This document shows, piece by piece, positions 1-64,000 of a stretch of DNA of 64,000 nt. The first letter of the stretch is position 1; every line of letters begins with the position of its first letter. The stretch is from NCBI GenBank assembly GCA_016713275.1, contig JADJPL010000028.1, forward strand, positions 194,278-258,277, in the 5' to 3' direction. A program made the translations under genes and the position numbers. The notes under the pieces are model-generated. The model was not told the DNA's origin and did no database searches. It worked only from the letters and a program-made list of their open reading frames with translations. The DNA is from Haliscomenobacter sp. GTDB taxonomy: Bacteria; Bacteroidota; Bacteroidia; Chitinophagales; Saprospiraceae.

Positions 1-3000
1 CTACTGTCCCCCGTCTAGACGTTCCAGGGCATTTTGCAAATTGAGCCGCGCCAGATCCAGGGTAAACGTGATTTTATTCCAGTAAGATGCCCCGTTTTGG
101 GCGTAGGTCTGGCGGATGTTTTCGGAAGAAACCAAAGGGAAAAACAGGCCAATGCGCTGGCTCAGTGCCGTGATGGAGAGGCCGCCGCTCCAGAGCAGCG
201 GTTTTTCAAGCGCAATGGCGGTTTGTCCTTTCTGACTGCCGTTGTAGCCCAGGTCGAAATACGCTTGTGCCGGGAGGCGCAGGGGAAAGCGGAAGGGCAG
301 GTCGGCGTGCAGGTTTAGCGCCAGTATCCAGGTATTGGACCGGCCCAGGCGCTGCGCGGGGCCGGTCGCGAATTTCATCCCTCCTTCCTGGAGGTGGACC
401 TGCTGTGCCTTGAGGCCGTCCTCCTGGTTTCTTCCAATGAAACTTTCTTCAAACCGGTAATCACTAAACCCCTGCCCGCTGAGGCTCCAGGCATTGGGCA
501 GGAGGCTGAGCCCTTTGCGCGAGGGGTTCTTGTCGAGAAGTGCCCCGGCAAAAAAGCGGAAATGGAAGCGTTTGTCTTGCCGGTACGCCGGGGAAATTTG
601 AAAAGCCAGGCTTCCTTTGTGAAAAACGGCGGATTGGTTTAATCCCGGCAAGGTAGATCGTTCCCAGGCGATCCGCCAGTTGGAGGCTTGAAGGGGGTTT
701 TTATTCCTGCCTTCATATGCTGCTGTCTGAATACGGGTGGTGACGTTTTGTTTTCCTTCGTATATACCGCCTTTGCCAAACCGGGGCGTCTGCTGGTCCA
801 CCCATGCCATGCCTCCGGCAAGCGTGTGTTCCGACATTCGGGATTCGCCGTCGCGGAATACCAACCGGACCGAAGGCGCGACCCGGCGGTAGGATAAGCG
901 ATAGGCATACGCCTCATTTTTCTCGTAGCCGTATTGTTTTCCGTCTAAATGACCTTCGATGACGCGCCAGGGGCCGGAAAGCGGGAGCCATCGGTAGCGG
1001 AAAGCGGCGTTGCCCGTCAGCGCCCGGCTTCCGAATGCGTAGAAGGGCAATAGGCTGTAGCTCAGCCTTGGGCCTGGGATCGTCGTATTGTGTATCCAAA
1101 GGCCAAACTTGAACTCGTCGTATGCATTCCACGAGATAGCTGGCTGAAAGAAGAACTGGGTGAAGGATTCATTCTCCAGCGTAGGCCAGATACCCGGCCG
1201 GAGCGGAGCGGTTTTTCGAAGCCATCCGTTCATGCGCAAAGCGTTGTTGCGGCGCTGAAAATCGGGGGTGTAGTGCCCGGGATCCAGCACGAGTTGCTGG
1301 TAGGGTCCTGCCGGTATCCGCACGGTTTTTACTCCGGTAAAGCCTTCCACCCAAGTGCTCCAAAGCGTTTGCGTATCCCGGGACAATGCGTTGAGTTGAA
1401 TGGGGCCCGCAATCGTTCCCCGGTTCGCCAACTCGACTTCCAGTTCCTCGCCTACCTGGCGGGCGTTCCGGATGGCGTAGTCCTGCCTTTGGTTGCTATA
1501 GATAAAGCCTTCGAAGAGCCAATCCAGGTTTTTGCCGCTTTTTCGGATCAGGAAATCGCGGAGATCGGCAGGCGCCGGATGCCGGAATTTCCATTCCTGG
1601 TAAAATGCCTGTATGGCGTCGTCGAATCCTTCTCGGCCGAGATACTGCTCCAGATAGCGGAGAACGAAGGCCGGTTTTTCATAAGACTGGATAAAATAAT
1701 TGATGATATCAAAGCCGTTGGAAGAGGTTGCCGGCGGCTGGTCGCGGTTCTGGCGGGCCAGATACAGGTAAGCGGCCTCCCCGGCTTCCAGTTTGGAACC
1801 TCCTTGCAGGAAGGCGGGGATATAGGTGTCGAGACTGCTGCCCGGGTAATAGGCGCGGGAGTAGCGGTGGTCGTAATAAGAGTTGATCCCTTCATCCATC
1901 CAGGCATGGTCGCGCTCGTTGAAGCCCAGAACGCCGTAGAACCAGTTGTGCCCCACCTCGTGGGTGATCACTTCGTCGAGCCCCTGGGCGTTGCCCGACA
2001 GCCCGATCACCGTGATCATCGGATACTCCATGCCGCCGCCTGCGCTCAGCGCACTCTGCACGGCCGTGGCATGGGGGTAGGGGTATTCGCCCACCAGGCT
2101 GGAATAGAAGGCCACCGCCCGGTTGACGTAGCTTAGCGCGTCCTTCCACAGGTCTTCCTCCTCGTCGGTAAACATGACCCAGGTGTCGGTAACCGCGCCG
2201 GAAGGCTGTACTACTTGGCCCTTTTGAACCCGAAACCGCTTGTCGGCAAACCAGGCAAAATCGTGGACGTTGTCCGCTGTATAGCGAATGGTTTTCATCG
2301 CGGCGCTGGACGGCGGGAAGGTTCCCCGGGTGAAGGCCGGGTCGTGGCGGGGCGATTTATCCGGGTCGTTGAGATAGGCCTCGGTAGCTGCCGCTTTTTG
2401 CTTCAGGAATTCTACTTCTTCGGGCGATTCCAGCTTCCCGGTAGCGCCGGCCACATAATTTTCGGGGAGGGTGAGGCGTACGTCGAAACTCCCGAATTCG
2501 GAGTAGTATTCGCCCCATTCGAGGTAGGGCATGGGATGCCAGCCCTCGCGGTCGTATACCGCCGGTTTGGGGTACCATTGCGTCATCTGGTACGACTGCC
2601 CAACGTGCCCCAGGCGGGAAAAGGAAGCGGGTATTTGCAGGGTAAATGGGGTAGCGATGGAGACCCGGCGCTCCGGCGCCAGCGGCTCGGGGAGCGTCAG
2701 GCGGATAATGTCCGAATGGCCTTCCCAGGGTTCCCAGGATAGGGGTGTTGCTTCGGCGGTAAACGCAAGGTCTTGATAGCCTCCCCGCTGGCTATCAGGC
2801 GCAAAGTGAAATGCCAGGCTGTTTTGCCGCAGTTTTTGGCGGGCGAAGGCGCTGCTTCGATCTTGAAAGGCGTTGGCCCAAAGGTGGATGAGGATATAGC
2901 TCAGCGTATCGGGGGAATGGTTGACGTACTCCATCGTCCACTGGCCCCGGATCTGATGCAGGGAATCGTCGAGCGCAACATCGATCCGGTAATGCGCTTC

Positions 3001-3069
3001 CTGCTGGAAATACGGAGTTTGGGCTTGTCCCAGGATGGGCAGCAATAAGAAGAGGAAATGGTTTTTCAT
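1..3069 (-). CDS. M1-family zinc metallopeptidase (aminopeptidase N-like), secreted, with a long C-terminal extension
   Basis: HEVGH...X18...E zinc site (HEVGHNWFYGVLGFNERDHAWMDEG) and a GGMEYP exopeptidase-like motif. The internal Met at 3069 (MKNHFLFLLLPILGQAQ) gives a signal peptide. The stop is at 1-3, so the CDS is complete. Confidence 0.85.
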   Translation of the reverse strand: MKNHFLFLLLPILGQAQTPYFQQEAHYRIDVALDDSLHQIRGQWTMEYVNHSPDTLSYILIHLWANAFQDRSSAFARQKLRQNSLAFHFAPDSQRGGYQDLAFTAEATPLSWEPWEGHSDIIRLTLPEPLAPERRVSIATPFTLQIPASFSRLGHVGQSYQMTQWYPKPAVYDREGWHPMPYLEWGEYYSEFGSFDVRLTLPENYVAGATGKLESPEEVEFLKQKAAATEAYLNDPDKSPRHDPAFTRGTFPPSSAAMKTIRYTADNVHDFAWFADKRFRVQKGQVVQPSGAVTDTWVMFTDEEEDLWKDALSYVNRAVAFYSSLVGEYPYPHATAVQSALSAGGGMEYPMITVIGLSGNAQGLDEVITHEVGHNWFYGVLGFNERDHAWMDEGINSYYDHRYSRAYYPGSSLDTYIPAFLQGGSKLEAGEAAYLYLARQNRDQPPATSSNGFDIINYFIQSYEKPAFVLRYLEQYLGREGFDDAIQAFYQEWKFRHPAPADLRDFLIRKSGKNLDWLFEGFIYSNQRQDYAIRNARQVGEELEVELANRGTIAGPIQLNALSRDTQTLWSTWVEGFTGVKTVRIPAGPYQQLVLDPGHYTPDFQRRNNALRMNGWLRKTAPLRPGIWPTLENESFTQFFFQPAISWNAYDEFKFGLWIHNTTIPGPRLSYSLLPFYAFGSRALTGNAAFRYRWLPLSGPWRVIEGHLDGKQYGYEKNEAYAYRLSYRRVAPSVRLVFRDGESRMSEHTLAGGMAWVDQQTPRFGKGGIYEGKQNVTTRIQTAAYEGRNKNPLQASNWRIAWERSTLPGLNQSAVFHKGSLAFQISPAYRQDKRFHFRFFAGALLDKNPSRKGLSLLPNAWSLSGQGFSDYRFEESFIGRNQEDGLKAQQVHLQEGGMKFATGPAQRLGRSNTWILALNLHADLPFRFPLRLPAQAYFDLGYNGSQKGQTAIALEKPLLWSGGLSITALSQRIGLFFPLVSSENIRQTYAQNGASYWNKITFTLDLARLNLQNALERLDGGQ

Positions 3070-3181
3070 TTTTATTGGACCCAAAGGGTTTTTCGGCGGG
3101 GACAAATTAATGCAAAAGTATTTCTCGCAGAAAATGTTTTGTGATACTTTTTGTTGTAATTTGCGATACAAATTGTTTTGC

Positions 3182-4378
3182 ATGTTTGACCGCGCGATTT
3201 TGCATCTCGATCTGGACGCGTTTTTTGCTTCGGTAGAAAGCCTGCGCAACCCCTCGCTCAAAGGCAAACCGCTTATTGTAGGCGGATACAGCGGCCGTGG
3301 GGTCGTTGCGTCGTGCAGTTATGAAGCGCGCCGGTTTGGCGTGCGTTCGGCGATGCCGGTGCGCACAGCGCTTCGCCTTTGCCCGGATGCGATTGTGGTG
3401 CGGGGGGACATGGAGGCGTACAGCAGGTATTCCAAAATGGTCACCGAGATCATTGCAGAGCAGGCGCCCTTGTTTGAGAAGGCATCGATCGACGAATTCT
3501 ACGCCGACCTGAGCGGGATGGACCGCTACTTTGGTTGCTGGCGCTGGGCGGTGGAGTTGCGTCAGCGCATCCTGCGCGAGAGCGGGCTGCCGATCTCTAT
3601 GGCTTTGGCGGTGAACAAACTCGTGGCGAAGATCGGCGCGGGCGAGGCCAAGCCCAACGGCGAGCAGCTAATAGAAGCGGGCGCCGAGCGGGAGTACATC
3701 GCTCCCCTTCCTGTGCAAAAACTCCCCGCTGTAGGCGAAGCGACTGCCCGCAAGCTCAACCTCATGGGGGTGCGCACGATCGAGACCCTCCGCCGCATTC
3801 CGCCCCGCCTGCTGGAGCGCGAGTTTGGCCAGCACGGCACGCTCCTCTGGAAGCGAGCCAACGCCGAGGACGACAGCCCCGTCGCGCCCTATCACGATCA
3901 AAAATCGGTCTCTACAGAACGCACGTTCCAGCAAGATACCGCAGATATGGGCTGGCTGCGCGACCAGCTCACGTCCATGGTCATGGAATTGGGCTACGAA
4001 CTCCGCCAGAAGCAACAGCTTACTTCCTGCATCACGCTCAAATTGCGCTACGCCGACTTCAATACGTTCACGCGCCAGCGCGCCATTCCATATACGGTAA
4101 GCGACCAGTTCCTGATGGGTGTCGCGCACGACCTGTTTGCGCAACTCTACGAACGCCGGCAGCGCATCCGTCTGCTGGGCGTGCGCTTTAGCGGCCTGAC
4201 GCACGGAAGGCCTCAATTGAATTTATTCGACAATACCCCTGAAGATGCGCGTCTCCTCGGCGCGCTCGACAAGATACGCACCCGCTTTGGATCGGGCGCC
4301 ATTACCCGGGCTTGCACGATGCACACACAACGCACAAAGGAGCCGGCCTCAAAAGACGGTCCTTTGCCCCCGGCATGA
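3182..4378 (+). CDS. dinB: DNA polymerase IV (Y-family translesion polymerase)
   Basis: Starts MFDRAILHLDLDAFFASVE, with SIDEFYADLS, typical DinB/UmuC catalytic motifs. ATG at 3182. The last ~11 codons and the stop lie inside the repeat element at 4335-4495. Confidence 0.9.
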   Translation: MFDRAILHLDLDAFFASVESLRNPSLKGKPLIVGGYSGRGVVASCSYEARRFGVRSAMPVRTALRLCPDAIVVRGDMEAYSRYSKMVTEIIAEQAPLFEKASIDEFYADLSGMDRYFGCWRWAVELRQRILRESGLPISMALAVNKLVAKIGAGEAKPNGEQLIEAGAEREYIAPLPVQKLPAVGEATARKLNLMGVRTIETLRRIPPRLLEREFGQHGTLLWKRANAEDDSPVAPYHDQKSVSTERTFQQDTADMGWLRDQLTSMVMELGYELRQKQQLTSCITLKLRYADFNTFTRQRAIPYTVSDQFLMGVAHDLFAQLYERRQRIRLLGVRFSGLTHGRPQLNLFDNTPEDARLLGALDKIRTRFGSGAITRACTMHTQRTKEPASKDGPLPPA

Positions 4379-4495
4379 AATTTTATTTTCTTTTTTCAAT
4401 TCTTATAAAAAATCGCTTTGCGGCTTTTCATAAGAATTGAAAAAAGAAAATCTTCTTTGACGGCCATATGCAAAAACAAGTTTTTGAGATAGGCC
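4335..4495. repeat. MITE-like nested palindromic element, copy 1
   Basis: Perfect 22 bp inverted repeat ATTTTCTTTTTTCAATTCTTAT (4385-4406) / ATAAGAATTGAAAAAAGAAAAT (4430-4451). It is flanked by outer arms GGCCTCAAAAGAC... / ...GTTTTTGAGATAGGCC. Same architecture and flank sequence as 28931-29091 and 46378-46532. Confidence 0.85.
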
Positions 4496-5787
4496 TATAC
4501 ATGGAAATGCCAAAGATCAAACGCTTCGCGTTCCAGGCGTTCGCGGTGGTCGGGATGCGCGATATTGATCATGGCCCGGATGCGTTCGCGGATAGTGCGC
4601 CCATACATTTCTGCTACGCCGTATTCGGTCACGATATAGTGCACGTGTGCGCGGGTCGTCACGACGCCGGCGCCTGGGTGGAGGGTCGACACGATACGGC
4701 TGAGGCCTTTGTTCGTGGAAGAAGGAAGCGCGATAATAGGCTTTCCGTGGTCGGAGAGGGCTGCACCCCGCATGAAGTCCATTTGCCCACCGACGCCGGA
4801 GTAGATCCGGGTGCCGATGGAGTCGGCGCAAACCTGTCCGGTGAAATCGACCTCGATCGCGCTGTTGATCGCCGTCACTTTCGGGTTCTGGCGGATGATT
4901 GCGGTGTCGTTGACGTATTCTACATCCAGGAAGCGTATGGTGGGGTTATCATCCACAAAATCGTAGAGTTTGCGGGAGCCCATCATGAAGCTGGTGACGG
5001 TAAAGTTGCGGTGCTTGACCTTGTTCTTATTGGTGATCACGCCTTTTTCGATCAGCGGAATGACGCCGTCGGAGAACATCTCGGTGTGTATGCCGAGGTC
5101 TTTATGGTTGGTCATAGCAGCCAGCGCGGCGTTGGGAATCGCGCCGATGCCCATTTGCAGCGTGGCGCCATCGTCGACGAGCTCAGCGACGAACTGGCCG
5201 ATGCGAGTCTCAATCTCGTCGGGATCGGGAATGATCATTTCCGGAAGTGGATAATCCACTTCGACTACTTTGGCAAAGCGGCTGATGTGGATGCTGCTGT
5301 CTCCGGCCGTACGCGGCATATTGGGGTTGATCTCTGCGATCAGCTTGCGGGCAGTTTGGGTGGCCGACAGGGTGGTGTCCACCGAAATACCCAGGGAGAC
5401 ATACCCGTTGCGGTCGGGAGGAGAGACCTGGACCAGCGCGGCGTCGAGTTGAATAATCCCCCGGCGGATCAGGCGGGGCGTTTCGCTGAGGAACACCGGA
5501 ATAAAGTCGGCGCGGCCTTCCTGGACCGCTTTGCGCATATTGGCGCCCACGAACATGTTCTTGACGTGGAAGCTTTTGTTGAACGGTTCCTCTACATACG
5601 GCGCGACGCCCTCGGTGTGTAGTTGGTAGATCTCTACGTTGCGCAATTCCCCGCCCCGGGCAGCAAGCGCTTTGACCAGCGTCTGCGGCGCCGCAGCGGC
5701 GCTGTGAATAAAGATTTTGTCCCCGGGCTTAATGATCGATACCGCCTCTTCCGCAGTGACAGGCTGGTAGTTTTTTGTGTTTATCAT
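4495..5787 (-). CDS. Acetyl-CoA hydrolase/transferase family protein (4-hydroxybutyrate or succinyl-CoA:acetate CoA-transferase-like)
   Basis: About 430 aa with family-typical N-terminus (AEEAVSIIKPGDKIFIHSAAAAPQTL) and GGQMDF motif. Start taken at MINTK (5787); an upstream in-frame Met exists at 5799. Confidence 0.8.
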   Translation of the reverse strand: MINTKNYQPVTAEEAVSIIKPGDKIFIHSAAAAPQTLVKALAARGGELRNVEIYQLHTEGVAPYVEEPFNKSFHVKNMFVGANMRKAVQEGRADFIPVFLSETPRLIRRGIIQLDAALVQVSPPDRNGYVSLGISVDTTLSATQTARKLIAEINPNMPRTAGDSSIHISRFAKVVEVDYPLPEMIIPDPDEIETRIGQFVAELVDDGATLQMGIGAIPNAALAAMTNHKDLGIHTEMFSDGVIPLIEKGVITNKNKVKHRNFTVTSFMMGSRKLYDFVDDNPTIRFLDVEYVNDTAIIRQNPKVTAINSAIEVDFTGQVCADSIGTRIYSGVGGQMDFMRGAALSDHGKPIIALPSSTNKGLSRIVSTLHPGAGVVTTRAHVHYIVTEYGVAEMYGRTIRERIRAMINIAHPDHRERLEREAFDLWHFHV

Positions 5788-5962
5788 GTTTATTCGCATT
5801 TTATTATTTCAAAAGCAAATTAAGCACCGAGGTTCAATACAAACCAGTGAAATCGGTCTGAAAAAAGGATGATTTTTGCCACCGGAAAAAAAATGACGCC
5901 TGCATCCGGTAGGACATTTCATAAATTTGTAACAACTTCGGCCTGTTCAAACTCCATCGCGC

Positions 5963-6748
5963 ATGGGCGTAACCCGTTTTCTGGACTTCCCCGGCCACCA
6001 CAGCATCTTTTATTACCTGCTGGCGGCGGTGTTAACCGGGATTTTCCTTCAGGCGCTGGGCATTGGGGGGCTTTTCTTTTTTAAGCGCTCCGGCGAAAAA
6101 CGCGCCAACCTTTGCTACGGCTTATTGCTGATCGCATTCAGCCTCACGCTCCTGCATTACATCCTGTTGATGACCGGCATTCCGGAACGTTTTCCGCATA
6201 TGTATTTCCTTCCGGTCTATTTTACGTTGTCGTTCCCGCCCCTGTTGTTTTATCATATCAAGCTCAACCTGTATCCGGCCTACCGGTTTCGGCGGAGCGA
6301 CGGCAAACATTTGATTCTTCCTGTGGGGCAATTCCTTTTTTTTCTGGGGGTGTTTCTTTCCCCTATCGCCTACAAATCGCACGTGGAACGCGCGTTTTTT
6401 AACCCATTTTACGGCGCATCCGAAACGGCCCTATATTTGTTAACGTTTTTTGCTTACCTCTATTTCGGATACCGGTACATTCAGGAGAAAAGGCGCCATT
6501 TGCGAACGAGCCGGGACACTCAGCTGGTTCGCTACCTCAGCAAACTGGTTCAGGTTCTTTTCATTCTGTTTTGCGTGCACACGGTCTTCGTACTGACCGA
6601 TTTCATCAGCTATGAATTGATGCACATCAACTTGCGGGCGGTCAAGCCCTATGCCGCTTTTGGCATCCTTTCCTTCGCTGCGCTGGTCCTGTGGCTTAGC
6701 ACGTATGGTTTTCAGGTTCTGGTATGGGGCCGAAAAGTCCTGAAATGA
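5963..6748 (+). CDS. Hypothetical polytopic membrane protein
   Basis: 261 aa ORF with about 6-7 hydrophobic helices and no recognisable catalytic or DNA-binding motif. Its stop abuts the stop of the convergent dacB-like gene. Confidence 0.5.
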   Translation: MGVTRFLDFPGHHSIFYYLLAAVLTGIFLQALGIGGLFFFKRSGEKRANLCYGLLLIAFSLTLLHYILLMTGIPERFPHMYFLPVYFTLSFPPLLFYHIKLNLYPAYRFRRSDGKHLILPVGQFLFFLGVFLSPIAYKSHVERAFFNPFYGASETALYLLTFFAYLYFGYRYIQEKRRHLRTSRDTQLVRYLSKLVQVLFILFCVHTVFVLTDFISYELMHINLRAVKPYAAFGILSFAALVLWLSTYGFQVLVWGRKVLK

Positions 6749-8101
6749 TCACAGGGATTCCCAGATCCATTCCAGTACGTTCTGCATTTCTGTCCGGATA
6801 GGCGTGGCCGAGCCGTTGAAGTTGTTGTGCATAAAGCTGAAGATCAGCGTGCGCCCCTTTTTGGTTTTGACAAAACCGCTGAGGCAATGCTGGTTGGCCA
6901 GCGTGCCTGTTTTGGCAAACACGTAGGGTTCTGCTTTTCCTCCGTACCAGGAGCGGATGGTGCCTGATTTCCCGCCGGTAGCCAGGATGCGGAACAGGCG
7001 TTCCTGTGGAACTTCCTGGTAAAGTTTATGTAACAACGCTACGATCGTCCGGGGGGTAAACAGATTGTACCGGGACAGGCCCGACCCGTCGGCCCAGTTC
7101 AGGGTGTCGGGCGGAAGCCCCTGGAACAGGTTTTTCTTGGCGTATTCGATGACGGCTTCCGTGTTCAGCGTGTCGGATAATTTGGCGGAGCACATCAGCA
7201 GCAACTGCTCCGCGAGGTAGTTATCGCTCTCCTGCATAAAGCGCTGGAGCAGCGTATCCGGAAGCGGGGCATATACGGTGGTGAAAGCAGGCAGCGGTCC
7301 GGGGATCTCGGACGCCGGCATAACGCGGATGCCGAGGGTGTCGCTGAGCAGCCCGCAGACGGCAGCGGGAGATTGGTTGTAGGGAACTTCCACCGAGAAC
7401 GGGCGGCCGTTGAGCGCGGATTCGTTGAAGAAAAAATAATCGCCGGTTTCCTCTCTTTGGATTCTGGGGTATGCTCCGCCGCCGGCAGGCGCCGGGCGGA
7501 GGAATCGGGTAAAGTATGCCGGTTGGGTTTTAATCTGGGTTTCCCCGGAATCCCGAAAAATACGCGCGAAGTTCCCGTGGATCGGAAACGGGCTTTTTTC
7601 CACCTGATAGGCATATTGATAATCTGCCCAGGACCATCCGGGGCCGAAGTGGTCGTCGCGGTAGTTATCCTCGGAGTACAGTATCAGGTTTTTGGCTTGC
7701 TGAAGGATGTCCCATCCCTGGGCGTTATCCTCAAAGTCCGGATGAAAGAACAACGGGTTGCCCGTGCCCTGGATGACCAGCAGTTGGTCGCGGTATCCAT
7801 AGCGCAGGACGGGCATGCTGTCTCCCAGGATTTTTAACGCGGTGTAGAGGGTAAACAGCTTGGTATTGGAGGCGGGCGTGAAGTACTTGAACGCATCTTT
7901 TTGGTAGAGCATCGCGTCTTTGGCCGGGTCAAACAGCGCAAACCCCGTGAAATATTGGGAGAATATCTTGGACTCCCGGATTTTCTCGTCGAGCTGCCGC
8001 TGGGTCCGGCGATCCATAAATTGAGCCGGCACGTTCAGGCTTTGGAACAAAATGGCAGCAAGAATGAGGATTTTTAATAATTTGGCAGACGCATTCGACA
8101 T
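6749..8101 (-). CDS. dacB: D-alanyl-D-alanine carboxypeptidase/endopeptidase, PBP4 (peptidase S13) family
   Basis: Signal peptide, SxxK (ASNTK) and KTG (AKTGTL) motifs, and a size of 450 aa, typical of PBP4. Confidence 0.8.
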   Translation of the reverse strand: MSNASAKLLKILILAAILFQSLNVPAQFMDRRTQRQLDEKIRESKIFSQYFTGFALFDPAKDAMLYQKDAFKYFTPASNTKLFTLYTALKILGDSMPVLRYGYRDQLLVIQGTGNPLFFHPDFEDNAQGWDILQQAKNLILYSEDNYRDDHFGPGWSWADYQYAYQVEKSPFPIHGNFARIFRDSGETQIKTQPAYFTRFLRPAPAGGGAYPRIQREETGDYFFFNESALNGRPFSVEVPYNQSPAAVCGLLSDTLGIRVMPASEIPGPLPAFTTVYAPLPDTLLQRFMQESDNYLAEQLLLMCSAKLSDTLNTEAVIEYAKKNLFQGLPPDTLNWADGSGLSRYNLFTPRTIVALLHKLYQEVPQERLFRILATGGKSGTIRSWYGGKAEPYVFAKTGTLANQHCLSGFVKTKKGRTLIFSFMHNNFNGSATPIRTEMQNVLEWIWESL

Positions 8102-8197
8102 AGGTTACGAGATCATTTGCGTTGAAAAAAACAGTGCGCGTTCCCTCCTCAAACTTACGCATTTTGGACAAGGGCCCGCGCATAGTTCATAAAATAC

Positions 8198-10117
8198 TTG
8201 CACATGTGCAAACACCCTAACCTGTTTTTCCGGCGCTTGCGCGGGCTTGCATGCGTTGTCTTTGGCTTTGTGGTTTTCGGATATTCGGTCCGTGCCCAAA
8301 GCCCTTCCGGCGACGGGCTTGACGCTTACCGGCAAGCGCTTTCCCAAACGGTGCTTTTGCGGAATGCCGGGCAGCAGATTCCGTTCCTCCGGCTCGACAC
8401 GCTCCGGATCGCTTTGCTCCCTTTGTCGGAGAGCGAGCCTTTGAGCGTTTTTCAGGAGTATCTGGAGCGGTATACGGAAATCGCGCGCCTGAACGTTCCG
8501 GCTTTCGGCGCCGCCGTGTGGGCGCAGGAGCAGCTCAGCCGCTATAATTTGTTCGTCGTTGCCGTGAACGGCAACGGCTCTGCGTTGTCTTCGTCCGCCC
8601 TGGAAGCGTGGAAGGCGCTTTCGCAAAAAGCCCGGGTTGCTCTGGTCGCGTTCGACGCAGGGCAACTGCTGGCCCAATATCCCGAGCTGGCCGGTTCGGG
8701 CGTGCTGATCGCCGGCACGGGGACCTACTATGGCCAATCCCTGGCCGCTCAGGCGCTTTTTGGGGGAACCGCTCTGAACGCGCGGCTTGCTCAACCCCTG
8801 GGTACGGCATTTGGGCCAGGCGCCGGTCTGGACCTTCCCCAAGCGATCCGGTTGGGGTATGCGCCGCCGGAGTTGGTGGGCATGAACGGTCAGTTGCTGG
8901 AAGACAGCGTGGAAGCGATCCTTCTCGAAGGGCTTCAGGCCAGGGCTTATCCCGGCGCCCAGGTCCTCATCGCTAAAGATGAAAAGGTGGTGTACCATCG
9001 CGCCTTTGGCGCCCATACCTACGACGACCAGCATCCCGTTCAGCTCACCGATGTGTACGATTTTGCCTCGGTAACCAAGATTACTTCCGGGCTGCCCGTG
9101 CTGATGGAATGGTATGGGCAGGGTAAATTTGACCCCGACGCGCCTTTGGCGGATTATCTCCCGGAGGTCAAAGGGACAAACAAAGCCGGCCTGCCCATGC
9201 GCCGCCTTCTCACCCATACGGCGCAACTCATGGCCTGGATTCCGTTCTGGCGGGGCACGTTGAAAGGGCAAAGCCGCAATCCCTGGCAAAAACACTGGGA
9301 CGGCAACCGGAATAACGACTTCCGGTTCAAGGCGCGTACCTTCAAAACCGATTCGTCTGCGGCCTACAACGTGTATATAACGGACAGTCTATGGCTACAC
9401 CGCAAGTATAACCAGGCGATCTATAAGTCTATTTACCAATCGCCCCTCAACGAAAAACCGGGTTTTGTGTATTCCGATTTCTTTTTCTACACCATGCCCC
9501 GAATCGTGAAGTACCAGACCGGCGTTGATTTTGAGACCTATATCAAATCCCATTTTTATCGCCCGCTGGGCGCTACAACCCTTACCCTGAACCCTTTGCG
9601 GTTCTTCCCTCCGGAGCGCATTGTACCTACCGAGCGCGACACGTTTTTCCGGATGAAGCTATTGCGCGGGACGGTACACGACGAAGGAGCGGCCATGCTC
9701 GGCGGCGTTTCCGGCCATGCCGGACTGTTTGGTTCAGCTAATGATCTGGCAAAACTCATGCAGATGTATATGAATTATGGGGCGTATGGAGGGCAGCGGT
9801 TTATAGAAGAGAAGGCCGTGAAGGAATTTATCCGCTGTCAGTACTGTGGGGAAGGGATTCATCGGGGATTGGGTTTTGACAAGCCTGCGCTTGCCTATAA
9901 TCCGGCTTCGGCTTCCTATGCGCCTCAGGCCTCCGCATCCAGTTTTGGGCATACGGGGTTTACGGGAACGTATACCTGGGTCGATCCGGAAACCCGCCTG
10001 CTGGTGATCGTATTCTCCAACCGGGTCTATCCTTTCCGTTCAAGCCGGGCCTTGCTCGATTTGGGGATTCGCCGGCGGGTTCATGAAGCCGCTTATTTAT
10101 CCATGCAAAGCAATTAA
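8198..10117 (+). CDS. Serine hydrolase with class C beta-lactamase/PBP-like domain and an N-terminal GH3 C-terminal-like domain
   Basis: SxxK (ASVTK), a YSD (YxN-like) motif and an HTG box (GHTGFTG). Signal peptide present. The N-terminal ~240 aa resembles the alpha/beta sandwich domain of GH3 enzymes (LLRNAGQQIPFLRL). Confidence 0.75.
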   Translation: MHMCKHPNLFFRRLRGLACVVFGFVVFGYSVRAQSPSGDGLDAYRQALSQTVLLRNAGQQIPFLRLDTLRIALLPLSESEPLSVFQEYLERYTEIARLNVPAFGAAVWAQEQLSRYNLFVVAVNGNGSALSSSALEAWKALSQKARVALVAFDAGQLLAQYPELAGSGVLIAGTGTYYGQSLAAQALFGGTALNARLAQPLGTAFGPGAGLDLPQAIRLGYAPPELVGMNGQLLEDSVEAILLEGLQARAYPGAQVLIAKDEKVVYHRAFGAHTYDDQHPVQLTDVYDFASVTKITSGLPVLMEWYGQGKFDPDAPLADYLPEVKGTNKAGLPMRRLLTHTAQLMAWIPFWRGTLKGQSRNPWQKHWDGNRNNDFRFKARTFKTDSSAAYNVYITDSLWLHRKYNQAIYKSIYQSPLNEKPGFVYSDFFFYTMPRIVKYQTGVDFETYIKSHFYRPLGATTLTLNPLRFFPPERIVPTERDTFFRMKLLRGTVHDEGAAMLGGVSGHAGLFGSANDLAKLMQMYMNYGAYGGQRFIEEKAVKEFIRCQYCGEGIHRGLGFDKPALAYNPASASYAPQASASSFGHTGFTGTYTWVDPETRLLVIVFSNRVYPFRSSRALLDLGIRRRVHEAAYLSMQSN

Positions 10118-10123
10118 TGGAAT

Positions 10124-12538
10124 ATGTCGTATAACGCGTCCCTCCAGGTATTTTTAAACAAAATCAAAGCTGCGTTCAGCCCGTTGAATGAGCGATGGAA
10201 GCGGTTTGCAGCCCGAAAACCCCGACTGGCGCGATGGGTCCGGCTTTCCGGTTTGGCGTTTTTGGGGATGGTTCTGGCGCTGTTCGTATTCCGGACGACG
10301 ATTGCGCTATCGGTTCCTTCGGTTCGGGAATTGCGGGAGATCCAAACCCAGGTTGCGACAGAGGTGTATTCTGCGGATTCGATCCTCCTGGGGCGGTATT
10401 TCAACCAGTACCGTACGGTGGTGCAGTATCAGGATATTCCTCCGCATGTCTTTCAGGCTCTGGTAGCTACCGAAGATTCCCGCTTTTATCAGCACCGGGG
10501 CGTCGATTACCGGGCTTGGGGCCGGGTGCTGTTCCGGACGATTATCAGTGGCGACCGGTCGGGAGGAGGAGGAGGCACGCTGAGCCAGCAGTTGGCCAAA
10601 AACCTGCTCCCGAGAAAGGAGTACCGGTTTTTGTCGCTGGTCATCAATAAAATGCGGGAAATCGTCATTGCCGGCCGGTTGGAACGGGCATACTCCAAGG
10701 AAGAAATCCTCACTCTATACCTCAACACCGTGCCTTTCCCCGAGAATGTTTTTGGCATTGATGTGGCTGCCCGCCGATTTTTCAACAAAGCCCCTTCCCT
10801 GCTTAACGTTGCAGAAGGCGCTACGCTGATCGGGGTGCTTCGCGCCACCACGTATTACAACCCGGTTCGTTTTCCTGAACGGGCGTTGACGCGCCGCAAC
10901 ATCGTGCTCCAGCAAATGGAAAAAGCGGGGTATTTGGATCCATCCCGGCTGGCTGCGCTGCAAACCCTTCCCCTGAATCTGAATTACAATCCGGTGGTCC
11001 GAAATGAAGGCATGGCGCCCTATTTCCGGGAGTTTGTGCGGCAGGAACTCGAACGCCTGATCAAGAACTACCGCAAACCCAACGGAGATCCCTACAATAT
11101 TTATACCGACGGGTTGAAAGTGTACACGACCCTCCACACGGGAATGCAGCGCCTGGCAGAGCAAGCCGTGGAAGAACATCTGTCGGACATGCAGGAAAAG
11201 TTCGACCGCCATTGGAAAGGGTTTACCCAGCCCTGGAGCGACGTGAATACCATCCGGCTGGGTGTCGTGAATTCCCAGCGCTACAAATCGCTGAAAGCGA
11301 GGGGTGCTGGTGAAGCCGAAATCGACCGAATCTTCAATCAGAAGGTGCGGATGAAGATCTTCTCCTACGAGGGCGTTAAAGAAGTGGAGATGACGCCCCT
11401 GGATTCGGTGCGCTACCACCTGGGGTTGCTTCAGGTCGGCTTTATGGCGATGGAGCCCAACACGGGCTATGTCCGGGCCTGGGTAGGCGGCATCAACTAT
11501 GACTTCTTCCAATTTGATCACGTGCGGGCCCGGCGCCAGTCGGGGTCGGTGTTTAAGCCCGTGGTCTATATGCAGGCGTTGCGCGACAGTATTCCTCCCT
11601 GCGATCAGATCCCTAACCGCCTCATCGTGTACCACGAATACGCGAAAGGCGACTGGGCGATCAAAGATTGGCGCCGCGATGATCCCGAGCCTCATTTCGA
11701 GCCCGATGGAACGGATAAAGACGACTGGATTCCTCAAAACGCCGACGGGATTTACGGGGGATCGTACTCGCTGGAAGGCGCGTTGACGAATTCCATCAAC
11801 ACGGTCACCGTCGCATTGATCATGCGCATGGGGGTAAAGAAAGTAGCGGAACTGGCAAAAGCGCTTGGGATTGAAAGCGAAGTGCCGGTGGAGCCGTCTA
11901 TTGCGCTGGGCACTGCGGAAGTTTCGCTTTACGAGATGATCCAGCCCTTTGCGGTGTTTGCCAGCGGGGGCGGACGCACAAGGCCGCTGGCTATCCGCCG
12001 GATTGAAAATCATAAGGGGGAAGTCATTGCCGAGTTCGATCAGGGAACCCGCCAACAGGCCGTAAGCCAGTCGGAAGCGCATACGATGACGCGCATGCTC
12101 CAATCGGTTGCGTCTTATGGCACGGCCAGCCGCTTGCGGTGGATGTACAACGTAGTGGATGTGCCGGTAGCCGGAAAGACTGGAACCTCCCAAAATCACG
12201 CCGATGGCTGGTTTATCGGGTATACGCCCAAGCTGCTGGCCGGCGCCTGGGTTGGGGGAGATTCCCCGCTGGTGCGTTTCCGCAACTTCGAATACGGGCA
12301 AGGCGCCGCTACCGCTCTCCCGGTATATGCCCGGTTTATGCGAAAGGTGCTGGATGACTCCACCATGATGCGTTGGCATGGCGGCGAGTTTCCTGTTTTG
12401 CCGCCAGAACAATTGCGCCGCCTGGCTTGCCCAGCCCGGATACCTTCCGCCGAAGAATTGCTCGCCGATTCGCTGGCCAAGGATAGTTTATTGCTTTTGG
12501 AGCCTTTGGCGCCGGTTATTGAGAATCAGGGGAACTGA
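10124..12538 (+). CDS. mrcA: Penicillin-binding protein 1A (bifunctional glycosyltransferase/transpeptidase)
   Basis: GT51 motif ATEDSRFYQHRGVD, transpeptidase SxxK (SGSVFKP), SxN (NSIN) and KTG (GKTGTS). N-terminal membrane anchor. Confidence 0.9.
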   Translation: MSYNASLQVFLNKIKAAFSPLNERWKRFAARKPRLARWVRLSGLAFLGMVLALFVFRTTIALSVPSVRELREIQTQVATEVYSADSILLGRYFNQYRTVVQYQDIPPHVFQALVATEDSRFYQHRGVDYRAWGRVLFRTIISGDRSGGGGGTLSQQLAKNLLPRKEYRFLSLVINKMREIVIAGRLERAYSKEEILTLYLNTVPFPENVFGIDVAARRFFNKAPSLLNVAEGATLIGVLRATTYYNPVRFPERALTRRNIVLQQMEKAGYLDPSRLAALQTLPLNLNYNPVVRNEGMAPYFREFVRQELERLIKNYRKPNGDPYNIYTDGLKVYTTLHTGMQRLAEQAVEEHLSDMQEKFDRHWKGFTQPWSDVNTIRLGVVNSQRYKSLKARGAGEAEIDRIFNQKVRMKIFSYEGVKEVEMTPLDSVRYHLGLLQVGFMAMEPNTGYVRAWVGGINYDFFQFDHVRARRQSGSVFKPVVYMQALRDSIPPCDQIPNRLIVYHEYAKGDWAIKDWRRDDPEPHFEPDGTDKDDWIPQNADGIYGGSYSLEGALTNSINTVTVALIMRMGVKKVAELAKALGIESEVPVEPSIALGTAEVSLYEMIQPFAVFASGGGRTRPLAIRRIENHKGEVIAEFDQGTRQQAVSQSEAHTMTRMLQSVASYGTASRLRWMYNVVDVPVAGKTGTSQNHADGWFIGYTPKLLAGAWVGGDSPLVRFRNFEYGQGAATALPVYARFMRKVLDDSTMMRWHGGEFPVLPPEQLRRLACPARIPSAEELLADSLAKDSLLLLEPLAPVIENQGN

Positions 12539-12604
12539 TTTAGCCCTTGTTTTGATTTTTTTGTAATTTACACCCATAGTGATCTGGAATAATCGCATTT
12601 TATA

Positions 12605-12688
12605 GGGATCAGGGAGCAGAGGGGTTAGGGAGCAGGGAGCAAGAAGCGCCTGCTCCCTAATCCCTGCTCCCTAACCCCTACTCCCTAA
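12605..12688. repeat. Imperfect hairpin built from AGGGAGC-type word repeats (G-run rich)
   Basis: Left arm GGGATCAGGGAGCAGAGGGGTTAGGGAGCAGGGAGCA and right arm TGCTCCCTAATCCCTGCTCCCTAACCCCTACTCCCTAA. Lies between the mrcA stop and the 2Fe-2S subunit start. Confidence 0.8.
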
Positions 12689-12702
12689 TTCATCTAACGC
12701 AT

Positions 12703-13167
12703 ATGGCACGACTTACCTTAAAAGTAAACGGCAAACGCCGGATTGTGGACGTCAGTGAGGACACGCCCTTACTATGGGTTTTGCGGGAGCACCTCGACCT
12801 CACCGGAACCAAATATGCTTGCGGGATTGGCCAGTGCGGCGCCTGCACCGTCCACATTAATGGCGAACCTATGCGCTCCTGCGCGCTGCCGGTTTCCGTG
12901 GTGGAAGGCGCGAATATCGTCACGATCGAAGGCCTTTCACGGGAGGGGGACCATCCCGTACAGGAAGCGTGGAAGGAGACCGACGTTCCACAGTGCGGGT
13001 TTTGCCAGGCTGGCCAGATCATGACCGCCGCTTCGTTGCTCCGGAAAAACCCCAATCCTACCGATGCCGACATCGACACGGCTATGGCCGGAAATATCTG
13101 CCGTTGCGGAACCTACAACCGCATTCGCGAAGCCATTCATTTAGCCGCTAAAAAATCCAGATCCTGA
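12703..13167 (+). CDS. (2Fe-2S)-binding small subunit of a molybdenum hydroxylase (isoquinoline 1-oxidoreductase/aldehyde oxidoreductase alpha-like)
   Basis: Two cysteine clusters, [11 protein letters not shown] and CRCGTY. 154 aa. The stop overlaps the next start (TGATG). Confidence 0.85.
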
Positions 13168-15305
13168 TGGAACATCAACTTGCATCTTTCGATCGCCGTT
13201 CCTTCCTGAAGGTATCCGCTCTCGCCGGAGGCGGCATGCTCATTGGCATTCAGTGGATGGCAGGGCACGCCCGAGCGTTCGACCCTGCATTTCTGGAAGG
13301 CGCCGCGTTTAATGCCTATATAAAAATAACGCCCGACGGCAAGATTACCATCCAGTCGCCAAACCCGGAAATCGGGCAGGGGGTAAAGACTTCCATGCCG
13401 ATGATCGTAGCGGAAGAGCTCGATGCCGACTGGGCCCACGTCGTGGTCGAGCAGGCGCCGCTGGATACGGAAGCCTATACCCGGCAGGTAGCCGGAGGAA
13501 GCGGTTCCATCCGCGCCTCCTGGAAACCGCTTCGCACCGCAGGCGCAGCTGCCCGTATGATGCTTATTGCCGCTGCCGCCGAAAAATGGCAGGTAGCTCC
13601 GGAGACGTGCGTCACGGGCGCCTCGATGGTGAAGCATCCGGCTACGAACCGGCAGGCCACTTACGGGGAGCTGGCTTCGCTGGCCGCAACCAAAACCCCG
13701 CCTGCCGACCCCCCATTAAAGAAACCTTCGGAGTTTCGGCTTCTGGGCAAACGCATTGCCAACGTCGACAACCACGCGATCGTTACGGGGGAGAACCTGT
13801 TCGGTCAGGACCTCAAACGCGAAGGCATGGCCGTCGCCGTCGTCGCCCGCCCACCGGCTTTCGGACTGAAGCTGGTATCCGTTGACGATTCCAAGACCAA
13901 ATCCATGCCGGGGGTCCAACAAGTCGTCCGCTTTGGAAACAAAGTGGCCGTGCTGGCCAATACCACCTGGGAGGCCAAGAAAGGGCGCGATGCCCTCCAG
14001 TTGCAATGGGCGCCGGAAGGCGAATTGGAAAGCACCGACCAGCACGATAGCGCCTTGCGCGCCCTTCTGGATAAGGCTGCAGAAACGCCCCGTCGCAAAG
14101 ATGGCAACACGGAACCGGCCTTTGCGCAGGCATCCAAGACGGTGGAAGCGGTTTACGAATGCCCGTTTTTACCGCACAATGCCATGGAGCCGCTCAACTT
14201 CTTTGCCGATGTGCGCCCAGATGGCGTCCTGATGGTCGGGCCGACGCAGACCCCCGAATCCGCCCGGACCCAGATCGCCAAGCTGCTCCAAATCGATCAG
14301 AAAAAGATCCGGGTAGAAATGACCAGACAAGGCGGAGGTTTTGGCCGCCGTCTGAACACGGATTACGCGGTGGAAGCCGCCGAAATATCCCATTTGGCCA
14401 AAAAGCCGGTGAAAGTGGTGTGGCTTCGCGAAGACGACATGGGTGGGGGCATTTATCGCCCGGCTTGTAAATACCGTTTCCGTGCAGCTTTGGATGCCCA
14501 GGGGAACCTGACGGCCTACCACCTGCGCGGGTCAGGCATCAATGTGGGCAACCCAACCCGGGAAAACAACTTCCCTGCCGGGGCACTGCCAAACCTGCTT
14601 GTGGAAGGGCATAACCTCGAATCGAAAGTGACGACGGGCCCCTGGCGCGCGCCAGTGCACAACTTCCTGGGGTTTGCCGAACAAAGCTTTTTGGACGAGG
14701 TAGCTCTGGCTGCTGGAAAGGACCCGGTAGCCTTCCGGCTCGGCCTGCTCGATCAGGCGAAACAGCAGCCGGTGGGCCGCCAGGAATACCAGGCCGACCG
14801 CCTAATGGGGGTGATCCGGCTGGCAGCGGAAAAAGCGAATTGGGGCCAGGCGCCGTCAGGCGTATTTCAGGGCTTTAGCGCTTATTTTTCATTCAGTACG
14901 TACGTAGCACAGGTGGTGGAGGTTGTAGTGACCAATAACAAACCCAAGATCCAGCGCGTGGTTTGCGCGGTCGATTGTGGGATACTGATCAACCGTAGCG
15001 GCGCTGAAAACCAGGTTGCTGGAGCGATTATCGACGGCCTGGGGCACGCGATGTTCAGCCAGCTTACCATTAAAGACGGGGCGCCCGAGCAGACCAACTT
15101 CGACCGGTACCGGATGATCCGGATGGCCGAAGCGCCTCCCGTAGAGGTTCACTTTGTGGAGAGCGAAGAGGCGCCGACAGGGCTAGGGGAGCCTGCCCTG
15201 CCTCCTTTGGCCGCCGCTTTTGCCAACGCCGTCTATCGGGCTACGGGCAAGCGCTTGCGCAATCAGCCTTTTGTTCAGCCGGGCGAACCTGGATTGTTGG
15301 GGTAA
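13167..15305 (+). CDS. Molybdopterin-binding large subunit of the same oxidoreductase (IorB-like), Tat-exported
   Basis: Twin-arginine signal DRRSFLKVSALAGGG. 712 aa, with an aldehyde oxidase/xanthine dehydrogenase-like C-terminal region. Translationally coupled to the 2Fe-2S subunit. Confidence 0.85.
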   Translation: MEHQLASFDRRSFLKVSALAGGGMLIGIQWMAGHARAFDPAFLEGAAFNAYIKITPDGKITIQSPNPEIGQGVKTSMPMIVAEELDADWAHVVVEQAPLDTEAYTRQVAGGSGSIRASWKPLRTAGAAARMMLIAAAAEKWQVAPETCVTGASMVKHPATNRQATYGELASLAATKTPPADPPLKKPSEFRLLGKRIANVDNHAIVTGENLFGQDLKREGMAVAVVARPPAFGLKLVSVDDSKTKSMPGVQQVVRFGNKVAVLANTTWEAKKGRDALQLQWAPEGELESTDQHDSALRALLDKAAETPRRKDGNTEPAFAQASKTVEAVYECPFLPHNAMEPLNFFADVRPDGVLMVGPTQTPESARTQIAKLLQIDQKKIRVEMTRQGGGFGRRLNTDYAVEAAEISHLAKKPVKVVWLREDDMGGGIYRPACKYRFRAALDAQGNLTAYHLRGSGINVGNPTRENNFPAGALPNLLVEGHNLESKVTTGPWRAPVHNFLGFAEQSFLDEVALAAGKDPVAFRLGLLDQAKQQPVGRQEYQADRLMGVIRLAAEKANWGQAPSGVFQGFSAYFSFSTYVAQVVEVVVTNNKPKIQRVVCAVDCGILINRSGAENQVAGAIIDGLGHAMFSQLTIKDGAPEQTNFDRYRMIRMAEAPPVEVHFVESEEAPTGLGEPALPPLAAAFANAVYRATGKRLRNQPFVQPGEPGLLG

Positions 15306-16222
15306 AAAAACCTAAATCCAGTTCTTTTGCGAAACCATGCAAAAATGCCCAGGGTAATAAGCGCCATACCCACAAGCGCGAGGGGGTAGCCCAGCCGCAT
15401 CCGGAGCTCCGGCATGTAGTCGAAGTTCATTCCGTAGATCCCGACGATGAACGTCAGGGGCAGAAAAAATACGGAAAAAATGGTCAGAATGCGGACGATC
15501 TCGTTGGTTCGGTGCGCGGCAATAGACAGGTAGGTGTTCAGTAGATTGGTTGCGTTGTCGTGGACCTGATCGGTTTCAAATTCCAGCTTCTGCAGCGAGT
15601 CCAGCACGTCGTTCATCAGGTGCTGATCCCGTTCGCTGGGTTGGTGTTTTCTGGCCACCTGAGCAGTCAGATAAAGCAGTTTGCGCATTTTCGACGCCCG
15701 GCGCTTCATGTAATACAGGTCTTCCTGCACCCGCATGGGTTTTTTTTGCCGGATGAAAATATCGTCTTCCAACTCTTCAAGTTCATTGGACATAGCGGTT
15801 AGCGGTACTTCAAACGATTCGGCTATTTTGAACAAAATGCGGGTAATAATCTCACCGGAGCTGATCTTCGGAGTAGCGGAAAAAGCCTGCTGGTACAAAA
15901 CCTCGAGAAAAGGTTGGGGACGCCGGTGTACCGTGATCAAATAATCCGAATTAAAGAATATGGCCACTTTCGTGCTGATTTCCCGAATCGTGTCGTCTTC
16001 TTCTTTCAGAGGCCAGAGATGTTGCCGAAGGAGGATAAAGTCTGCATGTACTCCTGCTTCTAGTTTCGGTAAGTGGTCGGGCTCCATACAGTCCTTTACT
16101 ACGTGATGGTTGAGCCCGAATTGCTGGGCCAGCATAGTCAGCTCTTCTGCCGTTGGCTGCTCGATGTCGATCCAGGTAAACCGGGACCCTTCCGGGGATT
16201 TGGTGCAGATGGTTTTTCTCAT
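15275..16222 (-). CDS. corA: Magnesium/cobalt transporter CorA
   Basis: YGMNF signature (GIYGMNFDYMPE) followed by two C-terminal TM helices. 315 aa. The 3' end overlaps the convergent oxidoreductase gene by 31 nt. Confidence 0.85.
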   Translation of the reverse strand: MRKTICTKSPEGSRFTWIDIEQPTAEELTMLAQQFGLNHHVVKDCMEPDHLPKLEAGVHADFILLRQHLWPLKEEDDTIREISTKVAIFFNSDYLITVHRRPQPFLEVLYQQAFSATPKISSGEIITRILFKIAESFEVPLTAMSNELEELEDDIFIRQKKPMRVQEDLYYMKRRASKMRKLLYLTAQVARKHQPSERDQHLMNDVLDSLQKLEFETDQVHDNATNLLNTYLSIAAHRTNEIVRILTIFSVFFLPLTFIVGIYGMNFDYMPELRMRLGYPLALVGMALITLGIFAWFRKRTGFRFFYPNNPGSPG

Positions 16223-16515
16223 GCGATTTACGATGTACGATGTACGGGGTACGATATACGGTTTACGGTTTACGGTTTACGATGTACGGGGTACGGGGTA
16301 CGGGGTACGATGTGCGGGGTACGGTTTTCGGTTTACGAAGATAAAGCCAATTACCAACTTAAGCGATTCACACGAGCCCAGTTGTGGGAGACTTCGCTAC
16401 CTCGCTACTTCGTTTCCTCGTACTTCGTACTTCGTAAACCGTACATCGTACCCCGTAAACCGTACCCCGTAAACCGTACCCCGTAAACCGTAAACCGTAA
16501 ACCGTACATCGTACT
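16223..16515. repeat. ~290 bp imperfect palindrome made of GTACGGG / GTTTACG / GATGTACG word repeats
   Basis: Left arm 16223-16340 and right arm 16392-16515 are approximate reverse complements with the same word order. A ~50 bp unique centre separates them. The structure fills the whole recO-stop to corA-start spacer. Confidence 0.85.
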
Positions 16516-17238
16516 TCAAAAGATTTCATGCAAAATAGTATGGGATTGAATATCCGGCAAATGGTCCATGTGGAGGCGGTAATATTCCAGTATCTGGTTG
16601 AGCAGGTGCTGGCGCTGACTTCGGGTCAGGGGAATGGTTTGGGCTAGGGGGCAGTCCTGTTCCAACAACCGGTATAGCAGGCTGCTGGGTTCTTCCTCCA
16701 GTATCCAGGGATCGGAGGGCTGTCTGGAGCAAAAGGCGCCTTCTTTCAGGTTGAAACATGGGCTTTCGGGCAAAAAGTCGCCTCCGGGGAGGAAGCCAAG
16801 GTATCCGCTGAGGCGAACCAGGAACCAAAGATGCACGTTGTAGAATCGTTCCTGGGTTTGATCCAGAAATAATAAGGTATCCATCAGAAAGGCAAAGAGC
16901 TCGGGGTTGGGTTCTATTTCCCGGATGGTTTTTCGAACGACTTCTGCCATGAACAGGACGATCGCGCCTTTGCGCACGTCAAAAGGGATGGATTGGTAGG
17001 CGTACGTCAACCGGGCCTCCCGGATCCGGTTCAGGGATTTGTCTTCGCGGGCGTACGCTACGATTTCCAGAAGGGACATGGGCTGGAACAAGCCGGCTTT
17101 CAGTTTGGCTTTTTCCGACCGGATGCCGTTGATGTAATACGATTGCAACCCTCGCGCTTCGGTGTAGATATCCGCGATGATGCTGGACTCGGAATATTTA
17201 ATGGTCCGAAAGACAATTCCCCGGGTGGCGATCAGCAT
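16516..17238 (-). CDS. recO: DNA repair protein RecO
   Basis: N-terminus MLIATRGIVFRTIKYSESSIIADIYTEARGLQSY is typical of the RecO OB-fold. About 240 aa. Start taken at the internal Met (17238). Confidence 0.85.
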   Translation of the reverse strand: MLIATRGIVFRTIKYSESSIIADIYTEARGLQSYYINGIRSEKAKLKAGLFQPMSLLEIVAYAREDKSLNRIREARLTYAYQSIPFDVRKGAIVLFMAEVVRKTIREIEPNPELFAFLMDTLLFLDQTQERFYNVHLWFLVRLSGYLGFLPGGDFLPESPCFNLKEGAFCSRQPSDPWILEEEPSSLLYRLLEQDCPLAQTIPLTRSQRQHLLNQILEYYRLHMDHLPDIQSHTILHEIF

Positions 17239-17470
17239 AAGGCATTTGAAGTTCATCGGAATTTAACAAAAAGTAACCTTAATTAACCGGAATGCAGGCA
17301 TGTTTTATGCAACCTTCTACATAAATCGTTGTCTTTAAAGTGTATTATTCTGATTGGAAGATGATTTTAGCGTTAATTCAGAAAAATATTTGGCATCCTT
17401 TGTAACATTTTTCCCCTAAGACCAGTTTTAAGGATGTACCCGACAATCACCCGAACAAAATTTTTGAAGG

Positions 17471-18310
17471 ATGAAAACCTTAGCCACCATTTCCCTAACA
17501 CTGTTCCTTTACCTGAGCATGTGGGCTTCCGGCCAACCTGCTCCGCCTGCATCTTCCGGCTGCCGGCTTACCTTTAGCGCCCCTTCTTCGGCTTTGACGG
17601 CCGTCGAACAAGTACGGCTGGATCTCGTCAGCGGGACCTGGCAGTGTGAAAATGTTTCCGTCTATGCTGCGCGTGTGCACGTCCTGCAATTTGGCGAAAA
17701 CGGCTATGCATACTGGCTGACCGGAGAGGGAGGAGCTCCCGGCGAATGCCTGCGCTATTCCTGGACGCTGGTCGAGGAGAAAGGCAAGGTATACTTGTAT
17801 TTGCGTAACAACCAAACAGAGCGCGCCTTCTCCCTGGAAAGTACTTGTGAAGGACTAAACCTGCAGGAGCAAGGCACGGCAACCGTGCTTGCCTTTAGGT
17901 TCCAACAAGCTATTTCCACCGATTCGCTTGCGCGCATTGTCAAACAACTGACAGGAAAATGGGAGCACAGCCCCACAGCGCCGGATATCTTTGTCGAAGA
18001 AGGCCTCTGCGCTACCCGGGAACAAGCCATCAGCGCGGTGTTCCGGTATTCTTTCCGGCCTGACGGCACGTTTAGCAAAGGCCTGCATAGCGACGAACTG
18101 GGTATTGATCTGATCGACGAAGGCCGGTGGAGGCTTTCCGGCGATGGGAAATACCTGCTTTTGGAGCGGTTTGAGGCCGATGCCCCCTACGTGGAAACGA
18201 TTCAGATCAAATATCTGAATCTCGACGAACTCGTGCTGTGCCAAATCCCCGCATTCAATCGCGCGGTAGCTTCCAGAGCCTCCAGGGATTTGTTTTTCAA
18301 CAAGATTTAA
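17471..18310 (+). CDS. Hypothetical secreted protein
   Basis: 279 aa ORF with an N-terminal signal peptide (MKTLATISLTLFLYLSMWASG). No recognised motif. Confidence 0.5.
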   Translation: MKTLATISLTLFLYLSMWASGQPAPPASSGCRLTFSAPSSALTAVEQVRLDLVSGTWQCENVSVYAARVHVLQFGENGYAYWLTGEGGAPGECLRYSWTLVEEKGKVYLYLRNNQTERAFSLESTCEGLNLQEQGTATVLAFRFQQAISTDSLARIVKQLTGKWEHSPTAPDIFVEEGLCATREQAISAVFRYSFRPDGTFSKGLHSDELGIDLIDEGRWRLSGDGKYLLLERFEADAPYVETIQIKYLNLDELVLCQIPAFNRAVASRASRDLFFNKI

Positions 18311-18322
18311 ACGCCTTTTTCT

Positions 18323-18664
18323 TTATTCTGGGCCATCGTCTTCCCATCCTTCTTCCAGGATGGGAGGGCGATAATGCAGTTTGGTCCATGCCCGTTGCTT
18401 CTGGCGTTCCAAAACCAGGCGGGCAATAGCCTCTTCCGGAGGGTCCGGCGAAAGAGGAGAAAGCGCCCAATCGACCTTCCGTTCGTCGATATCGAGCCGG
18501 TACATCAGGCTCAAAAGAAACTCCATTCGGTTTTCGATTAAAAAGGCGACCTGGTCCGAGAACATGCGGAACAATTGTTCCTCAGTGATTTCCCCAGGCG
18601 CGCCTTCAATGGCGAAATCCTGAGCAAGTAATTCGGTGGTGACGGCTAGTTGTTCCTGCTCCAT
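18323..18664 (-). CDS. Hypothetical acidic protein
   Basis: ORF with its first ATG at 18664 (MEQEQLAV...). The longer ORF to 18751 begins at a TTG. No motif recognised. Confidence 0.4.
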   Translation of the reverse strand: MEQEQLAVTTELLAQDFAIEGAPGEITEEQLFRMFSDQVAFLIENRMEFLLSLMYRLDIDERKVDWALSPLSPDPPEEAIARLVLERQKQRAWTKLHYRPPILEEGWEDDGPE

Positions 18665-18812
18665 AAGCGGCGGGCAAAAAGTAGTTGCTTTGCCGGACAA
18701 AAGAACGGGATTTTCTTGTGCTTGTCCAATTATTTCCAGGAGTAAAAACAAAACAGCGCGCCGTGCCCTAAGCCGGCGGCTGCTTTTTGTTTTTTAATAT
18801 TCCGTTTCGAAA

Positions 18813-21800
18813 CTAGTTGATCACCAACTTCCGGACGCTAGACCGGTTGCCGGCATTGACTTTCACCACATAAATGCCAGTCTGGAGGTTGCTGGCGCTG
18901 GCAGAGAACTCAAAGCGGTACGCGCCAGGGGTATGCTTGCCTGCGCGCAGCAGGCTGATCTGGCGGCCATTGAGGTCAAATACCTGGATGTTCAAATCGG
19001 CGGCTTCTTCCAGTTCCACCGCTACGGCGAATTGATCGCCCGTTGGATTGGGATAGATCTGGAATTGAGGCCCGGCGCCTACGAGTTCTTTCGTGCCAAC
19101 GGGTGTGCCCTGGCCCAGGAAAGGGGTACGGGCAACAGCCAGCGCATAGCTCAGATCCTGTTTCACGCTGCGCTTGGCAACGTCGGCCTGAGTAGCCGAA
19201 GAACTTGGCTCCTGAACGGAAATGAACATATACCGGAAGTCTGGGGTGAAGCTGATACCGGTAGGCTCAGACCCGCGGGGCGGGCTCATGAAGATTTCCA
19301 CTTGCGGGTTGGCGTTGGTGTGGCTGGCGGGAGTAAACCATACGTAATTGTTGCCGCCATCCTGGAGGCTGAACAAATTGCCGCGGTCGTCGAACGCGAG
19401 GTTGTCGATACCGGAACCGAAATCTTCCACCACCACCTTGTCTCCAAGGTTGATGCGGTAGGATTTTCCGCCCAGGAAGGTTTCAAAAGCCGAAACGGTG
19501 GTTCCGTCATCTTTGAAACGGTACACGCGGCTGGCGCCTTTGACGGCAAAGTAGATCAAGTTGTTGATCGGACTGATTTCCACGTCTTCGATGCCAGCAA
19601 ATTTCGTGGCGCCAAGGGCAAGGGCGGACTTTTTAGAGTCGCTGCGTTCTTGGGGGGTGGTATTGGGTACAAGCACCCATGTTCCTGTAGTTCCAGCGGG
19701 ATCGCCGCCGTTGTATGCAAAGTCGAGCTTGAGGGCATACAATTTACCCGAGCTAAGATCGCCTGCCTTATCCGCTACAAACTTGTACACGCTACCGTCG
19801 CCATCGTCTTCGCCATAGTAAACGATGCGCCAGTCTTTGGGGTCGACCACAACGTTTTCGTGGCTGCAACGGCCCAGCGCCCACAGTTTCTGGGCTTTAC
19901 CCGTACCGTACTCCTTAATCTTGGCCGTAACCGGATCGATTTCTACGCACCAGCCGATGTCGAGGTACCCGTCTCCATTGGTGTCGGTGTTGTTGCCGTA
20001 GTCTTCTTCGCAAGTGATGATCGTATTCCAGGGAGTGACCGTTCCGGAGCAATTGCGCACGGTTCCGGCAACGGCGGAGAAGTCGACTGCCTGGGAGGAA
20101 TCGACTACCCAGAGCCCTGACGTTTCGTTGTAGCGGACCTTCAGCATAGAAACGCCGCCTGGGTCGGTTTCGTGGTTGATGGAGAGGTATCCTTCCTTGC
20201 TGCTGCCATTTTTGGGGACATAGCCGGTGAAGTCGTAGTTACTTCCTGTGCCTCCGGCGCCCGAGGTGTATTTATCGCCTTCCACAGAAACAAACTGGAA
20301 AACGTGGGACGAAACCGGCACGCGCAGGGTATCGTTCTGGGTGGTAGGAATAATCGACGTAAAGCAAGAAATGTGCATGTCGTTGGGCGCGGAACAACCA
20401 ACAGCAGGCGCGTTGGTCAGGAACTGGCGTTCGCGGATGAAGAGGTCAAAGAATAGGTCCTCGTCGTTCGCGACGGGTTGATGCACGCGGACGGCAACAA
20501 CGTTCTCCCCTGCTGTGAAAGCCGATTTGGGCACTTCGAACAAGAAGTAAGGCTTTTCTTCGTTACCGGTCACCGTTCGGGAAGCTGCCGTCGATTGCTG
20601 GATGGCGCCGGCGGGCATATTGGTGCGGAACTGCTCTACGCCGTTGATATAGAGGGCGGCGCCGTCGTCGGCACGGAGGTGGAACTCGAGCGTGTCTTTC
20701 AACGAAGCCAGGCTATCCACAGTGATCCGTTTGCGGAAATAATGAGAAACGGGGCCTTTGGCAACGGTAGTAGCGATCCCTGTTTCGCCGTATCCAAGCG
20801 GAGCAGGGCCAAAAGGCCAGGAATTGTCTACAAACCCAGGTTTTGCCCAAGCCGTGTCCACCGGTGTGGACCCGTCGAAGTACGACCAGGAGTCGCCTTT
20901 TACCACCGGGTATTTCGTCACAGGATTACCCACTGAACCCGTGTCTTGACCGCCGGAATAGTATTCGATGATCAGCTTGGGCGCTTTGGCTTTTTCGTCG
21001 TCAGCGGATTCTGCTTCTCTGGTACCCACGCCTTTAATGAAGAAGGCCATGGCGTTGCCTGACTTCCAGGCGTCGCGGTCGAGAAGCGCTTGCACCAAAC
21101 CGGTGATGTTGGGCGTACGCTGGTCTGGGCCGGCTACGCCCGCCGTTTTCCAGGTCCCATCGGGGATTTTCCAGAAAATGGAGTCCTTAAGCTGAGGCCG
21201 GGAAGAGATGTTGAACAGGGTGTCGGGGCTAAAAGTCAGCGGGTTGTCCGAATCCTGTGCATAAATATATAGCTCAGAAGGGTCTGTGTTTTTGCTGATG
21301 GCATCGACCGTAAACTGAATATAAGCGTTCTTCACCTTGGCGCCTTTCGACAGGCCGATATTGGTGAAGCGGATACCTACCAACTGCGGATCTTTGTTGT
21401 TGGCCGCTTCGGAGCCGAGTTCCAGGTCGGAGCTGCCCGAATCCATAGATCCCAGGGTTTTGGTCTGGTTGGCGCCGGGGATGTATTCTTCCAGGTCGTC
21501 GTTGCCGGTTGCCATCTGTGTGGCATTAAGGAGCTGACATTGATGTATTCCACCACGAGAAGCGGGGCTTTTTGCGGTTCATCGTCGGCGGAATCGGCTT
21601 CCCGGGTACCATTTCCTTTAATGAAAAAGGCCATGGCATTGCCTGCTTTCCAGCCTTCGCGGTTTATCAAAGCCTGGAGCAGGCTGGCGATATTGGGCGT
21701 ACGCTGGTCGGGGCCGGCTACATTTGCCGTTTTCCAGGTGCCATCGGGAATCTTCCAGAAAATGGAATCCTTGAGCTGAGGCCTGGAGGAAATGTTGAAC

Positions 21801-22767
21801 AGCGTATCCGGGCTGAACGTCAGAGGGTTGTCTGAATCCTGAGCGTAGATATAGAGTTCCGAAGGATCCGTATTTTTGCTAACGGCATCCACCGTAAACT
21901 GAATGTAGGCGTTGCGGATCAGAGCGCCTTGGGGAATATTGAGGTCGGTAAAGCGAATCCCCACCAATTGAGGGTCTTTGTTGTTGGCTGCTTCGGAGCC
22001 GAGTTCCAGGTCGGAGCTGCCGGCATCCATTGATCCCAGGGTTTTGGTTTGGTTGGCGCCGGGGATGTATTCTTCCAGGTCGTCGTTGCCGGAAGCGACG
22101 CGGGAGGAAAGGCTGGAAGCGGGGACGTATTCAATGACCAACATCGGCGCTTTGGCCGCTTCGTCGTCAGCGGCATCTACTTCGCGGGTGCCTATTCCCT
22201 TTATAAAGAAAGCCATGGCATTGCCGTCGGCCCACCCGTTGCGATCAACGAGGGCCTGCACCAGGCGGGAAAGGTCCGGCGTACGCTGATCTGGTCCAGC
22301 CACGTTCGCTGTTTTCCATGTCCCATCGGGGATTTTCCAGAAGATGGAGTCCTTCAACTGCGGGCGCGAGGAAAGGTTAAACAGGGTGTCGGGACTGAAC
22401 GTGAGGGGGTTGTCGGCATCTTGCGCATAAATGTAAAGTTCCGACGGGTCGGTGTTTTTACTGACGGCATCCACGGTAAACTGGATGTAGGCCCGGGTAA
22501 TCAGCGCCCCTTTGGGATAGAAATTCCCGTAAATCGGATCCCCACCAATTGGGGGTCTTTGTTGTTGGCCGCTTCGGAGCCGAGTTCCAGGTCGGAACTG
22601 CCGGCATCCATCGATCCAAGCGTCTTGGTCTGGTTTGGGCCTGGGATGTACTCTTCCAGGTCGTCGTTCCCAGTGGCGACGCGTACGCTGATCGTCTTCT
22701 GCGCAGACAGGGTAAGCCCTGTGCCCAGCAAAAGAAGCAGCCATAAATGGGTAAAACATGTTCTCAT
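18813..22767 (-). pseudogene. Large T9SS-secreted PhoX/DUF839-like protein with three N-terminal ~194 aa tandem repeats; reading frame broken twice
   Basis: Three ORFs (22501-22791, 21377-22759, 18813-21515) join into one ~1317 aa protein. It has a signal peptide (MRTCFTHLWLLLLLGTGLTLSAQ) and 3 copies of a GNDDLEEYIPG...SSDLELGSEAANNKDPQLVGIRF...AYIQFTVDA... module. These are followed by a beta-propeller PhoX-like region (RNCSGTVTPWNTIITCEED) and a T9SS C-terminal domain (IYPNPTGDQF...VVKV). The frame breaks lie at 22507-22510 and within 21516-21544. Confidence 0.8.
20925..22680. repeat. Three tandem ~582-585 bp coding repeats inside the T9SS protein gene
   Basis: The GGCAACGACGAC (GNDD) landmark recurs at 22671, 22090 and 21506 on the minus strand. 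Long stretches are identical at nucleotide level between units. Confidence 0.85.
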
Positions 22768-22860
22768 GTGCAACGTTTTGATTTTACACAAAGCAAGAGA
22801 ACAAATGTTATCTGGAAATTAGCAGAAGGTTAAGAGATGCCTTGTTCTGTGAATTGAACA

Positions 22861-24925
22861 TTAAATAAACAGATGATCCGGACTATCTTCCGTCCATTCC
22901 GGATTGATCGGCGGGTAAATCAGCAGATAGCTCGATTGGGGAAGGTATTCGTCGAGGTGCTTTGAGATCCCCTCCAGGGCAGGCAAGTGGGACAAATCGC
23001 CCTCCCTTGGTGAAACCAGCACGATCAGGTCGTTGGCCTGAAAGGAAGGCGTGAGCTCTTCAAAATGTTTCCAGTCGCGGAACGCCTTGAATTCAAAGGC
23101 GCCGCCGAGTTTTGTATTTTTGGATTTGGGACCGGAGGAACTCAAACGTAGCCTCCTCTCCGTAACAAACGACCTTTCTGCTCAGCGTGCCGGAAAGGCG
23201 GGCTATTTTTTCTACCCAATGCCCGAACCCATATTCCAGCTCGCAAAAGGAAGGGCAAAAAACCCGGATTGTGCCGGTCTGATGGATAGGCTGAGCAAGG
23301 CGATAAATCCAGACGGCCTGCCGGCTCATTTCGACGATATTCTGGTTGGTTTTTCCAAAGATCAGTTGCATGAGATTCGCTTTGGCGCTATGGCCAAGGA
23401 CGATATCGGTAGCGTCTGCTTCAAAAGCTACCCTTCGGATTCCGTTGGCCGCGTTCTGGTCGATGGTGGAAATGATTTCAATCGTCTGGCCGGATGCGGC
23501 GGCGTGGGCCAGCGCTTTGTCCAGCAGTTTTCGGGCCTCCGCCAGTTTTTCCCGGGCTTCCATATCATCCATCACCACCGACAGGCCCGTGATGGGGCGC
23601 TTGTTTTTAGGCTTTTTCAACATCAGGGCCAGATCGATAAGCCCTTCCATGGTTTCCGGATTGGCTATCGGAACCAGGAGGCTTTCTTCCGGCGCAGCCG
23701 TGGCGGAGTTACCATGTAAGGCCTCGGCCAGAGCTACTTTTTTTCCGTAATGTTCGGTCACAAAAGAGGCGACCATGCAGGTGACCAGGATAAGGAGGAC
23801 CGTTCCGTTTAGGATGTTTTCGTCGATGATCCCCAGGCGAAACCCCACCATGATGATGGCCAGGGTGGCGGCCGCGTGGGAACTGCTCAAGCCAAAAATC
23901 AACTGCCGCTCGGCGGACGAATACCCGAAAACCCAGGAAGTCACTCCGGCTGCCACCCATTTTCCTGCCAGGGCCACCGTAGTTAATGCGGCGGCAACAA
24001 TCAGCGCCTTCGGACCCTGGGTCAGTACCCCCAGGTTGATAATCATCCCGACGCTGATGAGGAAAATGGGGATAAAGAGCGCATTGCCTACAAACTCGAT
24101 CCGGTTCATCAGGGGCGAGGTGTGTGGGATGAGGCGGTTTAGCGCAAGGCCGGCTGCAAACGCGCCGATGATCGGTTCCAGGCCAGCCAGTTCGGACAGA
24201 AACGCCACGAAGAAAACCGTCGCCAGCACAAAAATGTATTGCGCATAGGGTTCCGATCCCGCCGATTTCAAAAACCACCGGGCAAAACGGGGAACCCCAA
24301 ACAGGACAATCACCAGAAAGAAGGGGGCAGAAATCAGCAGCCCTTTCCATATTTCCCAACTGGAATGCCCCTGCGCGGAAGCCGTAATTACCGGCAACAG
24401 CAGCAGCACCGCCGTGTCGGTAATGATCGTGCCGCCAACCGTGAGGGCAACACTCTCGTGTTTGACAATTCCAAGCCGGCTGGCAATGGGATAGGCTACC
24501 AGCGTATGCGTGGAAAACATGCCTGCGGTCAGCAGGCTGGTCTCCAGCGAATAGCCAAGCAGGTAATAACATACCGGAAGCCCGATGGCCAAAGGAATCA
24601 GGAAGGTCAATCCCCCAAACACGGCGCTTTTATGCCTGTTTTTTCGGAACTCGATCAGGTCCAGTTCCAACCCCGCCACAAACATGATGTAGAGCAGGCC
24701 AATGGTGGCAAAAAGATCTACGGCTACGGTTTTGTCGAGGATATGAAACCCGTGTGGGCCAATGACGATACCGGAAATTATCAACCCGATAATACCGGGT
24801 ATACCGACTCGGCGCAACGCCAGCGGAACGGCTAAAACGATAAAAAGGAGCAACGCGAAGACCAGCACTCCGTTGGTAAAAGGAAGGTGAAACGCCTCCT
24901 GAACTCGCTCCCAGATCGCCTGCAT
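22861..24925 (-). pseudogene. Cation:proton antiporter (CPA2 family) with two C-terminal USP-like domains; probable single-base frameshift near the 3' end
   Basis: A 610 aa ORF (23093-24925) has about 12 TM helices. The 94 aa ORF (22861-23145, TTG-initiated in the track) continues the second USP-like domain in another frame (..QIQKYK / KLGGAFEFKAFRDW..DLIVLVSPREG). The overlap zone carries T4 and T5 runs at 23110-23121. Confidence 0.7.
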
Positions 24926-25010
24926 AATTAGACTTTAGACAACAGATGTTAAACGTTGGAGGACACAAATAGCTAGATACTGGTCCGGAAATCCAGCCGC
25001 TGTTTCCGTA

Positions 25011-25936
25011 TCAATTAGACTGAGGTTCCAGCAACTGGAAGAACTGATCGAGGTTCGGCAGAATGACGATCTCCGTCCTGCGGTTGGTCCGCTTCCCATC
25101 TTCGGTGGCGTTGGTCGCCTTGGGGCGGTACTCCGAACATCCGCCTGCCGTCATGCGTTTGGGATCCACCGCATACTTTTTTGAAGGGTCCGGACGACGG
25201 AGGTGGCGCGTTTGGCGCTCAGGTCCCAGTTATCCGCCATGCAGGCATTCGCAATCGGCACACTGTCGGTGTGGCCTTCGACCAGGATATCGAGCTCTTT
25301 GTAGTCATTGACCACCTTGGCGATTTTACTCAGCACACTTTCCGCCTGAGCGCTGATTTCCGCGCTGCCCGAACGGAAGAGCATCCGGTCGGAAAGGGAA
25401 ATGTACACCACGCCTTTGCGCACTTCGACGGTCACGTCTTCATCGTTGACGTCGGCCAGGGAGCGTTTCAGGTTCATCACCAGATTGAGCGCGAGGGAAT
25501 CCTTTCGCTGAATGGCCGTGGTCAGATCCTTGATGTATTTACTCTGTTCGTTAATGGCCTCCAGCGATTTTTTGATGTTTTCCGCGCCGGTCTTGCTGAC
25601 AACCGACAAGTCTGCCAAGCGGTCGAGCAGATTGGCGTTATTGGTCTTGAAATATTCGAGTTGCTGTTCGATCAGCGCGTACTTGTTGCGCTCGTTTTGC
25701 AGTTCGGTATTCCGGGTAATGAGTTCGTTTTCCTTCTCCCGGAGCATGGCTCGCAAGCCGTTGATCTCGTTTTGCAGGAGGGATTTGTCTTTATCGCAAT
25801 TTTCAGCGGCTATTTTATACCGCTCCAGTTCCAGTTTCAGCTCGTCTCTGGAACCCTGCATGGCGATAAATTCTTTTTTGCTCACGCAGGAAGAAAAAAG
25901 GAAGAGGGATAAGGCAAAAAACAGGATCGGTTTCAT
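25011..25936 (-). pseudogene. OmpA-family lipoprotein with coiled-coil N-terminal region; frameshifted in a homopolymer
   Basis: Lipoprotein signal MKPILFFALSLFLFSSC and OmpA motif EGHTDSVP...NWDLSAKRATSVV. The ORF stops at 25151. Adding one base to the T6 run at 25177-25182 restores the canonical C-terminus KKYAVDPKRMTAGG.SEYRP...RRTEIVILPN, ending at 25011. Confidence 0.8.
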
Positions 25937-26250
25937 AAGCGTTCGGTTTTCTCTTAGCAATAAAAAAAGGAGGTAGTTTTTATCTGGCGTACTACCATAA
26001 CAACGGATCAATGAACGGTTTGGGTCGAAAAAAACCGGAAAAAAGGTTTGGTTTATTCCGATGAGAACGCCCTTTGCGACAACGTTCTAGCGGCATACCC
26101 CCAAAATAAAGTGGTTTTGAGGATTTAAAAAAACCATGCCACTTTATTTTAGGTCTTTCTAAAATATAACAGATTTGAGGTTAATATAGTCGTTTTCTTT
26201 GGTATTTTAGGTATCCCATTTCTCTTGAAAAAAACAAAACCACCGATACC

Positions 26251-26790
26251 ATGACCCGAGCCGAAGCCCATCGCATCCTGACCGAAATGACGGAAACTCC
26301 CTCCCTGCTGCGCCATGCCCGGTGTGTGGAACTCGTTATGGAGGCCCTAGCCCGCCATTTTGGCGAAAAGGAAGAAATCTATGCGGTGACCGGACTGCTT
26401 CACGACGCCGATTACGATAAGTATCCCGACCGGCACCCGCATTTGATTGTAGAGAAGCTGGAGGCCATGGGCGAAACGGACATCGCCTATGCGATCAAAG
26501 GGCATTACACCAAATGGAATGTGGAGCGTCGAAGCCTCCTGGACAAGTGCATTGTCGCCGCAGACGAACTGACCGGCTTTATCTATGCCGCCGCGCTCAT
26601 CCGCCCCACCAAAATTGAGGGCCTTACCGCGGAATCGGTAATCAAAAAGCTGAAGACCAAATCCTTCGCCGCCAGCGTCGACCGCGAGGAAGTGACCAAA
26701 GGGGCGGAACTGATCGGTTGGGATATGCCGGAACTGATCCGGTTTATTATCCAGGTGCTGGAGGCCAACCGGGAGGAGCTGGAGTTGTAA
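26251..26790 (+). CDS. HD-domain metal-dependent phosphohydrolase
   Basis: 179 aa with the HD signature (LLHDADYDKYPDRHP). Confidence 0.7.
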   Translation: MTRAEAHRILTEMTETPSLLRHARCVELVMEALARHFGEKEEIYAVTGLLHDADYDKYPDRHPHLIVEKLEAMGETDIAYAIKGHYTKWNVERRSLLDKCIVAADELTGFIYAAALIRPTKIEGLTAESVIKKLKTKSFAASVDREEVTKGAELIGWDMPELIRFIIQVLEANREELEL

Positions 26791-26846
26791 ACGCCGGTTG
26801 GCCTGGTGCGAGAATCCCTGGCAGGGAGTAACGAAAGCCCCCGAAA

Positions 26847-28811
26847 TTACTGCAACAGCCAGCGTGCCAACTGTACCGCGAGGGCGTAGTTTTGATAGTC
26901 CCCGGGGAGTTTCCTGCCGTTGACATACTCGTTGTAAAGCCAGGGATCGCCAATGACAAAAACCTTTCCTTTTCCGTAGGAGGCGGTGGCCATAACTATT
27001 TCGCGATCTTTTACCGCAACGGCCTGAGCGCCTTTACCCAGCTTTAACGTCGCAAGTTCTTTGACGAAGGCCTTTTCTCCGCCTCCAAACACCGGGTTTT
27101 TTGCCGCAATAACCACATCGCCTTCGGGAAAATGGTCGTTTTTGACGAAATTGAGGTTGCGATCAGTAAAGGAGATTCCAAATGCCTTGATCAGGGCATT
27201 GGAATAGGCCAGGTCGGCATTGGCCGAATCGTTCGCCATAAACAAGAGCGTTCCCCCGTTTTTGACCCATTCGGATAAAACGGATACGTCGTTGCTTGTC
27301 AGGTAATTAGGGCGCGGATTGTCTTTTAAGTTATCCGGATCGACGATAATATAGGCCTTGGCGCCTTGCAGATTCTGCGGGGTAGGCGCGACATCCAGGC
27401 TCGCCAACCTGGCGCCGTGATCCCGGAAGATCGTTCCCAGCCAGGAAAATCCGCTATCAAATTTATCTTCCCAGATGTAGTGGTATCGCTTGCCGTCCCG
27501 GTATTCGCTGTTAAAATATCGGTCCAGTAAGACGGTTTTGCCGCGCCCGGCTGCCTGCTGCGCCAGCAGCGAATATTCTACAGCCGCCTGCATAAAAGGA
27601 CCAATGGCTTTGAGGTCGTCGTCGCGTTTGGGTTCGGAGACGTAGTACGTGTAGGAGCCGTCCCGGTAGGGGTCGCCGCCCAGTCCGGCGCCGGATACGG
27701 CGCGGTTGAGGTGGTACCCTCCAAGGCTGTCCCGGGTAATAAATTCCTTCAGGATCCCATCGTAGCCCTTCTGCGCAGCAGGCAGGAAAGACTCGGGCAG
27801 GTATCCCAGGCGCACTCCTTTAAGCATGGCCGCGACGAACATGGAGGACCCGGAGCTTTCCAGGTAGTTGTCTTTTTGAAATGCTTTGTTGGTGATTTGC
27901 CACCAGACACCGGACTGCGGATCCTGGAACCGCAGCAGGGAAGCGGCGAGATCATTAAAGATCTGCACCAGTTGAGGCTGTTTGGGGTGGGTCGCGGGGA
28001 AAAGTTCCAGCACGTCAATTAATCCGAGCAGGTACCAACCCATCGCGCGGCTCCAAAACTCAGGCGATTGGCCGGTTTCAGGATTGGCCCATCGCTGCAC
28101 CCGGCTTTCGTCAAACCCATGGTACATCAGTCCGGTCTGAGGATCTTTGGCCCCGTTGGCCATCCAGATAAACTGGTTTGCGATATCATCCCATTCGTTT
28201 TGGGTATCCGTCAGGTGCAGGAATTCGCAGCGGAAAGGCTGTCCCATATACAGGCCATCGAGCCACATCTGGTAGGGATACTTGAGTTTGTGCCAGTATC
28301 CGCCCTGCCGGGTACGGGGCTGCCAGTCGAGTTGGTATTTCAGGGTTTTGGCCGCTTTCAGGTATTTGGAATCCCTGTACACGTAGTAAAGGGAGATGAG
28401 TTGCCTGCCCGGAGGAATGTTATCGATATTAAATTCCTCCATCACGTAGGTCTTGATGTTTCCCTGAGAATCCAGAAAATGGTCAATGATCTTTTTCGTG
28501 TATTGCAAATAGCGGGGATCGCCGGTGGAGCGCCAAAGCCGGTCAAACCCCATGAGCACGACGCCGATTTCATAGTTCCAGTTGGCCGGTCGGCGGTTCG
28601 CCTGTTCCAGATCGTCGGTCGAAGCGCCTTCCTGCAGGAGTTTGTCCTGAAGGAGGTGCATAATATACTTTTTCACCACGAGGGAGTCGGGGTACTGTCG
28701 CATAATCGTTTCAGCCATGTTTGCCGCCATGGAAACCTGAGCATGACTGTGCAGGGGAGTTGCAGCAAGCAGGCAAAGGAAGAAGAAGCGAAGGACGGAA
28801 GTGCGAACCAT
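26847..28811 (-). CDS. GH105-like unsaturated rhamnogalacturonyl/glucuronyl hydrolase fused to a C-terminal ThuA/DUF4350-like domain
   Basis: Signal peptide from the Met at 28811. YteR-type motifs (QMWLDGLYMGQPF, WSRAMGWYLLGL). A ~230 aa C-terminal extension has a glutamine-amidotransferase-like fold pattern. Confidence 0.7.
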   Translation of the reverse strand: MVRTSVLRFFFLCLLAATPLHSHAQVSMAANMAETIMRQYPDSLVVKKYIMHLLQDKLLQEGASTDDLEQANRRPANWNYEIGVVLMGFDRLWRSTGDPRYLQYTKKIIDHFLDSQGNIKTYVMEEFNIDNIPPGRQLISLYYVYRDSKYLKAAKTLKYQLDWQPRTRQGGYWHKLKYPYQMWLDGLYMGQPFRCEFLHLTDTQNEWDDIANQFIWMANGAKDPQTGLMYHGFDESRVQRWANPETGQSPEFWSRAMGWYLLGLIDVLELFPATHPKQPQLVQIFNDLAASLLRFQDPQSGVWWQITNKAFQKDNYLESSGSSMFVAAMLKGVRLGYLPESFLPAAQKGYDGILKEFITRDSLGGYHLNRAVSGAGLGGDPYRDGSYTYYVSEPKRDDDLKAIGPFMQAAVEYSLLAQQAAGRGKTVLLDRYFNSEYRDGKRYHYIWEDKFDSGFSWLGTIFRDHGARLASLDVAPTPQNLQGAKAYIIVDPDNLKDNPRPNYLTSNDVSVLSEWVKNGGTLLFMANDSANADLAYSNALIKAFGISFTDRNLNFVKNDHFPEGDVVIAAKNPVFGGGEKAFVKELATLKLGKGAQAVAVKDREIVMATASYGKGKVFVIGDPWLYNEYVNGRKLPGDYQNYALAVQLARWLLQ

Positions 28812-28930
28812 ATTCTTTGATGTTAACAGGGAATGAACTATTTCCGGCAAGAAAAAAGGTTTTGGACCAGTTTCGGGAGCAGGAAGCGCCAGATGGCCTA
28901 TAGCTGCAAAAGTAGGGTTTTGCCTTTATA

Positions 28931-29091
28931 CAGGGGCTGCCTCAAAAGACCGTTCTTTGCTACCGGCGTGAGATTTTATTTTCTTTTTTCAATTCTTTTA
29001 AAAAATTGCAAAGCAATTTTTTAAAAGAATTGAAAAAAGAAAATATTTTTTGGCAGCCCGGGGCGAAAACGGTCTTTTGAGACAGCCCCTG
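28931..29091. repeat. MITE-like nested palindromic element, copy 2 (best preserved termini)
   Basis: Outer inverted repeat CAGGGGCTGCCTCAAAAGACCGTT / AACGGTCTTTTGAGACAGCCCCTG (1 mismatch). Inner palindrome ATTTTATTTTCTTTTTTCAATTCTTTTAAAAAATTGC / GCAATTTTTTAAAAGAATTGAAAAAAGAAAATAT. Confidence 0.9.
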
Positions 29092-29169
29092 TTTATTGGC
29101 TGCCGCTGCTAAAGCCATCTTATGAAACAGCCCCAAGAGAAAAAAGTATGCCCCGGGGCTGAGAACGGA

Positions 29170-30872
29170 TTACTTATAGCCAGGGTTTTGCACGAACTCC
29201 GATTTATTGGTTACCGCATCTACCTGTTTTTGCGGAATAGGCCGGAGAATGTGATAATCCTGGACGAAGCCGGCAGCGGAGGGGTTGTATTTTTTGACCC
29301 GTTCCACCAGTTTGCCGGTCCGCTTGAGGTCGAACCAGCGCAATTGCTCGCCGGCAAACTCCCGTGCGCGCTCGTCGAGGATGAAGTCCAGGTTTATATT
29401 GCCGGCGGTCACCTGCATATCTGCCGTTTTGCCAGGCTGGGCGGCGCGGGTGCGCACCACATTGATCAGTTCGGCAGCCTTGGTATTGTTGCCGAGGTTC
29501 ATTTCCGCTTCGGCGGCGATCAGATACATTTCTGCCAGGCGGATGATGAACGCATCCCGCGCGCTTTGGGCTTCGTTGAAAGAAGGACGCGTAGGGTCGT
29601 CGAACTTTTTCAACTGAACGAACAACGCATTGCCGTTGCTGGAGCCATCCGCTTTGTACATTTTCGACTGGTCGACGATCAGGTAGGATTTGGTTTTATC
29701 CACGGCGTCGTCGATGTCGTATTTTGTTGCCACGATAGCGGTATCGCCCACCTTAAGCGTTACGTTGATGTCTTCCGTCCCAACTTTTTTCTTATAAGCG
29801 CCTGCCTTGTTGCAAATCCAGGCGGTTTTGAAACTGCCGTCATACCTGCTGTCCTTGGTTTCGTCGAAGAGGTTGAGCAGAAATTTCGTAGGCATATACC
29901 GGGCGAATGGACGCCCGTTGACTACGTCCCGGGACATTCCGATAGAGCCTACCGCGGTGCGTTCGTAGGCCATACAGAAATGGAGGTGCCCGTTATTTCC
30001 TCCGCGAGGGTGGCCATCCGGATTGGTAATGGAGTTGGTGAGGTCGGACAGGGTCAGGTCGACGGTGTAGTTGCAGGCCCAGATGACCTCGCTTTTTTGA
30101 GATTGGACATCGACCAGAGGTCTGCAAATTTGGGAACCAGCTTATAGTTATACGAACTGATCACCTTTTGAGCCAGCGTGGATGCTTGCTGGTTGTTTCC
30201 CAGGGTAAGCTGAACGCGGGCCATGAAGGCTTCTGCTGCCGGTTTGGTGGCTCTGCCATACTGCGTGGTCGTGCTAGGCAGGTTGGATATGGCAATGTTC
30301 AGGTCTTCGACGATTTGCTCGTAAATTTTGGCGCGCGGAGTGCGGTTGGCGGTGGTTTCTGCCGAAGTAGTAGGCGTCGTGGTGAAGTGCACGTCGCCCC
30401 ATTGCTCGGTTAACAACCAGTAGTAATAAGCGCGCAAAAAGCGGAGTTCCCCCTCGCGTACCGTTTTTACGGCATCCGTCAGGCCGGCATCGTTGATGCC
30501 GGAGATTCCCGTATTGCAGAGGTTGATGGCTTGGTAAGAGCGTTGCCAGAGCCGCTCAATAAACGTTTCAGTGGAGGCAAGGCCGGCTTCCGAGCCCTGA
30601 AGGTTGTTGTACGACATAAGATCCAAACGGCGGTTGTCCACTCCAGGAAGCCACAGGTCAGTTCCCATTTCGGTGAGATTATAGGCTTCTTCTTTGCCAT
30701 ACCAGGCCCGGGTGTAGGAGTAAGCCGCATTGACCAGCGTTTCGAAACCGGCGGGGTTGGTGTAAACGGTTACCGCAGTCAGACCAGCGGGGTTTTCCTC
30801 CTCGAGAAGGTCGGCGCAACCCACAGATAAAAAGAGGCCCGCCATAGCGATGATTATATTCAAGCGATTCAT
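29170..30872 (-). pseudogene. susD: SusD/RagB-family outer-membrane lipoprotein; frameshifted in a homopolymer
   Basis: ORFs 30054-30890 (lipoprotein signal LFLSVGC) and 29170-29973 are the N- and C-terminal halves of one SusD-like protein. Reading T6 at 30093-30098 as T7 gives continuous ..LWSMSNLKKSEVIWACNYTVDL..GGNNGHLHFCMAYERT... ATG at 30872. Confidence 0.85.
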
Positions 30873-30906
30873 ATGATGCTGTTTTTTCAATTTAAAGAAG
30901 AATAGA

Positions 30907-33843
30907 TTAAAATTCTACGTTTACGCCGCCTACGATCAGACGGTTCATTGGGCTGCTGGTGCCGCCTCCGCGCTCCGGATCGTAATCGTCGATCTTGGAG
31001 TAGGTCCACAGGTTTCTACCAGAAACGTAGACGCGGAACTTGGACAAATGCATTTTCGATATCAGCGAATTCGGCAGGGAGTATCCAAGGGTAACGCCGC
31101 GTAGCTTGACAAAGGAGCCATCCTGGTAGAACAAGGAAGAATAGTAAAGGGTGGCGCTTTGGGAGCGGTTGGCATTTGGGCGCGGGAAGGCGTTGGTTGG
31201 GTTTTCCGGCGTCCAGTAGTCGTGTACCAAGCTGTTTTCATTGGCCTGCGGGTCGTACACCCCGGTAAACCCATAGCGGATCATCTGTCCCCAGCGTGCG
31301 TACACCTGCAGGTTCAAGTCGAAATTGAAGAACTTCAGGTCGCTGTTGAAATTGCCGATCCAGGAAGGCCTTCCGGAGCCGATAATGATCCGGTCGTTGG
31401 TGGCGTCGATTTTTCCGTCGCCATTCTGATCCTTGACCTTGATATCGCCGGGAAGCTGGTTAAAGGCTTTCGCAGCATCTGCTTCATTGCTTTGCCAGAT
31501 CCCGAGCTTTTCGTAGTCGTAGAAGGATTCTGTCGTTTGCCCGATGAACCAGCCATTGGCTACGTCATTGGACTCGGTAGCCAGTTTAAGGATTTTTTCG
31601 CGCACCCGGAACCAGTTTACCCCGATGTTCCACCGGAAGTTGGCTTTGTCGACTGCAATTGCGTTGACGCCAATTTCGATGCCTTTGTTTTCGGTTTCAC
31701 CGACGTTTTCAATCGTATTAAGCGCCCCGCTGGACAAAGGGAGCAGACGTTGCAGCAGGAGGTCGCTGGTTTTGGTTTGGAAGACGTCGAGGGTACCAAC
31801 GATCCGGTTGTCGAACACACCGAAGTCGACACCGGCATTGGCCGTCGTGGAAGTTTCCCAGCGCAGGTCAGGGTTGCCGATTCGGGTCGAATAGGTATAG
31901 CCGATGGCAGCTGCTTCGTCCCAGGCAAAGGGGACGCGGTTGAGGACGCTTTGGGTGGAATAGGGTTCTACCGCAGAGTTACCGGCGACGCCGTAACTAA
32001 CCCGGATTTTGAGATCGGAGATCACCGGGTTGTTGCTGAGGAAGTTCTCCTGAGTCACCCGCCAGGCAGCGGAGGCAGAAGGGAAAAAGGCCCACTTGTT
32101 GCCTTCGCTCAGCTGAGACGCGCCATCCGTACGCGCGGTCAGGGTTAGCAGGTACTTGTCGTTGTAGTTATAAAGGAGGCGCCCGGTATACGAGAGCAGC
32201 GCGCTTTCCTTATACGCTGCGCCGATGGAAACTTGCGCGTTGGCATTGGCCAGGCCGTAGTACAACTGGTTGGGGATAAGCTGATTGGCGCCTTCCGCGC
32301 TGGAGGATTCGAAGCGGTTGGTCAGCAACGACTGGACGCCCGTGAGAACGAAGCTGTGGTTCTGGAGTTTGAATTCGTAGTTCAGGATGTTCTCGAGGTT
32401 GAGGCCGATGGAGTTGCCGGCAATATAGCGGGCCAAAGGCTGGGCGCCGTTGCGGAAGTTGGTTTGGGACCCTGCGTAGAGGCCCTCGCGGGTGTTGGTC
32501 AGGTTGATCCCCAGGTTGGATTTCAGGCTCAGGTTTTTGAGCGGGTTCACGCTCAGGTAGGCTGAAGAGAAAATCCGGGTGGTTCGCAGGTTGTTTTCGT
32601 AGTTGTTTTCCAGCAAATCGGTGAGCGGGTTGATGTTCCGTCCGTTGTTGATCAAGGGAATGAGGTTGCCATCCGCGTCGTAGGGCACTTCCAGTGGAAC
32701 GAGTTTGTTTGCGGTTCCCAGGGGATCGAAGCGGAGATCCTGGTCGTAGAAGGTGATCTGATTTTGCGTGCCGAACTGGAACTTGTCGGAAATCTTGTGA
32801 TCGATGTTGGCACGGAAGTTATAGCGGTTCAGCACGTCTTTTTCCAGAAGTCCCTCTTCGTTGAAATACGACATGGAAACGTAAAAGTTGGTTTTTGCCG
32901 TGCCGGAGGTAATGCCCAGTTGGTAATCGGATTGCTTTCCATCCTGGAGGAAAATATCCGGCCAGTAGGTGCCGGTGCTATTGAGGAGGTTGCCAAAAAT
33001 TTTGGCGTCGTCCGCAGAAGAGGTCCAGTTTCCGGTGGTCCGGTTCGCTTCGCGGCGAAAGGCTTTGTATTCTTCAGGCCCCATGACGCGCGGGTAGCCT
33101 GCGAGGGTCGACACGCCGGTATAGGCGTTGAAGGAGACATTGGTCTTCCCTGTGCGTCCCTTTTTAGTGGTAATGATGATAACGCCGTTTGCTCCTCTGG
33201 AGCCATAAATCGCGGTCGATGCAGCGTCTTTCAAAACCTCCATCGATTCGATATCGTTGGGGTTGAGGTCCTGGATGTTGCTGTACTGAATCCCATCCAC
33301 GATAAAGAGCGGAGCGTTGGAAGCGGTCAGGGAGCGGTTGCCGCGCACCAGGACGTTAATCCCCGCGCCTGCGCCTCCGCTCGAACGGGTAATATCCACC
33401 CCAGGAAGCTTGCCCTGAAGGGATTCGATGACGTTGGTCGTCGGTACGGTTTTCAGGTCTTCCGCCTTAACGGAAACGATAGCGCCGGTTACGTTGCTCT
33501 TTTTTACGGTGCCATAGCCAATGATGACGACCTCTTCGAGGGCTACCTGGTCGGTTTCAAGGGCGGCATCGATTTTTTTCCGGCCCCCGACCGGTTCTTC
33601 GAGGGTGACATAGCCGATGTAGGAAAAAGCCAGCACGCCATCGGCAGGTACGGACAGGCTGTAGTTGCCGTCAATATCCGTGATGGTCCCAAGGCTGGCA
33701 TCCCCTTTCAGCAAGACGTTGCATCCAATGACCGGCTCGCCGCTGGCTTTGTCGGTGACTTTGCCTGTTACGGTAATTGTTCCCTGGCCCCAGAGGACCA
33801 TGACCGCGCAAAGGTTCAATAGCGCAGTTGCTAAAATTTTCAT
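30907..33843 (-). CDS. susC: SusC/RagA-family TonB-linked outer-membrane transporter
   Basis: 978 aa with a signal peptide, carboxypeptidase-regulatory-like N-domain (ITVTGKVTDKASGEPVIGCNVLLKG), plug (IIGYGTVKKSNVTGA) and terminal Phe. Lies directly upstream of susD. Confidence 0.9.
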   Translation of the reverse strand: MKILATALLNLCAVMVLWGQGTITVTGKVTDKASGEPVIGCNVLLKGDASLGTITDIDGNYSLSVPADGVLAFSYIGYVTLEEPVGGRKKIDAALETDQVALEEVVIIGYGTVKKSNVTGAIVSVKAEDLKTVPTTNVIESLQGKLPGVDITRSSGGAGAGINVLVRGNRSLTASNAPLFIVDGIQYSNIQDLNPNDIESMEVLKDAASTAIYGSRGANGVIIITTKKGRTGKTNVSFNAYTGVSTLAGYPRVMGPEEYKAFRREANRTTGNWTSSADDAKIFGNLLNSTGTYWPDIFLQDGKQSDYQLGITSGTAKTNFYVSMSYFNEEGLLEKDVLNRYNFRANIDHKISDKFQFGTQNQITFYDQDLRFDPLGTANKLVPLEVPYDADGNLIPLINNGRNINPLTDLLENNYENNLRTTRIFSSAYLSVNPLKNLSLKSNLGINLTNTREGLYAGSQTNFRNGAQPLARYIAGNSIGLNLENILNYEFKLQNHSFVLTGVQSLLTNRFESSSAEGANQLIPNQLYYGLANANAQVSIGAAYKESALLSYTGRLLYNYNDKYLLTLTARTDGASQLSEGNKWAFFPSASAAWRVTQENFLSNNPVISDLKIRVSYGVAGNSAVEPYSTQSVLNRVPFAWDEAAAIGYTYSTRIGNPDLRWETSTTANAGVDFGVFDNRIVGTLDVFQTKTSDLLLQRLLPLSSGALNTIENVGETENKGIEIGVNAIAVDKANFRWNIGVNWFRVREKILKLATESNDVANGWFIGQTTESFYDYEKLGIWQSNEADAAKAFNQLPGDIKVKDQNGDGKIDATNDRIIIGSGRPSWIGNFNSDLKFFNFDLNLQVYARWGQMIRYGFTGVYDPQANENSLVHDYWTPENPTNAFPRPNANRSQSATLYYSSLFYQDGSFVKLRGVTLGYSLPNSLISKMHLSKFRVYVSGRNLWTYSKIDDYDPERGGGTSSPMNRLIVGGVNVEF

Positions 33844-34309
33844 ACAGGTAAGGATTGGTTAAGTTAAATAAAGCATTGTGAGTGGTATACATAGAGAGTT
33901 TTTCTCTGCAACGAAGCAAGAGGCGCCATAGAATACGCTTTGTTGGGTGAAATAAGGCTTCTTAGTTGCAGCAACTTGTTTGCGCCGGATCAACCCGGAA
34001 TACTTCAGCGAAAGTTTGCCGGCTATTCGAAACAGCAAACAATTTTTTAGAAAAAATGCCGGTACAAGGCGGTTTTTCCAAAACAATAATTTTATGTTCT
34101 CACGTGCTAAGATTTACTATTTGGATTAGATTTAGTAGCGTTGCCCTGGATTTATTTACGCAATCGTTCCCGGAGGCAGTCAGGGGATTGACCTATTTAT
34201 AAATAAATGCGTACTTTTAGCAATACGGGTTGCCTCGGCCATTAAGCTGGTTGATTTCCCTAGGGCAAACGGCAAAAACTAACCGGTTTCTATCACCTCC
34301 GCTCGGATT

Positions 34310-35311
34310 ATGCTTAAACCAACCATCAAGGATATAGCCAAAGCGTTGAACCTGTCGACCTCGACGGTTTCCAGGGCACTTCGCGACAGTTATGAGATCA
34401 GTTCGGGCACCAAGCAGAAAATCCTGGAATACGCCCAGGCGGTAAACTATACCCCAAACCCGATTGCCCTTAGCCTGCGCGAAAACAAAAGCCATTCGAT
34501 TTGCGTCATTGTTCCGCAGATTGCGAACGCTTTTTTCTCGGAAGTGATCAATGGGATTGACGAAACCGCTTACCGCCGCGGCTATCACGTCGTCATTTTT
34601 CAAACCCACGAGCAATATGAACGGGAAATACGCGACCTGAACAGCGGATTGGCGCGTCGCGCTGATGGGGTTGTCATCTCTTTATCCGGGACCACCACCG
34701 ATTTTGATCATTTCAGGCAGCTCCAGGCGGAGCAGGTGCCCATTGTGTTTTTCGACCGGGTGCCGCCCTTTGATAACTGCCATAAGGTCGTTGCCGACAA
34801 TTTTGCAGGCGCTTACGAAGGTACCCGGTACTGCTGTCCAAGGGCAAAAAACGGATTGCTCACATTACCAGCCCTGCTGTTCTGTCTATCACCAGAGAAC
34901 GGCTGGAAGGGTATAAAACCTGCCTCCAGGACTTCGGGGCGCCTTTGGAAGAGGGGCTTATCCGGTTTTGCCCTTTTTGATACGGCAGAAACCCTGCAAA
35001 CCATTGAGGAAATCATCCATACGGAACACCCCGACAGTTTCTTTCTGAGCAGCGAACGCCTGGCGCTTTACTCGTTGAAGGGGATCAAGAAAAACCAGCA
35101 TCTGCTTCCTCCGGATCTGGAAATCATCGGGTTTTCCAATAATCCATACAATGGGTTGCTGGATCTGCCCTTTATCTCTATTCAACAACCCGCTTTTGAG
35201 ATGGGGAAACAAGCAGCCGACTTGCTCATCGACGCTATCGAGTCCAGGCAAAAGCAAACCAGCTTTAAGAAAATCGTTCTGAAGCCGACGATTCTTGCTG
35301 CAAACGCGTAG
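34310..35311 (+). pseudogene. LacI-family transcriptional regulator with two compensating frameshifts
   Basis: HTH IKDIAKALNLSTSTVSRALR. Residues ~175-222 of the long ORF are out of frame. The true frame between ~34831 and 34978 reads YLLSKGKKRIAHITSPAVLSITRERLEGYKTCLQDFGAPLEEGLIRFCPF, a typical LacI core. Confidence 0.8.
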
Positions 35312-35445
35312 GCGGGTATAGGCGTTTGCCGGGCAATGGCGATCTGGAGGGGGGTAAAAAAACAAGCCCGGGAAACAGCCTGAAACCTCGCTGCTTCCCG
35401 GACCTGATGGATACTTGTTTACGCTGCCGGAATAAACAAGTTGGA

Positions 35446-36678
35446 CTAGTTCAACGATACGTTGAACGAAACTTCTTTGAATTGTGAAGTACGGCTCCCT
35501 CCGTAGGCCCAAAGGGCTCTGCCGGTAGCCATCCTCAGATGGAGGCCTTTCCAAAAGACGCCTGCTACGGCTTGCCTCCCTTCGTAAGGGTAGTTTTCGT
35601 GGCGCAACACATGGCCCCAGGCGGCGTCTGCCACACTGTAGAACGTGGCCGCCCCCGCGTTGACTGCAAAACCCAGGCGAACCAGAGGGCCCAGGCCGGT
35701 TGTTTTCCCCTTGTTCTTGAAGGACGAAGGCCTGTCCTGGTAAATCCGGGCAGGCATATAGACGTCCGCTTTGGCGCCAACGCCTGCGATCAGGCGCATA
35801 ACGCCTCCGGTGAAGGGGATTTCCGGCCGGTACTGGAACGAGAAACTGCCGCCAGCCAGGAGCGGATTCAATTGTTTTTGGTCCGTTGCCGGGTTTTCGT
35901 TCAGGCTGTGGTTGGATTGGATGAAGTTGAATGAAATCCAGCTATCCCACTCCATGCCCCACAAGTTGTCGTAGTTCGGAGCAGAACCAAAGCGGATCAG
36001 GCTAACCGAAGCGCTGTCGGGTTCGTCGTCGTAATACACGGCGTAGGCCGATTGCATGCCGGCGCCGATCTCCAGTCCGCCGAAGTCATTCAGAAAGGAA
36101 TTCACCGATTTTTCCCAGTTTCCCGGTTGGTTGGGCGTTCCATCCAAAACGGCAAAGAAAGCGTCCGAGCTTTTTTTCAAGGCTTCCTCCTGCTCATTGA
36201 GGGTGTTTTTAAACTGGTTTTCGGCCTGATCGAGGAGTTTCTTATCCATCGTCAGGCTATCCCGGTTTGCATCCAGGGCGGTTTGAAGCTGCCCCAATTC
36301 GGCAATCCATCCGGCGTTGGCCTGATCGAATCCATTGAGGATAGCGGCGCTTCCGGCAGAGCCAAATACATCGCTTCCGGAGAGCAGGTCTTCCAGGTTC
36401 TCCCGGCCTTGCTCCCATGCATTGAGCATGGAGTCAATTCCGGCGGTAGGGTCGGCAACAGGTAGGTCGTTTCGTAGTTGCTTGAAGATGGCGAGTTGCG
36501 ACCGTCCCCCTCTATAGGTTTCAATGAGGGTCATACGCAACTCCATTCGGAACACGGCGCGTTCGTGCGGTTTCAAGAGCTGGAAAAGGTGTTCGAATTC
36601 CTGAAAGTCCTGGGCAGCAAGGGGCTTAACGAGGAAAAGGATCACCAAGCTCGCAATGGTGGTCAAAGTTGTTTTCAT
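35446..36678 (-). CDS. Hypothetical secreted/outer-membrane protein
   Basis: 410 aa ORF with a signal peptide (MKTTLTTIASLVILFLVKPLAAQ). The C-terminal half has an alternating beta-strand-like pattern. No motif recognised. Confidence 0.5.
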   Translation of the reverse strand: MKTTLTTIASLVILFLVKPLAAQDFQEFEHLFQLLKPHERAVFRMELRMTLIETYRGGRSQLAIFKQLRNDLPVADPTAGIDSMLNAWEQGRENLEDLLSGSDVFGSAGSAAILNGFDQANAGWIAELGQLQTALDANRDSLTMDKKLLDQAENQFKNTLNEQEEALKKSSDAFFAVLDGTPNQPGNWEKSVNSFLNDFGGLEIGAGMQSAYAVYYDDEPDSASVSLIRFGSAPNYDNLWGMEWDSWISFNFIQSNHSLNENPATDQKQLNPLLAGGSFSFQYRPEIPFTGGVMRLIAGVGAKADVYMPARIYQDRPSSFKNKGKTTGLGPLVRLGFAVNAGAATFYSVADAAWGHVLRHENYPYEGRQAVAGVFWKGLHLRMATGRALWAYGGSRTSQFKEVSFNVSLN

Positions 36679-37141
36679 GAAAACAGAGGTTTGTAAAATA
36701 CTTAAAATACATATGCGTCTTTAAACGGCTTAAGCTCGCCCCAAAAAAGACAAGCCCGCGCCATTTTTGAATCAATGGTGAACAGATCGCACAGGTATGT
36801 AGTAGCTTCTCAAACCTCAGAAGGCAAAATAAAGGACCCGCAACGCTCCTGCTCTGGAGGTTGCGCCCGGCTCTTGGGAATGGTTATTTTAATGGCTGAA
36901 CGAAAAGGCGCTGACTAATCGAGGGCCCCCGTGCAACATGCAACGGGTTCGTCCAATAGATTGGACATGCCAGCGGTTAACATGGCAGCGTCTAGTTTTA
37001 ACTAATCAGTCTAAGGGAGGGGGGAAGTGCTCTCAAATGCATTGCAAAGTTGCGCGCTTTTATCTTCTTTGTCAAGGTAATCAGATAAAATTAATGTTAC
37101 TTTTTTAAACGGATGGAAATGGCCAGGAAGCGGCACAAATG

Positions 37142-37162
37142 AAAAAGGCAGCGCATGCTGCC
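37142..37162 (-). terminator. Rho-independent terminator downstream of tRNA-Thr
   Basis: Minus strand reads GGCAGC-ATGC-GCTGCC followed by TTTTT, starting 7 nt after the tRNA 3' end. Confidence 0.7.
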
Positions 37163-37168
37163 TTTTGA

Positions 37169-37244
<76 letters not shown>

Positions 37245-37348
37245 TGGTGCGTTTTATGGTGGGTGCAAAGGTAGGAAAAACTTCTTTTTTTCAAAAGAAC
37301 CCGTTTTAGAAAAATTAGCCCTGCTGTTTGATAAACCTAACCTTACCT

Positions 37349-37428
37349 CGCAACTTCGCAACCTCGCAACCTCGCAACCTCGCAACTTCGCAACCTCGCA
37401 ACTTCGCAACTTCGCAACTTCGCAACTT
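37349..37428. repeat. Tandem octamer repeat (CGCAACYT) x10
   Basis: Ten contiguous 8-mers, CGCAACTT or CGCAACCT, end exactly at the base before the ldcA stop codon (37429-37431). No inverted partner nearby. Confidence 0.95.
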
Positions 37429-38475
37429 TTATCCCACCCCCGCTTCCAGCAGGGTAAGCGTAAAGCGATCGGTATCCAGTTCGGCTTGAATGCCCATAGG
37501 CAGGGTACACTGGTTGGCGATATGCCCAAACGTGAGTCCGTATACAGCGGGGCGGCCCAGGTCGGAGAGGCGGTCGGCTACCGTTTCGGCAAGGGTAAGG
37601 GATTCGTCGCCGGGTTCGGGGACGCAGCCTGCAAAAACCCCCAGCGCGAACGCCGCCGCCTGATCGAGGTTGGCGGATTGCCGGAGCTGGGTGAGCATGC
37701 GGTCGACGCGGTAGGGTTTTTCGTCGATATCTTCCATGAAAATCAGTTTCCCGGCGGCATTCAGCCCGAAGCCCGTGCCTGCCATAGCGGCCAGGAGGGA
37801 TAGGTTGCCTCCGGAGAGCGGCCCTTTGACACGCCCGGGACGCAGAACCTGGGATTTGTAGAGGTCCGGATTTTTGACGTCTCCATGGTCGGAGAGCATT
37901 TGGATCACATGGGGCGCCGCGCCGTCCATAAGAACCGCTTTGACGTGCGAAGCCGTATAGGAGGTGAAATCGGAGCCCGCAACCGGGCCGTGAAAGGTAA
38001 CGAGCCCGGTTTGCTGGTGAATGGCCAGGTGCAAGGCGGTAATGTCGCTGTAGCCGATGAGGGCTTTCGGGTTTTTGGCGATGAGCTCGTATTCGATGTC
38101 CGGGAGCAGGCGGGTGCATCCATAGCCGCCCCTGGCGCACCATACAGCCCGGATGTCGGGATTGGCAAATGCGGTATGGAGGTCGTCGAGACGTTGCTGG
38201 TCTGTGCCGGCAATGTAGCCCCGCTTCGCGCGAATATGTTTCCCAAGGACAACTTCAAACCCCAGGTTTCGGATATTGGCGATCGCTTTCTCGAGGGTGC
38301 GGTCGGGAATAAAACTTCCGGGGGTGATCAGGCCCACCTTGTCGCCAGGTTTGAGGCGGGGAGGCTTGACGAGGGAAGGCGGCGCAGCGGGGTTGGGAAA
38401 AAAGGAACCTCCTTTTCCCAAAACAGGCAAAAAAGCGCCCAGGCCCAGATGGCGGGTAAAGATCCGTCGATTCAT
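37429..38475 (-). CDS. ldcA: LD-carboxypeptidase (muramoyltetrapeptide carboxypeptidase, peptidase S66)
   Basis: LKPGDKVGLITPGS, GYSDITALH (nucleophile Ser) and a C-terminal FGH motif. Start at MNRRIFTRHLGLGAF (38475). Confidence 0.85.
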   Translation of the reverse strand: MNRRIFTRHLGLGAFLPVLGKGGSFFPNPAAPPSLVKPPRLKPGDKVGLITPGSFIPDRTLEKAIANIRNLGFEVVLGKHIRAKRGYIAGTDQQRLDDLHTAFANPDIRAVWCARGGYGCTRLLPDIEYELIAKNPKALIGYSDITALHLAIHQQTGLVTFHGPVAGSDFTSYTASHVKAVLMDGAAPHVIQMLSDHGDVKNPDLYKSQVLRPGRVKGPLSGGNLSLLAAMAGTGFGLNAAGKLIFMEDIDEKPYRVDRMLTQLRQSANLDQAAAFALGVFAGCVPEPGDESLTLAETVADRLSDLGRPAVYGLTFGHIANQCTLPMGIQAELDTDRFTLTLLEAGVG

Positions 38476-38483
38476 GGTATGGA

Positions 38484-39032
38484 TTAATTGAACTGGTCGG
38501 TCCAATCCCGGCGAAGGCTTTCCGGGCTCAGGCGGAACGAGTAGTCCCGGTCGGAGGTATAGCCAAAGGTCGCGTGCGGCAGGAGCCGGGCGAGAAACCG
38601 GGATACAGTGCGCAGATGATTGCCGGGCAACCGAACGCTCATCTCGGTGCCGTCGGCCATTTTAAAAAACATCGTCCCTGTCCGCATCAGCAAAATGCCA
38701 AAAGGCATGCGCTCTGTGACGACCGAGTAGATCCATACGACCTGCCCGGGCTGGTTCTGGAGGATATTCAACAACCGATTGCTGCCTTTTCGAAGATTGG
38801 AAATCGTATATTGCAACAATTTGGTGGCAATAAGCGAAATCGACAGCCCCATGACCATGAGAACCATGTTGCTGTGGTAGCAATTATACACAATGTAGAG
38901 CCCAAGAAAAAACAATCCAAGGCTCGCCGCAAACTGCAGGCGCAGTTCCCGCCGGATCGCCCGCTGGAGCAGGCGCATCGCCGGATGCCGATAGAGTGGA
39001 TTGCGTTTCAAAGGAAAATTGTTTTCAAACAA
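38484..39032 (-). CDS. Hypothetical membrane protein (two TM helices plus a soluble C-terminal domain)
   Basis: 182 aa ORF, 8 nt upstream of ldcA on the same strand. Has a hydrophobic hairpin (LGLFFLGLYIVYNCY..VLMVMGLSISLIAT). Confidence 0.5.
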   Translation of the reverse strand: MFENNFPLKRNPLYRHPAMRLLQRAIRRELRLQFAASLGLFFLGLYIVYNCYHSNMVLMVMGLSISLIATKLLQYTISNLRKGSNRLLNILQNQPGQVVWIYSVVTERMPFGILLMRTGTMFFKMADGTEMSVRLPGNHLRTVSRFLARLLPHATFGYTSDRDYSFRLSPESLRRDWTDQFN

Positions 39033-39146
39033 TTTGTTGTGTAATGATAGCTATTTTTTTATCTTTGGTGCAAAGGTATCGAACTTTTTCCCCCAATGCC
39101 CAATTTAATCCTATTTTAAGGAAAGTTTAAAACTTTTAAACGCCAT

Positions 39147-41054
39147 ATGTCGAAAGGGAATTATACCGAGGATAACATTCGTTCGCTCGATTGGAGAGAG
39201 CACATCCGCCTTCGCCCCGGGATGTATATCGGGAAGCTTGGCGACGGCGCTTCCAGCGACGATGGGATATACGTGCTGATCAAAGAAGTCATCGACAATG
39301 CAGTCGACGAGTTTGTCATGGGCTATGGCCGCGAGATCCTTATTAAAATTGATGACGAAGGCGCCGAAATCCGGGATTTTGGCCGGGGAATTCCCCTCGG
39401 CAAAGTGATTGATTGCGTTTCCAGAATCAATACCGGGGGCAAATACGACTCCAAGGCCTTCAAGAAATCAGTCGGCCTCAACGGGGTCGGAACCAAAGCG
39501 GTCAACGCCTTGTCTTCCTACTTTCTGGTAAAAGCCATTCGCGACGGGGAGATGAAAGTGGCCGAGTTCAAACAGGGCGAACTGATCAAGGACCATAAGA
39601 TCCAAAAGTCCGACGAACCCAACGGCACGGTGGTGCGGTTCCGCCCCGACGATACGGTATTCCGCAATTTCCGCTTCCGGAAGGAACACCTGGAGGCCCA
39701 GCTTTGGAACTATGCCTTTCTGAATGCAGGACTCAAACTCAACTATAACGGCATGGTCATCCAGTCCAAAAACGGACTGCTGGACCTTCTCGACCGCAGG
39801 ACCCGCAACGAAGTCCTGCGGTATCCGATCATTCACATGAAAGGGGAGGATGTGGAAATCGCTATGAGCCACGGCAACCACTACGGGGAACAATACTACT
39901 CCTTCGTCAACGGCCAGAACACCACGCAGGGCGGAACCCATCTGAGCGCCTTCAAAGACGCCGTGGCGAAAACGGTACAGGAGTTCTACAAAAAACTCGA
40001 CCGCAAAGACATCCTGGCTTCCATCGTGGCTGCGGTTTCCATCCGGGTCGAAGAACCGGTGTTCGAATCCCAGACCAAAACCAAGCTGGGCTCCACCCAC
40101 ATGGCCCCGGAAGGGGAAAGCATCCGCACGTTTCTCGGCAATTTCGTCAAAAAACACCTCGACAACTACCTTCATACCCACCCGGATGTCGCCAAGGCTC
40201 TGGAAAAACGAATTCTCCAATCGGAGCGCGAACGCAAAGAAATCGCCGATATCCAGAAACTTGCCAACCAGCGGGCCAAAAAAGCCAACCTCCACAACAA
40301 AAAACTCCGGGATTGCCGCTTGCACTTCTGCGACCCGCCCCGGAAAACAGCCGAAGAACTCCGCCATGCCACCACCCTGTTTATCACCGAGGGGGATTCT
40401 GCCAGCGGCTCCATCACCAAATCGCGCGATGTGCAGACGCAGGCGGTGTTCAGCCTTCGGGGCAAGCCGCTCAACTGTTTCGGACTAACAAAAAAAGTGG
40501 TCTACGAAAACGAGGAATTCAACCTCCTTCAGCACGCCCTGAACATCGAAGATGGGCTGGAGGACCTGCGCTACAACCACATCGTCATCGCCACGGATGC
40601 CGATGTCGATGGAATGCATATCCGCCTCCTGCTCCTCACCTTCTTCCTCCAGTTTTTTCCCGAACTGGTCCGGGCCGGCCACTTGTATATCCTGGATACC
40701 CCGCTCTTCCGCGTTCGGGATAAAAACCAAACCTTTTATTGTTATAGCGAAACGGAAAAGCAAGAGGCGATAAAAAAACTGCGGGGCAAACCGGAAATCA
40801 CCCGGTTTAAAGGGCTTGGTGAAATCTCCCCCAACGAATTTGGCCTGTTCATCGGGGAACAAATCCGTCTGGAACCCGTACTGATCAACGATAGCACCGA
40901 CCTTGACGAAGTACTTGGGTACTACATGGGCAAAAATACCCCTGAACGCCAGGACTTTATCATCGGCAATCTCCGGATCGAAAAGGATACCACCCGGGAG
41001 GAAGAACCGGTGAACGAACCGGCGGCGATGGAGGAAGCCGTTGAGGAGATGTAG
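39147..41054 (+). CDS. parE: DNA topoisomerase IV subunit B
   Basis: GHKL ATPase N-box ([12 protein letters not shown]), Toprim EGDSASGS and DADVDGMHI. 635 aa. A separate, longer gyrB is present at 51963. Confidence 0.85.
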
Positions 41055-41109
41055 AGGATGTTGAGGATGTAAAGGATTAATCTACATCCTCTACATCCTT
41101 TACCTCCTC
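41043..41109. repeat. Hairpin of GGATGTARA word repeats spanning the parE stop codon
   Basis: Left arm GAGGAGATGTAGAGGATGTTGAGGATGTAAAGGAT, loop TAAT, right arm CTACATCCTCTACATCCTTTACCTCCTC. The parE stop TAG (41052-41054) lies in the left arm. Confidence 0.85.
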
Positions 41110-41343
41110 TCCCTCGCTCTCCTGCCTTTTTGTCCCTTTCGGGCATTTTTTTCGGCGGCAGGCCGCTTTTTTGTCAGGCGTTTTTTCGTGGCACGGAACT
41201 TGCCTGATCTAATGGACGCGGTTTCTCAGGAATGAATGACACGCTGTCAGAGGGTTTTCTCGTTTCGTATTTCAGGAGATGCTTTTTTAGAGGAACCGAT
41301 TTACCTGCATCCGCCTGGCCATTGCAAACTGATCAATATCATT

Positions 41344-43743
41344 ATGTTCGAAGAATATTTTTCCAACCGGGAATTTGAGGAGGAAGGGGATTTTTTGCCA
41401 ATGCTTTCTATGGACGGGGAGGAGGATTTTAAGCTTCAGAAACCATACCCCGACATGCTGCCTATCCTGGCGTTAAAGAATACGGTGCTGTTTCCCGGGA
41501 TCGTCATTCCGATTACGGTAGGCAGGGATAAGTCTATCCGGGCGATCCAAAAAGCGTACGAAACGACCCGCCTGATCGGGGTTCTTTCGCAACGCGATCT
41601 GGAAGTGGAAAACCCGGGCGCTGAAGACCTGTACGCGGTAGGGTGCGTCGCCAAAGTATTGAAGTTGCTGCGCATGCCGGATGGGACCACTACCGCTATT
41701 TTGCGGGGCCAAAGCCGGTTTCGGCTAGGCGATCTGGTCCAGGACCTTCCCTACATGCAGGGCAAGGTGTATATCCTGGAGCATACTGCTCCCAAGGATC
41801 AGCTGGAATTCGAAGCCTTGATCTCCACGATTCTCGACCTTGCCAAGAAGATCGTGGAACTGTCGCCCAACATCCCGTCGGAAGCGATTGCCATGTTGCG
41901 CAGCATCAACGAGCCGGATTTTCTGCTCAATTTCATCGCCTCCAACCTGGCGGTCAAAATTGAGATGAAACAGTTTGTTCTGGAAATCGACGACCTCAGA
42001 GAAAAAGCCCATTTCATTCTCCGGGAGATGAATACCCAGCTTCAATTGCTGGAACTCAAGGATCAGATTGAAATGAAGGTCAGGGGCGACCTCGAAAAAC
42101 AGCAGCGGGATTACTTCCTGAACCAGCAGCTGAAAACGATCCAGGAAGAACTCGGCCATAACCCGCAAGAGGAAGAGGCCGAATCGCTGGTGGCGCGCGC
42201 CGCGAAGAAAAAATGGCCCGATAACGCCCGCGATCATTTCCAGCGCGAGCTTGGGCGCCTTCGCCGAATGAATCCCCAGGTTGCCGAGTACTCTATGCAG
42301 ATGAGTTACCTCGAACTCATGCTCGACCTCCCCTGGAAAGAGTATACACAGGATAAGTTCAATCTTAAAAAAGTGCGCCGGGTGCTCGATCAGGACCACT
42401 TCGGTCTGGAAAAAGTAAAGGACCGGATTCTGGAGCATCTGGCGGTGCTGCATTTGAAAGGGGACATGAAAGCCCCCATCCTCTGCCTGGTGGGTCCTCC
42501 CGGGGTCGGAAAAACGTCGCTGGGGCGCTCGATCGCCCGAGCGCTCGGACGGAAGTTCGTGCGCATGTCGCTGGGCGGGCTCCACGATGAGAGCGAGATC
42601 CGCGGGCATCGCAAAACCTATATCGGCGCGCTTCCCGGGCGTATCCTGCAATCGCTCAAACGCGGCGGCTCGGGCAACCCGGTCTTCGTACTGGACGAAA
42701 TTGATAAAGTAGGCCGCGACTTTCGGGGAGATCCCTCCTCTGCCCTGCTCGAAGTGCTGGACCCCGAGCAGAATACTACGTTTTACGATAACTACCTCGA
42801 GTTGGAATACGATTTGTCTAAAGTGCTGTTCATTGCCACCGCCAACTCGTTGTCTACCATCCAGCCTGCATTGCTCGACCGGATGGAGATCATCGAGATC
42901 AGCGGATATTCTTTGGAGGAAAAAATCGAGATCGCCAAGCGCCATCTGGTAAGCGAGCAGTTGGAAGAACACGGACTGAAACCCGAACACGCCAAATTCA
43001 GCTCGAAAGTGCTGAAAAAACTGATCCAGGATTATACCCGGGAATCGGGGGTGCGCGCCCTCAGCCGCCAAATTGGGGCTGTCATGCGCCGTATTGCCCG
43101 CGATGTGGCCATGGAAGAACCTTTCGATCCCAATCTGCAACCCGGCGATCTGGAAAAAATCCTGGGCCCGGCAGTGTTCCCGTTTGAGATCTACCAGGAG
43201 GCTCAAGCACCTGGTGTAGCGGTCGGATTGGCCTGGACCAACGTGGGCGGAGAAATCCTGTTCGTCGAATCCAGCCTCAGCAAAGGATCGGGCCGCATGA
43301 CCCTCACCGGCAACCTCGGCGAAGTGATGAAGGAGTCGGCCTCAACCGCCCTGAGTTATATCAAAGCCCATTGCGAGGAGTTGGGTATCGATCAGGAAAA
43401 AGTCGAAAAAAGCGATATTCATATCCATATCCCCGAGGGCGCTATCCCAAAGGACGGCCCCTCTGCGGGAGTTACCATGCTCACCGCGCTCACTTCGTTG
43501 TTCACCGGTAAACCGGTAAAACCGTATATCGCCATGACCGGCGAGATCACCCTCCGGGGCAAAGTGCTTCCGGTGGGTGGGATCAAGGAGAAAATCCTCG
43601 CCGCCAAACGCGCCGGCATGAAGGAGATTATCCTCAGTAAATTCAACCGGAAACACGTAGAAGAAATCAATCCGGGCTACCTCGGCAACCTCCGTTTCCA
43701 CTACGTGGACACCATGAAGGAGGTGATTCAACACGCGGTTTAG
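41344..43743 (+). CDS. lon: ATP-dependent Lon protease
   Basis: LON N-domain ([23 protein letters not shown]), Walker [10 protein letters not shown], catalytic [11 protein letters not shown] and [14 protein letters not shown]. Start at the internal ATG 41344. Confidence 0.92.
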
Positions 43744-43750
43744 ACCAGGA

Positions 43751-43988
43751 ACGGTAGACGGTGGACGGTAGACGGTGGACGGTGGACGGTGGACGGTGGA
43801 CGGTGCAAAAAGACCTTTACCGACTGGACCAAACAAAAAAACTGTCTTAATTTAGCAAATTAAGGCCAATCAATTTGTTAAATTAATCCGATTGTCTTTT
43901 TGAATAGCTCCTCCCCGTCCCTCGTCTACCGTCCCTCGTCCCCCGTCTACCGTCCCCCGTCTACCGTACCGTCTACCGTCTACCGTCT
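43751..43988. repeat. Long inverted pair of GGTGGACG / CCGTCYMC word repeats with a ~105 bp unique centre
   Basis: Left arm 43751-43805 is (ACGGTAGACGGTGGACGG...). Right arm 43911-43988 is (CTCCCCGTCCCTCGTCTACCGTCC...). Begins 8 nt after the lon stop and includes the stop codon of the convergent DUF2807-like gene. Confidence 0.85.
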
Positions 43989-44670
43989 AAATCCTGCCTT
44001 GCCGGACTTCCCCTCCGAGGATGCTCTTGACGTATTTGGTTTGGGGATCGCCATGATAAATGATCTCGCCGCCAGTGTTGGCGGAAACTTCCAGGTGCTC
44101 GGTGGCGTGGACTTCGGCCCGGCCACCCGTGTTCGCCCGGACATAGACGCGTTTGGAGGTCAGCCCCGCCCCGAAAAACTGGCCTCCGGTGGCTGCGGTG
44201 CAGTCGAGATTCTCCGAGGCGCCATCGAGATAAAGCTGGCCGCCCTCCATTGCACTGGCTTCCAATGCGTTGGCTTTTACTTTGAGCCGGAGTTGGGCGC
44301 CGCTTCCAGCCCTGGCTTCCAATTGATCTCCCTGTAGTTCGGTGTCGCAACTCACCGACGAGCCGGCATTGGCCCGGATTTCGCGCAGCTTGGTATAGGT
44401 GACGTAGGCTTTGATCACCTCGTTTTTGTACAAAAAGCTGTTCAGCGAAATCAGCCGCAACGTCCCCTGGCTCACTTTGACGGTGATCTCGTCCTGGGGA
44501 ATTCCGTCGATGTAGAGCACTACTTTCTCTTTTTCCCCGGGTTCGAGTATGACCTGGATATTGCCTGAAACCAGAAGAGCGTCGAATGTTTCCACCTGGA
44601 ATTCTTTCTGACTCCACAAAGGATGTACGAAGAAACCCAGGACCGCAGCGATTAAGATGACCTTTTTCAT
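43987..44670 (-). CDS. DUF2807/head GIN domain-like secreted protein
   Basis: 227 aa with a signal peptide and repetitive beta-helix-like pattern (GNIQVILEPGEKEKVVLY.., GSGAQLRLKVKANALEASAMEGGQLYL). Confidence 0.6.
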   Translation of the reverse strand: MKKVILIAAVLGFFVHPLWSQKEFQVETFDALLVSGNIQVILEPGEKEKVVLYIDGIPQDEITVKVSQGTLRLISLNSFLYKNEVIKAYVTYTKLREIRANAGSSVSCDTELQGDQLEARAGSGAQLRLKVKANALEASAMEGGQLYLDGASENLDCTAATGGQFFGAGLTSKRVYVRANTGGRAEVHATEHLEVSANTGGEIIYHGDPQTKYVKSILGGEVRQGRI

Positions 44671-44826
44671 GAATGCATTTTTGAAAAAGATGCTTTTCCT
44701 GGCAGGTTGCCCCTATCCGGTTTCAAAAAATAAGCGTTTTGTTCTGCCTGGCGTTGGTTTTTTTGCGAATTTTGCGCACCGGAGTCTATCCGGCTGTATC
44801 CGGCATTTTGCCCAAAACCCAAACTT

Positions 44827-46389
44827 ATGGCACAACCACCCGCAGATCATTTCAAAAAGCTGATTGCCCATTCCAAAGAATACGGCTTTATCTTTCAGTC
44901 GAGCGAGATCTACGACGGCCTGAGCGCCGTTTACGATTACGGCCCCTATGGCGTGGAGCTCAAAAACAACATCAAAGACTGCTGGTGGGCGGCTATGGTC
45001 CAGATGCACGAAAACATTGTGGGGCTTGATGCAGCGATCTTTATGCACCCGAAAACCTGGAAGGCATCCGGCCACGTCGACGCGTTCAACGATCCGCTCA
45101 TCGACAACAAAGACAGCAATAAGCGGTACCGCGCCGACCAGTTGATCGAAGAATACATCGACAAGCTGGACGAGAAGATCGGTAAAGAAGTAGAAAAAGC
45201 GGCCAAGCGGTTTGGCGACACGTTCGACGAGGAGCTTTTTCGCAATACCAACCCCCGGATCGTGGAATACCGCCAGAAAGCGGAGTCCATTGCCCATCGG
45301 TTAGCTACCTACATGTCGGCCAGCGATATGGCCGCCCTCAAAAACCTGATCGAAGAGCTCGAGATTACCGACCCGGAAAGCGGCTCCCGCAACTGGACCG
45401 ACGTGCGGCAGTTCAACCTCATGTTTTCCACGCAGTTAGGCAATATTGCCGGGGAAGAGGGCAAACTCTACCTTCGCCCCGAAACGGCGCAAGGGATTTT
45501 TGTCAACTTCCTCAACGTGCAGAAGTCTACCCGCCAGAAGATCCCCTTTGGCATCGCGCAGATTGGCAAAGCCTTCCGCAATGAGATCGTTGCCCGGCAA
45601 TTCATCTTCCGGATGCGGGAGTTCGAACAAATGGAAATGCAATTCTTCGTCCGGCCCGGAGAAGAAATGCAATGGTACGAATACTGGAAAAATGCCCGGA
45701 TGCGCTGGCATCTGGCCATGGGAACACCCCAGGAAAAACTTCGCTTCAAAGACCACGACAACCTCGCCCACTATGCCAATGCCGCGGTGGATATCCAGTA
45801 CGAGTTTCCGTTTGGCTTCAAAGAAATGGAAGGGATCCACTCCCGCACCGATTTCGACCTGAGCAGCCACCAGATGCTTTCCGGAAAGAAGCTGCAATAT
45901 TTCGACCCGGAACTCAATGAAAGCTACGTGCCGTACGTGGTGGAAACGTCGGTCGGCGCCGACCGCACCTTCCTGGCCATGCTCAGCCAGTCGCTCGTAG
46001 AAGAAACCGTTCCGGATGCCGAAGGTAACGATTCCACCCGTACCGTCCTGACACTTCACCCCGCTTTGTCGCCGGTGAAAGTGGCGGTGCTCCCTTTTCT
46101 GCACCACAAAGACGAACTGACCAACGCCGCCCGGGATGTGTTCAACTCCCTGAAGTTTTCTTTCCAGTGCCAATACGACGAGCACGACGCCATCGGCCGC
46201 CGCTACCGCCGCCAGGACGCCATCGGCACGCCGTTCTGCGTGACGATCGACTTCGAAACCATCGAAAACAACACCGTGACCATCCGCGAACGCGACACGT
46301 TGCGCCAGGAACGGGTGCCGATCTCCAGGATTGAGGAGGTCGTTCGCCAAAAAGTCGATATCCGGTCTATCTTGTCGGGGCTGTCTTAA
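44827..46389 (+). CDS. glyQS: Glycine--tRNA ligase (homodimeric class II type)
   Basis: N-terminus KKLIAHSKEYGFIFQSSEIYDGLSAVYDYGPYGVELKNNIK and class II motifs (FRNEI.., GADR). 520 aa. Confidence 0.92.
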   Translation: MAQPPADHFKKLIAHSKEYGFIFQSSEIYDGLSAVYDYGPYGVELKNNIKDCWWAAMVQMHENIVGLDAAIFMHPKTWKASGHVDAFNDPLIDNKDSNKRYRADQLIEEYIDKLDEKIGKEVEKAAKRFGDTFDEELFRNTNPRIVEYRQKAESIAHRLATYMSASDMAALKNLIEELEITDPESGSRNWTDVRQFNLMFSTQLGNIAGEEGKLYLRPETAQGIFVNFLNVQKSTRQKIPFGIAQIGKAFRNEIVARQFIFRMREFEQMEMQFFVRPGEEMQWYEYWKNARMRWHLAMGTPQEKLRFKDHDNLAHYANAAVDIQYEFPFGFKEMEGIHSRTDFDLSSHQMLSGKKLQYFDPELNESYVPYVVETSVGADRTFLAMLSQSLVEETVPDAEGNDSTRTVLTLHPALSPVKVAVLPFLHHKDELTNAARDVFNSLKFSFQCQYDEHDAIGRRYRRQDAIGTPFCVTIDFETIENNTVTIRERDTLRQERVPISRIEEVVRQKVDIRSILSGLS

Positions 46390-46532
46390 AAGACGGTTCT
46401 TGCCCAAGGCAGCAAAAAAATAGGTTCTTTTTTCCATTCCAATTAAAAGTTGCAACGCAATTTTTAATTGGAATGGAAAAAAGAACCTAAAATTTCATGC
46501 CGGTGACAAAGAGTGGTCTTTTAAGACAGGCC
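46378..46532. repeat. MITE-like nested palindromic element, copy 3 (opposite orientation)
   Basis: Outer arms GGGCTGTCTTAAAAGACGGTTCTTGCC / GGTCTTTTAAGACAGGCC. Inner palindrome TAGGTTCTTTTTTCCATTCCAATTAAAAGTTGC / GCAATTTTTAATTGGAATGGAAAAAAGAACCTA. The reverse complement of its right flank matches the left flank of copy 1 (..CTTTG..CCGGCATGAAATTTTA..). Confidence 0.9.
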
Positions 46533-46533
46533 A

Positions 46534-48477
46534 CTAGTTGCCTGAAGGCAGAACAAACACCCGTTCCATCGAATTTTTGCCCTCCATGTCGGAAGGGGTG
46601 AGCGTGAATTCCTGGGAGGCGTATTGGGGCTTGCGCACGACGATCCGGTAGGTTTTTTCGCGTTCCAGCAGCACCTGGATACTTCCGTTGAAAAAAGAAT
46701 TGGTGGAAGCGAGTTGCTCGGTTCCTCCGGGTAGCTGGACGAACGCGTCGACCTGGATGCTGGTTATTGGCGCTCCTGAGCTGGCAGCCTGGGCCGAGCC
46801 CAGGAGGGTGAAATACCGCTTGAGGCCGGTGGCGGGGGCTGCTGCACTGGGGCGCGGCGTTGGCTGAGCCGGCGCGGCAGCAGGCTCAACGGCCTCTTTC
46901 TGAGGAACCGTTTTTGCAGGAGGAGGCGTTTTTTGTTTGGGTTGTTTCGCGGCTTTTGCGGGCTTGCTGGTTTCCTTATCTGGCCGGGTGGCTTTGGGGC
47001 CGGTTTCTGCGGTTTCTTCCAGTTCCTTCCAGAGGGAAGCGAGTTCGTCGTCGTCTTCCGTTTCCTCGCCGGCGTCCGCTCCGTTCCACAGGGCCAATTG
47101 TTCCTCCCGGGTCCGCCGGCCAAACGCCAGACTCAGGCCGAGGTTGGCATGGGCATTTTGGGCGTTTTGGAAACTCACGGCGGAGAGGATATTGTCGGAA
47201 GCAAGGAAAATCTGGAGCGGTCCCAGGTTGAGTCCCATTCCGGCGCCCAGGTTAAACGCATTCCGGTTGTAGATGGAATAATTCACCCCGAGTTGGAGGA
47301 GGCGCTTGACCCGGGTCTGAACCCCCAGGGAGAACGCCAGGTCCATTGCTCCGTTGTAGATTCTTGGATTAAAAAGCACGCCAACGGAGGTTTGCGGAGC
47401 GAAATAATAATTAGCGCCGAGATAGCCGTTGGCGGGGAGCTTGGTTCGGTAAGCTGCAAGGCCAATCGTTTCCGGGGTCGTCAGGGAATCCAGGAGGTCT
47501 TCCACTTCCGCCTGGAAGGCATCAAAGTCGTCGGTAGGGAACATATAGTCCGTGCCCATAATGGATTCCACCGTCAGGTCGTTTTTCCAGTTGATACTTC
47601 CCACATTGACTATGCTGGCGAAAACCTCCAGGTTGTCGAGCAACTGGAACTGGGCGCCGGCGTCAAAAGCGAAGCCGCTGTTGCCTCTTCCTTTCAGGTA
47701 GTCGCTGCTGCTGTTCTCCAGGGTGGAATAGCCTGAGCTAAGGAAAGAAAAGCTATTGCGGATGCCGAGATACGCGTTTTGGGTGTTGTTGATAAAAGCG
47801 AGGCCCGTGTTCTCGGTGGCTGCGTTCAAAAATCCAGTGAGCAGTTTGACCCGGGCGCCGGCGGAGAGCCTGGGGTTGATCTGCCGGGTGAAGCTGAACG
47901 CGTAAGCCCGGTAGTGGCTGGCATTCATGTGGAGTCCGCTCAAATCGTAAATCTGGCTGACCGGGCTTCCCAGATCGATATCGTTGAACAGTTCAAACAA
48001 GGTTTTTGGGAAATCGACCTGCGCGAACGCTTGTTCGGACACCGAGAGCCCAAAAAAGTTCTGTTTTACGCGGATTCCAAAGTCAAACCAGTTGGCCTGC
48101 ACATCGACCACCATCCGGTTATCTGCACTTAGCGCGGACAGGAAATCCTCGAAATCGATGCCACTTTCTTCCTCTGCTTCGATAAGCGGTTTCAGGGAGG
48201 AGTAATCAAACCCGTTGTTGCTGTAGTTCAAATTGATATTGCCCACCGCCGGTAAGGCCAGAAACCCGTTGGACCAAGGCATCCGGCCGGGGTTGAGCTG
48301 GTAGGATTGCGGAACGCCCTGAAGGTTGTAGAGGGCCAGGTTCCGCTGAGCGGATAGGGGCAGGTTCAGGCCTACAAGGACCATGGCAGTGACCGCCTGC
48401 AAAACCCAAAGGGTTCGGAAAGGAAAACGATTGGAAATACCGGCCAGGAAAGCGGCCGAGGCAGCAGTTTTTTTCAT
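46534..48477 (-). CDS. Hypothetical outer-membrane protein (DUF5723-like beta-barrel, Pro/Ala/Lys-rich linker, C-terminal carboxypeptidase-regulatory-like domain)
   Basis: 647 aa with a signal peptide, a long beta-strand-patterned region, then a low-complexity linker (PKATRPDKETSKPAKAAKQPKQKTPPPAKT). The family call is from memory only. Confidence 0.5.
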   Translation of the reverse strand: MKKTAASAAFLAGISNRFPFRTLWVLQAVTAMVLVGLNLPLSAQRNLALYNLQGVPQSYQLNPGRMPWSNGFLALPAVGNINLNYSNNGFDYSSLKPLIEAEEESGIDFEDFLSALSADNRMVVDVQANWFDFGIRVKQNFFGLSVSEQAFAQVDFPKTLFELFNDIDLGSPVSQIYDLSGLHMNASHYRAYAFSFTRQINPRLSAGARVKLLTGFLNAATENTGLAFINNTQNAYLGIRNSFSFLSSGYSTLENSSSDYLKGRGNSGFAFDAGAQFQLLDNLEVFASIVNVGSINWKNDLTVESIMGTDYMFPTDDFDAFQAEVEDLLDSLTTPETIGLAAYRTKLPANGYLGANYYFAPQTSVGVLFNPRIYNGAMDLAFSLGVQTRVKRLLQLGVNYSIYNRNAFNLGAGMGLNLGPLQIFLASDNILSAVSFQNAQNAHANLGLSLAFGRRTREEQLALWNGADAGEETEDDDELASLWKELEETAETGPKATRPDKETSKPAKAAKQPKQKTPPPAKTVPQKEAVEPAAAPAQPTPRPSAAAPATGLKRYFTLLGSAQAASSGAPITSIQVDAFVQLPGGTEQLASTNSFFNGSIQVLLEREKTYRIVVRKPQYASQEFTLTPSDMEGKNSMERVFVLPSGN

Positions 48478-48680
48478 TTTCTGTTGGCTTATTAGGATAA
48501 AAAAGATAGACTGGCCTCCGGGATGGAGCGCCGGGCATACGATGCCGTAGATTCAAAAAAGGTGGATGAAGATAGCCTGCGATTGGATAGCCGAATAAAA
48601 ACTAAAAGTACCCGATTTTTTAGAAAAAAACAAGATGTCTGCACGTTGAATTGCCTTGAAAAGAAAAAGGGGTATCTTAA

Positions 48681-49244
48681 ATGCGGATTAAAGCACCTAA
48701 AATGAAAGCCATGGATAAAATGTCGATCATCCAAGCCTTGACCCAGCAACACCGGACGTTCGCCTCCGAGATCATCCAATTGGACCAACCCGTTTTTATG
48801 CGCGCTCCAGAAGGCAAATGGACGGCGGGACAGCAGTTGGATCATATCCTGCGTTCCACCCGCCCTTTGCGCCTGGCTTTCCACCTGCCCAAACCGGCTT
48901 TAAAACTCCTTTTTGGAAAAGCCAACCGCCCCTCCAGAAATTATGATGCAGTGGTGGAAAAGTATTTGTCCAAACTGGAAGCGGGTGGGGTAGCCACCGG
49001 AGTGTTTGTGCCCAAGCCAGTGCATTTCGAACAAAAAGACCGGCTGGCACTTCGCCTGAGCCGAACGATTGCCAGTCTTTGCAAAGGCCTGGGACGATTC
49101 GATGAAAAAGAACTCGACGAGTATATCCTTCCACATCCGTTGCTTGGAAAACTCACCCTCAGGGAAATGCTGTATTTTACCCTGTACCACGTGGAGCATC
49201 ACCGGCAGATTACCCGTAGAAACCTGGAATCCAAGCAGGTCTGA
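48681..49244 (+). CDS. DinB-superfamily (DinB_2-like) metal-binding protein
   Basis: 187 aa with a four-helix pattern and C-terminal YHVEHHRRQ-like motif (LYHVEHHRQI). Start uncertain (Met at 48681 or downstream). Confidence 0.6.
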   Translation: MRIKAPKMKAMDKMSIIQALTQQHRTFASEIIQLDQPVFMRAPEGKWTAGQQLDHILRSTRPLRLAFHLPKPALKLLFGKANRPSRNYDAVVEKYLSKLEAGGVATGVFVPKPVHFEQKDRLALRLSRTIASLCKGLGRFDEKELDEYILPHPLLGKLTLREMLYFTLYHVEHHRQITRRNLESKQV

Positions 49245-49246
49245 GG

Positions 49247-50485
49247 TTAAAGGTTGGACGTGATCAGCAGATCCAGATTCGTAAACTTAATGCTGAACCG
49301 CTCGCCCAGGTATTCGTTGCACAGGCATCCTTTATAGGTGTATACTCCGTGCCGAAGCCCGGGATGGGTAAACAGCAGGTGCTCGATGTCGCGGGTGCTT
49401 TCCGCATTCAGCAGAATGGGCGTCAGGATATTGCTCACCGCAATCGAAGCGGTGCGCGGAACCCGGGAAGCGATATTGGGAACGCAGTAGTGAATCACTC
49501 CGTGGCGCACAAACGTGGGTTTATCGAGCGACGTTACCTCGGAGGTGGCAAAACACCCGCCCTGGTCAATGCTGACGTCGATAATGACCGACCCCGGTTT
49601 CATTTTGGCCACCATTTCTTCGCTGACGACGACCGGCGTGCGGCCGGATTTGGAATGGATAGCCCCGATGGCTACTTCTGCATGCACGAGTTCTTCTTCC
49701 AGGTAATAGGGGTTGAACACCGAAGTGAAAAGCTGGCGCCCCACCTGGTTTTGCAGCCGTTTCAGTTTATAAATGTCGTTGTCGAAAACCCGCACTTCAG
49801 CTCCCAACCCGAGGGCGACCCGGGTGGCGTACTCCGCCACAATCCCCGATCCAAGAATGACTACTTTGGCGCTGGGCACTCCGGAAATGCCACCCAGCAA
49901 GATGCCTTTCCCTCCGCCGGTATTCGACAGCAACTCCGCTGCAGTGAGCATGGCGCTGAGACCGGCCATTTCGCTCATGATCCGGACGACGGGGAAGGTC
50001 CCGGCATCGTCTTTGATGTATTCCATCGCCAGGGCGATCACGCGCTTTTGGCGTAGTTTGTTGATGTAATCCGCAGAAATGATCGGCAGTTGCAGCGGAG
50101 AGATCAGGATCTGATTAGGGTGCATCAGGTCGATCTCCGCAAGCGTAGGCGGCGCTACCTTGATCAGGATATCCGCTTTAAATACTTCTTCTTTGCTGTA
50201 CGCAATTTCTGCACCCGCTTCCGAATAATCGTGATCCGAAAAATGCGCCTTCTCCCCGGCCCCTGCTTCCACGACGATCCGGTGCCCATAGGCGGCAAGC
50301 GTAGCAACCGAAGGGGGCACTAAAGCCACCCGGTTTTCCTGAAGCGTACTTTCTATTGGGATACCGATATACAACTTTTCCGGTTGTTGCCGGACCTGGA
50401 GCATTTCGGTCTGGGTCTGATACTGGCTCTCCTGCAGGGATTTTGGAATGGCGATTGCAGGACCATGGCCCTTCACTTTACTCAT
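49247..50485 (-). CDS. ald: Alanine dehydrogenase/PNT-family NAD-dependent dehydrogenase
   Basis: ENRVALVPPSVATL, a Rossmann motif VVILGSGIVAEYA, and overall AlaDH/PNT architecture. 412 aa. Confidence 0.7.
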   Translation of the reverse strand: MSKVKGHGPAIAIPKSLQESQYQTQTEMLQVRQQPEKLYIGIPIESTLQENRVALVPPSVATLAAYGHRIVVEAGAGEKAHFSDHDYSEAGAEIAYSKEEVFKADILIKVAPPTLAEIDLMHPNQILISPLQLPIISADYINKLRQKRVIALAMEYIKDDAGTFPVVRIMSEMAGLSAMLTAAELLSNTGGGKGILLGGISGVPSAKVVILGSGIVAEYATRVALGLGAEVRVFDNDIYKLKRLQNQVGRQLFTSVFNPYYLEEELVHAEVAIGAIHSKSGRTPVVVSEEMVAKMKPGSVIIDVSIDQGGCFATSEVTSLDKPTFVRHGVIHYCVPNIASRVPRTASIAVSNILTPILLNAESTRDIEHLLFTHPGLRHGVYTYKGCLCNEYLGERFSIKFTNLDLLITSNL

Positions 50486-50565
50486 AAGCCGGTAATTGAT
50501 TCTTCTTGCGCCAAGGGCGTGTTCGGATTATCGATGGGCGAACCGTTGTACGTACAAAAAAAGCC

Positions 50566-50991
50566 CTACAAAAATAGGATTTTCCGAACGGAATCCCCTT
50601 CTATTTCCAGATTAATTCGAACCGTCTGCTCGTCGAGCAGGGGTTCAATCAACTGCGGCCATTCAATAAAACAATAATGCGGAGCATCCAGATACTCCTC
50701 GATCCCGATATCCAGGGCTTCTTCCAGGGTGCGCAGCCGGTACAGGTCGATATGGTACACATACGCTTCCGTTCCCTGCCGCTCATAGGTATACTCATTG
50801 ACCAGGGCGAAGGTCGGGCTGGACACGGTTTCGCGCACCTCCAGCATCTGGCAAATAGCCTGAACCAGGGTTGTCTTTCCTGCGCCCAATTGGCCGTAAA
50901 GCGCAAATTTCCGGCGTGGGCCCGCCAGACGCAAGATTTCGCGGGCCGTTTCCATAAGCGCGTGCGTTCCGTTTACGGCAAAGGTGTGCAT
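50566..50991 (-). CDS. tsaE: tRNA threonylcarbamoyladenosine biosynthesis protein TsaE
   Basis: 141 aa with P-loop GQLGAGKTT followed by SPTFALVNEY, diagnostic of YjeE/TsaE. Confidence 0.88.
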   Translation of the reverse strand: MHTFAVNGTHALMETAREILRLAGPRRKFALYGQLGAGKTTLVQAICQMLEVRETVSSPTFALVNEYTYERQGTEAYVYHIDLYRLRTLEEALDIGIEEYLDAPHYCFIEWPQLIEPLLDEQTVRINLEIEGDSVRKILFL

Positions 50992-51067
50992 GGCTGGTTT
51001 CTATTCGGTAAAATGGTTAACTTTGCAGCCCCAAACGCTGTTTTCTTACTATAGTAATAATAATTTC

Positions 51068-51891
51068 GTGGATAAAGCAATTTTTTTTCACGTTGGACTG
51101 GGTAAAGTGGCATCTACCTATTTACAGTATGCCTTTTTTCCAAAATTAAAAGGGATTTATTATATCCAACGAACCCGCTACAAGAAAAGCAAGGAAATCA
51201 TCCGGCAAACAAACCATCCAAAGTACCTCGTCTCCCGGGAATTCGACCAGCAACTGGAGGCGGAAGTCCGGGATTTCTCCGCAGCGTTTCCTCAGGCCAG
51301 GCCTATCCTGCTCTTGCGCCGGCACGACGGGTGGATCGCGTCGCAATACCGGCGCTATGTGAAAAACGGAGGCCACAAAACGTTTGCTGAATTCATCGAT
51401 CTGGAACGCGATCAGGGCGTTTAGCCCAAATCCGACCTATATTTCTTCCGCAAGATTCAGATCCTTGAATCCTGCTTTACGCACAAACCCCTGGTTCTTT
51501 TCCACGAAGACCTGAAAAAGACTCCGGCGCGTTTTTTCATACCCTGGCGGAGTCCATGGGCGCAACCTACGACCCGGCGTCGGTTTCCCTGGATCCGGTA
51601 CACCGGTCCTACAGCGAAACGCAGCTCCGGCTGATGCTCCGCGTGAGCAAATACCTGTTCAAGGAAAACCCTCAATGGCATAAAAACCCCGTCGTTCATT
51701 GGATTCAGCGCCGGTCCAGGCTGTTGTTATCGTACCTGATTCTATACCCCGGCCGGCTGATTCCCGAAAAATGGGTCCCCCAAACCGACCTGACCCCCAA
51801 AGCAGACCTGGACAAGATCCGGGCCTATTTTGAGGAGGATTGGAACCAATGCCGGGAGTATGCCAAAAGGGGCGTTCTATCCGCATCCTAA
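51068..51891 (+). pseudogene. Sulfotransferase-like protein, interrupted by an in-frame TAG and one frameshift
   Basis: ORF 50984-51424 (likely GTG start at 51068, VDKAIFFHVGLGKVASTYLQ) continues in the same frame after the TAG at 51422-51424 (PKSDLYFFRKIQILESCF..LFHEDLKK). It then shifts at the A5 run 51515-51519 into ORF 51556-51891 (..DSGAFFHTLAESMGATYDP..). The family call is tentative. Confidence 0.55.
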
Positions 51892-51920
51892 GCCCGGATA
51901 AAGGCTTTTTTCTGCTCTAA

Positions 51921-53918
<1,998 letters not shown>

Positions 53919-53950
53919 TTTTTTCTTTTTCCCTAATTGCTCTGCAACCC

Positions 53951-54919
53951 ATGGCAACCCTTAAACGCACCCTCGCCGTTATCACCGGCGGCAATGTGGC
54001 CGAACGCGAAATTTCCCTCAAAAGCGCGGAAACCGTCGCCAAACACCTGGACCCTTCCAAGTACGAGGTCTTTATCCTGGATCTCATTGGGAGCATATTC
54101 ATCGACAAACAGTCGGGCGCCCGGGTGGATCTCAACGATTTTTCCCTGGACCTGGGCGACCGGAAGGTTACTTTCGACGCGGTTTACCTGATGCTGCACG
54201 GCCACCCCGCAGAAGACGGCCGCCTTCAGGGGTACTTCGAACTGCTCGGCATTCCCTACACCGGCTGCGACCCGCTCGTCAGCGCCCTGACTTTCGACAA
54301 GCAGGCCTGCAAAGACTTTCTGAAAAGCCACGGGATCCCGATGGCGCCTTCGGCCCTGGTGTACAAGGGAAAGCCCTACGACCAAAACGCCTTGCTGAAG
54401 ATGGGGCTTCCGCTGTTTGTCAAACCGAATAAAAACGGAAGCAGCTTCGGCGTTTCCAAAGTCAACGAGCCGCACGAGCTGCCTCAAGCCATCGAAAAAG
54501 CCTTTGCCTTCGACAACGAGGTCGTGGTGGAAGCGTTTCTCAAAGGAACCGAGTATTCCAATGGCGTGCTCCGCAAAGACGGCGAAATCGTCGTGCTGCC
54601 CATCACGGAAATCATTCCGCAAAACGAGTTTTTCGACTTCAAAGCCAAATACGAAAACGAAAGCAAGGAGATCACTCCCGCCCTGCTTCCCATGGAACTG
54701 ACCCGCAACTGCCAGGAGCAAACCCGGAAGATCTACGAAGTTCTGGGTTGCCGGGGCATCGCCCGGTTTGACTATATCCTCGTCGACCGCGTGTTCTATT
54801 TCCTGGAAGCCAATACCATCCCCGGCATGTCCGAAGCGAGCATCGTGCCCCAGCAAGCCATCGCTTATCGATGGACGATCACCGAGCTCCTCGAAGCCGT
54901 GGTCCAGGAAGCCCTGTAA
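53951..54919 (+). CDS. ddl: D-alanine--D-alanine ligase
   Basis: ATG at 53951 (MATLKRTLAVITGGNVAEREISLKSA). ATP-grasp motifs (FVKPNKNGSSFGVSKV, EANTIPGMSE). 322 aa. Confidence 0.9.
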   Translation: MATLKRTLAVITGGNVAEREISLKSAETVAKHLDPSKYEVFILDLIGSIFIDKQSGARVDLNDFSLDLGDRKVTFDAVYLMLHGHPAEDGRLQGYFELLGIPYTGCDPLVSALTFDKQACKDFLKSHGIPMAPSALVYKGKPYDQNALLKMGLPLFVKPNKNGSSFGVSKVNEPHELPQAIEKAFAFDNEVVVEAFLKGTEYSNGVLRKDGEIVVLPITEIIPQNEFFDFKAKYENESKEITPALLPMELTRNCQEQTRKIYEVLGCRGIARFDYILVDRVFYFLEANTIPGMSEASIVPQQAIAYRWTITELLEAVVQEAL

Positions 54920-54930
54920 CCCAAAATTTC

Positions 54931-55035
54931 CTGTAGCTCGGAATTGCATTCCGAGATGTTCACCGGAATTGCATTCCGGGAAGGTCCACAAGAATTGCAT
55001 TCCACGGAAGGTCCACAAGAATTGTATTCCGGACA
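54931..55035. repeat. Cluster of four GGAAT-N3-ATTCC mini-hairpins (~26 bp period); the first two form the double-hairpin element also found at 58626-58683 and 58924-58981
   Basis: CTCGGAATTGCATTCCGAG, CCGGAATTGCATTCCGG, then two copies of GGAAGGTCCACAAGAATTG(C/T)ATTCC. Fills the ddl-stop to LRR-gene-stop spacer. Confidence 0.85.
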
Positions 55036-55037
55036 CA

Positions 55038-56956
55038 CTACCGTTTTTCCCCATACTCCTTCCACGCCTCCACAATCCCGGCATCCAGCCCCGTTCCTTC
55101 CGTCAGCCGTTCCATTTGGCGGCGCAGCGCGGCGGGATCCATCTCCAAATGCAAGGGGAGGGATCTGCTGAGGGCTTTCTGATCTCCGAAAGGCAAATGC
55201 TGCCGCAATAACCGGCGGAGCTCCGCCCTCAAACCGGGGTCGGGGCATAGCTTCCAGGCCAGGAACAAATCGGTGCGCAGGCGCGAAGGCAACCCGCCGC
55301 CCTGAATAAAGGAGATGGCCAGCCGGAGGAAACTGGTGTCCCGGCTGCGCAACATCCGCTGGAGCCGGTCTGTTTGTTCAGGGTTTTCCTCCGCCTGCAG
55401 GTACCGGGCCTCTTCCCTGGCCAGGTAAAACTCCAGTATCGATTGATCCAAAACCCCCGGGGACGGGGTTATTTCGGCGCGTTCGGGATAGGGCGGATCG
55501 CCGATGACGAGATGGGTAGGGGCATCCCCCTTTGCCGCCATCCGAAGCCCGCACGACTCCAGCCGCTTTTTCCACAAGCCCAGGGGAACACCTCCGGGAC
55601 GGCCAAACCATCCGATTGCGTGACCGGCCTGAAGGCCGGAAGCGGGAAAGCGGGTGATCAACCAACCGGTCAGGGCGCGGCGTAAGGAAGGGATCGGAAG
55701 GGAAAGCGCATGCAGTGCCCGATCCAAAGGAAGGGTGCATTCTGCCTCCGCGCCCGCTTTTTCGATGCGGTCCAACGCAACGAGTTCTTCGGGGCCAAAC
55801 CCCGCCTGCCGTCCTGCGGCAATGAGCTTATGAAGCCTGCGCCAACCGGCTGCAGGCAGCACACCGGTAAGGGTTTTCAAGGCCGGGAAATGCATCAGCA
55901 GACGGGTATCCTGAACCGGCCCTGTGGGATACCCTTTCCAGATAAGTTGTTCCAGCCGGGGTAGTTGCGCCAGCAACGGAGGAATTTCCGGGATTTGGGT
56001 ATGCGAGACGTCCAGTGTGCGAAGCCGCGCCAGGCGAATAAAGGATTCCGGGAGCGCTTCAATCGCCGTTTTGGACACATCCAGCGTGCGCAGGCTTTCG
56101 GGAAGCGGAGGAAGGCGGCGCAACGGATTTCCCGCGAGGTTGAGGGCGCTCAGAGCCAGCATGCGGGAAAGCGCTTCCGGAAGTTCGTGCAGTTGATTGT
56201 TGCGAAGGCTGAGTGCGTCGAGGACCGGCAGGTCAGCCAGGAACTCCGGCAGCCGGGTCAGGGCGTTGCCGTCCAGCTTCCATTGGCGGAGTTGGCGGAG
56301 TTGGCCGAGGGCTTCGGGCAAGGCTTCGAGCCGGTTTTGAGAAAGATCCAGATGGCGAAGCTGGGTCAGGGCCCCCCAATGACCGGGAATTTCAGCGATC
56401 CGGTTGCGGCGGAGATCCAAAACCTCCAACCCTGTCGGCAACCTATTGGATGCAGCAACTTCAGCGATCCGGTTATGCGCCAGTTGCAGCGCGCGCAAGC
56501 GGGGGCGTTTTCCAGCCCGGAGGGGAAGGCGGCGAGCGCGTTTTTCTCCAGGTTCAGGGATTCGAGCTTCCCCCATTGGACCTTTTCCAGGGCGCCCGTT
56601 TTGATCCGGTTTCCGGAAAGATCGAGTTTCTTTAAGGCCCGGCAGGCTGACAGCACGCCGGGCAGCGCACGAAACCCGCAACGGGAAAGATAGACTTCTT
56701 CCAGCACGGGAAGGCGCTCCAGGGCCACCGGAAGCTCCCGAAGCGGATTGCAGGACAAGCGCAGGATGCGCAAACCAGTCAGCAGGGCAACCGCCTCCGG
56801 TACCTGCCCGATCTGATTGTTTTCCAAATCCAGCACCTCCAGGTTGGGCAGCAACCATACCTCCTCCGGTACCTCGCGCAGGCCCAGCCCATGGAGGTAG
56901 AGTTCGGTGGCCGTGCCGCCTTGTTGGAGCGCTTCGCGGATGGAATATGCGCGCAT
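55038..56956 (-). pseudogene. Leucine-rich-repeat protein with a ~330 aa C-terminal domain of unknown function; frameshifted in a homopolymer
   Basis: ORF 56366-56956 (LRRs: LPNLEVLDLENNQIGQVP..) and ORF 55038-56858 join if the G5 run at 56501-56505 is read as G6. The result is ..FPSGLENAPRLRALQLAHNRIAEV.., about 14 consecutive LRRs. Confidence 0.75.
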
Positions 56957-56973
56957 GAGGTCGATTTTTTTAT

Positions 56974-57139
56974 AGGATGTGGAGGATGTGGAAGATGTAA
57001 AGGATGTAGAGGATGTAAAGGATGTAGAGGATGTAGAGGATGTAGAGGATGTGTGGCCCCGGGTTAAAGCTCGCCGTCTCCCGTCCCCCGTCTCCCGTCT
57101 CCCGTCTCCCGTCTCCCGTCCACCGTCCCCCGTTCACCG
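56974..57139. repeat. Adjacent word-repeat blocks: (GGATGTRRA)n then (CCGTCTCC/CCGTCCCC)n
   Basis: 56974-57055 is GGATGTGGAGGATGTGGAAGATGTAAAGGATGTAGAGG... and 57075-57139 is CCGTCTCCCGTCCCCCGTCTCCCGTCTCC.... Lies between the LRR-gene start and the DUF3667-like gene stop. Confidence 0.9.
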
Positions 57140-57140
57140 T

Positions 57141-57866
57141 TCAGAGTGCGAGGCCAATTAAAATAAGCACAAGGAATAGTTGAAGAAAAAAGAACAGGAT
57201 TACCCCAGCCGTTTGCAGGAGCGCTTCCCATTGATCTTTGCCTTTGCCAAAAACGTTATACACCATCCAAAACATGGCCAGGTATACGACTGGATTGAAC
57301 AGCAGGACCGGCGCTTGTAGCGCAAAAAAGCCAATTAACCCCGCCAGGGTGGCCTGACCAATAAAGAAGGCGCTGATGGTCACATGCTCGGCCAGGTTGT
57401 ATTGGCCAAAAAACAGCTTGGTGGAAGTGCCCAGGCAGCCAATCGTGAAAATCCAAACGTATTTGAAATAGACCCGGAGGAAGGTTCCGGCCTTATACCC
57501 AATGGAATAAGCAGGGGAATCCGGTCCGTCAGGGCCGGAGGAAAAATCTACGAGCGAGTCCGCGATCAGGAAAATCGAGATGGAAAGGAGCAGGAAGGAA
57601 AACGGATTAAAAATCCCCTTCCTTTTGCCCCGAATATAGCTGGTAATGAGGTAATGGGGATTGATGGTCAGGTACTTCAGATTGAACAGGAGCCCTTTGT
57701 CCATATTGGTAAGGGTCGAAAAGAAATCCGTCGCAATGGAACGAAACGTAATCCGTCCAACGGCGGCCTGTTCCCCGCAATTCGGGCAAAATTTTTGGTC
57801 GTGTTCGTGGGCACAAGAAATACAAGTCATCTGCTGGGTGTTGTTGCATGCGCAATAGGGGAGCAT
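57141..57866 (-). CDS. DUF3667-like zinc-ribbon membrane protein
   Basis: N-terminal CxxC...CxxC ribbon (CISCAHEHDQKFCPNCGE) followed by about 5 TM helices. Start at Met 57866 or 57830; the ORF upstream of that translates word repeats and is not credible. Confidence 0.65.
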   Translation of the reverse strand: MLPYCACNNTQQMTCISCAHEHDQKFCPNCGEQAAVGRITFRSIATDFFSTLTNMDKGLLFNLKYLTINPHYLITSYIRGKRKGIFNPFSFLLLSISIFLIADSLVDFSSGPDGPDSPAYSIGYKAGTFLRVYFKYVWIFTIGCLGTSTKLFFGQYNLAEHVTISAFFIGQATLAGLIGFFALQAPVLLFNPVVYLAMFWMVYNVFGKGKDQWEALLQTAGVILFFFLQLFLVLILIGLAL

Positions 57867-57961
57867 CCCTGTTTTCCAGGCACATCTCCAGAAACAGGGA
57901 TGCACCTGACGATAAAAGTAATCATTTTCCAGGGGGCAGGCCACTGTCTTGCCGTCTCGCT

Positions 57962-59355
57962 GTTGCTTGTTGTCTGAACACGATTTGCAGGATGGAAGGA
58001 TGTAGAGGATTTGCAGAATGTAGAGGATGTAAAGGATGTAAAGGATGTAAGGGTTTTGGTCTCTCCGTCCCCGTCCCCCGTCCCCCGTCCCCGTCTCTGT
58101 TGTGCGTAGACTTCCGTCTACGCTTCGGTTCAATCTTCAGATTGCGCGTATTTACTGCCATTGGGGCATTGCTGCGTTGTCTGAACTGTGATTTGCAGGA
58201 TTAGGGGATGGCCATGATGGTGGGGGGCTAGGGCTTAAGGCAAGGGTTTTGGGCTGTCGTCTTACTGTCTCTCCGTCTCCCGTCCCCCGTCTCCCCTCCC
58301 CGTCCCCCGTCCCCGTCTACCGTCCCCCCGTCCCCCGTCTACCGTCTCTGTTGTGCGTAGACTTCCGTCTACGCTTCGGTTCAATCTTCAGATTGCGCGT
58401 ATTTACTGCCATTGGGGCATTGCTGCGTTGTCTGAACTGTGATTTGCAGGATTAAGGGATGGCCATGATGGTGGGTGCTAGGGCGTAAGGCTTAAGGCGC
58501 GAGGTTTGAGGTTTTGGTCTGTCGTCTTACTGTCGACCGTCCACCGTCCACCCTCCACCGTCTCACCGTCTGCCGTCTGCCGTTGCTTGTTGTCTGAACA
58601 CGATTTGCAGGATTTAAGGGATGGCCAGGATGTAGCTCGGATTTTCAATCCGAGACTGTTGACCGGAATGGTATTCCGGGAAGGGCACCGTGCAGGCGTC
58701 TCTCCGTCTACCGTCGACCGTCTCACCGTCTGCCGTTGCTTGTTGTCTGAACTGTGATTTGCAGGATTAAGAGATGGCCATGATGGGGGGCTAGGGCGTA
58801 AGGCGTAAGGCGCGAGGTTTGAGGGTTTGGTCTGTCGTCTTACTGTCGACCGTCCACCGTCTCACCGTCTCCCGTCTGCCGTTGCTTGTTGTCTGAACAC
58901 GATTTTCAGGATTAAGGGATGGACAGGATGTAGCTCGGATTTTCAATCCGAGACTGTTGACCGGAATGGTATTCCGGGAAGCGCTCTGTTCGCCGTCCCG
59001 CAATTAGCGGGATCAGATTTCGGCGAACAGAGGCGGCAGACCAAAACCTTTGCGCCTTGCGCCTTAAACCCTGCGCCTTTACCCTCCCTATCCCCCCCAT
59101 CCCAAAATCCCCCCAAATCCTGGTTCAGACAAAAAGCAACGGGAGGCGGGAAACGCCGGTCAGGGGACCGGCGAATAGTTCCGCACGAAATCTGAGGATT
59201 TCGGCGAACAGGAGAGACGGTGGACGGTGGACGGTGGACGGTGGACGGTGGACGGTGGACGGTGGACGGAGACCAAAACCTTACATCCATCTTACATCCT
59301 CTACAAAAATCGTGTTCAGACAAAAGCAACGCCCCAATCCCCGTAACTTCGTACT
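57962..59355. repeat. ORF-free mosaic repeat locus with 8 copies of a ~30 nt head motif (GTTGCTTGTTGTCTGAACACGATTTGCAGGAT)
   Basis: Heads on the plus strand at 57962, 58171, 58422, 58582, 58735 and 58881. Reverse copies end at 59140 and 59330. A 113 bp perfect direct repeat occurs at 58091-58203 and 58342-58454. Word blocks and double-hairpin elements are interleaved throughout. Confidence 0.9.
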
Positions 59356-61155
59356 TCAAACCTCGATCCCCATCTCCGCCATCAACTGCGTCGCGTTGAA
59401 GCTTTGGCTGACGCCCTTTTTCAGTTGGTAGTCGAACACGAGCCGGCCATCCTGGAGTTGCACGTCGATATACCGGTTTTCGATATGACCCTGGCTTTCG
59501 GCTTCGAGGGAGGCGAGCTCCAGGTCGTGGGTGGCGATGAGGCCGGCGCTTTGGAGGCGGATGAGCTGGCGGATCAGCGCTGCGGCGCCTTGGTGGCGGT
59601 CGCGGGAGTTGGTGCCTTTGAGGATTTCGTCGAGGAGAAAAAATACGGGCATGGGGCCGTCTTGACTGGCCTGGGCGGTTTCGATCAGGGTTTTGAGGCG
59701 GCGCAGTTCGGCGTAGAACGAAGAGGCGTTTTCGGACAGCGCGTCCTGGGTGCGCATGCTGGTGAACACCTGCAGCGGAGGCAGTTCCATCGCTTGCGCG
59801 CACACTGGCGCGCCGCTTTGCGCCAGAACGATATTAACGCCCGCGCTGCGCAGGAACGTGCTCTTGCCGGCCATGTTGGAGCCGGTAATGAGCTTGAGGT
59901 GGGCCCTGACGGGCATACCGAGGTCGTTGCCCACGCGCCGGCCGGGGGGGATGAGCGGATGGGCAAGGCCTTTGGACTGGAAGTCCAACCCGGTTTCCAC
60001 CAGGGGAAAGGCCCACCCGGGGTGGTTGAAATGCAGGTTGCCCAGGGAGGAAAGCGCCTCGAATTGCGCCAGGGTGTGAAACCATCCGGCCAGCACGGGC
60101 TTCCATTCGGTTTTCCAGTTTTCCAGCCGGTAGACCCATTGCAGATCCCAGAGGCCGAACAGGTTGAGCAGGATAGCAAAGGGGTTGTACCGCACATCCA
60201 GCTGGTGGATCAGGTAGCCCAATTGCTTTAACGCCCGGGAGGCGGAGATCCGCGGGGTGTGGATCGCCGTTTGCAGCGTTTGCAGGAGCGGAGCCTCAAA
60301 CCGCTGCGTTTCGATGTGCCGGAGCAACGCGGCATAGGCTTGCAGCATGGCGCCCGTGCGGGCCGTTGCCTCGTGGATGCCTTGTACGCGCTTGGCGTAA
60401 CGGCCGGTGAGCAACGCAGCAGGGAGCAGGCAGGTTGCGGAGACCCACCAGGACTCCCCGCGAAAGAGGGTGACGGCAAAGGCGGTTGCCGCTAGCACGG
60501 GCAAAAGGATAAGCGTCCAGAACATGGCTTTCCGGAAGCGAAACACCGGCGCCTGTTCCAGCCAGAGCTGGAGCTGTTCCTGATGCCGGAGGCTGGATGG
60601 GTTTGCCATGCCGAGCGCCCGAAAGGCGTGGCGCCAATCCGGCAGGCGCCCCAGTTCCCGGACCGCTTCCTGGCGGGCAGCGATGACGGGTGGCGTCGCC
60701 GGATGCAGCAAATAAGCGGCCAGCGTTTCTTTGCCCTGAGGCGTAGTCGTGCGATTGATGAACTGGAACACCGAATAGGGGCCAAACAGATCCAGGTCGC
60801 CCGAGTAAGGGTGCAGCAGGTCGCGGAATTCGGCGCCGTCTTCAAATACCTGAAACTGGTAGCCTGCGGCCGCTGCTTCCTCCTGGTTTACCTGAGCGAG
60901 TAGTGTCTGGTGAGCTCTCCGCTCCGCTATCTGGTTGTGCCGCCGCACCAGATAAAAAAATCCCGCCAGAAAGACCACCCCCCACAGGCCGGTAAGCACC
61001 GGCGACCAGGACCACAGAAACACCCCCAGAAACACCCCCGCCAGAAACGCCGCCAGACGCCCGACCGCCAGGCGGTTGTACGCCGCTCCTAACGTTCGGG
61101 CTTTTGCGGTATGCTGTTGATGCCGCTCCTGGTAAAACCGGATCAGATCGTTCAT
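59356..61155 (-). CDS. MutS-related ATPase (domain V only, membrane-anchored; no mismatch-binding domain)
   Basis: Walker A GSNMAGKSTFLRS, FLLDEILKGTN and ATHDLEL. N-terminal TM helices (LAAFLAGVFLGVFLWSW..VVFLAGFFYLV). Start at MNDLIRFYQ (61155). Confidence 0.8.
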   Translation of the reverse strand: MNDLIRFYQERHQQHTAKARTLGAAYNRLAVGRLAAFLAGVFLGVFLWSWSPVLTGLWGVVFLAGFFYLVRRHNQIAERRAHQTLLAQVNQEEAAAAGYQFQVFEDGAEFRDLLHPYSGDLDLFGPYSVFQFINRTTTPQGKETLAAYLLHPATPPVIAARQEAVRELGRLPDWRHAFRALGMANPSSLRHQEQLQLWLEQAPVFRFRKAMFWTLILLPVLAATAFAVTLFRGESWWVSATCLLPAALLTGRYAKRVQGIHEATARTGAMLQAYAALLRHIETQRFEAPLLQTLQTAIHTPRISASRALKQLGYLIHQLDVRYNPFAILLNLFGLWDLQWVYRLENWKTEWKPVLAGWFHTLAQFEALSSLGNLHFNHPGWAFPLVETGLDFQSKGLAHPLIPPGRRVGNDLGMPVRAHLKLITGSNMAGKSTFLRSAGVNIVLAQSGAPVCAQAMELPPLQVFTSMRTQDALSENASSFYAELRRLKTLIETAQASQDGPMPVFFLLDEILKGTNSRDRHQGAAALIRQLIRLQSAGLIATHDLELASLEAESQGHIENRYIDVQLQDGRLVFDYQLKKGVSQSFNATQLMAEMGIEV

Positions 61156-61482
61156 GTGGTTTTTTGCCTTAAAAATACTAGAAGTTACAAAACTCCCCCC
61201 CCATGGTTTGGGCGAGCAAAAAGAACATTCGCCGAAGACAGGGTAGAAACATTTGAACCTTGAATCCTCTCCATCCTTTACATCCCCTCCATCCTCTACC
61301 CCTTTCACGTCCTCCCCAAAAATCATGTTCAGTCAACAAACTAAGGCGAACGGCCGCCGTTCACTCCTCAAACCCTTTGAAAAAGAAGCAGACAGGAGCA
61401 TGTTCGCTAAATCGGGAACGGATGGGTGCAGGTTTGCCATTTTAGTTTGCGAATTTTCGCTAAATCCGCTACCTTTGGCCCG

Positions 61483-62967
61483 ATGATCAACAAAATTCAA
61501 CAACGGATCTTGTTTGGACTGAAGGTAAAACAATCCAGGCAGGCTCAAAGCCTATCGTTTGCTGATCTTGCCGGGCGTACCGGCATATCGGTGTCTTACC
61601 TGAACGAAATCGAGAAAGGGAAGAAGTATCCCAAGGAAGACAAGATTCAGGCCTTAGCCCATGCCCTCGGGGTGCAGGAAAGCGACTTGCTTTCGCAGGA
61701 ATTTGGGGAAGGGTTGGCGCCGGTAGGCGAACTGTTGCGATCCAACTTTTTGAACGAACTGCCGCTGGACCTGTTCGGCATTGAAATGTCGAAGGTGGTG
61801 GAGATCATCGCCAGTGCGGGCGCCCGGGTAGGCGCGTTTATTTCCACCCTGCTGGAGCTGTCCCGCAACTACGCCGTCAAGGAAGAGAACTTTTATTTCG
61901 GGGCGTTGCGTTCTTATCTGGAGTTGCACAACAATTATTTCGACGACCTGGAACAGGAGGTGGATCGGTTTATCCGGCAAGTTCAGCTTCCGGTTGAGCG
62001 GCCTTTGCCCCCGGATTTGCTTAAGCGGCTGCTGGAGGAGCGCTGGGGCTATACCATTCTGGACAACGGGCTCGACGCTTACCCTGATCTGGCGCCCCTG
62101 CGTTCGGTGTTCGTGCCCAAGCGCAAGGAACTCCTGCTCAACAGCAAGCTGTCTGCGATCCAGCGGTCGTTTCAGTTTGGCAAAGAGCTCGCTTTCCAGT
62201 GGCTTCAGCTCCGGGACCGGGCGTACACGTCTTCCCTGCTTCGGGGCAGAACGTTTGAGGAGGTACTCAATCACTCCAGGGCAATCTATTTTTCCGTAGC
62301 CCTGCACTTACCCCAAAAACAGCTATTGGAGGAAATGGAGGCGTTTTTTCGCAACGACCGCTGGGACGGCGAGGCGTTTCTTCTGATCATGAAGCGGTAT
62401 GACGCAACCCCGGAAATGTTTTTCCACCGCCTCACCAACCTGCTTCCCCGCTTCTTCGGTATGAAGAAACTGTTTTTCCTGCGCTTTGTCCACGACCCCG
62501 AAAAGGACATTTTCGAAATGGACAAAGAGTTGCATCTGAACCAAAAGCACCACCCGCACGGCAACCGCCTCAACGAGCATTATTGCCGGCGCTGGATCTC
62601 GCTGTCGTTGCTCCGCGAACTGCGCGCTCTCCAGCAAGGGGGAGTCTTTGCCGACCGCATCGTCAAGGCGCAGATCTCGCACTACCTCCATACCGAAGAC
62701 GCATACCTGTGCCTCACCATCGCCCGGCCGTCGTATCCTGCCCCCAATAAAAACGTGAGCGTGACGATCGGGCTTCAACTTACGGACGGCCTCCAGAGCA
62801 AAATCCGCTTCCTCGACGATCCGGGTATCCTGCGGCGGGAGGTACACACCACTTGCGAACGTTGTCCCCTGTCCGATTGCGCCGAACGCGCCTGCCCGCC
62901 GGTCATCGTCGAGAAAAAGCAGCAAATGCACCGCATCCTGGAAAAACTCAAGGAATTGGAAGGATGA
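61483..62967 (+). CDS. XRE-family HTH regulator with a large C-terminal ImmA/IrrE-like plus DUF2083-like region (RamB/ScfR-type)
   Basis: HTH LSFADLAGRTGISVSYLNEIEKGKKYP, about 494 aa, with a C-terminal cysteine pair (CERCPLSDCAERAC). Start at MINKIQQRILFGLK (61483). The family assignment is from memory. Confidence 0.65.
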   Translation: MINKIQQRILFGLKVKQSRQAQSLSFADLAGRTGISVSYLNEIEKGKKYPKEDKIQALAHALGVQESDLLSQEFGEGLAPVGELLRSNFLNELPLDLFGIEMSKVVEIIASAGARVGAFISTLLELSRNYAVKEENFYFGALRSYLELHNNYFDDLEQEVDRFIRQVQLPVERPLPPDLLKRLLEERWGYTILDNGLDAYPDLAPLRSVFVPKRKELLLNSKLSAIQRSFQFGKELAFQWLQLRDRAYTSSLLRGRTFEEVLNHSRAIYFSVALHLPQKQLLEEMEAFFRNDRWDGEAFLLIMKRYDATPEMFFHRLTNLLPRFFGMKKLFFLRFVHDPEKDIFEMDKELHLNQKHHPHGNRLNEHYCRRWISLSLLRELRALQQGGVFADRIVKAQISHYLHTEDAYLCLTIARPSYPAPNKNVSVTIGLQLTDGLQSKIRFLDDPGILRREVHTTCERCPLSDCAERACPPVIVEKKQQMHRILEKLKELEG

Positions 62968-63046
62968 TGGTTTTCCCGTCCCCCGTCCCCCGTCCCCCGT
63001 CCCCCGTCCCCCGTCAACCGTCCCCCGTCAACCGTCAACCGTCTCT
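62968..63046. repeat. (CCGTCCCC)n word-repeat block filling an entire convergent intergenic spacer
   Basis: GGTTTTCCCGTCCCCCGTCCCCCGTCCCCCGTCCCCCGTCCCCCGTCAACCGTCCCCCGTCAACCGTCAACCGTCTCT runs from the base after the regulator stop to the base before the GH127 stop. Confidence 0.95.
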
Positions 63047-64000
63047 CTAATAATTCACTTTCACCTCCTGGATCTTTCTCGGCAGCCACACTTGCATGGC
63101 GTTTTGCCCCCGGTTGCACCAGGAGAAGTAGGGGATAGCGGTGATGGTTTTCGTGCGGGTTTGTACGGAAAGGCCATCAGGAGCAACCTCCACGGTAGGA
63201 GCGGTAAAGCTCAGGGCGGTGACACCGCCCAGCAGGTCGGGCCGGAAGCCGGCCGTGATGGGCGCGTCGTCGGGTAGGATGAGGTTCCAGGCTTGGCCGT
63301 TGTTGTCGGCGCCTTCGACGCAGTAGACCAGGGGTCCGCGTTGGAGGGCTACCCGGTTTTGGGCGGCTTTGACTTCCTCACGGGCGGTCACCCGTTTGAC
63401 TTCCATCGGGAGGTCTACCTGGACCACGTCGCCTTTTTTCCACTCGCGTTCGATCACGGCATAGCCTTTGTCGATGCGGTAGGCGATAGGTTTGCCGTTA
63501 ACTTTAATCTCCAGCGCCACGTTTCCGGTTTTGACGAACGTATACAAATCGCCGGGAACGGCCTGCTCGCGCACCCAGCCGGGGATGCGCACGTGCAGCC
63601 CGAAGCGGGTTTTATTTTCGGGGTCGATAAGGAGTTGAATTCCGCCCTGCCAGGGGTAGGCGGTTTGCATGCGGATGGCTGTCTTTTGCCCGCCGAGCGT
63701 TTGGGTGGTCGAACTCCCTACGAACAAATGCACCCACAGTCCGTCGGCAGCATGCCCGTAGACGTAGTCGCCCAGGGAAGCGACCAGGCGGGCAATGTTC
63801 GCTGGGCAGCAGGCGGTGCCAAACCATTCGCGCCGGTAGTGCTGCCCGTTGGACGCCAGAGGGTTGCCGTAGAAAAAGCGGTCGCCGCTGAGCGACAGGC
63901 CGTCGAGGGCGCCGTTGTAGAGGCTGCGTTCCAGCACGTCGATGTATTGGGCGTCGCCGGTGAGCTGATTCATGCGCTGATTCCAGAGCACCATACCTAC
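63047..64000 (-). CDS. GH127 (DUF1680) beta-L-arabinofuranosidase-like glycoside hydrolase, C-terminal part (N-terminus beyond the window)
   Basis: FGTACCPANIARL cysteine-rich site typical of HypBA1-like GH127. The ORF is open to the window edge. Confidence 0.75.
   Translation of the reverse strand, partial: VGMVLWNQRMNQLTGDAQYIDVLERSLYNGALDGLSLSGDRFFYGNPLASNGQHYRREWFGTACCPANIARLVASLGDYVYGHAADGLWVHLFVGSSTTQTLGGQKTAIRMQTAYPWQGGIQLLIDPENKTRFGLHVRIPGWVREQAVPGDLYTFVKTGNVALEIKVNGKPIAYRIDKGYAVIEREWKKGDVVQVDLPMEVKRVTAREEVKAAQNRVALQRGPLVYCVEGADNNGQAWNLILPDDAPITAGFRPDLLGGVTALSFTAPTVEVAPDGLSVQTRTKTITAIPYFSWCNRGQNAMQVWLPRKIQEVKVNY

Follow-up and report, generated by a model that had tools for sequence, protein, structure and literature searches.

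A pile-up of gene-less repeat modules built on the terminal repeat of a putative GxxExxY mobile cassette

A 1.4-kb intergenic stretch of the window (the 64-kb piece of DNA analysed here) is a genuine pile-up of short repeat modules. Sequence comparisons identify the conserved head of these modules as the terminal inverted repeat of a ~470-bp cassette, made up of a head, a GxxExxY gene and an inverted head. This cassette is a putative tiny mobile unit found in many bacterial phyla and, apparently, undescribed. The window itself probably holds eight gene-less modules and a ninth, diverged copy that represent ends of such cassettes, multiplied locally.

The locus extends from the stop codon of a MutS-V-related gene to the start of a DUF3667 gene, both on the (−) strand. 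It had been described as 1.4 kb free of ORFs. The absence of genes was borne out, but the extent needs revision: the most likely start of the DUF3667 gene is 57866 or 57830, which makes the ORF-free stretch a little longer, ~1.49 kb (~57867–59355) if the start is at 57866. When the sequence was re-read at each coordinate, all nine head copies of the original prediction were recovered, with forward heads at the first base of Modules A–F (Table 1), and the 8-nt deletion in the copy at 59117–59140 is real. Within the window, the core head pattern is confined to this locus and the diverged copy (~61315–61342), compared to a chance expectation of 0.00–0.02 matches in dinucleotide-preserving shuffles of the 64 kb. 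The proposed modular order of head, GGAT word block, GGTTTTGGTCT linker, CCGTCNC heptamers and tail is present, and the tail hairpins fold far better than shuffled sequences (z −4.2, −5.5 and −7.4). The predicted duplication of 58091–58203 at 58342–58454 is exactly 113 bp and perfect, extends by no further base on either side, and sits within a 134-nt pair that is 99% identical. In a comparison with other assemblies, GCA_963852005.1 (L145) and a wastewater metagenome contig (L146) both carry this locus with its modules in an unchanged order, and the flanks are 98–99% identical. Because two independent assemblies of the same species share the locus, it is no assembly artefact. The view of the locus as non-coding, modular and built on a conserved head thus stands.

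Table 1. Modules and related features of the window (positions are those of the 64-kb stretch)
Feature	Position	Strand	Description
Module A	57962–58170	+	Head 57962–57993, variant ACG, conserved core from 57970
Module A words and linker	to ~58056	+	GGATGTAGA-type 9-mers; linker GGGTTTTGGTCT
Module A heptamers	58062–58097	+	CCGTCCC
Module A tail	58098–58170	+	75-nt tail; hairpin GCGTAGAC-TTCC-GTCTACGC
Module B	58171–58421	+	Head variant TGT, 58171–58201; word block; linker GGGTTTTGGGCTGTCGTCTTACTGTC
Module B array and tail	58262–58348; 58342–58421	+	Long CCGTCNC array; second copy of 75-nt tail
Module C	58422–58581	+	Head TGT; GGCGTAAGG-type word block; linker GGTTTTGGTCTGTCGTCTTACTGTC
Module D	58582–58734	+	Head ACG; GGAT words; double hairpin; then heptamers
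Module D double hairpin	58636–58680	+	CTCGGAT..ATCCGAG / CCGGAAT..ATTCCGG; z −5.5
Module E	58735–58880	+	Head TGT; near-copy of Module C
Module F	58881–59030	+	Head ACG, TTTTC; double hairpin
Central hairpin	58984–59031		CTCTGTTCGCCG...CGGCGAACAGAG; Module F, common to reverse Module G; dG −19.7, z −7.4
Module G	59031–59140	−	Reverse head 59140 to 59117, variant CAG; word block; linker GGTTTTGGTCTGCCGC
Module H	59141–59330	−	Reverse head 59330 to 59304; two GGATGTAAG words; linker GGTTTTGGTCTC
Module H heptamers	59216–59269	−	(CCGTCCA) x7.7, GACGGTG on +; hairpin tail
Diverged solo head	61258–61342	−	Head 61342 to 61315, then four 9-mer words; repeat families I1, I2, D9
Head-less module relative	56974–57140	+	(AGGATGTAG) x8.8, linker, (CCGTCTC) x8.6

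In the cluster, six forward modules are followed by two reverse ones; the modules share linkers and have tails of three types. Modules C and E are 96% identical (repeat family D3), as are Modules D and F at 95% (D7), and the Module D unit also occurs in a Haliscomenobacter MAG (L106) and in a further relative, L133. The CCGTCCA/CCGTCTG heptamers of Module C abut the next head without a gap. In Module G, the words have partly decayed to G-runs (repeat families I8, I9, I11 and I22). Modules F and G (58881–59140) fold head-to-head into one long hairpin (dG −65.6, z −8.3). The diverged solo head sits ~160 nt upstream of the start of the MutS-V-related gene (61155), and the head-less relative lies between the DUF3667 stop and the start of an LRR gene. 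Heads of the window are detected by models trained elsewhere. With an HMM built from other phyla (Poribacteria-trained), the six forward heads score between 1e-8 and 4e-5, Module B having 3e-8, and the reverse head of Module G (59132) scores 1.2e-4. An HMM trained on Adhaeribacter and Mucilaginibacter heads returns the six forward heads with E values of 1.6e-11 (Module D) to 2e-3, Module A having 1.1e-6, and the reverse heads at 59323 (4.6e-4) and, weakly, 61335 (0.06). Heads in the lineage of the window have a GTTGCTTG prefix, and CCGTCNC heptamer arrays usually lie next to them. TRF detects heptamer or other tandem arrays in eight intergenic regions of the window besides the locus itself. 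Heptamer arrays are also found without heads throughout the window and are frequent in this genome as a whole; they may have arisen independently of heads and simply share locations with them.

Nested insertion had been put forward as the main origin of the cluster, but local tandem duplication accounts better for the way it is built internally. Tandem units of 251 nt and of ~300 nt (two modules) are evident, supported by repeat families D2, D3, D4 and D7 and by a TRF period of 153. The three strains (the window, L145 and L146) differ by loss of a whole module between direct repeats, by 9-mer and heptamer copy number and by a few small substitutions, and by nothing else. L146 lacks ~250–290 nt, equivalent to one unit copy (the tail of Module A and most of Module B), and the breakpoints of this deletion fall inside the duplicated segments. 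Both L145 and L146 have four 9-mers fewer in Module A, and L146 has three heptamers fewer in Module H. In L145, the word block of Module B differs, and an intact GGACAGGAT word in Module G takes the place of the GGGGGGGAT of the window. From these sequence differences, the cluster looks to have grown locally via tandem duplication and repeat slippage.

Heads are by no means limited to this locus. The pattern TTGTCTGAACN{2,3}GATTTKCAGGAT matched more than 119 genome stretches in very different phyla, with carriers among Poribacteria, Desulfobacterota, Gammaproteobacteria, many Bacteroidota, Fibrobacterota and Vulcanimicrobiota. In a plasmid search, a diverged head was found on one Dolichospermum (cyanobacterial) plasmid; the viral contig collection that we scanned gave 0 matches. 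The conserved unit spans ~45 nt and comprises TTGTCTGAAC, 2–3 nt, and then four GGAT/GATT words 8–9 nt apart. In the logo of 227 copies, the GGAT words are positioned at +10, +19, +27 and +36, and information drops abruptly 5′ of TTG and after ~45 nt. Most loosely defined heads (220/229, ~96%) lie outside ORFs of at least 130 aa, and the repeats are 82–94% identical between genomes that lack blastn similarity in coding DNA. We found 58 inverted head pairs, 70–450 nt apart, with differing interiors. Membership of the head in a dispersed inverted-repeat (MITE-like) family, as originally proposed, is supported by these data; the distribution across phyla and the identity of the head as a GxxExxY cassette terminus had both been missed.

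Several other identities were considered for the head. An Infernal/Rfam scan for known RNA families gave no match for the head or modules: at the gathering threshold it reported only one tRNA in the window and nothing in 18 loci, and, when relaxed to E up to 10, it added only eukaryotic lncRNA matches of the kind expected by chance. The exact words GGATTTTCAGGAT, GATTTGCAGGAT and ATCCTGAAAATCC were found in no paper in a full-text literature search that covered 8 million papers. Literature matches to GTCTGAACC were Neisseria DNA-uptake-sequence oligonucleotides, and we judge the common GTCTGAA core to be coincidental because copy density and word structure differ. The head was also compared with DnaA boxes, with CsrA GGA motifs, with hix and integron attC core sites, and with the ends of Tn3, IS21 and Tn7; in each case only a few bases fit, and the resemblance was dropped. 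A CRISPR array was rejected, as interiors are repeats or low-complexity DNA, head spacings are 146–251 nt, and both orientations occur. Two candidate features of the family were also set aside: the GGGTTTTGG linker is present in just a few Poribacteria copies, and the CTGAA/TTCAG stem inside the head is broken in G variants and hence is not a structural feature.

The link to the cassette comes from loci in which heads bracket a gene. In L133, which carries the window's modules, a head at 627 is followed by a GxxExxY gene at 734–1141 (TIGR04256, 5e-41; PF13366, 1.5e-39; a family with the PD-(D/E)XK nuclease fold) and an inverted head at 1211–1170; elsewhere in L133, another head precedes an 18-codon stump of a GxxExxY gene. 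The HMM whose training set was limited to Adhaeribacter and Mucilaginibacter heads placed 3′ heads of full length precisely where the gene ends in six loci (L148, L150, L151, L156, L162 and L166; E 1e-8 to 8e-6). In five of the six it also found the 5′ head, at moderate E values (1e-4 to 5e-2), the head being absent from the search result for L156. These 5′ heads lie 0–100 nt upstream of the GxxExxY start codons. L148 and L151, which have unrelated gene contexts, are alike only over 1165–1635 and 1161–1632, respectively (81% identity over 472 nt), and L166 gives the same homology boundaries. Since homology in unrelated contexts stops at the heads, the moving unit is ~470 bp long and ends at the heads.

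The inverted 3′ head overlaps the gene, encoding the last ~nine codons and the stop (tail …PTGNPVNQxNP), and this accounts for the 9-nt period, which equals three codons. C-terminal tails of the [NH]P-x-N type are seen in 83 of the best 120 homologues, and in P0081/L166 the words are expanded to an (NPx)n tail and the 5′ array is extended. Residues G26, E29, Y32, D68, E78 and K80 are invariant in 27 sequences; judged by sequence, selection acts on the protein, which has the look of an active nuclease. We know of no biochemical activity for PF13366. The AlphaFold model of the protein is poor (pLDDT 62), a Foldseek search of the PDB with it gave only chance matches, and a PDB sequence search gave none. 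Homologues at 75–85% identity carry Ignavibacteriales, Sphingobacteriales and Clostridia MAG source names, mostly on short contigs. In a published classification, PDDEXK_3 is listed with function ‘Unknown’ and ‘multiple transfers’ (PMC3424549).

Gene-less derivatives sit beside cassettes. In L148 and L162, a gene-less 123-nt head pair (41 codons) lies in frame within the hsdM ORF. The link between head and GxxExxY draws on Bacteroidota, Ignavibacteriales-type and Clostridia-labelled loci. The 64-kb window contains no GxxExxY gene, and in ~0.9 Mb of DNA around heads, mostly from Poribacteria, the only one is in L100, where it is bracketed by a different word repeat. A tblastn search with GxxExxY gave no match in phages and six matches in plasmids; carriage by phages is not supported. 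No filled-versus-empty orthologous site was found for the cassette. We noted a possible AATG(C/A) duplication at cassette junctions but, with two independent events only, do not claim it.

An unlikely alternative is that these elements serve the host, with heads, hairpins and C-rich arrays kept for ending or stabilising transcripts or for binding a nucleoid or topology protein. They could then act as hairpin barriers, as sites for Rho loading on C-rich, G-poor tracts or as RNase III sites, and the GxxExxY gene would be an occasional passenger or domesticated partner. Tandem arrays of the window do favour gene 3′ ends, occurring in 9 of ~19 intergenic regions with such an end versus 1 of 12 divergent regions, and REPs are likewise biased to regions downstream of genes (PMC3733652). 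Across phyla, however, heads do not favour gene 3′ ends, with gene starts making up 57% of their flanks, nor is their orientation strongly biased. Some inverted arrays that immediately follow stop codons fold into strong hairpins (e.g. 41040–41125, z −6.8), but a simple scan detected no terminator-like sites in the locus, and the two arms of a head pair often have unequal numbers of words and different bases at variable positions, which argues that pairing is not the conserved feature. The word and heptamer blocks are extremely strand-asymmetric (4% C versus 59–64% C) and lack structure (z +1.1 to +1.8), two properties that Rho loading sites should have, and the repeats stay similar where coding DNA does not; against this, array length and whole modules vary freely between strains. 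A host function also leaves unexplained the homology boundaries at the heads around the nuclease gene.

Less probable still is that the heads are the ends of a classical insertion sequence with a DDE transposase, its modules inserted into one another. In favour of this, inverted pairs share ends and differ in interiors, several subfamilies exist per genome, the head ends start with TG, and in L162 one head pair occupies the position of a cassette's 3′ head. The terminal inverted repeats of the MITE-like proposal are real (58 pairs; 58881/59140, z −8.3), but its target-site duplication and parent transposase are not in evidence: 0 of 58 inverted pairs have a target-site duplication, with no consistent direct repeat at offsets of 0, −1 or −2, and neither the 824 neighbouring ORFs nor the small ORFs near heads include a recurrent transposase. 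GxxExxY is the one gene that we saw with heads on both sides, and the cluster structure and strain differences correspond to tandem-duplication and slippage events.

That the locus is an array of small RNA genes, with each head acting as a Bacteroidota promoter, is very improbable: the head does contain TTG and TTTG motifs, and GxxExxY start codons follow closely downstream of the 5′ head, but the sequence misfits the spacing of −33 TTTG / 19–21 nt / −7 TAnnTTTG (ACGATTTG has no TA, the nearest upstream TTG is ~14 nt away, and the cross-phylum consensus there is CAGGATTTTCAGG), phyla that use sigma-70 promoters conserve the head, heads have no strong orientation bias toward genes, Rfam gave no match with the E limit raised to 10, the bodies of modules lack structure, are of low complexity and vary in length between strains, and a sigma-70 scan, which does not cover Bacteroidota promoters, found no promoter-like site. 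BrickBuilt, a Porphyromonas gingivalis MITE with an internal minisatellite, does have promoter elements and bidirectional activity (PMC4596501).

We favor the view that the modules are ends of GxxExxY cassettes. Cassettes would be scattered through the intergenic DNA of many phyla, together with a much larger number of gene-less head pairs that descend from them, and the inner GGAT words of the head could expand into 9-mer arrays. The cluster would then have grown on site as whole modules were duplicated in tandem or recombined unequally, with 7- and 9-nt units changing in number by slippage. From the homology boundaries and the distribution, we infer that the GxxExxY nuclease moves heads. Acting in trans, it may recognise or cleave them and so spread both cassettes and gene-less pairs, by a logic like that of RAYT and REPIN or of a free-standing homing nuclease; the moving unit would be bounded exactly by TTGTCTGAAC...GTTCAGACAA. 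The cluster would be selfish DNA. At most, its position 3′ of a gene's stop codon and its wealth of hairpins and C-rich, G-poor tracts would give it side effects on transcript ends.

A bolder proposal, which we offer tentatively and hold somewhat short of an even chance, is that GxxExxY (PF13366) proteins are the nucleases behind the mobility of a class of ultra-compact elements that spans phyla and has gone unrecognised. Such an element would measure ~470 bp, with a 45-nt word-built inverted repeat and a 125-codon PD-(D/E)XK gene, and its second inverted repeat would double as the C-terminal tail of the protein. It would move without target-site duplication, slot between operon genes and shed many gene-less pairs, including stop-free in-frame insertions. 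Its words would seed 9-mer microsatellites, and a second type of word, CACAGAG, would serve subfamilies that are more distant.

If true, this would provide a role for a very large family annotated without function (at least 8000 homologue candidates scored), and the PD-(D/E)XK element would join the few enzyme classes that drive small bacterial repeats. It would also explain a 45-nt non-coding motif that is near-unchanged in Poribacteria, Desulfobacterota, Bacteroidota and others, give an origin for some intergenic 9-mer arrays (and, more speculatively, for heptamer arrays), and account for contig breaks in short-read metagenomes of carriers. The system is experimentally tractable, with a small protein, a defined substrate and cultured hosts (Adhaeribacter, Pontibacter and Hanamia).

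Several known systems resemble these elements in part. Like free-standing homing endonuclease genes and 23S rRNA intervening sequences that carry small ORFs, the cassette is a small selfish nuclease gene wedged between operon genes; the downstream ATG directly abuts its end, and the inverted ends could pair in RNA. It differs in its long inverted repeats and in spawning gene-less copies at many unrelated sites, and no cognate empty target site has been found for it. The in-frame 123-nt head pair of hsdM resembles Rickettsia palindromic elements, with which it shares a stop-free reading frame, so that the unit can be tolerated inside a gene; here, however, the in-gene copy is found in one gene family only, nearly all other copies being intergenic, and the window has none.

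The heptamer arrays recall the intergenic 7-nt tandem repeats of cyanobacteria (STRR) and the TAACTGA arrays of Beggiatoaceae, Cyanobacteria and five Bacteroidetes, the latter with a similarly patchy cross-phylum distribution (PMC4679880). The heptamers here are instead CCGTCNC, TACGGTG and related sequences, and the arrays lie mostly downstream of genes, whereas theirs lie just upstream of start codons. Small dispersed repeats of 21–27 nt are reportedly inserted in Nostoc heptamer arrays (Elhai et al. 2008); by that description the head is distinct, being longer and tied to a gene cassette. Classical MITEs, BrickBuilt included, are also small, intergenic and non-coding with terminal inverted repeats, and BrickBuilt has leader and tail units with tandem repeats inside (PMC4596501). 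The elements described here differ in lacking target-site duplications and a related DDE insertion sequence, and BrickBuilt is species-restricted and has a 23-nt repeat; we found no sequence similarity.

REP/REPIN–RAYT systems and BIMEs (Enterobacteria, Pseudomonas) share short non-coding inverted doublets without target-site duplications, intergenic dispersal, mosaic clusters of alternating orientation with conserved linkers, and a presumed enzyme gene flanked by the inverted repeat itself. The bias of the window arrays to regions downstream of genes is also REP-like (PMC3733652; PMC3116915). The head is, however, a 10-nt terminus followed by 9-nt-periodic words rather than a palindrome with a GTAG/CGTC tag: head and word region have no self-structure (z +1.1 to +1.8), and neither the GTAG and CGTC inside 9-mers and heptamers nor the GCGTAGAC..GTCTACGC tail hairpin is the conserved unit. 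In addition, the 3′ head is partly coding, and the head is common to several phyla, whereas REPs are largely lineage-specific. The likeness to BIME-type mosaics is one of architecture, not homology, and extends to the L133 cluster, with its three forward and then three reverse modules; the partner here is a PD-(D/E)XK protein (GxxExxY) in place of the HUH/Y1 transposase of REPIN–RAYT systems.

The six forward and two reverse heads of the original prediction, together with a diverged reverse copy, were borne out by reading positions 57600-61600 and by repeat finders. In the 64-kb window, the core head pattern has no matches beyond this locus and the diverged copy near 61315-61342, compared to 0.00-0.02 matches expected in shuffled sequence. 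The 113-bp duplicate is exact, with no extension on either side, and the proposed module grammar is present: a head, GGAT-type words, the linker GGTTTTGGTCT, CCGTCNC heptamers and one of three hairpin tails. Compared with shuffles, the hairpin tails fold much more stably (z -4.2, -5.5, -7.4), and the rest of the module, with its head, words and heptamers, has less structure (z +1.1 to +1.8). This latter part is strongly strand-asymmetric, with C accounting for 4% of the words and 59-64% of the heptamers. Neighbouring genes encode a DUF3667 protein, a MutS-V-related protein and an HTH/M78 protein. The DUF3667 gene most likely starts at 57866 or 57830, and hence the gene-free stretch covers about 57867-59355; the genes on either side of it lie on the same strand. 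CCCCGT-type heptamer arrays at 58065-58092 and 62975-63010 (- strand) place at least four G-tracts in a row on the opposite strand, giving these strands predicted potential for canonical G-quadruplexes.

Coordinates of heads, short tandem arrays and a gene-bearing cassette
Feature	Location	Positions
Forward heads, modules A-F	window	57962, 58171, 58422, 58582, 58735, 58881
Reverse heads, modules G and H (ends)	window	59140, 59330
Diverged reverse head (end)	window	61342
Short tandem arrays	window	12604-12689, 16229-16514, 37345-37428, 41048-41120, 43751-43989, 54932-55030, 56974-57140, 62975-63043
Cassette, forward head	L133	627
Cassette, 135-codon gene	L133	734-1141
Cassette, inverted head	L133	1211-1170

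Looking up the exact sequence of the DUF3667 protein led to matching loci in GCA_963852005.1 (L145) and in a wastewater metagenome contig (L146), with flanks 98-99% identical to those of the window. A three-way alignment showed that all three keep one module order, confirming that the locus is real. Among these strains, module A differs by 36 nt (four 9-mers) and the GACGGTG array by 21 nt (three heptamers), the module B word block is swapped, and one reverse head shows differences of a few bases. L146 is without about 250-290 nt, equivalent to one copy of the duplicated unit (the module A tail and most of module B), and the breakpoints fall within the duplicated segments. Because L146 is a short-read assembly, this missing module could reflect assembly collapse. 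Inside the window, module C is 96% identical to E and module D 95% identical to F, and TRF finds a period of 153 nt in the cluster. The cluster changes by duplication and slippage, and the near-copies, the strain differences and the TRF period indicate that it grew mainly by local tandem duplication rather than by elements inserting into one another, which had been proposed as the main process. Same-species short-read metagenome contigs of 1-3 kb terminate at or inside arrays (window 40778-44316, L001-L003; 57123-58203, L147), so that the repeats seem to break up the assembly of this genome. In the window, a leucine-rich-repeat gene at 55038-56956 is broken into overlapping ORFs of 606 and 196 aa; the same-species contigs L145 and L146 have it as a single 639-aa call. 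The window copy may contain a frameshift or a sequencing error.

To what extent do heads occur elsewhere? Scanning one genome per species with the pattern TTGTCTGAACN{2,3}GATTTKCAGGAT gave matches in at least 119 genome stretches. Among the matches listed, Poribacteria have the largest share; Bacteroidota are also numerous (Adhaeribacter, Pontibacter, Hanamia, Ginsengibacter, Mucilaginibacter, Mariniphaga, Aureispira, Saprospiraceae, Haliscomenobacter), and Desulfococcaceae, Desulfonema, Desulfatirhabdium, Desulfuromonadales, Thiothrix, another gammaproteobacterial MAG, Fibrobacterota and Vulcanimicrobiota are represented. A Dolichospermum plasmid carries one diverged copy; 2.9 million viral contigs contain none. 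The logo of 227 copies reads TTGTCTGAAC-CAG-GATTTTCAG-GATTAnaG-GATTtnCAg-GAT, with GGAT words at +10, +19, +27 and +36 and no information 5' of TTG or beyond about 45 nt. Under a loose definition, 220 of 229 heads fall outside any ORF of 130 aa or longer, and their orientation shows no strong bias with respect to the genes beside them. Inverted pairs (n = 58) have arms 70-450 nt apart and varied interiors, and none shows a target-site duplication. No recurrent transposase or other protein was found adjoining the heads, and the family has no Rfam match. The earlier interpretation holds in part, in that the family is MITE-like and uncatalogued; the alternative that the head is a promoter for an array of small transcripts was judged wrong.

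Modules of the window are common to L106 (a Haliscomenobacter MAG) and metagenome contigs L132/L133 at 82-94% identity, namely the double hairpin, the 9-mers, and the 75-nt tail with the TGT head attached; blastn finds no similarity between the coding DNA of these contigs and the window. The 16-nt repeat ACCTCGCAACTTCGCA (~5 copies, 37345-37428), which adjoins a tRNA gene, also occurs at L106 7709-7755 with about 90% identity. Poribacterial heads (e.g. L017, L021, L027, L044, L087, L116) often lie directly 3' of a repeated motif, GGGTGTGTAAAGTTTTTG(G/T)CA, which resembles the terminus of a further repeat family. In the Poribacteria MAG contig L098, crude ORF calling gave a single uninterrupted 1235-aa ORF (4192-7899, -) with FtsZ/tubulin, PHP and DNA polymerase III alpha domains, which may be a fusion, read-through or assembly error.

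In L133, six heads, three in each orientation, lie within 1.4 kb in a layout matching that of the window. Its 135-codon gene encodes a GxxExxY protein (TIGR04256, 5e-41; PF13366 PDDEXK_3, 1.5e-39), and an 18-codon remnant of this gene comes after another head. A homologue search yielded at least 8000 scored candidates, the best 120 of which are 75-85% identical and come mostly from short contigs with Ignavibacteriales, Sphingobacteriales and Clostridia MAGs among the source names. Flanking DNA was obtained for seven of these 120 and read in representative loci, where the 5' head ends 0-50 nt before the ATG and the inverted head supplies the final ~nine codons and stop of the gene (...GGC AAT CCT GTT AAT CAA ACA AAT CCC TAA AATCCTGTTCAGACAA, encoding ...GNPVNQTNP*). 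An HMM trained only on Adhaeribacter and Mucilaginibacter heads matched the 3' cassette heads over their full length (E 1e-8 to 8e-6) and the 5' heads in five of six loci (E 1e-4 to 5e-2), finding none in L156.

Loci L148 (Bro-N on one side, hsdM on the other) and L151 (KilA-N on one side, an unannotated 151-aa ORF and then HNH on the other) are unrelated in context, and their likeness is confined to the head-to-head span (81% over 472 nt). Boundaries in L166 agree, with complementary 5' and 3' heads. Thus, the unit that moved between contexts is head, gene, head. Gene-less head pairs adjoin cassettes; one of 123 nt, or 41 codons, lies in frame within the hsdM (type I methyltransferase) ORF (L148 1968-2090; also L162 1652-1771), adding a stop-free loop rich in Asn, Asp and Gly. 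Cassettes in L148 and L150-L162 are wedged among genes of restriction-modification or defence islands, including KilA-N/Bro-N (PADLOC candidate PDC-S13, 4e-139), MmeI-type methyltransferases, SNF2/PLD helicase and HNH; here, the head end directly abuts the ATG of the downstream gene (GTTCAGACA|ATG). The 64-kb window has no GxxExxY gene, none was seen adjoining Poribacterial heads in the DNA fetched, and no filled-versus-empty site was found.

Invariant residues of the GxxExxY protein (G26, E29, Y32, D68, E78, K80) form what we take to be the catalytic pattern expected of PD-(D/E)XK enzymes. Tails of the [NH]P-x-N type, present in 83 of the best 120 homologues among at least 8000, explain the three-codon (9-nt) word period. 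In the L166 protein P0081, expansion of the words has produced an (NPx)n tail and, at the 5' end, an array of seven words, a direct model for the (AGGATGTAG)n arrays of the window. Distant GxxExxY genes (35-42% identity; L100 1850-2560, L169 1440-1930) carry another word repeat, (CACAGAGnn)n, in inverted orientation on either side. Inverted ends built of words thus seem to be a general trait of the family, and this suggests that each subfamily goes with its own end type. PDDEXK_3 has been classified as of 'Unknown' function with 'multiple transfers' (PMC3424549), and the three papers found to mention 'GxxExxY' do not deal with mobility.

Heptamer arrays are found more widely in the window genome and resemble a known phenomenon (PMC4679880). 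Short tandem arrays with units of 7, 8, 9, 14, 16 and 27 nt fill many intergenic regions, occurring in 9 of ~19 regions with a gene 3' end versus 1 of 12 divergent regions. Several are inverted arms (two of about 100 nt at 16229-16514), and the array hairpin at 41048-41120 lies directly 3' of a stop codon (dG -20, z -6.8). In the window lineage, heptamer arrays abut the outer side of heads (e.g. ...CCGTCTGCCGTTGCTTGTTGTCTGAAC), and may be a preferred landing site of heads or may have grown out from the head terminus.

The window locus makes most sense as a decayed nest of GxxExxY cassette ends from which the gene has been lost; L133, with one intact and one truncated gene, represents an earlier stage. 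We infer that the nuclease acts on the heads. The window finding leads to a cassette family that is apparently undescribed and cross-phylum, and that merits further work. Its closest known logic is that of REPIN/RAYT and BIME clusters, with which it shares non-coding doublets that are inverted and lack duplications, an enzyme gene with its own repeats on both sides, and mosaic clusters located downstream of genes. It differs from these systems in enzyme class, repeat build, partial coding role and cross-phylum identity.
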